Source of the DNA: Chiloscyllium plagiosum
Taxonomy: Eukaryota
DNA length: 64,000 bases
Direction of reading: 5' to 3'
Assembly: GCF_004010195.1 (NCBI RefSeq)
Contig: NC_057755.1
Span: 9,465,306-9,529,305 of the forward strand
Position numbers and translations under genes: made by a program. Positions 1-64,000 of the stretch are shown piece by piece; the first letter of the stretch is position 1; every line of letters starts with the position of its first letter. The notes beneath the pieces are model-generated. The model searched no databases. It saw nothing but the letters and a program-made list of their open reading frames with translations, and was not told where the DNA came from.

Positions 1-1715
1 GTCCTGACTTATTAATTTCTCCTTATTCAATTTTAACTGTCCCCTTACTTCATATCCAAAATTACTTCAAAAGGGCTGATTTTGGTCGATTCATTTGGTG
101 CACCGCAGACCGCAAAGAGGACAATCAGAATTCCCTCATCCTAATTATCTGGATAATCTTGACCACAAGCCCTAAACATTGCCTTTAGTGTTTGATACTA
201 TCTCACCAGCACTTCCTGCGAGTCTGGATGGCACGAAATAAATCTGAATTGCTTTATTCCCAAGTTATCAAACACCTCCTTGAATTGTTTGGATGTGATG
301 CTTGATCCTTGATCTAACTGGATCTCGAGTGTCATTGCATTTCTACTTAAAAAAAATGCTTGCAGTCCTTCTAAACCCCTTTTAGTTGTGATGTTGCATA
401 ATGGTATTGCCCCTGGAAATCTAATTGACATATTCCTTGTTGCAAATAAATACATATTCCCACTTCATGTTTGAGATGCTGACCTCCACAATCAATCAAA
501 ATCATTGTGAAAGGTTGCTGAAATGCTGGAATAGGTATTAAAGGTGCAGATTTTATTACTGCCTGTGGTTTTCTAATTAGCTGACATGTATGACACGTCT
601 GTCAAAATTCGACTACATCTTTGTGTATTGTAGGCCAGTAAATATGTCTTTGTATTTTTGCCTATGTGTTCCTCATTCTTAAATCACATGCAAGCGGTAG
701 CTTATTCGCCACTCGCAGCACCTCCTTTCTATATCCCACTGGAAAAACAATTTGATGAATCTTTGACCGTTGCTCATCTGATTGAATGGTCTCTCATCAC
801 TCATTATTTGTTACGTCATAACACACAGGAATGCAGAAACTTTCTTTCTCAGTAAATGTCTTTTGATATAATTGTTTTAACTCATCATCTTTCTGCTGTA
901 ATTCAATCAGATTCGCAGAGCTAAAGTACTTTTAGGTTTGCCTAATTACTCCTTTTTCCACTTATCTGAACAAAGATGATTTCGGATAACATTACGTCAG
1001 ATTTCTTACCTGTGCCTATTGATCTCTCCTGCTTCAGATTGTTCCTCTGTGATTTTGTGACCACTCAATGAGGGAAAGTTCTCCAGGTCTTCAGTTGCCT
1101 GTGTCTCCATTGGCTTTTCAACGAGAATAGGCAGCTTGCCTACCAGTGATTCAGCTATAACATTTGCAAGGACAATTTTTATTCCTGGAGCTGAGCGTTT
1201 GTCTAGTACTCTTACCACAAGTTCTCCATTCGTCTCTGGACTCTCTTACCTCATTTTACATGTCTGAGCACTTTTTGTCTCACCATGAATTTCTGTTACC
1301 AGTACCGTCTCTAGCAATACTTGCTGAGGAGTGCATATTCCTCCATCCTTCAGCACTACAGACTGAGAGGATCCTGTGTCCTTAATATTGCAAGCTGCTT
1401 ACCTATTATATTTTCAAAGCAGATTTGGTCCTTCCTCCTTAATCAACCTCTGATCATCTTGCAGACTCTGAGGCAGTTGTCCAACTTCCCTTGTGCTTTT
1501 GTTACTCGTCCAACAACACGTCCAAGCTTGTTTGGTTTTCCTACATCTGGCCTTCTTCTAGCCCACCAACACTCTGATTTCGTGTGCCCACTTTATTACA
1601 ATGTAAACGCCAGAACTTTTTGACTTCTTTGACCAAATCAAGTGTGTTTTTATTTTTATTCTGTGGTAAATTATCCTTATGATCTTCACTGAGATCCACC
1701 TCTCCCCTTCCACGC
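1..1715 (-). mobile_element. Decayed Gmr1-type Ty3/gypsy LTR retrotransposon fragment (gag end, protease, integrase) running off the window
   Basis: Minus-strand ORF remnants DLSEDHKDNLPQ, LANVIAESLVGKLPILVEKP and RFPGAIPLCNIT..IQLDQGS..HPDSQ. Colinear with the plus-strand copy at about 10050-12050. Confidence 0.8.
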
Positions 1716-1719
1716 GAGG

Positions 1720-2295
1720 ATTTCTTTGTAAGCCCTACTCTCTGCAACTGGATCCTCAGTTTCCTGACGTAGAAGTCACAATCAGTGAAGATTGGAGACA
1801 ATATTTGTTCCTTATTAACTCCCAACCGGGGTGTGTCCTCAGTCCCCCACTGTACTCAGTGTATACCCATGACTACATCGCCAAGTAACAGACTAATACC
1901 ATTTACAATTTCGCTGATGACACCACTGTATTCCGTCGAATTTAAGATGGTGAAGAAGCAGACTACAGATGGAAGGTGGAAGACCTGGAAAAATGATGCA
2001 CTGAGAACAACCTGGCTTGCAAAGCAGGCAAAGCCAAGGAACTCATTATTGACTTGTGGCGGGATGGTACTCATGCCCCCTCTACACATTAATAGAACAG
2101 AGGTGGAACGAGAGTCGAGTGTTAAGCTCCTGCGAGTGGCCATCCACAACAAGCATTTTTTGGACTCTTCCTATGGATGCATTGGTTCCAAAGACCCAAC
2201 AATGTCCCTTCTTCCTCAGACTGCTGACGAAATTTGGCATGACGGCGAATACCCTTGCAAACTTTTCAGGTGCACCATCGAGAGCAGTTTGTGAC
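1720..2295 (+). mobile_element. Rex1/Babar-like non-LTR retrotransposon RT fragment
   Basis: QPGCVLSPPLYSVYTHD, FADDTT and VPKTQQCPFFLRLLTKFGM; similar to 37110-37770 and 56375-57600. Confidence 0.75.
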
Positions 2296-3018
2296 ATATT
2301 CAGATCTGAACCTCAAATCTCATAATTTTTACCACGTTACTTTTGAAGATACTGGAGCAAAAAGGAACACTCACACAGATCCTGAATGAAAAATATCTGA
2401 AGTGCAGAAATAGACCGTTTGGTTCATAGTGACTGAATCACCTCTCTCATAATGTTAGTGCAACATCAATTTCCAACCTGTTGGAATGAACCAACTCGTT
2501 TTTATGCCTTATTGAATCGTCGAATTGAACGCAATTCCACCACACTTGCAGCATTCCATTTAATAATACCATAAGACCATAACACTATGAGCCCATGAGA
2601 AATCGAATCAGGAGTAGACCATTAGGTCCTTCCAACCTGTTCTGTCATTCAATCGCATCATGCTTGATCTGATTCTCCACGCGTTCACTTCACAGTATTT
2701 TCCAGTTAATCCTTGACTTTCTGATACGTTATGTCTTTTTTGCTCGAAATAGGTAAAATTTACAAACTCCTCTTCTATTTCACTTTGGTGAATGTAATTG
2801 AACGAAATAGTATGCATATGAACATTCTGCACAACTGCTAATTTCTACAGTAAACTTCCAGTTATTTGTTTCATTCTCAGCGGAAGTGCATCAGTTTTTG
2901 TTAGTCAGACACGGAATCCGGGCCACTGCCATGAGTGTTTCGCTGCCCTTTAGTATTTTAAACCACATCAATTAGCTTACATTCTAAGCCACTAATCATT
3001 TCCCATTACTGCCCTTAT

Positions 3019-3723
3019 TGTTATGAAGAGTGGATTTACTGTACCTTAAAGAGAACAAGAAGCTCGCAGAACCACGTGACTGCACCAAGTGTTATCAACA
3101 AGATAACAATGTAACAGTTGGTCGAAAGCTAGATTAGCTGGTTTGCCTGGAGACAAAAGCAGACTCGAATTAGGCCAATCAGTTGAAACTATAAACTGAA
3201 AAATACCAATTTTCAATCAATTTTTAACTTAGTACATTGACAATTTTGAAAACCATTGACACAATCCGATGCTTTTACCGATTAAGACCGGGGAAAATTG
3301 AACTGTTGGGAGTAGAATTGCCAAGACGCCAGCATGTAAAGACTGCCAGAAAAGAATATAGCTCTCTGAAAGGAAAAGTAATTGATTATTTTCCTGTGAA
3401 GCAGAATCCCTCAAGAAGAAGTAAAAAGACAGGTATACAGAGAAGAACCGGAAGCTGCCTGGTTTTGAGGTAAGATTTTGTCTATAGTTTTAATCAGTAT
3501 TTTTATCGGACCAGTAGAGGGGAAAGCAAAAGATTGGTTAGAGGAAAGAGTTGTAAGTAGTTGTAAGTTAAATATTCTCTGTTATACCTTCAGAAACAAA
3601 TGCATTGATTTTTATTTTAATTTATTCTTGGCCTCTCGAATTTCCATCGATGATTGCCCTGGATAAATCTTTCGGAGTTGCTGGTATAAATTAACCTGCA
3701 GTATTTACCCCCGTGTCATAACA
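3019..3723 (+). repeat. 5' LTR of Gmr1-type element A
   Basis: Bounded by a perfect 8-bp inverted repeat TGTTATGA...TCATAACA (TG...CA), followed by a PBS-like motif and gag. Confidence 0.8.
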
Positions 3724-3726
3724 GGT

Positions 3727-3746
3727 TGGCGTCTCGTCTTTGGGAT
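3727..3746 (+). promoter_or_regulatory. Degenerate primer-binding site, tRNA-Pro-like
   Basis: TGGCGTCTCGTCTTTGGGAT, 3 nt after the LTR end, resembles the tRNA-Pro PBS TGGGGGCTCGTCCGGGAT. Confidence 0.55.
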
Positions 3747-6700
3747 TTGAACTGATTTAGACAGATTTTATTAGATTTGAGGGTACAAAACATCCCAGCA
3801 GATTTAAAAACCAACGGGTTCGTGTCCTAGAACTTTAAATGACATGTAGGTGAGACAATTTGTTTAATTTGGATGACTTCGTGTAGATTAAATTAAAAGT
3901 GAGGTAAATCGCTCTTATACTTCAAAATTGTTTGTGGAGTTTGAAGATGACGATCAAATTTTCTATGAAAGTTCAGGAGGAAAGAAAACGACAAAATCTT
4001 GTAGAATTAACAAATAAGTTAGATTTGGGTTTAACCAAGGATAATGTAAAGCTGAAATTGTAAAGGAGTTTCTCAAAAATCTAGGTTGTCAGAGAAACAG
4101 GCAAATGCAGTAGAGATAGAAAGAGTTAAATTATCTTGAGGAAAATAGAGTTCAAAGATAAACAAAGAGAGAGAGAAAGAGGAAGATAGAGAGAGGAGAA
4201 AGAGAGAAAGGCAATAGAGAGGGGGACAGAGAAAGAAGAAAATAAAAGAGAGAGAAGGTTCTGAGCTGAGCAAAAAGAGAGAGAATCTGAACTAGAGAAG
4301 TTGCAACTTACTCAGCAAAGTCAAGTTAACAGAATGGGGATGAAAAGAGAAGTTAGTGACACATACAAATATTTCAAATCACTGCCACATTTTGATGAGA
4401 AGGCCTTGTTGAAGCCTTCTTTCTTTCATTTGAAAAATTGGCTAGCCAGATGTTGTGGTCTGAAGACTTATGGATAATGCTAATTCAGACTTTACTGACA
4501 GGCAGAGATAATGAGGTATTTGCTGAGCTGTCAGATGAGGGATGACGAGGCTGTTTAAGTGCTCATGAATTGGTACCAGAAACATGTAGGCAGGGGTTCC
4601 AAAACACAAAGAAGAAAATAGATCAGACTTATGTTGAGTTCGAAAGAATTAAAAGTAGTCATTTTGATAGATGGGTGCATGTGTTGAAAATAGGTAGGAC
4701 CATTGAAGCTTTCAGAAATATTAGTATGCCGGAGGAGTTCAAAAACACATTTCCATAGATTTTAAGAATTCACGTGGAGGAACAAAAAGTTCACAAAGTG
4801 AGAAGGGCAGCAGAATTAGCAGATGAGCACAGGCTGGTGCGTAAGACAAGCTTCCGGCCAGAGTTGCGTCCTGTGACGGGTAGAAGTTGGGAGATGAGGA
4901 GATCCTAGACAACCAAACTAAGAGTCGTAAGAATTTACCACAGCATAAAAAAAGAAGCCCAGGACGGTGGAAAGAAGGTGAAAGCCTCATATGTTTTCAC
5001 TGGAATAGAGTAGGATACAGAAAATTACAGTGCCGGTGATTTCATGAGGGCACTGGGAAAACGTGCTTCCACTTCCAGACTGTGGGACACGTGAAGATAC
5101 AGTACTGGTCTTTAAAGAAAGGCGCTGTTGCAAAAGATGTGGTAATAGAAGTGAAGTCAGTTGCATTAGTAAATGTCATAAATGTCCCCAAAGGAGAGCC
5201 AATGAGATGCAGGAGAATATGTCGCCGAAGCAGGGACTTGGTATGGACTTAGTACTTGATTTCTATAAAGAATTCGCCTCTGCAAGTAAAGTTTGCTCAG
5301 AAAGAACATGGGTAGACAGACAAGAAGTTACAATTTTGAGAGATGTATGCACTAAACTGTCGCTGATGGTTAGGGATGAGCGAATGTGCACTCTTTCTGA
5401 TTTTTTTTACCCCACAGTGTGGTAATTTGTAAGATAGATGGACAGAACTATAACATTCCCCGATGTAAGACCAGGTTGGAATTCCCAATCGACACTGGAG
5501 AATTTGCTGTGGGAATGATTGACACAAAGTGATCCAAAGTGGGAGTGGCACCACTTGTCGTGGAGAAGCCCGAGGGAGACCAATAAACTGAGGAGTTAAA
5601 AAGAAATATTCTGGTATTTTCCCAGACTGCGTAGTAACAAACTGACACTGTGATATATTACATCACGAAGCAAAAAGTAAAGGAAAAGATGAAAGAGTTG
5701 AGGTTCAGGTAGCGGATAACCTGTTTGATGTTATAGTGCAGGAAAAACCGGGACAGAGGGTCATACAGTAGTGTTTAGTCGTGAAAGGTGAATGGACCTG
5801 CGACAGCTAGACAAAACGAAAAAAGACATATGTGGATGCGTGCTTCAAAAATCAGGCACAGAATATTCCGAAGAGTTATTATCTGAAAGATACAATCCTA
5901 AGACGGAAAGAAGACCGTGGCAAGTTAGTGCAGAGGAGAAATGGGCCGAAGTGCACCAGATTGTGTAGCTGGTAGCAGATAGTCAGGAGGTGTTAATGGT
6001 AGCACATGAACTACCTGTCGGCGGTAACCTCGCGGTACGAAAGACTTAAGCTCAGGTACAAGGCCTGGAATGCACAAGGATGTGGTTAACCTTTGCCGTT
6101 TGTGACATACATGCCAAGTAGTAGGTAAGCCATAAGGATAAATAAAACCATCACATGATTTGCCAATTCCTGCATTTTAAGCACCTCTCACTGGTTAATA
6201 ATTGATTGTGTAGTTCCCTTCCCTAGAACTAAAAGTGAGAACTAATACTTGTTTACCTTAATGAAGGTGTTTACCAGATTTCCGGAGGCAATTCGAGCAA
6301 GTTGGACAAGCCAGTTACATCACCATTTCCATTTTGCGGTATGAAGACCAAAAAGGTGTTAGAGGAGATTGTAACTTCCTTCAGATGGTATGCGCTAACC
6401 AGAGACAGTCAGTCGAACCAAAGGTCAAATTTCACTGAAGGGTTGTTTAAAGAGGTTAAAGATTGCTGAGGTATTAGCGCTTTAAATCCAGTGCATATCA
6501 TCCTGAATCCCAAGGAGCTTTAGAAAGGTGGAATCAGACTATCAGGATTATCCGTGAGGTTGTGATGAATGTATCCTATTCGTATTGTTTTCCATTGGAG
6601 ATGCTCAAACGAGTCTACTCAGTTCACTCCCTACCAGTTAATGTTCGGTCAAGAAGTGAGAGGTCCTTTAAAATTTATGAAAGAAGAATTCACCGGATCA

Positions 6701-8264
6701 AAGTCAGAGATGTAACACTCTGATTCTGGATCGCAGGTGAGGGAGAGACTAAATCGAGTAGGTAAGTTAACTAAACAGCACCGAAAGGGAACACAGTATA
6801 GAATGAACAGAGATGTAGCTACGTTAGCAGACTGTGCAGTCTATTTGGACATGCAATGATCTTTAATAAGTCTTGGGAAGATCACGTGGTACAATTACCA
6901 GAGCTCTTTGAACCACTGAGATAAGCAAAGCTCGTGATACACTGAAATAAAATTGAACTCACGAAAACAGAGGTAGTCCTGAGACTTGAATGTTTTCACG
7001 CGGAGATTACCCGTTAAAGCTGTCATCAGTGACAGGAGATCCCTTCAAAGCCAAGGTTAGTAGCCCCTATCAAATTGAGAAAACGTTGGCTCAGGTGAAC
7101 TACCCAGTAAAGATGTAACGTTAAAAAAAAGTTATCAAGTATGTCATGTGAACATGTTGAAACTTTATCGTACTGGAGAGAAAGAACTGGAGAAACAGGT
7201 GTTAGTTACTAACCCACAGAGTGAGAACTCGAATTCAGATGATGTGGATTTTGATGCGCCTCAAAATAGACTAAAGAATGATGAAGTCATTGAAGAGTGA
7301 AATAGGTTATTGAGTATCTGTTTCTGGAGCATAGAAAACAATTGACAGATTTATTACTGCAGGAAAAGGACAAATATAAGAATCAGATGTGGAGGACTAA
7401 TGTTATTGAACATATATTAAACATATGGAATACTGCTCCGATAAAACAACACCCCTACCGACTTCATCATTTCAAAGCCAAACAGGTCCAGATGTAGGTG
7501 GAGGCCAAGCTCAAGGACGACATCATCAAACCAAGCCAGAGTTAGTGCAGTTTGCCAATCATCTTAGTTCCCAAAATGGACAGAACTCAACAATTCTACC
7601 TTAATTTTCATTAGGTCAATGCCGTTACAAAATTGGACTTATGTCCAATTCCTGGAGTGGAAAACTGTTTCCACAAATTCGGAAAAGTAAGTTACATCAC
7701 GAAGTTTGAGTTAATACGTGATTACTGACAGTTACCTTAATCAGAGAGGGCAAAAAAAAAAGTTTCCGCGTTTGTAACCCCAAATGGGCTAAATCAATTT
7801 GAAGTGACGCCCTTTGGAAGGAATAGTGCAATCACCACGTCGCATAGAATCATGAAGAGAATCGTGGTTGGGTTAGCAAAATGTGCAGTTTATTTGGACG
7901 ATGTCGTGATTTAGTAAGTACTGGGAAGATCATGTGGTACAAATGGCAGCGCTCTTTGAACCACTGTGATAAGCAAAACTTGTAATAAACTTCAGCAAAA
8001 CAAGACTTGCGAAAGCAGAGGTGACGATTTTGGGACATAACATCAGTCTTGGAACGTTGACCCCATGGAACACCAGAACAAAGGCCATCGAGGAATTTCC
8101 AAGACCAACAACTAAGACAGATTTGCTTCGATTCTTACAACTTAGCTGATTCTATTGGAAATGTGTTCCAAATATCAGCAGTGTCGTGGCACCATTAACC
8201 GATTTGCTGAAGAAGAATACAAAGTTTCGGTGGACAGAACAATGTCCAGATGCATTCGACCATT

Positions 8265-8914
8265 TGTCACAAAGCTAGTTCTTTTTTTGTCCTGAAAGCT
8301 GCTCCTTGGCTCAAGGAGACTTGGACCTTTTTTTTATTTTCAGAGGAGCAATAAACCGGACCGGGCTCTGATTGGTCTGGTTTGGTCCAGAGATGAAAAG
8401 GATTTTGAGACGCCTTTTGTTTAGATGCAAGCAGATGAGACTTCAAGCCAAAGTGGTAATGTTTTAAAAGTGACCTGCGTATGGAAAGGGGAGTAGTTAA
8501 CTCTTGACCTTAGCTGATCGGTGCAGTTTCAATTATGTCTTGAACAGCGAATTTCAACAGGGAGCTGAGTGGAAGCTCTTTCTCTGCCTCTCAACTTTAA
8601 CCTGTGAGCATGTGTTCCATTTATTCTGGTTATTAAAAGGCGTTTGCTTATTGGGACTATTGTGTATATTCGTAACAGCATTACCAAGTCTAGTTGGATA
8701 GGCTGAATTCTGTTGGGGTTCATTATTCTGTTCTTGCTGTTTCATTGCGTAATATTGTGAATGATCTTTTTCTCTGTTTTAAAATCGAGTAGTCAACCTA
8801 GCTATCTTACTACAAGTAATTTTCACTGCACATTAACCAAAACAAATTACAAAGGTATGGTCTGGGTCTGCCTGCTTACGAAATGTTTTGAATGGTCTGG
8901 CCTCATCCATAACA
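8265..8914 (+). repeat. 5' LTR of Gmr1-type element B
   Basis: Begins TGTCAC exactly where the RT of element A stops and ends CATAACA. Followed by PBS-like TGGGTGCTC (8918) and gag. Confidence 0.7.
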
Positions 8915-11424
8915 GATTGGGTGCTCTTTGCTGCTATCTTTATTTCGTTGGTTGGTTTGGTTGGATAGACAAAAATGAGGGTAGTAATGGCTTTTTCAGT
9001 TGGCAAAGGTTTGATTGGATCTGTTTGTCGTGACTTTAGAGGTTTTGCAAAAATTGAATAAGACCAAATTGCAATAATTGGCAGAGAATCTGTAATTGGA
9101 ACTGTATGCTTCTGTGAAGAAATGAGAGATAATTACAGCAGTAGCTCAGCATTTAAACCTGCTGTAGAAACCATTAGAATGTATAGAGATGACAAGAATT
9201 CAGTTGCAAATAAAGCAGCTTGAGTTAGGAGCAAGGGATAAGGAAAGGGCAGCAGAAATGAAACGGTTTGATTTACGATTAAAAGCAGAAGAGAGGGAAA
9301 ACGACAGAACAGCCAAACGGAGAAAATGGAAGAGAGCTTTTGAACTTCACAAAAACTGACACTGAAAAGGCAAAGTCATCGTAAAATGCTGGAAATAAAG
9401 ACTGACTGTATACCTAGTGAGGAAGCGAGTGAGAATGAGCAAACCCCTGGTAGTCATATGCCCAGTTCTAAACTGCTTAAGTATGTTCAGGCATTGCCTA
9501 AATGTGAAGAGAAGTATGTGGAAGCCTTTTTCTTCACGTTTGAAAAGGTGGCTAAACCAATGCAGTGGCCAGTGGCAATGTGGGTTTTGTTGATCCAAGC
9601 GAAATTTACAGGTAGGGTGAGAGAGGTATTCGCATCCTGATCAGAGGATGTATGGGGGGAGTATGAGTGGGTTACTAAAAAGCCATTTCAAACGCATATG
9701 AGCTTGTACCAGAGCGTTTCAGGAATCTAAGGATGGACCCTGGTCAAATCTTGAATGTGTTTGAAAGGATCAAACAGAGTAATGTCGATAGATGGATAAT
9801 AATTTTAGTAATCGTGCAAATCTATGACGCCCTTAGAAAAGTAATTATTTTGGTGGAATTATAAAAATCACTGCCTGAAGTAGTGCGAACTCATGTGGAA
9901 GATCAGAGATTTAGAATAACAAGGTTAGCAGCTGAAGTGGCTGTTGATTATGAGCTGGCACATAAAACACAGTATATCTTCCAGAATCAATTTCAGTTCA
10001 TGAGGGATATAAATTGGGGCAAAGAGGAATCCTCACATGGAAACCCAAATGTAGATCTTGGTGATGATCATAAGGATAACTTACCACAGGCTAAAAAAAG
10101 AATACCATGAGGGGGACAAAGAAGTTTAAAAAACCCCGTGTTTTCATTGTATTAAGGTGGGCCACAGAAATTACAGTGTTGGTGGGTTAGGGGAAAGCCT
10201 GATGTCGGAAAACCAGACAAGCCTGGAAGTTTTGTTGGACTAATAACACAAGCACAAGGGAATTTAGACAACTGCCTCAGAGTGTATAAAATGATCAGAG
10301 GTTAATTAAGGAGGAATGGCAGATCTGCTTAGAAAGTACACATTCAAGGATAAGGTTTACTCACGTAGCAGGTGGGAAGCTTACAATTTTAAGGGACACA
10401 TCATCCTCTCAGTCTTTCCCACTGAAGGATGAGGCAACCCTGAAAGATTATTTACAGAGAAGGCACTGGTAACAGGAAATCATGGTGAGGCAAGAAGTGC
10501 TCAGTTTTGTAAAGTGTGGCTTGAAATTCCAGAGAAGAGAGGAAAACGTGTGGTAAGCTCCAGTAATACAATTTATCCTTGCAAATGTTATAGCTGACTC
10601 ACCGGTAGGTGTGCTGCGTACTCGAGTTGAAAAGCCAGTGGAGACACAGGCAACCAAGACACGGAGAATGTTTATCCAGGAAAATTCCCTGATTGTGTGA
10701 TCACAAGATCACAGAGGCACAAGCTGAAGGAGGAGAAATCAAAGGGCACAGATAAGGAAGCTGACAAAGTGTTATCCAAAACCCTCTTCGACCAGATAAG
10801 TGAAATGAAGAATAGGTAAACATACCAAACCGACTGAAATGCTGCAAAAAGATGATGAGTTAAAACTGTCCAGTCAAACGTCATATACAAAGAAAGAAAG
10901 TGAATGCATTCCCGTAAATGATTACTTAACGAATGATGCCTTAATGAGGAAATTGAGACAATCACACATTCAAGCTGATGCGAAATGAGTGAAGATTCAT
11001 CAAATTGTTTTTTTCCAGTGGAGTATAGAATGGAGGTGCTAAGAATGGTGTGTTAGCTACCAATTGGAAATTATGTGGGACGGAGGAAAACACTGGCTAA
11101 ATTACAAAGGTACTTTGCCTGCCTGGACTACACAAAGGTGTAGGGGAATTTTGCCAGACATTGCATAGATGTCAGCTAATCAGAAAACCACTGGCGGTAA
11201 TTAAACCTGCACATTAAATACCTATTCCAGCATTTGAGGAACCTTTCACAAGAGTTTGATTTGATTGCATTAGTCCCTTACCTCAAACAAAATGTGGGAA
11301 TGAGTGTTTATTAACAATAATGGATGTGTCGAATAGATTTCCAGAGGCAATCACATTACGCAACATCACAGCAAAAAGCGTTGAGAAGTATCAGATTTTC
11401 CTAAGGCATGGACTACCAATAGAT

Positions 11425-11731
11425 TAGATTACATTACAGTGTGGACTCAGGCCCTTCGGCCCAACAAGTCCACACCGACCCGCCGAAGCAAAACACCCCA
11501 TACCCCTACATTTACCCCTTATCTAACACTACGGGCAATTTAGTATGACCAATTCACCTGGCCCTGCACATCTTTGGACTGTGGGAGGAAGCCGGAGCAC
11601 CCGGAGGAAACCCACGCAGACACGGGGAGAACGTGCAAACTCCACACAGTCAGTCGCCTGAGGCGGGAATTGAACCCGGGTCTCTGGCGCTGTGAGGCAG
11701 CAGTGCTAACCACTGTGCCACCGTGCCGCCC
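11425..11731 (-). mobile_element. HE1-type (V-SINE) tRNA-derived SINE inserted in the integrase of element B
   Basis: Head GGGCGGCACGGTGGCACAGTGGTTAGC with Pol III A box and B box GGTTCAATTCC; CR1-like tail GGGCCGAAGGGCCTG..(TAATC)n. Approximate TSD ACCAATAGAT (11415-11424) / ACCAAATAGAT (11732-11742). Confidence 0.9.
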
Positions 11732-12974
11732 ACCAAATAGATATGCAGTCAGATCAAGGATCAAACCACACATCCAATCTATTGGATAACTCAGGAAAAA
11801 CAATAGTCAAACCTACTGCGCACCATTTGGAATCGCAGGGAGCACGAGAGATAGCATTGAAGACCATCTCAAGGGTTATTGGTCACAATTGTTCAGGAGA
11901 TTGGGACAAGGGAACCCCGTTATACTTTTTTGTAAACAGAGATGCACCAAATGAGTCGACCAAATTCAGTCCATTTTAAGTAGTGTTTGGGCATGAAGTA
12001 AGATGGCCATTAAAACCGCTGAAAGAGAAATTAGTAAGGCAGAATTCAGAAACCATCCATTTGGTCCATGTGTCAAATTTTACACAATCGTTAAATATAG
12101 CTGGAAAGATGGCTAGTCAGCATTTGAAAGTATCACAGCAAACAATCAAACAAAACACGGATAAGATATTACAAATCAGCAATTTTGCAATTGGGGAAAA
12201 GGTTCAGCGTTTAAAAGCAAGGTTTCAATAACTATCAAATTGAGAAGAAATTGAGTGTGGTGAACTACTTGATTGGGACTCTAGACAGAAAGAAATCTCA
12301 CAGAATATGTCCTGTGAATATGCTGAAAATGTATTTTGATCGTGAAGGAAAGCAAAATGAGAAGGTGTTAATGCTTACAGCACAAAAGAAACAAGTTCAG
12401 AGGATTCTGAATTGGACAATAATCAAATCAAATTGGACAATGCGGAAGTTGCCAAAAATTGGGAGAAATTGTTGAATTAACGTCCACAAGAAAATCGATT
12501 TGAAATGAAAAAGCTATTATTATCACATGGGGAGATATGCAGAAATAGACTTGGAAGTACTAACCTGATTGTTTATGACGTAGAAAAAGGAGATGCTGTT
12601 ACGAATGAGTTATATCCTCATAGGCATAACCCTCTAAAGTTGGCACAGTTTCAGAAGGAGATAAAATGCATGCTCCCATATGGCACAATGGAAGTGAGTT
12701 GCAGTGACTGGAGATCACCCATTGTCATGGTGGCAAAGCGAGATGGTGCACAATACTTATGTGTGGACTATCGCAGAGTCAATGCTGTTACAAAGACTGA
12801 TACATATCCAATTCCACGGTTGGAGGACTATGTCAAAAAGTGGGACAAGCAACAAATATTTCTACGTTGGACTTGATCAGAGCAACTGGCAAGTACCTCT
12901 TTCAGAGACAGCAAAGGCGATTTCGGATTTCGTAATAGCAAATGAACTACATCGGTTCAAGGTAATGCAAGATT

Positions 12975-13451
12975 GCTGAATGAAACACAAACAAGAGATA
13001 ACACAATACCAAATAACTTAACCTCTCTGAAAACCCAAAAGATCATCCCAACTTAATGATGCTATTCCCAATACTTGCATGAACCCCCATAAACATCCCT
13101 TGGTACAAAAGGGAAAATCAAACCAGAGTCTTACAGGAGAGAAGTCAGAGAGAGAGGACCAGCCCGTACCTGCTTCTGTGGGTCCAGCAGATTCAAACCA
13201 CTACTGCTAAAACCCAAACCAAAACAGAGAGACGCTGAGGTAGGAGAACTGGCCACTCCCCTTTCATTGGACAAGGGTTTTATTTTCAAAAACCTGAAAG
13301 TCTGTTGCCTGACGGAGTATCTGTTAGCTATAATCAAACTGGCCCTAAAACCCCTCAACCTCAGACATTTCGGAGGCTGTGTCATTTCCGACCTCTCTGA
13401 GAAAAAGCACCAAGGACTCCATCACCTTGTAAAAGGAGCAGCTTTGTCACA
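12975..13451 (-). repeat. Partial LTR related to the element B LTR, opposite orientation
   Basis: Reverse complement starts TGTGACAAAGCTGCTCCTT, resembling the start of the 8265 LTR (TGTCACAAAGCT...AAAGCTGCTCCTT). Confidence 0.5.
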
Positions 13452-13774
13452 ATAGATATCCCTTGACTATCTTGGAGAGGATACAGAACATTCTGAAATG
13501 GGAAAGAGACCAGCAGCAGGTCATTGTATACATTAGAACAAACAACATAGGGCAAGAAAAGGACAAGGTTATGAGGAGAGAATATAGGAAATTAGGCAGG
13601 AATTTAAAACGTAGGTCCGCCAGGGTGGCAATACCTGGATTACTCCCAGTGCCATGTACTAATGAGAGTAGGATTGGAAGGATAGTGAAGATGAATGAGT
13701 GGCTGAGGAGCAGGTGGAGGGGAGAATGATTCACATTTTTGGTTCATTGGTATATCACTGAGGTAGACGCGACT

Positions 13775-15017
13775 TGTATAATTGATGTACCAAGGTGCAG
13801 TGAAAAGCTTTGTTTACGAAAATTACAAGTAGACCATAGTAACAAAGGATGTACTGATCAACAAATTTAGACAAAGGAGAAAGAAGGACTGCAGATGTTA
13901 GTTATCGGAGTCGAAAAGCTCAGCAGGTCAGGTAGCATCCGAGGAGTTGCAGAATTGATATTTCGGGCATGGATGAAGATGATGGAGAGGATTATAAGTC
14001 AGAGGGGGTAGTGGTGGACATGTCCAGAGGGCGGTGCTGAGTTGGAGGTTTGGGACTGGGATAATGTGGGGAGAGGGGAAATGAGGAAGCCATTGAAGTC
14101 CACATTTATCCAGTGTGGTTGCAGGGTCTCAAGGCAGACTATGAGGTGCTCCTCCTCCAGGTGGCGGGTGGTAATGGCTTGTTGGTGGAGGAGGCCAAGG
14201 ACCTTCAAGTCCTTGACGGAGTGGGAAGGGGAGTTGAAGTGTTCACCTTCGGGGCAGTGGGGTTGGTAGGTGCTGGTGTCCCAGAGATGTTCTCTGAAAC
14301 GTTCCACAAGAAGGTGTCCTGTCTCCGTGATGTAAACTTAGACAAAGGTTCACAGGTTGCATTGCACAGGGCGCACATTGGATGAGATCAGCGTTCGCAA
14401 GGTCAACATTATTTGAGGATAGAGCGTCCATTTATCAATTTAATAATCACCGGGAAGAAGTTGTGCCTGAATCCGCTCGTGCGTGTATTCAGGCTTATGG
14501 ATCTCCTGTATGATGGAACAGATTGTAGGAGTTCATTACCGGGGTGCAATGGATCTTTGATGATGCTGGCAACCTTTCCATGGCAGCAAACCATGTAAAC
14601 GGAATCCATGGTTGGAAAGGTAGTTTCTGCTTTGCACACCAACTTCTGTAGTTTGTTACACTCCTGACCAGAGCAGCTGCCAAACCGGGCCTTGATGCAC
14701 CTGGACATCAGGCATTCAATGGTATATTTGTAGAAGTTAGTAGGGATCCTTATGGACATGCCAAGTTCCCTGACCCTCCTGAGAAAGGGTGGGGTCTGTG
14801 CTCTTTTGACCGTCACATTCACATGGGAGTCCAGGACAGATCGTCGTCACTCCCAGAAACTTCACTCTCCCCAATCTCTCAATCTCAGTTCCAGGGATGT
14901 AGATGGGAGCATTTCTTCTCCATTCTTTCTGAAGTCTATGATCAGATCTTTAGTTTTGCCGACATTGAGAGAGAGGCTGTTGTCATTGCACCACATTACC
15001 AAGCCCTCTATCTCCCT
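13775..15017 (-). mobile_element. Rex1/Babar-like LINE 3' part nested in the CR1
   Basis: REIEGLVMWCNDNSLSLNVGKTKDLIIDFRK and KVASIIKDPLHP; 3' end AAAGCTTTTCACTGCACCTTGGTACATC matches the 3' end at ~57565-57590. Confidence 0.8.
13878..14333 (-). mobile_element. Penelope-like (family 1) 3' fragment nested in the Rex1-like LINE
   Basis: ERFREHL..HFNSPSHS..EEEHLI GIY-YIG C-terminus plus terminal repeat. TSD AAATTTAGACAAAGG (13863-13877) / AAACTTAGACAAAGG (14334-14348). Confidence 0.8.
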
Positions 15018-17514
15018 TCGCTTTAAGAAGTACAAGTTGCACCTGAAGTGGAAGGGGTCCAATATATTGCAGGGAGATTTGCTCGAGCTGCTCGGGAGGA
15101 TTTAAACTAGTAAGGGCATTGGATGAGACCCAGGGAGTTAGTAAAGAAAGAGATCAATTTGAGACTGGTGCAATTGGAAAAAGGAGCAAGTCAAACAGTC
15201 AGTGCAGGCAGGAACAAAGCAGAGAATGAGATTGGACTGACAAATTAAACTTAATTTACTTCAATGCAAGAGGCTTAACAGGTAAAACAGATTAACCCAG
15301 GGCATGGTTAGGAACATGGGACTGGGATATCATTGCAATTACAGAGGTGGCTCAGGGTTGGAAGGACTGGCAGTTTCATGTTTCAGGATACAAATGCTCA
15401 GGAAGTATAGAAAGGGAGGCAAAAAAGGAGGGGTGTGTGTGTCATTTTAAATTGGGAATAACATTACCACTGTACGAAGAGAAGGTATTCCTAGGAGTGT
15501 GCCCAAGAACGTTATTTGAGCTGAAACTGAGAAATAAGGAAGAGATAATCACCATATTAGGATTATATTATAGACCCCTCAGAGTCAGCAGGAAATTGAG
15601 AATCAAATGTGTCAGGAAGTCTTAGTTATCAGTCAGACTAACAGAATGGTAATGGTAGGGGATTTTAAATTTCCAAACATAGACTGTGACTATTATTGTG
15701 TCAAAAGCGTGGATGGAGGGCAATTTGCTTAGTGTGAACAAGAAAAGTTTCTGATTCAGTGTGTCAATATACCTACATTGTGCAACAGTTTACTTACGTT
15801 TTGGAAATAAGGCAGGGCATTTGAACGAGGTGTCATTTGGGGAGCATTTCTGTGTCAGTGATCACAATTCGATAAGATTCAAAATAATAATGGAAAAGCA
15901 TAGACTGGATGTAAAAGTTAAAGTTCTAAATTAGAGGAAGGCCGATTGTAATGGGGAAAGGTAAGAACGTTCAAGAAATGATTGGGGCGGATATTTGTAT
16001 GTAAGGGGATGACTGGAAAATGAGAAAACTTCAAAAATGAGATAACGAGAGTCCAGAGACAGTATGTTCCTGTTAGTGTGAAAGACAAGGCTGGTAAGTG
16101 TAAGGAATGCTGGATGACTAGAGAAATTGAGAAATCAGGAGGGCAAAAAGGAGACATGAGATAGCATTGGCAAATAGGGTTAAGGAAAATCCAAAAGAGT
16201 CTGCTAATAAATTAAGGACCAAAAGGTAGCTCGGAATGAATACAGCCCTTAAAGTTCGGCAAGACCGACATGGTGTGGAACTGCAGGATATTGGGTGATA
16301 TTAAATGAATATTTTGCATCAGTGTTTACGGTGGAGAAGGATATAGAAGCTACAGAACATGGGGAAATACTTAGCATCTTGTTGGATAATGTCCATATTA
16401 CAGAGGAGTAAGTGCTGGACATGGTGCTTACTGGGTCAAAGATAGAAGACAGAGGGTGGTGATGGAGGATTGCTTTTCAGACTGAAAGCCTGTGACCAGT
16501 GGAGTGCCACAAGGATCGCTGCTGGGTCCTCTACTTTTTGTCATTTTCATAATGAATTGGATGCAAGCATATGAAGTACAGTTAGTAAGTTTGCAGATGA
16601 CACCAAAGTTGGAGGTGTAGTGGACAGCGATGAAGATTACCTCAGATTACTACAGGATCTTGATCAGTTGGGCCAATGGGCCGAGAATTGGCAGATGGAG
16701 TATAATTCAGATAAATGCGATGTGCTGCATTTTGGGAAAGCAAATCTTAGCAGGACTTATACACTTAATGGTAATGTCCTAATGAGTGTTGCTGAACAAA
16801 GAGACCTTGGAGTTTAAGTTCATAGCTCCTTGAAAGTGGAGTCGCAAGTAGATAGGCTAGTGAAGAAGGCATTTCATATGCTTTCTTTTATTGGTCAGAG
16901 TAATGAATACAGGAGTTGGGAGGTCATGTTGTGGCTGTACAGGACATTGGTTTGAACACTGTTGGAATATTGCATGCAATTCTGGTGTACTTCCTATCAG
17001 AAGGATGTTGTGAAACATGAAAGGGTTCAGAAAAGATTTACAAGGATGTTGCCAGTGTTGGAGGATCTGAGCTACAGGGAGAGGCTGAACAGGCTGGGGC
17101 TCTTTTCCCTGCAGCGTCGGAGGTTGAGGGGTGCCCTTATCGAGGTTAACAAAATTATGAGGGACATAGATAGGATAAATAGACAAAGTCCTTTCCCTGG
17201 GGTCAGGGAGTCCTGAACTAAAGGGCATAGGTAAAAAGTGCGAAGGGAGAGATATAAAAGGGACCTAAGGGGCAACATTTTTATGCAGAGGGTAGCACGT
17301 GCGTGGAATGAGCTGCCAGAGGATGTGGTGGAGGCTGGTACAATTGCAATGTTTAAAAAACATTTGGATGTGTCTATGAATAAGAAGCGTTTGGAGGGAT
17401 ATGGGCTGAGTGCTAGCAAGTGGAACTATATTGGGTTTGGGCTATCTGGTTGGCATTGACGGGTTGTACTGAAGGGTCTGTTTCCATGCTGTACATCTCT
17501 ATGATTCTGTGACA

Positions 17515-19270
17515 GTCTGACATAAAGGTGAATAAATCCTCAGGGCATGATGGGGTGTACCTAGAATTATTTGGGATGCTAAGGACATGATCGCTGGGCC
17601 CCTTGCTGAGATATTTATGTCATCGGTATCCACAGATGATTTGCCAGAAGATAGGAGGTTGATTAATGTGCTGCCACTACTTAAGAAAGGTGGTAAGGAA
17701 AAGTCTAGGAACTATATACTAGTGAGTCTTACATCATTGTTGGGCATGTTGCTGGAGGGGATCCTGAATGACATGATTTACATGTATTTGGAAAGGCAAG
17801 GCCTGGTTATCGATAGTCAACATGGCTTTGTGCGTAGGAAATCATGTCTCACAAACTTAATTGAGTTTTTTGAAAAAGTAATGAAGAGGATTGATGAGGG
17901 CAGAGTGGTGAACGCATCTATATTGACTTCAGTAAGGTGTTTGACAAAGTTTCTCATGGGAGATTGGTTATGAAGGTGAGATTATTTGGAATACAGGCAG
18001 AACTAGCAATTTGGATACAGAACTGGCTCTAAGTAGGAGATAGAAAGTGGTGGTAGAGGGCTGCTTTTCAGAATGTAGCCCTGAGACCAGAGGTGTAATA
18101 TAAGAATTGGTTCTGGGTTCCTTGTTTTCTTTGTCATTTATATAAATGATTTGGATGCGAATGGAGGAGGGGTGTTTAATAACTTTGCAGATGATGCTAA
18201 ACTTGGTGGTGCAGTGGGCAGTCAAGAAGGTGAAAGTTCAACAGTCGTCCTTAAGTGCACATCCTGTGAGGGTTCAATCGACACCATTTTGGCCCACTCT
18301 CTGGGAAATCCCTATCTTCCTGCTGTTGATTCCACAGACGCCGGGGAATGGGGAAAGTACTCCCTCATCGACGCTTCGTGCTTGATCTGACCATGTCAGC
18401 CTCAGGCATATAGCCACTTCCATGTACTGGATATCCACTCCTGAGGATCACGACTGCTGCCACACTTCCCATGATATCATCGTCATTGCTGCCTCTCTGC
18501 AGATCTTCAGAGGACAAGGAAAATGAAATTACCAGAACCAAAAAAAATGTAAAAATGTGGCCAGCATGGAGTGGACGGCCTAACATGTTGCTCCCACCAT
18601 CTTCAATAATTCACTCATTGTCTCCTCCGCACTGTCAGGGAATGCTTACCTCCATTAGTCAGTGCATTGAATATAAGGAGTTAGGACTTCATGCTGACAC
18701 TGTACAGGACATTGCTTGGACTACATTTCGAATACTGCATGCAGTTTTGGTCTCCCTCCTATAAGAATGATGTTGTTGAACTTAAACGATTGCAGGAAAG
18801 ATTTACAAGGATTTTGTCAGGATTGGAGGGTTGAGATACAGGGAATGACTGAATGGGCTGGGGCTATTTTACCTACAGCATGGAGGCTGAGGGGTGACCT
18901 CACTGAATTTAAAAAAAATCTTGAGGGGCGTGTATAGAGAAACTAGCTAAGGTCAATTTCTTCGGGTTCAGGAGTCAGGAGAGGGCATAGGTTCATGGTG
19001 AAAGAGGAGAGATTTAAAAGGAATCTAAGAGGTAACCTATTCATGCAAAGGGTGGTGTTGTATGAAAGGAGCTGCCAGAGGAAGTGGTGGAAGCTGGTAC
19101 AATTACAACAGTTAACAGGCATCTGGCTGGGTATATGTAAAGGAAGGGCTACGAGGGATTTGGGCCAAATTCTGGCAAATAGATGAGATTAATTTGGGAT
19201 ATATTTTGGGCATGGATGGGGTTGAACCAAAGGGTCTGTTTCCATGCTTTACATCTCTATAACGTTTTGA
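17515..19270 (+). mobile_element. CR1 LINE, 5'-truncated RT region with 3' tail; ~18230-18635 replaced by unrelated sequence
   Basis: SQHGFVRRKSCLTNLIEFFE, FADDAK, and a tail CCAAAGGGTCTGTTTCCATGCTTTACATCTCTATAAC. Confidence 0.8.
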
Positions 19271-19655
19271 CCCTGTGATAGCTAGGAAGTACATGGGGTA
19301 GACCGAAAAATGCACTGACACAGAGCTGATCAAACACTATTCAACATTGAAACAAATGACCTGCCAATAACCATGCCATGTGGTTTTGGTATGCCAATGA
19401 TTTGGAGTCAATGAGTCACTGAGATGTTCACTGTAGGATTCCTAGCCTCTGGCCTGCTCTGTGCCATTATATTTATATGGCTAGTCCAGTTCAGTTTTTA
19501 GTTAATGGTAATCCCAAGATGTTGACAGTTGAGGATTCAGCGATGGGAACTGTACAGAAAATGAAAGGATGATGGTTTAATTCTCTCTTGTTAGAAATTA
19601 CCATCGTCTGGCATTTATTGACATGAATGTTTCCTGCAGCTTTTCATTCCTTTGT

Positions 19656-19975
19656 GGGCGGCACAGTGACACAGTGGTTAACACTGCTGCCTCACAGCGC
19701 CCGAGACCCGGGTTCAATTCCCGCCTCAGGCGACTGAATGTGTGAAGTTTGCACGTTCTCCCCGTGTCTGCATGGGTTTCCTCCGGGTGCTCCGGTTTCC
19801 TCCCACAGTCACAAAGATGTGCAGGTCAGGTGAATTGGCCATGCTAAACTTCCCGTAGTGTTTGGTAAGGGGTAAATGTAGGGGTATGGGTGGGTTGCGC
19901 TTCGACGGGGCGGTGTGGACTTGTTGGGCCGAAGGGCCTGTTTCCACACTGTAAGTAATCTCATCTAATCTAATC
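19656..19975 (+). mobile_element. HE1-type SINE, full length
   Basis: Same head, A/B boxes, core and (TAATC)n tail as the 11425-11731 copy. Confidence 0.9.
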
Positions 19976-21149
19976 CTATTCCTGGACATGATTCAGCTTT
20001 AATTACACTTGGACATGGACTGCTTCAGTATCTGAGTAATCCCATACGCTGTTGAACATTGAACATACATTGTCTAATAAATCTCATGATGGATGGAAGT
20101 ACTTTATAAAAACTACTGAAGATGTTTGGGCCAAGGACAGTGTCCTTGAGGATGTACTGCATTTAAGATGACTGACTATCAACAATCACAGTCTTTTTTC
20201 CTTTATGCCAGTTACGACTCCACCCAGTGGAGAGTTTTCCAGATTTGCTCAGGCCACTGAAGTCACCCATCAGCATTTCTGTCTGAAAAGTTTTGTGAAC
20301 GCGTTCAGTCTTATCATTGTATGAATGTGTTCACCTCCTCCCATTGTTGGTTATTGGAGGTATATGGTCACGAAGACTCAAATATCACTACCTCATGGGA
20401 GAGGGGCAACTGGTGGTGAGTTTAAAAGAATTAAAGATGGCGCCAACATATGGCTCATCCTTGTGAACTCCCGACAGCAGATCGATCTCTCACATTGCTT
20501 ATAACCATTCGACATTTTCAAATTAAATTGTATATCTGTAAAAACTACTGTGTACAAGTTTTTTTTTGCCTCACGATGTAAGTCTTTGCTTACTGTGATC
20601 TCCTGTACTGCTCCCAAATAGTGTTTTTCATTGTACTTAAGCACACATAACAATAAATCAAATCTAACAGATCTGGTGAGGTGAGAAGGAATGTCCTTCA
20701 TGGTAAGTTCAGCACATGTGGGAACTGCATTTCCTCTACATTGTAAACCAGCAATCCAGCTCTCTGAGAGAGCTAGTTACTGAGTGGGCATTCTCTGGAA
20801 AAGGATATCTTTGGAACACTCTGACATTTAGAGATGGGAATGTTTGAGTAGAATACAACATTGCGTCTGGAATAAAGCTTCTCATTTCATTAATTAATGT
20901 GATCGGAATTGTACAATATTTAAAACTGAATTTTAGAAGTAAATATACATTTACACAAGGACTTAATGGATGTTGTCATAATCTGTTTGTACACATTTCA
21001 AAGCAACACTAATTTGAGCAGTGTTGCAATCTCAAAATCCCGAGGCGATCTGCATGGCATAAAGTATTGGGTTTGCAAACGTGAGACATCAGTGTCTGAT
21101 CCATAGAGATTGACTGCAGCACGAAAGCACAGATCACTTCATAGAGGAT

Positions 21150-21216
21150 ATGCTTGAAACATTTGGAATTATCAATAAATTATTCCATGTGATTCTTGCT
21201 ATCATTAGCCTTCCTG
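21150..21216 (+). CDS. Coding exon 1 of a GPR139/GPR142-like class A GPCR (MLETFGIINKLFHVILAIISLP plus 1 nt)
   Basis: ATG at 21150 opens 22 codons, mostly the hydrophobic first half of TM1, ending in CCT G|GTAAGT, a canonical phase-1 donor at 21217. It joins exon 2 in frame to give ...IISLP-V-NLLAIMILSRG with the conserved TM1 Asn. Confidence 0.85.
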
Positions 21217-22101
21217 GTAAGTGATTTAAATTATTAAGGCTTTGTAAAAAATGATTAAGAAATGCTCTGTCACTTTAAGAAGGATGATGTTACATTCTGA
21301 TCTAGTGGTCACAATTGGACAGACACTCAAACATTGATGTCATTTATTAAGTCAGACATTTTGAATGTATTGATGGTTTAATCCTGACTCATTAGAGCCC
21401 TTATGGTGCAGTGGTAAGGCCCCCACTCTGAATCACAAGTTTCACTTGCAACGGGTATATGTCTGAGCAATTTGACTGATGTAATATTATTCAGTGGATC
21501 GTCACATAACATCAGTGGTCACGTGATACAGACCTCTTTAGGAGCCAGTGTCTGTTTCTGAAGTCTGACAGGAGTAGTCTGCTGTTCTGGATTGAATCAT
21601 GTACTCTGAGATAGGAATCGGTGTCAGATCCAAGAGACATGGAGAGACGTGTTTCTTACTGAGAACTGCTTCTGGGAGCTAGAATCCAGGGTAAGAGTAT
21701 TAATTCTGAGGGGAATATGCCACATGGCAAACCCAAACTGAGGAGGATTCTGGTGCTAGTCACTGGACATGAACAAGAAACGGTCTGCTTCTATTTCTCA
21801 GTTGAGTCTGATTTACGGTTCCAGTCCAATCTTACACAGTCCCTAAATCTCTCCAGGCTCTAACCTGTCATGGGACAAGAACCCCCGTGGACAGCTTGAA
21901 AATTGGGAGAGACCTCATTTGTGGAGGATTTGAGTGAATGTAGAATCTCAATTTTGGCTAGTTAAATACTATTCTGGAATGTGACAATCATAAAATGCAT
22001 TTAGTGGTATCTGTGAACCCATAAAATACGTGAAATTGAAACTTTATTTTATGCTAAAAAAACCTCATGTTTAAGTCATGTGCAGAGATTTATTCAATCT
22101 G

Positions 22102-23156
22102 TTTGTAAGTTTGCTCACTGGGCTGGAAGGTTTGTTTTCAAATGCTCCATCACCATACTGGGTAACATCATCAGTGAACCTCTGATGAAGTGCTGATGTT
22201 ATGTCCCGCTTTCTATTTATGTTTCTTGGTTTCTTAGGGTGAGTGGTAAAATTGCTGGTTCTTTTTCTTAGAGGATAGTAGATGGTGTCCAAATCGATGT
22301 GTTAATTGATGGCGTTCCAGTTAGAATGCCGTGCCTTCAGGAATTCTCGTGTGTCTCTTTTAAGCTTGTCCTCAGATTGATGTATTGTCCCAGTTAAAGT
22401 GGTGGCCTGCTTTACCTGTATGAAAACATACCAATGATAGTGGGTCATATCTTTTTTCTGGTTAGTTTCTGTTCCTTTCCTGGTGGCTAGTTTTCTGTCC
22501 ATTTGTCTGATGAAGGCTTTGTTACATTCCCTGCACAGTATATTGTAAGTGATATTCGTTTTGCAGGTTTTCCGGTTGTAAGTTTGCTCACTGAGCTGGA
22601 ACTGGAAGGATTCTGTTCAGACATTTTGACACCATTCTAGGTGACATCATCAGTGAGCCTCAGGTGAAACGCTGGTGGTAGAACCGCAAAGCCAATGACA
22701 TTTACAAAATATCATGCAGGGACTGTCACAAACACTACATCGAACAAACAGGCAGAAAGCTAGCCACCAGGATACATGAACCCCAAGTAGCCTCAAAAAA
22801 GACATGGCCTTTCGTACAGACGAGGAAGTATATCACTTTGACTGGGACAACACATCAATCCAAAGACAGGCTAAACAGAGACATGCATGGGAATTCCTAG
22901 AGGCATGACATTCTAACTGGAACTCTATCAATTAACACATTGATTTGGTCCTCATCTACCATCCTTTGGGATAAAAGAAGCAGAAATCACATCACTTACT
23001 AAAAAAAACAAGAAACATAACTAGAAAGCACTTCACCGGACCCTCACTGATGATGTTATCTCGTATGCTGATGAACTGAAAACATACCTTCCAGCTCAGC
23101 AATCAAACCTTCAACTACAACCTCAACCTGAACTACAAATCTTCTCAAAATTGCTT
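22102..23156. mobile_element. Composite Penelope-like (family 3, Poseidon-like) insertion in the GPCR intron
   Basis: Minus-strand GIY-YIG fragment plus terminal repeat (22102-22575), a second inverted terminal-repeat piece, then plus-strand IYKISCRDCHKHYIEQTGRKLATRIHE and terminal repeat. Perfect 14-bp TSD ATTTATTCAATCTG at 22088-22101 and 23157-23170. Confidence 0.8.
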
Positions 23157-23207
23157 ATTTATTCAATCTGCAATTTAACACTGTCTGTTCTCTTATTTCT
23201 CATGCAG

Positions 23208-24124
23208 TTAATTTACTTGCAATTATGATCTTATCCAGAGGAAAATGTGGCCTCTCAACGTGCACCAGTCATTACCTGGTGGCCATGGCGATAGCAGATC
23301 TATTTGTTATAATCACTGAGGTTATTCTGTGGCAGATTAAATATGACTATTTCCCCATATCTTTCCTGGAACTTACCCCTGTGTGTAGTGTTCACAATGT
23401 TCTGATACGAGCAGCAATGGACTGTTCTGTCTGGTTCACAGTCACCTTCTCCTTTGATCGATTCATTGCCATTTGTTTCCAGAAACTGAAAATGAAATAC
23501 TGCACCAAGAAAAATGCAGCTGTCATCCTCTCAATAACCTGCATTCAGATCTGTTTTAACAATGTCCCCTTCTACTTTATATATGAACCAATACAGGTCA
23601 TTGCTAATCTTTCATGGTTTTGCTATCCAAAGGAAACTTATTTTATTGAGCCTGGATGGGTTGGATTTAATTGGTTTGATAGGGTTTTAACACCCTTGCT
23701 TCCGTATGCTTTAATTCTATTACTTAACGTTCTGACAGTGAGACACATTTTAGTGACCAGTCGAGCCCGCCAGGGACTGAAGGGACAGAGAAAAGGAGAA
23801 ATTCCCAGTGACCCAGAGATGAAGAGCAGAAGAAAGTCTGTGATTTTACTTTTGACCATATCTGGCATCTTCATCATTCTGTGGTCAGTGCATGTTACAG
23901 AATTCTTATATTATAATATTCGAGGAACGTACCTGAGAAATTATAATAACTCAGAAATTATATTAGCAATGGCAGGCCTTTCACTGGTGAATTTAAATTG
24001 CTGCACCAACACATTTGTTTATGTGGCAACTCAATCAAAGTTCAGAGAGCAAGTCAGGGGGATGATGAAATATCCTGTCACATTGATTATCCAATTAATA
24101 AATAAACAAAAGAACTGCGTGTAG
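23208..24124 (+). CDS. Coding exon 2 of an intact GPR139-like orphan class A GPCR; spliced product 327 aa
   Basis: Polypyrimidine tract plus CAG acceptor ends at 23207, in frame with the 299-aa ORF 23225-24124. Seven hydrophobic segments. TM2 MAIADL, Cys at the top of TM3 (PVCS), SFDRF (DRY variant), ECL2 Cys (WFCY), TM5 LLPY, TM6 FIILW, TM7 NTFVY (NPxxY variant). No stops or frameshifts. Orthology to GPR139 itself is not established. Confidence 0.9.
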
Positions 24125-24737
24125 CATAGAGGCAAGTACCAGCATTTACTGTCAAGAATGAAAACAAAAACAAATTAACCATAGCTGTTGGTGAATGCTG
24201 GAACCCAAGCTATGATCCTCGTTGAATCATTACCTTCCAGTGCAAAAAAATACATGTTTTGCTTTCAGTTTGTTAATGAATTCTCTGTCCATGCCAGTAT
24301 AATACACAAATTACACTGGCTTTGATTTTGCAAAACTAATTTTATTTATGGGACATTACCAGAAAGTTTCTGAAAATCCAAATACACTGCATCCACTTCA
24401 TGTTCCTTATCTATTCTGAGTTTATTTTCAAGGAATTCCACTATGTACGTAAAACATGATTTCCCTTTCATCAGTCTATGCGGACTTTGTGAAATCCCGT
24501 ATCCACATTCTTCAATATGAACACTTGCATTTTCCGAATGACTGGGATCAAGCCAATCTGTCTAATCTTCTGTAACCGACAGGAAAAGCACATCACTCGA
24601 ATAAAGATCATCTTTGCAACTTAATCGACGACCCAGAAAATAGCACAATCTTACTGCTCTAAAGAAATATTGCTCCAAGCTCGCCGACATGTGTAAAGTT
24701 TAATGAACGGACAGATTGCAACAAAAACGATTGCAAC

Positions 24738-26485
24738 AAATTGTGTGTGGAGTCAGAGGAGATAGGGGAAGCACTCACAGCTATATTTTAGACAGTATTC
24801 ATTCTAGAAAACGACAATGCTGTTGAGAAGAACACTGAAATACAGGGTACTAGACTAGGTGTGATTGAGGTTCACAAGGAAGAGGTATTAGAAATCCTGC
24901 CGAGTGTGACAATAGATAAGTTCCCTGGGCTTTATGGAATTTATCTAAGGATCCTCTGGGAAGCCGGGGTGGTGGTGGGGGGTGAGGTGGGGGGGGGGGG
25001 GGCGAGATTACCAGGCCTTTGGCATTGATCTTTAAATCGTCAATGTCTACAGGAATAGTACCAGAAGACTGGAGGAAAGCAAATGTGGTTTCCCTGTTCA
25101 AGAAGGGGAGTAGAGACAACCCGGGTATTTATGGACCAGTGAGCCTTACTTCAGTTGTTGGTTAAGTGTTGGAAAAGGTTATAAGCGTTCTGTATTATAA
25201 TCAACTAGAAAATAATAATTTGATTAGGGATAGTCAGCACGGTTTTGTGAAGGTTAGGCCGTGCCTCACAAACCTTATTGAGTTCGTTGAGAAGGTGACC
25301 AAACAGGTAGATGAGAGTAAACTGGTTGATGTGGTACATAAGGATTTCAACAAGGCGATCCATAAGGTTCACCAGAGTAGGCTATTGTACAGAATGCGGA
25401 AGAATGGGATAGTGGGAGATATAGCAGTTTGGAGCAGTAATTGGCTTGCTGAAAGAAGACAGAGGGTGGTGGTTGATGGGAAATGTTCATACTGGATGCC
25501 AGTTACCAGTGGTGCACCAAAAAGGGTCAGTGTTGGGTCCACTGCTGTTCGTCATTTTAATAAACGACCTGGATGAGGGCGTAAAAGAGTGGGTTAGTAA
25601 ATTTGCAGACAATACTCAGATCAGTGGAGTTTTGGATCGTGACGAAGGATGTTGCAGGTTTCAGAGAAACATGGATAAGCTGAAGAGCTCGGCTGAGAGA
25701 TGGCAAATGGAGTTTAATTCCGAACAAGTGAGAGGTGATTCACTTTGGTCTGAGTAACCAGAATGCAAAGCACGGGGCTAATGGTAAGATTCTTGGTACT
25801 GCAGATGAGCAGAGAGATTTCGGTGTCCAGGTACAGTGATCCTTAAAAGTTGCCACCCAGGTTGACAGGGCTGTTGATAACGCATACAGTATTTTAGCTT
25901 TCATTAATAGAGGGATCGAGTTCCCGAACCATGAGGTTATGCTACAAGCTGTGGTGCGGCCGCACTTGGAGTATTGTGTACAGTTCTGGTCACCGCATTA
26001 TAAGAAGAACATGGACATTTTGGAAAGGGTGCAGAGGATATTTACGAGGATGTTGCCTGGTATGGAAGGAAGGTCCTACGAGGAAAGGCTGAGGGACTTG
26101 AGGGTGTATTCATAAGAGAGAAGAAGCTTGAGACGTGACTTAATAGAGACATATAAGATAATCAGAGGGTTAGATAGGATGGACAGGGAGAGGCTTTTTT
26201 CCAAATATGGTGACGGCGAGCACGAGGAGGCTTTAAATTGAGGGGTAACAGATATAGCACAGATTTCAGCGGTAGATTCTTTACACAGTGAGTTGGAAGG
26301 GTATGGAATGCTTTGCCTGCAACTGTAGTAGATTCGCCAACTTTAAATACATTTAAGTCGTCATTGGACAGGCATATGGATGTACATGGAATAGTGCAGG
26401 TTAGATGGGCTTCAGTTTGCTATGACAGGCTGGCGCAACATCGAGGGCCGAAGGGCCTGTGCTGACCTGTAATGTTCTATATTCT
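24738..26485 (+). mobile_element. CR1 LINE, 5'-truncated
   Basis: DSQHGFVKVRPCLTNLIEF, GSVLGPLLFVILINDLD, FADNT; tail CATCGAGGGCCGAAGGGCCTGT..TTCTATATTCTAT. Confidence 0.88.
24966..25002 (+). repeat. G-rich low-complexity tract within a CR1
   Basis: GGGGTGGTGGTGGGGGGTGAGGT followed by a long G run. The sister CR1 copy (~55520-55530) has only a short GGGAGGAG here. Confidence 0.8.
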
Positions 26486-26984
26486 ATAAAAGCATATAAT
26501 AAAAAAAACACCATTTTCCTCACTATTGTGGGTACAGAAAATAAAGACAAATAAAGACACAAACACATGCATTCTTGTTCAAAACTCCCAACCCACACCC
26601 ACATGCACAGATAGGTTTGTGCGGCGAATTTGTACGTGCATAATTACACTATATGATTCTCAAAAACTGCATGAATCCATGTAAGATTCTCTAAATTATT
26701 TTATTTTAGAAATGGAATCAGTCTGAACATTAGAGCACAGACATGCTCACACCATCAGCTCACACCATCAATTCATTATCTGATCAGACATGACACCTGT
26801 TATTAAAGTGCACTTGAGAATGTAAGTTCAAACAAATTCTTGGTTTTGCATGTAGAAGAAATGATTGTAAAATGATCATTCTAAAAGATACTAGAAGTAA
26901 GAAAAATTGCAATTTTTTCCATTACGTAATTGCATTTGCATCACAGTGTAAGCGTTTACCATGAATTCCGTGACTTATGATCTT

Positions 26985-27520
26985 TGCGGCCAAACTTGGA
27001 ATATTGTATACAATTCCGGCCCTCATACTTCAGGAAGGATGTGGAAGCATTGGAAAAGCTGCAGAGGAGATTTACCAGGATGATGCCTGGTCTGGAGTGA
27101 AGGTCTTATGAGGAAAGGCTGAAAGACTTGGATCTGTTCTCAATGGAAAGAAGAAGGCTAAGAGGAGATTTCAGAGAGACACACAAGTTCATCAGAGAAT
27201 TAGATAGGGTAGACAGTAAAAGTATTTTTCCTAGGATGATGACGTCAACTTGTAGGTGGGGGCATAACTACAAATTGAGGGGTGATAGATTTAAGATAGA
27301 TGTCAGAAGCAGGTTCTTTACTCAGAGAGTGGTAAGGGCGTGGAATGCCCTACCTGGAAACGTAGACAACTCAGTCATATTCGGGAGATTTAAACAATCC
27401 TTAGATAAGCACATGGATGATTTTGGGATAGTGTAGGGTGATGAGCTGAGAATAATGCACAGGTCGGCGCAACATCGTGGGCCGAATGGCCTGTTCTGCG
27501 CTGTATCGTTCTCTGTTTTA
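26985..27520 (+). mobile_element. CR1 3' fragment inserted in the upstream pseudo-LTR of the family 2 PLE
   Basis: ERRRLRGD..RFFTQRVVRAWNALP plus CR1 tail. The flanks rejoin to match the uninterrupted repeat at ~30990-31030. Confidence 0.85.
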
Positions 27521-30382
27521 TATTCTCTTACACAACCACCTGATGAAGGAGCAGCGCTACGAAATGTAATGCTTCCAATTAAACCTGTTTGTCTATAAAC
27601 TGATGTTTTTTGATCTTTAACTTTGTACACCCTAATCAAAACCTGGCACCTCCAAATCATGACGACCATCGACACCATGAACTGCGAGTTTAAAGTGGAG
27701 TGGATCTGCAAAGAGATCACACATCTGGACACAGACATCAATTGTGTTTGCATAAATGCATGAATCAGGATTGATCACAAATGGATGACGAATCACAAAC
27801 TAACTCAACTCGACCTCCAACTCAGAATATGTGGAGAAATTTTGCCACTGCATCTCTCGCAAGCCCCTCAAACATCTTGTGCACGAACTGTACAGCAGAT
27901 GCCACACACTTGAAATTAAGTTGGAGTCCACACTGTCTTTTTACACTCAGAATACTGCAGTACAATAAATAGGACATGACAAAATAGTTATGGCGATGAA
28001 ACTACATTGCCTATATGTCCATCAATAACAAGAAACTGGAGAAATCTGGCATCACAACCAGCAGTAGCAAACCCGCCCTGGCACCGCAGTGGAAACTGTT
28101 ATCACCATGGGGAAGTCAATCGGCAACTTGTCAGACTACAGCTTTCAACCAGAAGAGATTGGAGTTCTTCACAGGGTTTTCAATTTCTGCCCCATCACCA
28201 AAATGGATCCCATGGGTCTTGCAGCAGGCACAGAGGCATTCATCAGATGAATGAGACTCTGGGAATTGTTTCAGGATGGCAGCAGTGAGCCAAATGAGCC
28301 CACTGATGAACCAGAACAACCATCGGGATCGTTAGAGGGGTGAAGAAAGAAGGAGTCAAATTGGACCCACCAGAAGGCCGCAGTCCTGGGCTTACTACAG
28401 ATGTTCAAATTGTCAGGAATACATAATTGCTAGATTCATCAGTCACACCCACAAGGGGGAGCAAAATGTCACTCAATCATAATGCCCCTTCATCCATGCT
28501 CTCAAACCAAACACAACATTGTCATCAAAGTAGCAGGTAAAGGCTGAGCCATCTTCATTCAGAATCGGACAGACAACTGCAAGCAATTGTACCGACAACT
28601 GAACATCTGGGAACACTACAGGCAAGTATCGGCTGAACTGACCAAAATGCCCTCTAGTGATCTAAACATAGTGATTAGTAATTTGGATTGAGTCCTTCAG
28701 AGTTCTCCTAATCCCACGTATTGCATCATGAAGGCGACTTCTAATACCTTCTCAAGTTAAACAAAGCCAACAGTCCAGGTCATCTAATCTCATGAGGCAA
28801 TGGGACCCTGTGTATGAACCTCTCTGCCGATGTCATAAAGTCATACAGATGTACAGCATGGAAACAGACACTTCGGTGCAACCCGTCCATGCCGACCAGA
28901 TATCCCAATCCAAACCACTCCTACCTGCCAGCATCTTGAAGCCCATTGTACAGGAAAAGCCCCAACTTCTGTCGCAACACTCCATATTTCTTCCAGAAAC
29001 GCTGAACTTCCGAAGCAGCTGAAGCTGAAACATTCATCATCACAATGGATGTTTTAGCATTCCACATCAGCATCCCCCACATGATGGCATCGTGGCAACA
29101 GTCTCAGTACTCAACAACAACAAGTGTTAATCTCCGACCTCCATCTTTCAACTCATCAGTTTTTTACTCGACCACAACGTTTTCACCTTTAACAATCAGT
29201 TCTTCATCCAAACACACGGAACAGCTATGGAGACCAAATTTGCACCCCAATATGCCAAGAGTTTCATTCACAGGTTCGAACACGACTTCTCCTCCACACA
29301 GAAACCCCATCCAACACTATGTACTAGGTATATTAACGGCATTTCTTCCTCTGTACTAATGGCAAGGACTTACTGAAACAACTACACGTAGATACCAACA
29401 AATTTCATTCCACCATCAAATTCAGCATGGACTACTCTTTAGTATCTGTCGCATTCTTGGACACATGCATCTCCATCAAAGATGGCCACCTCAGCCCCGC
29501 ACTCTACTGCAATTTCACGGATAACCTCACGATGCTACACTTCTCCACCCGAATCATATTAAAACAGCCATTCACTATGGACAAGCCCGAAGAATGCACA
29601 GGATCCACTCAGATGAGGAGGAATGTGACGGGCACTTGCAAATGCTCAAGGATCCCCACATAAGAACAAGGTACAATGCTGAATTCATCTACCACCAGTT
29701 CTGACCGGCCACAGAGAGAAAGTGTAATGACCTCCTCTGGAGACATGAGCAGAAACCGATGGGGTATGCTTCATTATCCAGTATTTCCCCTTAGTCGAAA
29801 AACTTCTTCATGTTCTTCACAGTATGCACCACATTATCAGTGAGGATGAGCACCTCACCAAGACCTTCGCTTCACCGCCACCTCTCGCCTTTAACAATCA
29901 CCAACCCTCAAACAGATCACTGTTCACAGCAATCTGCCCGGCTTTCAGGACAACACCGCACAACCCTGTACTGGCAGACTCAGCAATTCGTGTCAGTGTC
30001 ATCATGGATACCTCCATTACACTTTGGGACCCAATTAACCATTCCCATGGCAGGTACTCTTGTGACTCAGTCAACGTTGTCTATCTCATGCAATGCAGGC
30101 AAGGATGACCTGAGGCAAAGTACATTGGCAAGACCGAGCAGAGGCTATGGCAATGGACACCGTACAACAATCAACAGACAGGAGTGTTCCATCCAAGTCG
30201 GTGTATACTTCAGTGGTCTGGGACAATCGACCTTGGACCTTTGAGTGACCATCCTCCCAAACAGACTTCAGGACACGTAATGATGCAAAGTGGCTGAGCA
30301 ATGTCTGATATCCAATTTCCGTACCCACGGGCATGACCTCAACTATGACTTTTGTTCATGTCACCAAACAAGTGATCCCACT

Positions 30383-30470
30383 GCACACACATACACGCAA
30401 GCACACACACACACGCAAACACACACACACACACGCAAACACACACACACACAAACTCACACACACACCT
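30383..30470. repeat. (CA)n-rich microsatellite
   Basis: Imperfect CA/CACG runs, visible directly. Confidence 0.9.
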
Positions 30471-31641
30471 ACAGACTTATCCAGACCCTTTCACACAAAA
30501 GCTCTCTCTCATACGTTCACACATACATGCCCAAACGCACACTCATGCATGCACGCTCTCACAGAATCGTACCCCTTTGCACTCACACTCACACAAATAC
30601 TCATACACACACGCTTAACAGACACTCATGCCCACCCAAAATATGGATGAATATGTGCTTGCAGACTTACATTTTACTTTGCTTAAAAACTGCAAAATTT
30701 CAAGTAAGATTCTCTAAATCCTTGTTTCAGATTAGAATTAGACTGAACATTTGATGCGGACAGCCTCATACAGCGCACCTCACAGCTTCAATGCATTATC
30801 GGAGCTGACATGGCACCTATATTTAAGGTTCAATTGAGAATGTAACTTTAAAAGAAATGTTCTATGATTTACGTTAAAAAAAAGTGATACCACTATGGTC
30901 ATTCTAAAAGATGAATGACCTTCCAAAGAATCCATGTGTTTTTCAATATGTAATTTCAGTTGCATCACACTGTAAATGTTTTCTGTCAATTCTGTGTCTT
31001 CAGATCTTACACTCCCCAACCAGCTGATGAAGGAGCAGTGCTCAAAATACTTGTGCCTCCAAATAAGCCTGTTGTATTATAATCTGATATTGTGTGATTT
31101 TTAACTTTATATACCCCAGTACAACACCCGAATGAGAGATCGTTGTTCAGGATAATGAGGGAGCAGATTTAAAACAGAGGTGTGGGCAAAACATTTCTTT
31201 CAAAGGGTTTTGACACATTGGAATAACTTGCCTGAGTGTGTAGTGGATGGTGAGGCAACAAGAAAATTGATAGACCTGTAATGAATAAAGCTTTGAATGT
31301 TTATAGAGCGATAACAGGAAAGTGCTGTTGATGTCGGGATGTGATCAGTGATAATCGTATTGCGTGGCATGATACACTCAAGGGGCTGCATCGCCTACTC
31401 CTGCCATTAGTTATTTTATACCAGATTCTACTCAATCCAGTGGTTCCGCATTATTCTGAATTTTGTCTATTAATGAGCATAATATCTCAGCCTGATATTT
31501 TACACATTCTGTACATCCTGTGTTTGCTCTTGTATCCTGTGCTGTTTACAAACAACCGCGGATGTGTGGCGATTTATTTATTAATCACCCAAAGTATTCT
31601 GCCAGCGTCAGTGATACATCCACACAGTTCTATCCTCTTTG

Positions 31642-32416
31642 TCTTATGAAGTTGAAAGTGTGTTCTGTACATTTATATGAGTGTGATTGCTGGTTTGCTT
31701 ACAAGCCCCTGTTATATGAATAATTAACAGCCACAAAGTGTATTGGAAAATTGAAAATATGTGACATTTGGCTACGAAATCTGCTGTTTTAACAACAACT
31801 CATGTCTAAACAATCAGTTTAAATTATGACACAGAATGCAAAAACTCAATAGAGTTTATATTTAATCTTTCGCTAACATTGAACCAATGCAATTATCCTT
31901 TGTTGAGGGCATAAAAATGCAGACATTTTGAAAGTCAAGCAGAATAACTACCATCGACAGAGTAACTGCCATCGAGAGAGTAACTGTCATCTTGACAGAT
32001 TGAAATTCTCTCTATCAAATTTAACTTGTCATATAAAGGGAAATTTGCAGTATAGGACAGACGATGACCCAGGGAGAACCTAGCCACGAGAAGAGAGACA
32101 CCGACGCCAAAAGCCAGCGTTTGGTTTTGAAATTAAGTTGCTGTAATTTCAATGAGGTTTTTTTTTTATTGGAACAGTATATTGTTCTGGAGTTGAATGC
32201 AGATAAAATCAGTTTTGACAAAAGGGCGCTTCGAGTTGTGAAAACCCATTGTTTAAAGTTCGCTATTAGAGTTAGGGATTAAATCGATATTATTTCATTT
32301 AAATATGATATTTGTGAGTTATCTGTCAGTGATATTTTAACAGATTGCGAGGCGAGGTGATTTTCTTCCAGGTATTTGTTTTAATTCACAGTAAGTTTCA
32401 AAACCTTGTTGTGACA
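31642..32416 (+). repeat. Probable solo LTR distantly related to the element A LTR
   Basis: Colinear similarity to 3019-3723: start TCTTATGAAG vs TGTTATGAAG, CAATCAGTT..AA.TAT, TGGTTTTGA, end GTGACA vs ATAACA. No PBS or TSD seen. Confidence 0.5.
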
Positions 32417-33994
32417 GTCAGCATTCCATGACAATCGATTGTGAAAATGCATACGGCTTTAGAATTTTTTTCTTCAGTTTCTTCTCTGTCTGTTTTAATT
32501 CAACAATTCCACATGCTCCATAATTGCGGCGAAGGTGAGAGACAGTAATATAAGTTTCTGGACAGGGATATAGTGTTGAATACAGCATTGAAACATGTTT
32601 TTAACCGATCTGTGTGAAGCCATCTTCCATGGGTTGAAATATCGTCGTTATGTACTACAAACAGATGATATATCTGTTCTAGGTTCTAATGCAAAGGGAC
32701 TAGGGGAGATATGTGTAAAAATCTGTAATGTGCATTAATATGATGATTTGGAAAGTTAACATCGAACTTGATTTTCCTTGGACGTAGACTGAAGGAAATA
32801 TTCTGAAGATAATGCTTTACCTATCTCCCATTAGGCCTAAACGTAAGCATTTTCTAAAGCTCTGGGGAGGCCAGCTGAAAACTAAACTGGAATAGCTATC
32901 AGAAAAATAGTGCAAGTGAGTATTTGGAGCATTTAAGATGAAAAGGAATGGGAGGTTTATAAATGATTAGCACGAGCCTTAATGTAAATTGTTCGAATGA
33001 TGTGGAGGTTTGATACAAATAGAAGATGCCAATTATTTTTCCCAACATCAAGACCATGAAGTATAAAATGTTTAAAATAAGGTGGTCAAAAAGTGATTGC
33101 CAAAAATAATGTGGAATTTAGGTCCACTTTGTAGAAAAGTGCAAAGGTTAGACCGGAAAACCAGTGCCATGATGCGGAGAAGATTCATTCCACAGAGGCT
33201 TCTTATGACAATAGTAAATGTTGTGATTCAGCCAGCTTGGCGTTAGTATCAATTCCCAGCGTGTATATTCCAAATAACGTAACAGATAAATCCTGTGTCA
33301 GAATCTTTACTGTTTGATAGTATCATCTTATTTCAATCATTTTTGGTATTTTTGATTTGGAGACGTGACCTGTGAATCGAGAGCTGAGGTTTGAGCAGAA
33401 CACCATCTCCTGAAAAAAGAAAGGAGAAGAGCAGTTACATGTTGTTGACGTCCGATATGAAAGTTAATTGTAGATTATTTTTGGTGGATGCTGCTCCATA
33501 GACCCATCAAGTTGAGAAAGGGCTTATCCTCAGCAGAGGTTGAATGTTATCTGGGACCTCAATAGAAAGCAGTCAACGGGAAAGGGAGAGGCCAGAGTTT
33601 GAACTGGGTTTTCAGAAGAATGATTGTGCCTATAAAGGCTGTAAGAAAACAAAAATGATTTGTATTCTCCTCGATTCTCCTCTCATCGTCAACTGTTTTA
33701 AAATTCAAAGAATAGAATCTCTGTTAGTGAAGCAAAGAGAATACTTTGGAACCTGCAGTAAGCTATATTTATCTATCAGTATCATCAGAAACCAAACAAG
33801 ATGCAATCTCGAGTGACAGTGATGTTACAGATCATAGAAACTTCTTATGTAAGCTTGCCCATTTCTTTCCTTTTCACTTTTTCCTGAATATGTCTGCATG
33901 TCTTTTGGATGGAGAGAAGGAGCTATAATTAGAGGATCACGTTCAAAACTTACGCAGTGATAAGATTACTTTGTCATTTAACATTAGCATCCAA

Positions 33995-35378
33995 GAATGT
34001 GGTGCTGAAAAAGCATAGCCACTCAGTCAGCTTATGAGGACCGTACACCCCAACCTCAAATTCTTCTGTTACCTTGTGAACATCTCCGTCCCCTCCCTGA
34101 ACCTCTGCCTCTCCTTCTCGGGTGACTGACTGACCACAGATCTCTATGACAATCCCACCAACTCCCAGCCGTACTAGGCTACATCTCGTCCCACCATACC
34201 TTCTGTAAAAATGACATCCCTTATTCCCAATTCCTCTGTTTCCACCATATCTGTTCCAGGTTGACGTTCCAGGTCTAACTTAGAAAATCCCAGATGGCCT
34301 CCTTCCTCCAAGATCAGAATTTCCCTTCCCACATAGATGACGATCACCTCCAGCACATCTCTTCCATTTCCCACAACTCCGCCCTGGAATTCCCCACTTG
34401 CCAATGCAACAAAGACAGAACCACCTCCGGTCCTCAATTTTCACGTCACCAACTTTCATACATAGTATTATAATCTGCCACTTCCGCCAACTACAAATTG
34501 ACACCACCACCAGATATAACCTCCCCTCCCCACTCCTATCAGTGATCTCAAGAGACCATTCACTCTGCGACTCCTTTGCGAGATCCACACCTCACCAGCC
34601 CACACCTGACTTTCAACACCTTCCCCGCCACTGCAGAGAGTGCACACCTGCGCCCACACTACTCCAATCATTTCCATCCTAAGTTCAAAAGGATCTTTCC
34701 ACGTCCGACAGAAAATTAACTGCATCTCCACCAATGTCATCTACCATATCTGTTGAGCCCGATGTGGCCTCCACTACTTCGGGGAGACAAAACGCCTACA
34801 AGCAGATCATTCTGGAGTATATCTCTGTGGTATCCGCTGCAACCAACCTCACTGCCCTATGGCTGAACACTTTAACTCCCCTTCCCACTCCACCAATGAC
34901 CTGCAGATCCTGGGCCGCCTCCATCACCAACCACTTGCCAATGGTTACCGAGAGGAAGAACGCGTCAGATTCCATTTTGGGACCCTGCAACCACAAGGGA
35001 CTAATGCAGATTTCACCAGTTCCGTCATTTCCCATTCCCCCACATTATTCCAGGCTCAATCCTCCAACTCGGCACCACTCTCCTGACCTGTCCATGACCT
35101 TTCCCATTTATCCGCTCCACTGTCTCCTCCAACCTGTCACAATTTCTCCCACCTTCATCTTCCAATCGCATTCTCAGCTACTTCCCCCCCTCCCCAACTC
35201 CACCCCGTCCCAGTTATCCCTTTGCCCAACCGGCCCGCAAACTTCATTCCTGATGAAGGGCTTGTGGCCAAAGCATCATTCTCCTGTTCGTCGGATACTG
35301 TCTGACCTGCTGTGTTTTTCCAGCACCACACTCTCGACTCTGATCTCCAGCATCTGCAGTCCTCACTTTCACCTCCCA
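33995..35378 (+). mobile_element. Penelope-like (family 1) 3' half with a short inverted terminal-repeat piece at the 5' end
   Basis: Colinear with ~42930-44230; MAEHFNSPSHS..EEERVRFHFGTLQP; terminal CCTGATGAAGGGCTTGTGGCC..CAGCATCTGCAGTC. Confidence 0.8.
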
Positions 35379-35808
35379 TGTGGCTCGTGATTCGAAATGT
35401 CTGTTTAAAAAGTAATTGAGTCAATTTTGAAGATAATCAATCATTTAAATCTTACTGTATTGTAAGTACAGTGATACAGAAGATGCTTTGCTTTGGCTGT
35501 CAGTCATTTTGTCAAAACAAATGTGACATATTCTAAGTACAACGTCCTTCATCTACTTTGAACTGTGTAATACTTGACTGTCTTTAATAGACAATGTGCG
35601 AAACAGCAAATTTGCAGTGTCTCTGTACCAGTGCGTTGTTGACCCAAAATGTGCTTTGTGACTCATGTATATTTAATGAAAACTGTTATACAGAGGTTTG
35701 AGCCGTTCATCGTAAGATGTGTCAACTGTATATTTTTTTCTGAGTATTCCTTTTCAGTATTTCTTACTTATTCTGAGTATAAAATTTATTTTTATTTTGC
35801 CTCATTAG

Positions 35809-36764
35809 CAAACCTGGTGGCAACAATAACTTTGTCGAAGTGAAACTGCGGTCTTTTTGATTGTTCCTCTGCCTTACATGGTGGCCATGGCAACTGCAGG
35901 TCTTCAGATCACGACCTTCAACGTAACTGTGCAACGCATTTTCAGTTTTGAATTTGCATATTCCTTCTTCTCATGCACTGGTGTTTACGATGTCGTTAAC
36001 TACACGAGCTCTGTCAACCTGTAATAGCAGTGTGGTTCACTGTCACTTTTACGCTTGACAGATGTACAGGTATATGTCCTGAGAGGCTAAAAACAAAGTA
36101 CTGCAGAGCGAGGACAGTAGCTGCAGTTATAACGATAACCACTGCCCTAGTTTGCCTGGAGAACATAACGTTTTGGTTTGCATAAGAAACAAAAGTGGTA
36201 ATTGATCATTTACAGCTGGGTTGACGCAGCAATTTGCAATTCTTCACTTCGCCGCAAGGTGTAACATTCTCCTGGTTACATCGTATTTTACTTCTTTCCC
36301 TTCCATTTTCTTTGATGTTCTTATGCAATTGCTTGACAGTCAGATGTATTGCCGTAACCAATAGAGCACGCAGGTCAGTCCGGGATCACAAATGTCGGCG
36401 TGAAATAGACCCAGAGATGGAAAGTCGAAGGGTGTCCATAATTTTACTCTTCAAAGTTTCAGGCAGTTTTATCGTTCTTTGGCGAACAGCATCACTGAGC
36501 TTTTTGTCTCCGAGGATAAGGAACAACACACTCCATCAAGCTGATTATGTAACTCCTGCTGACATTGCCATTGAAACTGGCCAAATGCTCGTGTATTTGA
36601 GTTCATGCACAAACGTGTTCTTTTATGCAGCCATGCATAGTAAATTCAGCCAAGAGGTAAAGGATATATTAACATTTCCTTGGTCATTTATTCTGACAAT
36701 GGCTAATCAGAAGAAAACATGGAAAAATTTCTCTGCGTCAGAAATTCCTAAGCGGATAAAATAA
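35809..36764 (+). pseudogene. GPR139-like GPCR pseudogene (exon 2 remnant)
   Basis: TAG acceptor ends at 35808, same phase as the intact gene. Reads ANLVATITLSK*NCGL..YMVAMATA..VWFTVTFTLDRC..KTKYC..DPEMESRRVSIILL..SCTNVFFYAAMHSKF. Stops at 35841, 36022-36027, 36183 and 36222; frameshifts near 35875 and 36028. Confidence 0.88.
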
Positions 36765-37109
36765 ACCTCTTTCATTTAACAATTTCCTATTTTTCTCCAT
36801 GATTGCAAGTAGGCAGTTAAAATAAAGAATGGTGAAACCTTTTCAGTGTTGAACTATTTTTCATGAATGGCAATAAATAGTTTATTATTTCAAGTTAAAT
36901 AGAACAAGTGAATACAGTGAATATACTTGTTCTTCTCTAACAGACATGCACCTCAACATTTGATAATTAGCAAACATATATATCTTTCATATTGGTGACA
37001 AACTGAATTTCTCATTGCTGATATCAACGACCATTTTAAACATGATTTCACTTTTAATCCACTTTTTCAGTTATTCATTTCAACTTCTTCTCAAATCTCT
37101 GTAACTGGT

Positions 37110-37770
37110 ACCCCAGTGTCCTGACCCATAGGCCACAATCAGTGAAGACTGGGCACAATATTTCATCCTCAATAACACACTACACTGGCGACCCCCAGGG
37201 ATGCTTACTCAGCCCACTACTGTATTCAATGTTAACCCATGACTGCGTTACCAAATACCAGGCTAATGACATTTTCAAGTTCGCTGATGACAGCATCGAT
37301 GTCGGCTGAATCTCAGATGGTGAAGAAACAGAGTACAGATGGGAGGTGGAAGACCTGGAACAATGGTGCACTGAGAACTGGTTAGCTTTCAGTGCCGGCA
37401 AAACGAAAGAACTCATTAATGACTTTTGGCAGGATGTTACTCATGGCCCACAATACAATAACAGCACAGTGGTTGACCGTCAAACTCTTAGGTGTGGTCA
37501 TCAACAACAAGCTTTCTTGAAATCTTTATGTGGACGCACTAGTTACAAAGGCCCAACAACGTCTCTTCTTTCTCACTCAGCTGAGGAAATTTGGCATGAC
37601 GTGAATACCCTTGCAAACTTTTATAACTCTGCCATTGAGAACATTCAGTCTGAATGTATTGCTACCTGGTATGGCAACTAAGATCGGAGACGGTTACAGA
37701 AAGTGGTGAACTGGACTAGGACATAACAAAGGTCTACCTCCCATCTGTGAAATCCATCTATCAGACCTGC
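37110..37770 (+). mobile_element. Rex1/Babar-like RT fragment
   Basis: GDPQGCLLSPLLYS, FADDS, EDLEQWCTENWLAFSAGKTKELI. Confidence 0.75.
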
Positions 37771-38716
37771 AAACAAATCCATCCATCTCTACCACAAAAA
37801 TCGTCATCGAGGCTTCTAAACACTTAACTATGCCATCACAAATTAAAAGCTGTTTACTTTCTTCCTGTTGAGCTTCAGAAATTTGTTAGTGATGCTCATG
37901 CACTGCATTATCATCTATTGGCAGTACATTGGCATTGTACTGCTGCTTTTGGAATTTAGATTCATTGCTAAACTTTTTTTCTGAAACTTACCACGAGAGT
38001 CCATTCTCCAAACACTTCCCTCTTTCTGATCTCTGATAAAATTACACAAACATACGAAATATCTCATGTACAGTGAATACAACTGAAAAAAAAACGCAAA
38101 GCCTAAGGAATGGCCTGGTAATTCAACTCAACTCCAGAAATATCAAACAAGAATAAACGGATAACGTCATTCTCATTACAGGTGAATCTCAGAAGCCAAA
38201 GATCAGTGTAGTGCTGAGGAAGTAATGAAAATGGTCAGGAAAGCAATTACCCATCCATATCCGAAAAGTAACATTGATATCTTTCCATTAAATCAGGACG
38301 TAAAGTTTGGAGCAGATCTTCCAACGTTGTAGGAATTACAAATATTCTGCCTCTGTGCACTCTATCTGGTCCTGTTAGGACTTCAGCGGTGAATATAACA
38401 TACTGAACTCATTTTATCAAATCCCAGTCAATGTAATCGAAACTGATCTCGACTGTCTTCAAATGTCAGTCCGATTACATAACGGATCAGATGACTAAAT
38501 CTTTTATGTGCTCAATCGAAGCTACAATATTCTACCTCAGGTAAGGAGACCGAAAGTGCTCATATTAGTCAAGGTGTAACCTCGCCAAGTTAGTACAATT
38601 CGAGAACATTGCTTGTGTTCAGAGACTCACATCCTCTCTCTATGAAGGCCAACATGTCTTTTCGCTTCTTTGCCGCCTGCTACACCTGCAGACATACTTG
38701 CAGTGATGTTAACCAG

Positions 38717-38992
38717 TTAGTGAGTTTTGAGAAGATCAGTTTGAAGTTATGGACGTAGGTTTGCTCGCTGAGCTGGAAGGTTTGTTTTTAGATGTTTCAT
38801 CACCGTACTATGTGACATCATCCGTGAGCCTGTGAACGAAACATTGGTGGCATGGCCTGTTTTCTATGCATGTGTTTAGGTGAACGGGCAAGCCACTAGT
38901 GCTTTATTGGAAGCTCACTGATGATGCTACCTAGTATAGTGATGAAACGTCTGAAAGCGAACTTTCCATTTCAGCGAGCAAACCGACATCCA
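38717..38992. mobile_element. Fold-back mini-element made of two inverted family 3 PLE terminal repeats
   Basis: Inverted arms ~38751-38829 and ~38913-38991. Perfect 12-bp TSD GATGTTAACCAG at 38705-38716 and 38993-39004. Confidence 0.8.
38915..38954 (+). ncRNA. Minimal type I hammerhead ribozyme motif
   Basis: TCA CTGATGA T [GCTAC CTAGTATA GTGAT] GAAAC GTC TGA: full core CUGAUGA/GAAAC/GUC, stem I TCA:TGA, weakened stem II, palindromic ACGU stem III. Confidence 0.6.
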
Positions 38993-39046
38993 GATGTTAA
39001 CCAGCATTTCTTGAAGAATAAATATCATGGATTTTTTCTTATCCAT

Positions 39047-39360
39047 GGGCGGCACGGTTGCACAGTGGTTAGCACTGCTGCCTCCAGGCACCAGAGACCC
39101 AGGTTCAATTCCCGCCTCGGACAACTGTCTGGATGGACTTTGCACATTCTTCCCATGTCTGCGTGGGTTTTCTCCGGGTGCTCTGGTTTCCTCCCACAGT
39201 CCAAAAATGTGCAGATTAGGTGAATTGGCCATGCTAAATTGCCCGTAGTGTTAGGTGAAGGGGAATGGGTCTGGGTGGGTTGCTCTTTGGAGGGTCGGTG
39301 TGGACTTGTTGGGCTGAAAGCCCTGTTTCCACGCTGTAAGTGTTCTAATTCTAATCTAAT
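39047..39360 (+). mobile_element. HE1-type SINE, full length
   Basis: GGGCGGCACGG..GGTTCAATTCCCG..TTCTCCGGGTGCTCTGGTTTCCTCCCACAGTCC..CTAATCTAAT. Confidence 0.88.
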
Positions 39361-41098
39361 AAGAATTATAGAGATACTTTACATCACTTTGGACAGGAGC
39401 ACAAACAAGTATTCTTTGTCATATTTGAATTTATTATTACATTGATTGGTGTGTATTGCCAAATATTATTAAGATATTGCAATAATTTCATTAGAAAGCG
39501 TTTGTGTAAAGTCTGTTTCTGGTCCATATCATATTATATAAACGAGGTGGAAACTTGATTTTTAAACCAACACAACCATTAGAAGTATTTGTTTACAGGG
39601 AGATCTTGTAACACAAAGAAAACATACTAATCATAAAAGGGTGGACATATTGAAAAAATGCAGTCAACATTGGTAAGGATAGTTCGAAATTCAGTGAAAA
39701 TAGTACCTCTGCAAATGAGTAAATGCATTAAAATCACAGTCAAAGGCTGATGATGCGAATGTGAGTTGAAGATATAGTAGAAAAAGGGAATCGATGGTAC
39801 AAAGGAGAAGCAAAATGTTCAAACCAAATCGCCTTTGGAGAGACAGAATAATGATATCATCAACAATATAAATTCAGATTACAACTTTTTACAGAATGGA
39901 CATTTTAATTGTTCTTCTCCGAGATTGGGAAACATGCTTCTTTGAGGATAAATCATATTTGAAAAAGGGAAGATGAATAGAATTGAACAAGTTGTAAATC
40001 GGATAGTGAATGATGACAGACACGCATCTTTGAAAAAGGATTCAGGGCTGAGGAGATTAGAGAATGAAGTCGACTTCAAATAATAGAGGGTCAAGAATCA
40101 TTATTGGCAGTGGTCTACAACTCTTGCCCGACTAACAAGAGCTGATCCAATTATACAGAGAATTAAAAAAAAATTGTAAGCGAGGAACAAAATATAACAA
40201 TTGTGCAGGATGTTAATCACTCCATTTGACTAAACTAATTTCACAATAAAAATCATCGAGCAGAGCAATTTATTGATTTTTTTCCTATTTACAGAATTTA
40301 AATAAATAACGCATTGCAAAATTACCTTCACTATTTCGTAATGACACAGGCTTTATTTGCAATTTGAGAGGAAAAGATCTCCAGAGGGAATTAGCAATAA
40401 AAACACAATTAAATGCCACTTGTGAATAACTGAACAGATGAAGGAGAAGTTGTAGTTCCTTTGACAGTTGTAGTACGCCCCCTCATTCAATAAAGTATTA
40501 GTTGGTCTGTTTCAAGATATTAAACGGTGAAATCACAAAAAAGTTAAGTCAAGTACTACCTTACCGCAGGTAACAGGTTGCAACATGTAAAACTTTAAAT
40601 TAGGCAAACCCACAATGGTAAATGTTACAGAGACTGCTTACACACACAATCATCAATGTACAAAGAACAACCACCATCCCTTTCGGCCAGACACGGCTGA
40701 GGCCAGTTGCCTCCTGATAATGAGTTATGTCAGAAAGACAAACTTCAAATCTGTGTCCTTGAAATAAAAGAAAACCGAAAGTTAGGGTTCAGTGAGATAC
40801 ATCGGACTCAGCAGCATAACCTGGAGTGGGCACATTTTATAAAAAATATATTCATTCATGGGATGAGGCCATCGATGGCTGGGCAGCAATAATTGTCCAT
40901 CCCTAATTGCGCAGAGGGTAGTTAAGAATCAACCACATTGCTGTTGGTTTAGAGTCACATGTAGGCCAGACCAGGTGAAGATGTCAATCACTGCAGAACA
41001 TTAGTAAATATAACTTCAAGTGCGAGCTTGAAAACTATTTGGTACCAATCGATAGATATTCAGTGGAGAGAGAGGATATAGACTAGTGTAACTCTCAG

Positions 41099-44000
41099 GC
41101 AAAAGCCCTTCATCAAGAATACAGGCTGAGAGCCTGAAGGGTTGAGAGATAATTCAGAGGAGGGTGGCGGTGGGGAGAAAGTAGCATAGAGTACAATAGG
41201 TGAGTGCGGGAGTGGATGAAGGTGATAGGTCAGGGAGAGGGTGGAGGTGATAGGTGGAAAAGAAGATAAGCAGGTAGGACAAGTCATGGGGACAGTGATG
41301 AGCTGGAAGTTTGGAACTGGGGTGAGGTGGGGGAAGGGGAATGAGGAAACTATTGAAGTCCACATTGATTTCGCCCCCATCATGGCCGCTCCCATAGCCA
41401 CTTCTGACCCTCACAATTCCTCATGCACCACACGTGACACCACTTCCGCCCTCACAGCATCGCTGATGTCACACGTTCAGTGACGTCTGCCCCCCCACTG
41501 CCGTGTTTGCCACCAAATCAACACCCACCAACGCCACTCACCTGCATTCTGCTGACACGCCCCCCGCATATCCCACAGTCACCGTCCCTGATCCCAGAAC
41601 TATGAGGGGAACACCTCCCCTACTCATGAGCATGCCCCCATTTCCCCACCACCACAGCTACTCCAGTTACAGACTCCGCCCCCACACCCATCTCCATACC
41701 CACACCAGATCCCAGCTCCCAGCCCTGTCGAGTTTTCACCATCCCTCCAGACCTCCCCCTCACTGAGCTCGATCGATCAGTCCTCAGCAAAGGACTCACC
41801 TTCATACCCCTCCGCCCATGCATCAATGAATTTAATACACGCCGTGACGTCGAACACTTCTTCCGCCCCCTCCGCCTCCGAGCTTACTTTCACAATCAGA
41901 ACTCCCTCCCACCTTCCGAGGACCCCTTTGCCCACCTCCAACACACTCCATCTACCTGTACACCCCGTGCTGGCCTATTATCTGCCCTCGACCTCTTCAT
42001 TTCCAAATGCTGCTGGGACATTAACTGCCTCAACCTGTCTTCACCCCTCCCTCGCTCCAACCTCTCACCCTCACAACGCGCAGGCCTCCAATCCCTCTGC
42101 TCCAATTCCGAACTCACCATCAAACCAGCAGATAAAGGGGACGCAGTGGTGGTCTGGCGCACTGACCTCTAGACCGCTGAAGCCAAACACCAACACGAGG
42201 ACACATCTTCCTACAGCCCCTCAACTATGACACCACTCCCATCACCAAACCACCATTTCCTAGACCATACAGAACTTCATCACCTCAGGAGATCTCCCAC
42301 CCACAGCTTCCAACCTCATCGTCCAGGAACCCCGCACTGCCCGGTTCCACATTCTTCCCAAGATCCACGAGCCTAACCACCCTGGCCAACCCATTGTCTC
42401 AGCATGCTCCTGCCCCACTGAACTCATTTCTACCTACCTCGACACTGTCCTCTCCCCCCAGTCCAAGAACTCCCCACAGACGTTCGAGACACCACCCACG
42501 CACTCCACCTCCTCCAAGACTTCCGTTTCCTCAGCCCCCAACACCTCATCTTCACCATGGATATCCAATCACTCTACACCTCCATCCGCCATGACCAGGG
42601 CCTCCAAGCCTTCCGTTTCATCCTCTCCCGACGTCACCAACAGTACCGTTCCACCGACACACTAATTCGTTTGGCCAAACTGGCACTCACCCTTAACAAT
42701 TTCTCCTTCGAATCATCCTACATCCTCCAGACCAAATGGGTAGCCATGGGCATCCGTAGGGGCCCCAACTATGCCTGTCTCTTTGTTGGCTACGTAGAAC
42801 AGTCCATCTCCTGTAATTACACCGGCACCACTCCACACCTCTTCTTCCGCTACATTGATGACGGCATTGGCGCCACCTCATGTTCCCACGAGGAGGTTGA
42901 GCAATTCATCAACTTCACCAACACATTCCACCCACCTTAAATTTACCTGCACAATCTCTGATACCTCCCTCCACTTCCTGTACCTTTCCATCTCCATTAA
43001 TGACGACCGACTTGACACCGACATTTTATAAAAACCCACCGACTCCCACATCTACCTCCTGCAAAAATGCCACCCCGTATTCCCAATTCCTCCGCCTTCT
43101 CTGTATCTGCTCCCAGGAGGGCCAGTTCCAACACAAAACACACCAAATGGCCTCGTTCTTTAGAGACAGCAATTTCCCTTCCCACGTGGTTAAAGATGCG
43201 CTCCAACGCATCTCGTCTACATCCCCCCACCTCTGCCCTCAGACTCCACCCCTCCAACCGTAACAAGGACAGAACGCCCCTGGTGCTCACCTTCTACCCT
43301 AACAACCTTCGCATAAACCAAATCATCCGCCGACATTTCCGCCACCTCCAAACGGACCCGACCACCAGGGATATATTTTCCTCCCCACCCCTTTCCGCCT
43401 ACCGCAAAGACCGTTCCCTCCGTGGCTACCTGGTCAAATCCACGCCCCCTACAACCCATCCTCCCATCCTGGCACCTTCCCCTGCCACCGCAGGAATTGC
43501 AGAACCTGCGCCCACACCACCTCCATCACCTCCATCCAAAGCTCTAAAGGAGCCTTCCACATCTATCAAAGCTTTAACTGCACATCCACCAATATCATTT
43601 ATTGTATCCAGTGCTCCCGATGCGATCTCCTCTATACTGGGGAGACTGGGCGCTTCCCAGCAGAGCGCTTTAGGGAACATCTCTATGACACCCGCACCAA
43701 TCAACCACACCGCCTTGTTGCCCAACATTTCAACTCCCCCTCCCACTCTGCCGAGAACATGGAGGTCCTGGGTTTCCTTCACCGCCGCTCCCTCACCACC
43801 CGATGCCTGGAGTAAGAACGCCTCATCTTCCGCCTCAGAACACTTCGACCATAGGGCATCAATGTGGACTGCAACAGTTTCCTCATTTCCCCATCCCCCA
43901 CCTCACCCCAGTTCCAAGCTTCCAGCTCAGCACTGTCCCCATGACTTGTCCTACCTGCCTATCTTCTTTTCCACCTATCCAATCCATCCTCCCCCGACCT

Positions 44001-44237
44001 ATCACCTTCATCCCCTCCCCCACTCACCTATTGTACTTTATGCTACTTTCCCCCCACCCCCACCCTCCTCTCATTTATCTCTCCACCCTTCAGGCTCTCA
44101 GCCTGTATTCCTAATGAAGGGCTTTTGCTCGAAACGTCTATTTTACTGCACCTCAGATGCTGCCTGAGCTGCTGTGCGTTTCCAGAACCACTCTAATCTA
44201 GACTCTGGTTTCCAGCATCTGCAGTCATTGTTTTTAC
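41099..44237 (+). mobile_element. Penelope-like element (family 1, Neptune-like) with an inverted pseudo-LTR at the 5' end
   Basis: RT MDIQSLYTSI..FFRYIDD, Cys-rich linker CHRRNCRTCAH, and GIY-YIG IIYCIQCSRCDLLYTGETG. 41099-41368 is the reverse complement of ~43858-44128. TSD CTAGTGTAACTCTCAG (41083-41098) / CTAATATAACTCTCAG (44238-44253). Frameshifted. Confidence 0.9.
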
Positions 44238-46599
44238 CTAATATAACTCTCAGTCAAGCATCCTGAGATCAGGCGTCAGGTTTCCACTTTTTGGCCAATC
44301 AGGCCGCTTGGTGGACAATAACCTGGATAAATGTCAGACGATGCACTTGGGCTGGAAAAATAAGGCAAGGGAATATCCTTGGAAGTACAATGGATCTGAG
44401 AGAACTTGGTGATTGCGTATGTTTAGTCTCTTCATGTAGCAGGGCAGATCGGTGAAATGTTTAAGCATGTATATGGCATACTTGCCTTCATTAATAAAGT
44501 GATACATTTTAAGAGTAGGAAGATTATGCTGGAAATATATAAAATATTAGTTAGGGCACAGCTAGAGTATTGTGTACAATTCCGCAGTCCACGTGAAACT
44601 TCACCTCCAAGTCTCTCAACATACCGACGTCGAAATATGTCACAGTTTTCTCATTGTGTTTGATTCAGTCATCTTGAATTCCCCGTCAAAGGACTTCTTA
44701 GGTCTAACTGCAATATATGGACTGCAGCAGTTCAAGACTTCACCTGATGAAGGGGCATTGTTCAAATAGTTTGTGATTTCAAATAAATCTTTTGATCTAT
44801 ATTCTGTTGTGTGTGACTTTTAACCTTCAAGACAACAGCTTATCACCACTTTGTCAAGATGGGATGTGGGGGATGGTGTAATACAGACAGGTTGGTCAGT
44901 CAGTGATACCGATGTCACACAAAGAGAATAACAACAATCTATGTTCATTCGTTTAAAAGAATAAGTTAGCAAATAACACCAGCAAACCATAAAATGCCGG
45001 GATTTTTAAATGTCTCTTTACAAAATAGGTTTGCAAGGTAATTATCAGAAATTGAGGTCTGCTTGCACGATAGCAAAAGTGAATTAATTTGTGAAACAAC
45101 GTCAGCAAGTTTTCAAATGAGAGACCATGAACAGACACTTTCGAAGGTTTTAACTTCCAATGTGCAAAACGAAATGCCATCTGCCAAAATAGTAAAAGCG
45201 ATTTGGGAATGAAGTCATCGGATAAACTCAGTGTTGTTCTGGGTAATACGTTCAGAATTTTGCAAGAAGCATTGCTGGGTTTTCAGTTATAGTTTACTAA
45301 GTTGATCAATCGGATGAAGAAGCAGACATTAATAATGCTTGCCGACAATGGAAAAGAAATAAAATGACGGGCAAGGTAAAAAGCATCTTAAACAAGATAA
45401 CGAAATGAAGTTATAATGTCACACAGAGAACTGTGTGGGGAAGGGAAATGTTACCTATTATAAAGTGTTGGTGATACTGGAGAGATCTAAGACTATATGG
45501 GGAGAGACAGCAAATTTTAATGTTAATCTCCAACGTGACTCCTCTTTGGAATGTAACAGAGAAGTGGAAATGAACAGATTTCCCAGTGTATTGCTTTTGT
45601 TGTGGGGTCATTCACTTTGATAATGTGAATACGAAGCCACAATAGCTTTCATAAAACATGCAACTTGTCAATGTTGTTGTTCAGCGGATCTTGTGCGTAC
45701 TTACATATTGATGCAGAATATTTGGATGCATATACAATAGACAAATTGGCAAACAAAAGATTTTTAAATCATATTACAAATGGATCAGAATAAAACAGAT
45801 GCAAAATTGAAGCAGTTCCTGGTGTTCATTTGAAAACCTACTTATCTGAACAATGTACACCTTTGCATGTAGGTAGAATCCAATTGCCCTGGTAATGAAT
45901 GATCCAAAAGTTGCTATGTGGTTAAGAGCGCTGTTTCAGAAGGAATTGGAACAATCTGTCTGAACTTCAGGATAATGAGAATTCGAAGCACAATTTTGAA
46001 GAGTTATGATATTAGAAGCACTGTTCTTCCGCCTTGTTACAGATTCTAGAATACATGGAGGTCATTTCAAAGTAAAGGACTGCCGTTTGGAAGTGAGACA
46101 AAGACACATTTCTGCCTTCAAATGTTCTGAACCTTCAAATTGTCTATCTTGGGGAGCTATGTGTGATGTATACTTATTAACAAGGTGAGGAAAAGGCAGA
46201 AATGATCGACTTCGATGTCGTAGACTGATGCACATCCTTCTTGCTCTTATTCTTTAAGGTCCGAGATGACTATTACCCCATTCATTGGGCTAAGATCGGT
46301 AACTCGAGTAGCTTCGCGTTTTATTTTGTATAATCAGCTCCATGTCTGTTCACATTGATGCTGTTTTTGATCTAGCCTTTCTTTTCTAATTAAGTTAGAA
46401 GACTTTGAAAGTTGACAAGGAAAACTTTCACGGGCATTTCAAACATGAATGCCTCCTTTTGCTGCTTTTGCTTCTGCTTACATACACAATACCCTTTAAT
46501 TTCGAAGTTTTCAAATACCATAAACTTTAGGGAGAATGAAGAATTGAAAAAGGAGCGAAACATCTTGATGAAGTGAGCAGAAGAAAACAACGGATTAAG

Positions 46600-46945
46600 T
46601 TTGATATGATTTGATTTGTTCTTCTCACATGGTAATTGGACACAGTGAAAATGCAGTTTATTCTGCACTATAGGCACATCATACGATACAATGTGCATCA
46701 GGATAGCATATGGGAATACAGAATGGAGTGTTCCAGCTGCGAAATGCTGCACCGAGAGTGATAGAGAGAAAGAAAACAATAACTTTTTAGAGGTCTGTTC
46801 AAAAGTCTAAAAACAATATGAAATAAGTTATTTTTGAATCTGTTCATGGGTGCATTCAAACCTTTAGATCTTCTGCCTAATAGAAGAGTGGGGAACATCG
46901 TGTGAACAGTGGGGGAGGAGTCTGCGGTATTGGGTGAAAGTAGAG
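46600..46945 (-). mobile_element. Rex1/Babar-like 3' end fragment
   Basis: LLLGRRSKGLNAPMNRFKNNLF..RLLN, ending in an (AAATC)n-like tail near 46605-46618. Confidence 0.6.
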
Positions 46946-47151
46946 ATGTGTGAGTTGGCATACTTTCGCGCAAACAGATGGAGACACCATGTATAATAAT
47001 GGCATCTGTTGGAAAGGAAATGCAGAAACAAAAAAAATGGGCGTGCATGTGAATAATTCATTAAATGTAATAGAGCATTAACGGAGATAACTGAAATAAC
47101 AGCAAACAGATTATAAATAACTAACCAAAGATGCTAGTTATACCTTCCAGG

Positions 47152-48510
47152 AGAATCTGGATTAGTGGTGCTGGAAGAGCACAACAGTTCAGGCAGCATC
47201 CAAGGAGCTTTGAAATCGATGTTTCGGGCAAAAGCCCTTCATCAGGAATAAAGGCAGTGAGCCTGAAGCGTGAAGAGACAAGCTAGGGGAGGGTGGGGTT
47301 GGGGGGAGAGTAGCAGAGAGTGCAATGGGTAAGTGGGGGAGGAGATGAAGGTGATAGGTTAGGGAGGAGAGGGTGGAGTGGATAGGTGGAAAAGGTGCTA
47401 GGCAGGTCGGACAAGTCCGGACAAGTCATGGGGACAGTGCTGAGCTGGAAGTTTGAAACTAGGATGAGGTGGGGGAAGGGGAAATGAGGAAGCTGTTGAA
47501 GTCCACATTGATGCCCTTGGGTTGAAGTGTTCCGAGGCGGAAGATGAGGCGTTCTTCCTCCAGGCGTCTGGTGGTGAGGGAGCGGCGGTGAAGGAGGCCC
47601 AGGACCTCCATGTCCTCGGCAGAGTGGGAGGGGGTTTGAAATGTTGGGCCACGGGGCGGTGTGGTTGATTGGTGCGGGTGTCTCAGAGATGTTCCCTAAA
47701 GCGGTCTGCTAGGAGGTGCCCTGTCTCCCCAATGTAGAGGAGACCGTATTGGGAGCAACGTATACAATAAATGATATTAGTGGATGTGCAAGTAAACCTT
47801 TGATGGATGTGGAAGGCTCCTTTAGGGCCTTGGATAGAGGGAGGAGGTGTGGGCGCAGGTTTTACAGTTCCTGCTGTGGCAAGGGAAAGTGCCAGGATGG
47901 GAGGGTGGGTTGTAGGGTGGCGTGGACCTGACTAGGTTGTCACGGAGGGAACGGTCTTTGTGGAAGGCGGAAAGGGGTGGGGAGCGAAATATATCCCTGA
48001 TGGTGGGGTTTGTTTGGAAGTGGCGGAAGTGTCGGCGGATGATTTGGTTTATGCAAAGGTTGGTAGGGTGGAAGGTGAGCACCAGGGGCGTTGTGTCCTT
48101 GTTACGGTTGGACGGGCGGGGTCTGAGGGCGGAGGTGCGGGATGTAGACGAGATGCGTTGGAGGGCATCTTTAACCACGTGGGAAGGGAAATTACGGTCT
48201 CTAAAGAAGGAGGCCATCTGGTGTGTTCTGTGGTGGAACTTGTCCTCCTGGGAGCAGATCCGGCGGAGGCGGAGGAATTTTGAATACGGGATGGCATTTT
48301 TGCAAGAGGTAGGGTGGGAAGAGGTGTAAACCAGGTAGCTGTGGGAGTCGGTGGGTTTGTAAAAAATGTCGGTGTCAAGTCGGTCGTCATTAATGGAGAT
48401 GGAGAAGTCCAGGAAGGTGAGGAAGGTGTCAGAGATGGTCCAGGTAAATTTAAGGTCAGGGTGGAATGTGTTGGTGAAGTTGATGAATTGCTCAACTTCC
48501 TCGGGGGAGC
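47152..48510 (-). mobile_element. Penelope-like (family 1) 3' half
   Basis: MASFFRDRNFPSHVVKDALQRISS..CHSRNCKTCAH; highly similar to ~42890-44200. Confidence 0.9.
47213..47250 (-). ncRNA. Minimal type I hammerhead ribozyme motif
   Basis: Reverse complement TATTC CTGATGA A GGGC TTTT GCCC GAAAC ATC GATTT: intact core and a perfect 4-bp GC stem II. One change from the GAAACGTC seen in sister copies. Confidence 0.65.
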
Positions 48511-51500
48511 AGGAGTATCACTGACTGTTCGGAACACACACTCTTCCAGAGACGGGAATGCCATGGGAATAGTGCAGAAGTGATTTACAAGCGAGCCTCA
48601 AGAGAGTGGAAACATCAGTACAAGAATAAACAAAAGAGTTTTCCTAACTGCGAAAAAAACTAAGAGGACATGCATTAGAGATTTTCAAAACGTGATGAAT
48701 TTTGCCAGATTAGATGGGGACAAGTTATACCCATTCTAACATGGATCGACACCTGGGAGGGCTGTGGGGTCACATGGAGATAAAGAGAAGAAGTGAGGAA
48801 AGAAAGGAGCAAGGACTGTTTCCACGTTATGGTTAGTTAGGGAATAGAAAGCTTTTCCTGGGTGTGGTTGAGGCAGCTTCGGTTGAGGCATTGAAGAGGG
48901 CATGAGATGATTATTCGAATGCTAGCAGTGTCCAGTTTTAAAGGGATATAGCTAGAGATTGGAAGTAGAACAACATGATCAGAATCAGGATAAGTATTAT
49001 ATGGTACATTTCAGTCCAATGAATGTTGGAAGACAGTGATAAGTATCGCGTAAAAAACTTAAAGAGGTGAACGTGTAAAGAGACCTGCATGCATATGTTC
49101 ATGAATCGTTGAAGGTGGTCGGACAGGTAGAGAAATCTCTTACAAACGCAGGCAATATATAAGTTTCATTAACTGGGGGAGAGATTACAAGAGCTGAGTT
49201 TATTTTGGACTTCCATAACGTTTTTGTGAGATCTCAGCGAACGAACAGTTTCCAGATTTTTACTCCATTCAGGAAGCTTGTGAAGACATTACAGTAAGTG
49301 CACAGTAGGTTTAGAACAATGGCATAAAGATAAACCATTCTGATCAGGGCATTGATTGGAGACATTGGAGCTGTTTCGTTTGGAGAGGAGAAGTCTAAGT
49401 GGAGACATGATTAAAATGAAGGTCGGCTTTGATAGTGCAGACAGGGAGAAGTTGTTCCGCTCACACGAAAGAAAAAGTACCAAGGAAATGGTTGTATGTA
49501 TTTACTAAAAGAAGTAAACATATGGTGAAAAAAAAATCAGGTAAAGTATAGAAATTCAAGGGTTATATGACAAATATCATATCAGCCAAGATGGTAATTA
49601 ATACTGGAGTCTGCTTGAGAGGCTAAATGCCCTACTCCTGATCTTATTTTTTATGGTCTTGTAGTCTTCTGGATTTTTGAGATAATCCGAGGCCTTCTCT
49701 GGCAGTATTGTGGAGGAGCTTTCAATTGGCATATTCACTAAGGCATGAAATAATTTGGTAAATGGTTTTAGGTAGGAAATTGGCGTGATACCATAATGCT
49801 GAGAGAACTGGTTGAGTCACATTGGACTGAATAAACTTCCTGTGCACTGTTAAAGTTCAAACGCATTTTGACAATCACGAGATTTTACTTTTCAGGTGCT
49901 TTGATCTTTACACAAACAGGTGCAGAAAATAATTCACAGGGCTAATGAGATTCTGGCTTTTTTGTTGAGGGGGTGGGACATGAGAATGCAGAAGTTATGC
50001 TGTACTTAGACAAAACCCTGTTTGGACCTCGCACGGAAACTGTGAGCAGATGTAGGCAAGACATCTTAGGAAGGATAACTTGGCTTTTTGAGGGAGTACA
50101 ACGTGATTAAGAAAAATGTTGTCTTGACATCAAAGTAAAGTTATGAGAATAGAATATGTACATTAGGCTTTTTTTTTCCAAGAAATTTGAAGCAAAAACA
50201 GTAATCTGCTTGAGGTTTTCATGATTTTCGCTTGAAATGCTCAAGATATCAAAAGGAAAATATAAGTATACAAAAATGAACTGCTTCTAATTTTGGAAAT
50301 TTTTAAACTAAACGGTAACATTTCAGTTTGTACATAACTGTTCAGGAGGGATAGGAAGACGCGCTTCTATACTCAAAGGGTGAGAGTGCTTTTAATTCTC
50401 TTTTGCAAATGGCAATAGATGCTGGATCATTTCTTAACATTAAATATAAGACTATTTTTATTTTTGTTTAGCAATTGTATTCGTAGAAATGAACAGAAAG
50501 CGGGTATATGGAATGAGACGACAGACCAGCTATAATTTACTTGAAATACAGAGCAGGCTCAAGGGGCAGAATGGCCTCCCCGTCCTCCAAATCTCCTATG
50601 CTTCTGGCATTACCAGTCTCAACTTTGTCTTCCATACACTATTTGTGGAACCCCAATGTCGCATCACAGAAGTCTATGTTCCTTTTACATTGGTGCCGAT
50701 CTATTATTACCACTCCAATTTAAGTCGAATGATCACCCTTCATTGACCGAAATTGCAAAACCGATGTCCCATCAGATTTGGAAGCCTGAACTCACTGTAT
50801 TGCTGTAAATGTTCAACTATTACTCCTGCTATCGTGCACTTTCAATAAAACTGATCCTATTTTGGTTCCTCATGGAACCCACTGTCATACAGACGATATA
50901 ATTATGGTCTTGTACAATAAAAAACAATAGTTATAGACACTTCGTTGTGCATCATTAGGGAACATCAGATATGTCTAATGCCTCTAGTCAGATATATTAT
51001 TCCAAACCTCTGGAGCACGTGCGTCTTAGACCCAGGCCCAGAAGTAGGAATACTGCCGATTCACCACAAGAGCCTGAAAGCAGTTTCGTTTGATGATCCA
51101 CATATTTGAGGATCCAGATTTGTTGAGTCATAAACGATCACCTTACTCATCAAACTCTGTGACATAGCATATTGTATATAACCTTGTATGCCCAGGTAGC
51201 ATCACTCATGCTCCATAAATTCATTAAGAACAACTCTGAAGGCAATTTGTACCCTAGAATGAAATAATATTGTAGATTGATGATGGGAGCTTTAATTTAG
51301 TGGGTATGGCCAGGAACAAAATCGTTTAATAAGCAATGAGAAATTTCTAATGTACATATGTAAAATAAACATCTTGATCGCCAAGATTGAAACTCAGTTC
51401 AAAATAGATTTGAAATGAAAATCGAGTCTGCTCGAGATGGGCGATCATCCACGGAAAGGAACCAAGCTCTTATTTATTTCCAATATCTATGATTAAAGGG

Positions 51501-52747
51501 AATACATGATAAGTATATGGATCCTCGGAAGCACTGATGATCAAAGTAAGCTTCGTATAAATTCACTCCATTCCCACTGGTCTCTTAAGGTGACAGAACA
51601 GGTCAGTACCATTATTGAAAAAGCCTATCGTATTCTATGTTTTTGTTAGCCGAGATTTCGAGCAGGGAGTTAAAGCTGAGACTGTCGAAAGCATTAGTTC
51701 GGCTCGATTAAGGTCGCCAGTTCTAGGACCCACATTTTAGGAAACAGAGGATAACACTTGAGAGGGCATGAAGGATATTGACTAGGAAATTGATTTGGCT
51801 GGACGGTTTCAATTATTAAAATAGATTAAACAGGCTAAGTTGTTTTCATCAAAAAAAACAAGGTTGAGCGGGCATGATAGAGAAGTATCAAAGTGTGACA
51901 GGCATAGAGAGTGTGGTCATGAATGACCTATTGCACTTCATGGAAAAATCAATATACGGGGGCATTGATTAAAGCGAAGGGTGTGAACATTTATAGGAGA
52001 TGTAAGCAGAAATATGCTTTTCACCGGAAGGATGTTGGGAACGTAATACTCACTGGCAGTGAAGTTGGTAGAGGTAGGGATCATCAGAATATTTACAAAT
52101 TATTTAGGTGTGCAGTTGCAATGATGTGTCGGGTAAACAGATTGGGTATTTACTCACTGGGGTTTCGAAGGTGACCTCATGACACACACCGAATTCTTAA
52201 GGGGACTGACAGGCTCAATCCCGAAAGGGTATATCCCCTCGTCCGTCACTTCTCCATCAAAGCGTTCTTGAGGACAGAGCATCATCTCAAAATTAAGTGG
52301 CACAGATTCAACAGTGAAATGAGAATCCTTGTGAGCAATAAACGCTGAGACAGACAGATACTTGGTCAGTTGAGCAATCATAAGACCTTGGGAAGACGCA
52401 TGAAATTGGACATGAGAAATGTCAGATGAGCTGTTACCTTATAACATTGAGAAAGGCTCGAGGGAGAAAGGCACCTGCTCGTACAGCCAACAAGCATGGC
52501 TTTATTGTTAATCACGTCAATGGAACTCTCATGTACTTCAGCATTTGATTCAACAACAGTTTCAATGATATATTGTTCCTGATGTTGGGCCGACGTCATC
52601 CCTGTTTGTAAGCAATTACATACAGTATGTCTCAATGACTACTCCCCACTGGCCGAAACTTTGGTGGTCATAGAACATAGAATATTACAGCACAGCACAG
52701 GCCTTTCAGCCCTCGATATTGCGCCCACCTGTCATACCAATCTGAAG

Positions 52748-52954
52748 GGAAAGTGAGGTCTGCAGATGCTGGAGATCAGAGCTGAAAATGGGTTGCTGAA
52801 AAGCGCAGCAGGTCCGGCAGCATCCAGGGAAAAGGAGAGTCGACGTTTCGGGCATAAGCCCTTCCTGAAGAAGGGCTTATGCCCAAAACGTCGATTCTCC
52901 TGTTCCCTGGATGCTACCTGACCTGCTGCGCTTTTCCAGCAACACATTTTCAGC
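52748..52954. mobile_element. 207-bp palindromic mini-element derived from family 1 PLE terminal repeats
   Basis: Near-perfect palindrome ~52779-52956 centred on GCCCTTCCTGAAGAAGGGC. Perfect 16-bp TSD TCATACCAATCTGAAG at 52732-52747 and 52955-52970. Confidence 0.88.
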
Positions 52955-54193
52955 TCATACCAATCTGAAGCCCATCTAACCTACACTATTCCATGTACGT
53001 CCATATGCTTGTCGAATGACGACTTAAATGCTCTTAAAGTTGGCGAATCTACGACCATTGCAAGCAATGCATTCCATACCCTTATTACTCTCTGAGTAAA
53101 GTAACTACCTCTGACATCTGCCCTTTATCTATCACCCCTCAATTTAAAGCTATGCCCCCTCGGGCTTGCCGTCACCATACTTGGAAAAAGGCGCTCCCTG
53201 TCCACCCTATCTAACCATCTGATTATCCTATATGTCCATATTAAGTCATCTAACAGCCTTCTTCTCTCGAATGAAAACAGCCTCAAGTCCCTCAGCCTTT
53301 CCTCGTAAGACCTTCCACCATACCAGGCAACATCCTACTAAATCTCCTCTGCACCCTTTCCAAGGCGTCCACATCCTTCTTATAATGCGGTGACCAGAAC
53401 TGTACACAATACCCCAAGTGCAGACGCACCAGAGTTTTGTACAGCTGTAGCATAACCTCATGGTTCCAGAACTCGATCCCTCTATTAATAAAAGCTAAAA
53501 CACTGTATGTCTTCTTCACAACCCTGTCAACCTGGGTGGCAACTTTCAAAGATCTGTGTACATAGACACTGAGATCTCTCTGCTCATCTGCACTACCAAG
53601 AATATTACCATCAGCCCAGTACTTTGCATTCTGGTTATTATGACCAAAATCCATCACCTCATACTTGTCCGCATTAAAATCCATTTGCCACCTCTCAGCC
53701 CAGCTCTGCAGCTTATCTATGTATCTCTGTAACCTACAGCATCCTTCGACACCATCCACAACTCCACCGACCTTAGTGGCGTCTGAAAATTTAATAACCC
53801 ACCCTTCTACGCCCCCGTCCAGGTCATTTATAAGAATGACGAACAGCAGTGGACCCAACACCGACCCTTGCGGTACACCACGAGTAACTGTACTCCAGGA
53901 TGAACATTTCCCATCAACCACCACCCTCTGTCTTCTTTCAGCAAGCCAATTACTATTCCAAACTGCTATTTCTCCCACAATCCCATTCCTCCGCATTTTG
54001 TACAGTAGCCTACTGTGGGGAACCTTATCGAACGCATTGATGAAATCCATATACACCACATCAACTGGTTTACTCTCATCTACCTGCTTGGTTAACTTCT
54101 CAAAAATCTCAATAACGTTTGTGAGGCCCGACAGAACCTGCACAAAACCGTGCTGACTATCCCAAAACAAATTATTCTTTTCTAGATGATTAT

Positions 54194-55330
54194 CAACTTC
54201 AGCAAGGCATTTGAGAAGGTTCCCCATGGTCGGCTCGTTCAGAAGGTCAGGAAGAATGGGATACAGGGAAATTTAGCTGTCTCGATACAGAATTGGCCGA
54301 TCAACAGAAGACAGCGGGTGGTACTGGAAGGAAAGTATTCTGCCTCGAAGTCAGTGGTGAGTGGTGTTCCACAGGGCTGTTTTTGGGCCTCTTCTCTTCG
54401 TAATTTTTATTAATGACTTGGATGAGGAGATTTAAGGATGGGTTAGCAAGTTTGCAGACGACACAAAGGTTGGAGGTGTCATTGACAGTATAGAGGATTG
54501 TTGTAGGCTGCAGCGTGACATTGACAGGATGCAGAGATGGGCGGAGAGGTGGCTGACGGAGTTCAACCTGGATAAATGCGAAGTGAGGCATTTTGGAAGG
54601 TCGAACTCGAAAGTTGAGTACAGTCTTAAAGACCGGAGTTTTGGCAGTGTGGAGGAACAGCGGGACCTTGCTGAGCAGGTGCATAGATCCTTTAAAATTA
54701 CCACCCAAGTCGACAGGGTTGTTAAAAATCATATGGTGTTTTGGCTTTCATTAACAGGGAGATTGAGTTTAAGAGCCATGAGATCTTGTTGCAGCTCTAT
54801 AAAACTTTGGTGAGAAAGCACTTGGAATCCTGTGTCCAGTTCTGGTCTCCCCATTATAGGAAAGATGTGGATGCTTTGGAGACGGTTTACCAGGATGCTG
54901 CCGAGAATGGAGAGAGGTTGATTGAGCTCGGACATTTTTCATTGGAAAAAAGAAGGAAGAGAGGCGACTTAATTGAGGTGTATAAGATTATGAGAGGCAT
55001 AGATAGAGTTGATAGCCAGCAGCTTTTTCCCAGGGCAGAAATTGTTAACACGAGGCGTCACAGTTTTACGCTGTTTGGCGGAAAGTATAGAGGGGATGTC
55101 AGAGGCGGGTTCTTTACCCAGAGAGTTGTGAGAGCATGGAATGCGTTGCCAGCAGAAGTTGTGGAAGCAAGGTCATTGGGGATATTTAAGAGACAGCTGG
55201 GCATGCATATGGTCACAGACATTTGGGAGATCCTACATTAGTTTTACCTTACATGAGGGTCAATGGTCGGCACAACTTCGTGGTCTGAAGGGCTTGTTCT
55301 GTGTTGTATTGTTCAATGTTCTATGTTCTA
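54194..55330 (+). mobile_element. CR1 LINE 3' part of a different subfamily, inserted antisense into the minus-strand CR1
   Basis: FSKAFEKVPHGRL..GVPQG, FADDTK, ESCVQFWSP, with its own tail GTTCTATGTTCTA. The host CR1 sequence rejoins across it. Confidence 0.85.
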
Positions 55331-56374
55331 AAGACCAATCTCTTATAACCTTCTCCAACACTTTACCAACAACTGAAATAAGGCTCACTGGTCTAAATTT
55401 ACCAAGGTTGTCTCTACTCCCCTTCTTGCATAGGGGACCCACATTTGATATCCTCCAGTCCTCTGGCACTATTGCTGTAGACAATGACGATTTAACGATC
55501 AATGCCAAAGGCTCGGCAGTCTCCTCCCTAGCTTCCCAGTCGATCCTACGATAAATCCCATCCTGCCCGGGGACTTATCAATTTTCACACTCTGCAGGAT
55601 TTCTAATACCTCTTCCTAGTGATCTTTAAACCCACTTAGTCTAGTAGCCTGTATCTCAGTATTCTCATCGACAACATTGTCGTTTTCTAGAGTGAATACT
55701 GTCGAAAATATTCAGTTAGTGCTTCCCCATCTTCTGTGACTCCACACACAACTTCCCACTACGATCCTTGATTTCCCCTAATCTTACACTCGTCATTCTT
55801 TTATTCCTTAAATACTTATAGAAAGCCTTATGGTTTACCCTGATCCTATCCGCCAACCTTTTCTCATGTCTCCTCCTGGCTCTTCTGAGCTCTCTTTGTA
55901 GGTCTTTCCTGGCTACATTGTAACCCCCAAGCGCCCTAATTGAGCCTTTATATCTCATCCTAATATAAGCCTTATTCTTCCTCTTGACTAGAGATTCACT
56001 TCCTTCATACACCACGTCTCCCACGCTCTACAGCTTCCTCCCTGCCTGACAGGTGCATACTTACCTAGGACACACAGGAGCTTTTCCTTGAATAAGCTCC
56101 TCATTTCTAATGTGCTCATCCCCTGCAGTTTCCTTCCCCCTCCTATGGTTCCTAAACCTTGTCTAATACCATCGTAATTGCCTTTCCCCCAGCTCTAACT
56201 CTTGCCCAGTGGTATACACCTATCCCTTTCTATCAGTAAAGTAAACATAACAGAATTGTGATCGCTATCACTAAAGTGCTCACCTACTTCCAAGTCGAAC
56301 ACCTGGCCGGGCTCATTACCCAGAACCAAATCTAATGTGGCTTCGCCCCTTGTTGGCCTGTCTACATATGTGCG

Positions 56375-57357
56375 AAGTGCTTTGAAGGTTTACTCTTGGC
56401 ATTAATAAACTTCAACCGGCCTACTACTGTTGACCCACTCCAATTTGCCGATTGGCCAAACACAGCCACGTCAGATGAGATATCACTTGTCCTTCACTCT
56501 TCTCTTGAACATCTTGACACCGAGAACAGCTACATAAGAATCTTAATCATTGACTCCAGTTCAACCTTCAACACTATTATCCCCTCGATTACTGATTACT
56601 AAACTTAGTGATCTCGGACTAAGCCCCACTCACAACAATTGGATCCACAGTTAACTGACCTATTGACCACAATCAGTTAAGATTGGGACAATATTTCGTC
56701 CTCACTAGCACTCAACACTGGAGCCTCCAGGGGTGTGCACTCATCATCCTACTGTACTCGCTATATACCCATGACTTTTTGACCAAATACCAGTTCGCTT
56801 GTGATACCACCATAGTCGGTTGACAACAGATGGTGGGAAAAACCTGGAAAAATGGTGCACTGAGAACAACCTATCCCTTAATGCCGACAAAACCAATGAT
56901 AACATTATTGACTTTCGGCGGGATGTTACTCATGCCCACCTATACAATAACAGCACAGAGTTGGAACGAATGGAGAGGATCAAGTGACAATGGGTGTGAC
57001 AAGCTTTATTGGACCCTTCATGTGGATGCTCTGGTTACGAAGGCCCAACAACGCCTCATCCTCATCAGGCAGCTGAGAACATTTGGCATGACAGTGAAAA
57101 GTTTTATAGGTGTGCCATCGAGAGCATTCTGTCTGGATGTATCGCTACCTGGTAAGGCAAATGTACCTTTCAAGATCAGAAACGATTACAGAGAGCGGTG
57201 AACTCGGCCCAGACAATCACGAAGACCAAACTCGGATCTATAGAATTCATCTACCAGGGCCGCAGTAAAGGAAAGGTCGCCAGCATCCTCAAAGATCCTT
57301 CCCACCCTGGTAATGCTTTTCTGCAACCTCTACCATCGGGGAGAAGGTACAGAAGTC

Positions 57358-57404
<47 letters not shown>

Positions 57405-57665
57405 GCCAGTTCCGAAACACTTTCTACTTTATTGTTGTTAGGATTCAGAATGGACTCACAAACCCTTAGCATTCGCCTGTACCTGTGTTTCCGTTTTGCC
57501 ACTTTTGCCTATTATTTACTTTGCTATGCTTTCTGACTATGTGATCTGTATTGTTCGCAAGACAAAGCTTTTCACTGTGCCTCGGTACACGTGGCAATAA
57601 ATTCAATTCAGTTCAGTTCAATTCAATTCAATTCAATTCAGTTCAATTCAATTCAATTCGATTCA
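56375..57665 (+). mobile_element. Rex1/Babar-like LINE 3' half with an (ATTCA)n tail
   Basis: VDPLQFA..IDSSSTFNTIIP, TKAQQRLILIRQL, KVASILKDPSHPG; AATAAA then (ATTCA/GTTCA)n at ~57597-57665. Confidence 0.82.
57359..57402. repeat. (CA)n microsatellite
   Basis: Perfect CA run of about 21 units inside the LINE. Confidence 0.95.
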
Positions 57666-59249
57666 GTGTATGCTCATGAGATTGATCAAAACAATACCAT
57701 GCATGTGAGTTTATCTGTGAAAAGCCATCACCCAATTTCATTCCTAATCGACTTCGTCAATTCCTTGGTGGCTGGGTGAGTACTGAAGTGTATGATGCCT
57801 CCCTTGGAGCTTGTGCGCACTTGTCAGAGTCTCTCACATCGAAAAGAACGCATCCCTCTTCAGAAAAAAAAATGGACCGTCCGATAATTCTGCTGATAAA
57901 GGAGATTTATTATCCAATTCTTGCAACCATTGGTTTTCCTGGTGAGCGTTTTTAAACTTTCTCTTGTCAAGTTGCGTCAATTGCTTCACGATTCCAACCT
58001 ATTCGTGAAAGACTGTAACGTTTCTGACATCTCAACACTGCACTGGCTGAGGTTTCCAATAATGGCTTGTCAAGCTGTCTATCCACAATTCCATTCTTTC
58101 ACTGAAGAGATACATTTGCTGATATTCGCATATTATTGAAATTTGCAAACTGTTAATTGGGACAGAAAAAAGTAGGTGTAGACAGGATGGTTGGTCAAGT
58201 GAGGCAATCTTGATCGACTGGCTGTGATATTTGAATAGGTGTTGAAGATTTTAAGCACAGATGACGTGAAATTGCTTATCCCAAAAGTTTGGGAAGCTAT
58301 TGAATTCAATGCCTCAGAGTGTTGGTAGAAGGCGGAGCTTTGCCTAAACGTGAGGAGGAAATAGGCCGATTTATAAATCGGAGAGTTTGTTGGAAAATTA
58401 ATTTGAGGCTGAGGTGAGATCAGTTATGATCGTATTGCAATGCGTAGCAGTTTCTCGGCACTAAATGGTTTCCTCCCGCTCCCAGGTCTTCTTTGCTTCG
58501 AAAGATTATCTCTTGCCTGTTTGGATGACTTTCTCAACAACGATCCCATCAGAATGTTTCACAAGATTTTTCTCATGCTGGTCTGAAAAGAAAACTATAT
58601 TTTTGCCCTTAGCTGTACAACCACAAGTGCAACAAAATTAACATGCTGAGAAATTGAACCACCCTGATCATGCAAGTTTCATCCTTAATGTTGTTTCAAT
58701 GCACGAAAATAACAATGTTAAAAAAAACATTATATGCAATAAATTTCAAACATTTTTGTTTTCAATTTAAATATGTTGTTCCCACTGTTCCATCTCACCA
58801 GCATTCTCTACTGCAACAGTCAGTCACAGTACACATATACATTGTGTGTATGTGTGCGTTTATTGAAGCATCCTCCTTTCTTTTTTGTTTTTGTTCACTT
58901 CTGCTTTGTAATTTGGGTCAACATCTCTTGACCTTCCCTTCTCGAACCGCTGCGTTCTATGTGCTATAGGACGACTAACATTGCCCTCACGGAGGAAATG
59001 CAGGATTTTTGCCAACATTGTTCAGGCTTTGGAGAGTCAGTAGATCGGTTACTTTCTACAGCAATTCTAGCCTCTGTTTTTCGCTTGACGCCACTGTATT
59101 TATACAACGAGTACATTGTGATTGAGACAAAACAATACCAAATATTTTGTGCCTGATTTGATCAAATAGTTTACATTGTCACACGATTTCAATTATACAA
59201 TGTGGGCTAGAAGTGATTTTGAATGTAATTTAGTCCAACAATCCAAACA

Positions 59250-59509
59250 GAATCTTCAAAGCGCATCACATCCAGATTCACCCCATCTCCCTGCATTTCC
59301 ACCAAATATACTTATCACTAGACAAATCAGGGGAATTTAGCACGGCCAATACACACTAGTCTGCCAGTGGTTGGACTCTAGGATGAACCCTAAGCAGACA
59401 CCAGGGGAACATGCAAATTCCATACAGGCAGTCTCCCGAGGCCCGTATCAAACCAAAACTCTTGGCACTGTGAGGCTGCATTGCTGAGCACTGAGCGACC
59501 ATGCCGCAC
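59250..59509 (-). mobile_element. Old, diverged HE1-like SINE
   Basis: Reverse complement begins GTGCGGCATGGTCGCTCAGTG..GCCTCACAGTGCC, with a degenerate core (TTTGCATGTTCCCC, TTGGCCGTGCTAAATT). Confidence 0.6.
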
Positions 59510-59961
59510 AAATAAACTTCCATTTTCACCTCTGTACAATCCCCTGATGTTTTTAAATTTCCATTCTTCAGAGATTGCTAGGGTCAGACGGTTTGATGAT
59601 AAGAGAAGGAGTTCTTTTTTTATCACGCATTCCAATTATAATTCATGCTCTCTTATTGTGAGTTAATGATTCTACTCAGACTCACACATAGCTGTCCCCA
59701 AATCAAAGTGATTATTTGGCTTCGAACAACGTCAAAAAAAGTTATTTTCTTTAAGTAATTTATACCACCCTCTTACTTTATTTCTGTTTCTTGGAAATAT
59801 CTTTTGCCTTTGCCTTAAAATTCATCGCACTCTCCATTGGATATTTTCTCCCTGTTGCAATGATGCAAAATTTCAATATTGCTTAACATCGTGGTGTAAA
59901 GTAGCAAACTTCAGGCGAGCTCAAACAATGCTTTCAACGCAGGTGACATTAGCTATCCTGA

Positions 59962-62045
59962 AGGAAAAAAACAATGATTGCAGATGCTGGAAACCAGATT
60001 CTGGATTAGTGGTGCTGGAAGAGCACCATGTTCCAAGGCAGAAGATGAGGCGTTCTTCCTCCAGGCGTCTGGTGGTGAGGGAGCGGCGGTGAAGGAGGCC
60101 CAGGACGTCCATGTCCTCGGCAGAGTGGGAGGGGGAGTTGAAATGTTGGCCCACAGGGCGGTGTGGTTGATTGGTGCGGGTGGCCCGGAGATGTTCCCTA
60201 AAACGCTCTGCTAGGAGGCGTCCAGTCCCCCCAATGTACTGGAGACCGCATCGGGAGCAACGGATACAATAAATGATATTAGGGGAAGTGCAGATAAAAC
60301 TTTGATGGATGTGGAAGGGTCCTTTAGTGCCTTGGATGGAGGTGAGGAAGGAGGTGTGGGCGCAGGCTTTACAGTTTCTGCGGTGGTAGGGGAAGGTACC
60401 AGGTTGGGAGGGTTGATTGTAGCGGGGCGTGAACCTGACCAGGTAGTCACAGAGGGAATGATCTTTGCAGAAGGTGGAAAGGGGTGGGGACGGAAATATA
60501 TCCCTGGTGGTGGGGTCTTTTTGGATGTGGCAGAAATGTCGGTGGATGATTTCGTTTATGCGAAGGTTGGTAGGGTGCAAGGTGATGACCAGGGGTGTTC
60601 TGTCCTTGTTACGATTGGAGGGGTGGGGTCTGATTGGGGAGGTGTGGGATGTGGACGAGATGCGTAGGAGGGCATCTTTAACCACGTGGGAAGGGAAATT
60701 GCATTCTCCAACGAAGGAGGCCATCTGGTGTGTTCTGTGGTGGAACTGGTCCTCCTGGGAGCAGGTACGACGGAAGCGGAGTAATTGGGAATACGGGAAG
60801 GAATTTTTGCAAGCGGTAGGGTGGGAAGAGGTGTAATCCAGGTTGATGTGGAAGCCTGTGGATTTGTAAAAAATGCCATTTTGAAGTCGGTCGTCATTAA
60901 TGGAGGTGGAGAGGTCCACGAATGGGAGGGAGGTGTCAGAGACGGTCCAGGTAAATTTAAGGTCAGGGTGGAATGTGTTGGTGAAGTTGATGAATTGCTC
61001 AACCTCCTCGCGGGAGCATGAGGTGGCGCCAATGTAGTCATCAATGTAGCGGAGGAAGAGGTGGGGAGTGGTGCCGGTGTAATTACGGAAGATCGACTGT
61101 TCTACGTAGCCAATAAAGAGACTGGCGTAGCAGGAGCCAGTACGTGTGCCCATGGCTACCCCTTTGGTCAGGAGAAAGCGGGAAGATTCGAAGGAGAAAT
61201 TGTTAAGGGTGAGGACCAGTTCGGCCAAACGAATGAGAGTGTCGGTGGAAGGGTACTGTTGGGGACATTGGGAGAGGAAAAAACGGAGGGCTTGGAGGCC
61301 CTGGTCATGGCGGATGGAGGTCTAGAGGGATTGGATATCCATGGTGAAGATGAGATGTTGGTGGCCGGGGAAATGGATGTCTTGGAGGAGGTGGAGTGCG
61401 TGGGCGGTGTCTCGAACATATGTGGAGAGTTCTGGGACTGGGGGATAGGACAGTGTCGAGGTAGGTAGAGATGAGTGCAGTGGGGCAGGAGCATGCTGAG
61501 ACAATTGGCCGGCCAGGGTGGTCAGGCTTGTGGATCTTGGGAAGGAGGTAGAGCCGGGCTGTGCAGGGAACTCTGACTATGTGGTTGGAAGCTGTGGGTG
61601 GGAGATCGCCTGAGGTGTTTAGGTTCTGTATGGTCGGGGAGATGATGGTTTCGTGATGGGGGTGGGGTCATGGTGGCGGTAGGAAGGGGTGTCCTCGAGT
61701 TGGTGTTTGCCTTCAGCGGTGAAGAGGTCAGTGCGCTAGACTACCACTGCGTCCCATTTATCTGCTGGCTTGATGGTGAGGTCGGGATTGGAGCAGAGGA
61801 ATTGGATGGCTGCGTGTTGTGAGGGTGAGAGGTTGGAGTATGGGAGCGTGTAGACAGGTTGAGGTGGTTAATGTCCCAGTGGCAGATGGAAATGAAGAGG
61901 TCGAGAGCAAGTAATCGGCCAGCGCAGGGTGCCCAGGTGGATACAGTGTGTTGGAGGTGGGCGAAGGGGTCCTCGGAAGGTGGGCGGGAGTCCTGATTGT
62001 GAAAGTAAACTCGGAGGCGGAGGCAGCGGAAGAAGTATTCGACGA
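59962..62045 (-). mobile_element. Penelope-like (family 1) element; RT-GIY-YIG reading frame largely open
   Basis: 435-aa ORF 59921-61228 with GVAMGT, RYIDD, HRRNCKACAH and IIYCIRCSRCGLQYIGGTGR. Upstream MDIQSL lies in a separate ORF. 5'-truncated, with a deletion in the terminal repeat. Confidence 0.9.
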
Positions 62046-64000
62046 CTAGCGCTCATTCATGGGAAGATTGAATTGCGTGCACATGGGTCTATATAGTTTC
62101 TATCACAATTACTATTTACCCTTCTTGAATTCCCTTCTTACACCTTTTGCGGAAATAGCGTCAGCAACATGCAATGTAGAGTCAAAGGTTGTTGCACTCT
62201 ATCACCACCTCACACCCAATTAATAATGGTCGCCAACAGCAGCCCTAAGCGAGGACAATGGCATTCTGTGAAAAAAAGGAGGTGGTACTGGAATGCAGAA
62301 GCCAGTTTAATGGCACTATTTAAAACAAACAAAAAATGACACCGTCGTTATCCACATCAATTTGCCTGAGGTAAATTTCTGTCCCTCACTTGCTTTTGAA
62401 AGACAAGAAAGCCACATCCCACAAGCCATGCATTAGCTATTTCATTGTATCCTCTTTCTCATTATTTCGAATGGAACCCCGACCTCTGTTATCTGAATTC
62501 TCTTCTTTTGGAATGTGCCTAATCTCCAAGCTACAGAACTCTTTTTTTATGCATCATATGTTTCTCCCTGCAGTTTATCTTTTCAATTATAGTTTTTATT
62601 TCATCTTGGGTTTGCCTGTGTCAATCTATTGATCATAATCATTTTGAACGTTGAATTTCCTTCTTCAGTTTATTTCCTACCCTGATCGTTGTTCAAGTGA
62701 AATCTGTTCCTGTGATGACTATTTCACTCAACAGTTCTCTCATTTCTTACTACTGAATCATGCAAAAAAGGCATTCTGGACAATATGCTTGTCTGCGAAG
62801 TTTAGAAAATTCAGAAAATTCTCCATCCTTTCATTTGAATCTGTACGTAGGCTGTATGGATTGAATAGCTACGACCCGAAGTGAAACACTTGATCATACT
62901 TGTACGCCTTCATTATGTACAAAATGTACTCTATCTGTGTGTACACTACCCTGATGTGAAAGAAATTCCAGACATTGAGCAATTTGAGTTTTGTTTCCCG
63001 AAACTAACTTCATCAAAACGCAGGTATGTTTCTCTCCACTGATCCTGAACAAGTCATCGAGAATTTCTAGGATATTCTGCTTCCATTACAGTTATCTCTA
63101 TATGCAGAATAACATTTTTGAGCATGACTAGCTTATCGCCTTACCGTCTCAAATGGCTTCTGCAGTTTACAACAGCACAATACCTTCCAGAATGACTAAT
63201 GACACCTTATATGTCATTGCGTTTCCCCATCTGTTCCACAGTTTTAATTATGTTTTAGTTTTGTTAGTAACTATAAATCACTCATTGCATCTTCCTTTGA
63301 AACAATTTATTCGTGACTTTGAAAAAACATAATCACTTTTTATTTCAGCTTGCATTTCACCAGACAGATCAAGTTTCATGAACTTTCATCGTGACAGTAT
63401 GTTATCACTTCGGAGATTCAGCTGCTCGTCTATGTTTGACTCTGAGTGAGCGGTCACCTGGTTTGAGAAGCTTCCCCATCATGATGCATAGGTCCCTGTG
63501 ACATTTGTTGCAGATAAACAGACATCAGCAGAAATGGGAGAGGGTTTCCTAACCCTTTTTTTGCCCTTGGTAAGCTACTCTATCTTCTTGGCTTACCATC
63601 TATCTTTTCCTGGGCTCTTCCATCAATTGAGGTAATTGGCAACAGGCTGCAACAAGGTTGCCTCAAACTCCACAATGTATCTAAGTTGCAATTTTCTGGT
63701 AACCCATAACTCGCCATGCATCAAGTTAAAATGAATCATTAACTTTAGAAGAGTAGGGTGGCAACAAACACGTTCCAAACGTCTATTCCTTAATCCTCAT
63801 TCTTCTCTACTATCGCCGCTGCTATGCACTGAACGCCCATTGTCTGAAGGTTACGTGACTTCCCAATTTTTATTTAAAAGTCCATTTAAACTTGAAATTT
63901 ACTCACCCAAACACTTCTGAACATTCAAACGTCAAATTCTGCTTTTGTCACCGATCACTATTTAAATCTAATTTCATGTAATTGTAATGTAATAAACTGA

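What the first reader, a model, noticed from the sequence alone, without database searches (positions are those of the whole stretch)
21150..36764. Tandem GPR139-like receptor pair (intact gene plus divergent pseudogene): likely part of a shark-expanded orphan GPCR repertoire
Seen: two same-strand GPCR loci ~12 kb apart share the phase-1 acceptor before the TM1 Asn and signature motifs (LSxGxCGL, YxVAMAxA, VWFTVTF, KxKYC, DPEMxSRRxS). They are strongly diverged from each other, and one is dead. Known: mammals have single GPR139 and GPR142 genes, which respond to aromatic amino acids (L-Trp, L-Phe). Inference: compact genes clustered in TE-dense DNA with divergence and pseudogenes is the pattern of chemosensory or immune receptor families under birth-and-death evolution. 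This may be a little-studied chondrichthyan amino-acid or peptide sensing repertoire rather than the GPR139 ortholog.
Basis: partly seen in the sequence, partly recalled or inferred. Interest (0 to 1): 0.72.

Follow-up and report, generated by a model that had tools for sequence, protein, structure and literature searches.

The report
Large shark-expanded orphan receptor family
These genes belong to a large family of cell-surface receptors, multiplied in sharks, rays and chimaeras and mislabelled as GPR139, whose ligand pockets vary from copy to copy like a sensor repertoire, in animals thought to have very few smell and taste receptors.

Summary
Confirmed and extended. The window holds an intact two-exon 327-aa class A GPCR, a pseudogene 11.7 kb downstream, and a missed third exon 1 at 57872. 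It is not the GPR139 orthologue: human GPR139 scores only E 5.6e-8, and 1 of 4 residues essential for Trp/Phe activation is kept. A search found 1631 related clusters; all 120 listed are shark, 79 from horn shark, 31 of them on one scaffold. Sharks, skates, a ray and a chimaera form one clade beside two low-copy gnathostome orphan clades. Pocket positions are the most variable helix sites among paralogues (51% identity versus 87% elsewhere) but nearly fixed in equally diverged amphibian orthologues (98% versus 85%). Best reading: a birth-and-death repertoire for many different ligands, most likely chemosensory. Tissue and ligand are untested; immune sensing remains open. I found no description in ten searches of an open-access library. 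The scan noted the same family in a ray genome (e1-7813824).

The parts
21150..21216 (+). Gene 1 exon 1: start codon, short N-terminus, first half of TM1; phase-1 GT donor
   Evidence: exon-1 profile score 22.0
21217..23207 (+). Gene 1 intron (1991 bp), partly high-copy repeat
   Evidence: repeat-level read depth from 21634
23208..24124 (+). Gene 1 exon 2: rest of TM1 to TM7, helix 8 and stop; intact
   Evidence: AlphaFold2 model mean pLDDT 87.8, pTM 0.83
35809..36764 (+). Gene 2: pseudogene exon 2 of a different subfamily; 3 internal stops (35841, 36183, 36222), 2 frameshifts (about 35875, 36022); no exon 1 found
57872..57941 (+).

Best explanation
Gene 1 is one member of a large chondrichthyan multigene family of class A GPCRs, a distant offshoot of the GPR139/GPR142 branch, that evolves by birth and death in clusters (shown). 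The copies keep the same fold, activation switches and cytoplasmic face but differ at the residues lining the ligand pocket (shown at sequence level). So each copy probably binds a different ligand and all signal through a common G-protein route (inferred). The most likely use of such a repertoire is to detect external chemicals, probably small peptides or polar metabolites, in a sensory epithelium such as nose, taste buds or skin chemosensory cells (inferred, untested). Odds by step: family membership and expansion 0.97; not the GPR139 orthologue 0.95; ligand-diversified repertoire 0.8; chemosensory role about 0.5.
For: 1631 of 2823 candidates scored E<=0.001; 120 of 120 listed are sharks; 79 horn shark clusters, 31 on one 74.47-Mb scaffold. 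21 of 21 divergent family representatives looked up are chondrichthyan. Family is one clade, 95/91, with a chimaera member nested inside. Scaffold conserved among 79 paralogues: D2.50 100%, C3.25 100%, D3.49 100%, R3.50 99%, P5.50 100%, W6.48 99%, N7.49 100%, Y7.53 100%. Pocket entropy 1.62 bits (25 sites) versus 0.52 for other TM sites (118; p 2.5e-8) and 0.83 for extracellular-half non-pocket sites (45; p 1.5e-4); intracellular half 0.34; 77 distinct 13-site pocket signatures in 79 proteins. Matched control: 31 paralogues at 80% overall identity have pocket 51%, other TM 87%; 20 amphibian orthologues at 81% have pocket 98%, other TM 85%. Compact two-exon genes, mixed-subfamily cluster and a pseudogene in the window.
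Against: No expression or ligand evidence for any tissue. Pocket variability is a protein-level proxy, not dN/dS; the pocket list is recalled class A numbering, and TM1 and TM4 were left out. Immune receptor families give the same signature (recalled). In catshark, all olfactory neurons seen were TRPC2/Go-positive and V2R probes gave robust expression, so the nose may not need another family (PMC10116579, passages). Names were seen for only 120 of the 1631 clusters, so the total is not a family count. True GPR139/GPR142 sequences were not in the trees.
Confidence: 0.5

Rival explanations
1. Immune or barrier sensor repertoire: copies on leukocytes, mast-like cells or epithelia detect microbial or damage peptides, as FPR and MRGPR families do in mammals.
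For: Same clustered birth-and-death and variable-pocket pattern. The model has an ECL2 hairpin and a C3.25-ECL2 cysteine pair as in peptide receptors (interpretation recalled). Fold matches are mostly peptide and chemokine receptors, none standing out.
Against: No 'receptor 139' row in the stored part of the cluster-marker tables of a bamboo shark immune-organ single-cell atlas that uses RefSeq descriptions (46 'coupled receptor' rows as control, several species; file cut when stored). Weak: sparse multi-copy genes rarely pass marker thresholds.
Confidence: 0.25
2. Reproductive or kin-recognition receptors (sperm, oviduct, pheromone or self peptides) diversified by sexual selection.
For: Pocket hypervariability and lineage-specific bursts. 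GPR139 is linked to invertebrate sex-peptide/MIP and FMRFamide receptors (PMC12208981, passages).
Against: No expression data; nothing specific points to gonads.
Confidence: 0.1
3. Largely neutral amplification in repeat-rich DNA of a receptor for an endogenous ligand; pockets drift because copies are redundant.
For: Repeat-rich locus (37% self-repeat cover) with a pseudogene; tandem duplication reportedly scales with genome size in batoids (10.1101/2025.06.08.657570, passages).
Against: Pocket sites are more variable than other helix sites, not merely as variable, while switches stay near-invariant. Subfamilies are shared across sharks, skates and a chimaera, so copies were kept for a very long time.
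Confidence: 0.12
4. Gene 1 is the shark GPR139/GPR142 orthologue, an L-Trp/L-Phe receptor.
For: GPR139 is the best solved-structure match to the family profile (E 9.3e-28, next 4.7e-21); RefSeq names most members 'probable GPR139'.
Against: Single-sequence E only 5.6e-8, behind angiotensin AT2; at least 120 shark clusters are 62-80% identical or near it; F109, H187 and N271 are replaced, only W241 kept; two other orphan clades lie closer by score.
Confidence: 0.02

Closest known systems
GPR139 / GPR142 (class A orphans activated by L-Trp, L-Phe and some peptides)
   Same: Best solved-structure match to the family profile; shared NxxxY without P7.50, and W6.48.
   Different: Distant (E 5.6e-8); multi-copy rather than single conserved gene; has C3.25 where GPR139 has Asp; lacks P6.50; F109/H187/N271 and R244 positions hold R90/D180/L280 and H251 in gene 1.
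Low-copy non-mammalian GPR139-like orphans (clades A and B here; possibly GPR210A/GPR210B of Rinne et al. 2019, PMC6504862)
   Same: Nearest vertebrate relatives, about 27% identity to gene 1. Clade B (amphibians, sturgeon) shares the DPEMxxRRxS motif and is sister to the shark family with moderate support, 92/76.
   Different: About one cluster per named species and a fixed pocket; clade B keeps F3.33, W6.48, K6.51, N7.39 like GPR139. The match to GPR210A/B is tentative: Ensembl ids were not mapped, and the passages seen do not mention sharks.
Vertebrate chemoreceptor repertoires (OR, TAAR, V1R, V2R, T2R)
   Same: Compact clustered genes, pseudogenes, variable pocket on a fixed scaffold (the pattern in those families is recalled).
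   Different: Unrelated lineage: Pfam gives only 7tm_1; sensory expression not shown. Cartilaginous fishes are credited with 20-62 olfactory receptor genes in all (PMC10869828, passages).
Nematode srw chemoreceptors
   Same: A chemoreceptor family derived from peptide-type rhodopsin receptors (PMC3963977, abstract); Srw-bearing clusters are among feature look-alikes, score 0.94-0.96.
   Different: Independent expansion; gene 1 has no Srw Pfam hit at E 0.001.

Membership tests
Class A (rhodopsin-like) GPCR | 7tm_1 domain above curated cut-off, seven-helix fold | tested here: met
   67.9 bits versus 30.5; model pLDDT 87.8; TM-scores 0.62-0.74 to class A structures
Class A (rhodopsin-like) GPCR | Switch residues N1.50, D2.50, D/ERY, P5.50, W6.48, NxxxY, C3.25-ECL2 cysteine | tested here: met
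   N24, D53, C82/C161, DRF106-108, P188, W248, N290-Y294; P6.50 and P7.50 absent
GPR139/GPR142 orthologue | High conservation to human GPR139, single copy | tested here: not met
   E 5.6e-8; 79 horn shark paralogue clusters
GPR139/GPR142 orthologue | Pocket residues F109, H187, W241, N271 needed for activation (PMC5430874 abstract) | tested here: not met
   1 of 4 kept: R90, D180, W248, L280
GPR139/GPR142 orthologue | Synteny and tree placement with true GPR139/GPR142 | not testable with these tools
   No genome held; no true GPR139/142 sequence among the 390 proteins then stored (motif scan)
Birth-and-death receptor repertoire | Many clustered paralogues and pseudogenes | tested here: met
   31 clusters on one horn shark scaffold; three loci with one pseudogene in the window
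Birth-and-death receptor repertoire | Diversified ligand pocket on conserved scaffold | tested here: met
   (protein entropy and identity with orthologue controls)
Birth-and-death receptor repertoire | Positive selection by codon models | not testable with these tools
   Only protein sequences of relatives were available
Chemosensory receptor family | Sparse expression in sensory neurons or taste cells | tested here: inconclusive
   Single-cell runs of unknown tissue gave depth 0.15 or less on exon 2 bins and no listed splice joint
Chemosensory receptor family | Activation by external ligands | not testable with these tools
   Needs expression assays
OR / TAAR / V1R / V2R / T2R | Family-specific domain or homology | tested here: not met
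   Only 7tm_1 in Pfam; none of these families among the best 60 profile hits

The most novel reading that the evidence does not exclude
Cartilaginous fishes have an unrecognised, independently evolved chemoreceptor family, built from a GPR139-type peptide-receptor ancestor before sharks and chimaeras split, that outnumbers all their known olfactory receptors and was missed because surveys looked only for OR, TAAR, V1R, V2R and taste families. It would be a vertebrate parallel to nematode srw receptors and would explain keen shark smell with few known receptors.
Probability: 0.4. Interest if true: 0.93.

Novelty: new variant of a known kind. Interest (0 to 1): 0.78.

Why it matters
Cartilaginous fishes are described as poor in GPCRs (PMC8455134, passages) and as having only 20-62 olfactory receptor genes (PMC10869828, passages) despite a keen sense of smell (PMC10116579, abstract passage). 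One subfamily of this family already has at least 79 distinct proteins in horn shark. If sensory, it adds a new vertebrate chemoreceptor family and changes that paradox; if immune, it is a large unknown innate receptor repertoire in the oldest jawed lineage. Either is directly testable by re-counting existing shark tissue RNA-seq. The automatic name 'probable GPR139' hides the family in databases.

Tried and rejected
Whole-genome copy count: no genome held. Run search: no RNA holder listed. Laying reads: run X5 (about 2% read, tissue unknown) gave depth 0.15 and 0.08 on exon 2 bins and no listed 21216-23208 joint; X6 laid nothing; X7 is not shown to be RNA: no verdict on expression. Summed contig depth in run X1 was 5986 on the exon 2 core against 15-18 on the pseudogene exon; this hints at many similar copies in that genome, but the tool says it is no copy number, so it is not counted. 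Exon 1 for the pseudogene: none by profile, tblastn or blastn. Weak hits at 4561-4647 and 5614-5900 did not read as receptor remnants. Foldseek did not single out any receptor; GPR139 ranked 6th. The 109-row careful tree did not finish; a quick tree was used and a 47-row careful tree run. Supplement searches for 'receptor 139' were blank: whale shark paper, 12 of 24 files; nurse shark spleen, 1 small file; catshark cartilage, 8 files; naming controls were not run for these three. The catshark sensory paper's supplement was unreadable. Rejected: recent tandem duplication of gene 1 and gene 2; clades A or B being true GPR139 (E 1.8e-18, 2.6e-13, 1.3e-12 to human GPR139); TE density as evidence of function.
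Full report
Observation. Splicing exon 1 (21150-21216, GT donor) to exon 2 (23208-24124, AG acceptor, phase 1) gives an open 327-aa frame with a 7tm_1 domain. A second locus starts at an equivalent acceptor (exon from 35809), is 40% identical over 233 aa, and carries three internal stops and two frameshifts. The listed motifs are present, except that the Gly codon of LSxGxCGL is a stop in gene 2. A position profile from 56 relatives' first exons, run over both strands, found only two positive sites: gene 1's exon 1 (22.0) and a new one at 57872-57941 (35.9), with a start codon and phase-1 donor. No exon 2 follows it inside the window, and no exon 1 precedes the pseudogene. The window is therefore a piece of a cluster with at least three loci.

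Size and range of the family. The exon 2 protein found 1631 clusters (90% identity) at E<=0.001 among 2823 candidates; only the best 120 were listed. All 120 are sharks: horn shark 79, basking shark 9, sawshark 8, smoothhound 7, sevengill 6, three each from bamboo shark, zebra shark and cloudy catshark, whale shark 2 (from names). Thirty-one horn shark clusters share one 74.47-Mb scaffold. Clustering at 90% should merge alleles and haplotype duplicates, so 79 is a floor for one subfamily in one species. The nearest protein is from whale shark (80%), and the pseudogene's nearest are whale and zebra shark, so the window is probably from a carpet shark (inference). An exhaustive search of 50% representatives gave 109 at E<=1e-30. 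I looked up 30 of the 150 listed: 21 of 21 family members are chondrichthyan, including two skates, a stingray and the chimaera Callorhinchus; three are bony-vertebrate relatives; six are an annelid or unnamed.

Relatives and placement. Two low-copy clades surfaced. Clade A occurs in sharks, coelacanth, sturgeon, teleosts, amphibians, turtles and squamates, with no mammal or bird among the named rows of the 120 listed of 145. Clade B occurs in amphibians and sturgeon (21 of 25 hits; the other 4 are shark-family members). Neither is true GPR139 (E 1.8e-18 to 1.3e-12 to the human chain). In a 47-row tree the chondrichthyan family is one clade (95/91), sister to B with moderate support (92/76), the chimaera nested inside; gene 1 pairs with the whale shark protein (100/100) and the pseudogene with a zebra shark protein (100/99) in another subfamily that includes a ray and a skate (the 109-row quick tree agrees on the family clade at SH-aLRT 92). 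True GPR139/GPR142 were not available for the trees, so their exact position is untested. GPR139 is still the best solved-structure hit of the family profile, which explains the database name. Rinne et al. 2019 named coelacanth/fish GPR139-related orphans GPR210A/B (PMC6504862, two passages); these may be clades A and B, but I could not map the ids.

Not an aromatic amino-acid receptor by descent. F109, H187, W241 and N271 are essential for GPR139 activation (PMC5430874, abstract). By the alignment and helix numbering, gene 1 has R90, D180, W248 and L280; R244 aligns to H251. Clade B keeps F3.33, W6.48, K6.51 and N7.39 almost invariantly, which suggests that the ancestral pocket was GPR139-like and was diversified in the shark family (inference).

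Signature of a repertoire. I used 25 generic class A pocket positions (numbering and list recalled; fixed after viewing the per-site table, low-entropy sites retained; TM1 and TM4 omitted). Among the 79 horn shark paralogues, mean entropy is 1.62 bits at pocket sites, 0.52 at 118 other TM sites (p 2.5e-8), 0.83 at 45 extracellular-half non-pocket sites (p 1.5e-4) and 0.34 in the intracellular half; the eight most variable TM sites are all pocket sites; 13 core sites give 77 different signatures. The contrast is absent in clade A (0.71 versus 0.84) and reversed in clade B (0.11 versus 0.48). With divergence matched near 80%, 31 same-scaffold paralogues have 51% pocket and 87% other-TM identity, while 20 amphibian orthologues (sturgeon row dropped) have 98% and 85%; the 41 non-horn-shark proteins repeat the pattern; shifting the site list by 1 or 2 residues lowers the signal. 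Activation switches stay 99-100% conserved. The model is a confident seven-helix-type bundle lacking the exon 1 part, with an ECL2 hairpin; Foldseek favours no single receptor.

How it most likely works. Shown: intact class A receptor, large clustered family, old subfamilies, variable pocket on a fixed scaffold. Inferred: each copy binds different ligands and couples through a shared cytoplasmic face. Inferred and untested: the ligands are external cues detected in sensory epithelia (about 0.5). Rivals: immune or barrier sensing (0.25), neutral amplification (0.12), reproductive recognition (0.1), GPR139 orthologue (0.02). Against the sensory reading, catshark olfactory neurons are all TRPC2/Go-positive with robust V2R expression (PMC10116579, passages), and the top-50 list for catshark olfactory tissue held no GPCR of any family (PMC11979771, passages; uninformative, since V2Rs were absent too). 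Against the immune reading, a bamboo shark immune atlas marker table has no 'receptor 139' row in the part stored (PMC11372145, supplement search only). My read-laying gave no verdict.

What is in print. Ten library searches (listings and abstract starts only, large result sets seen in part: 30 of 1143, 25 of 154, 25 of 33, 25 of 1020) showed no paper describing this expansion. Term searches in the main text found no GPR139 in the whale shark paper, which instead speaks of GPCR paucity (PMC8455134), or the catshark sensory paper, and no GPCR terms in PMC10620051 or PMC13100897; the Squalomix preprint passages on tandem clusters name SUCNR1 and V2R, not this family (supplements closed). A GPR139 review had no 'cartilaginous' or 'paralog' (PMC12208981, passages). 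PMC8045692 gave only a reference; PMC10529500 and PMC13188829 were seen only by supplement search. The library lacks most subscription papers, so absence from print is not proven. RefSeq already holds the proteins under an automatic name.

Verdict. A real, large, apparently undescribed chondrichthyan receptor repertoire with a strong ligand-diversification signature and unknown tissue. New variant of a known kind; interest 0.78.

Noticed in passing
window 57872-57941 (+): Third family locus: clean exon 1 with start codon and phase-1 donor; exon 2 not within the remaining 6 kb. Closer in sequence to deep subfamilies (ray, whale shark) than to gene 1.
   Followed up: partly
proteins P0231, P0273-P0390: A conserved low-copy GPR139-like orphan (clade A) from sharks to squamates and turtles with a fixed polar pocket (R3.28, D3.29, Y3.33, R6.51, Q6.55, D7.36); no mammal or bird among named rows. 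Two records are named TMEM183A isoforms, hinting at a neighbouring gene.
   Followed up: partly
proteins P0233, P0405-P0424: A second low-copy orphan (clade B) in amphibians and sturgeon with S1.50 and N2.50 in place of the usual Asn and Asp, and a GPR139-like pocket; a candidate stand-in for the ancestral ligand of the shark family.
   Followed up: partly
window 23335-23901 versus 35809-36942 (run X1): Summed contig depth about 5986 on gene 1's coding core against 15-18 on the pseudogene; a contig 90% identical to the exon 2 start and one with a 1-base deletion at 23230 suggest close paralogues in that genome. Not a copy number.
   Followed up: no
proteins P0055, P0103, P0159, P0433: One 13.97-Mb zebra shark scaffold carries members of gene 1's subfamily, the pseudogene's subfamily and another: mixed clusters as in the window.
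   Followed up: no
window 53292-54272 (-) and 59921-61321 (-): Retroelement remnants with long open frames: reverse transcriptase (Pfam RVT_1, E 1.3e-17) and a weak GIY-YIG hit typical of Penelope-like elements (element names recalled).
   Followed up: no
database records: Many RefSeq models of this family have long N-terminal extensions that match repeat DNA in the window, so the short exon 1 is probably often mispredicted; some members are named capa, vasopressin V2 or C5a receptor-like.
   Followed up: no
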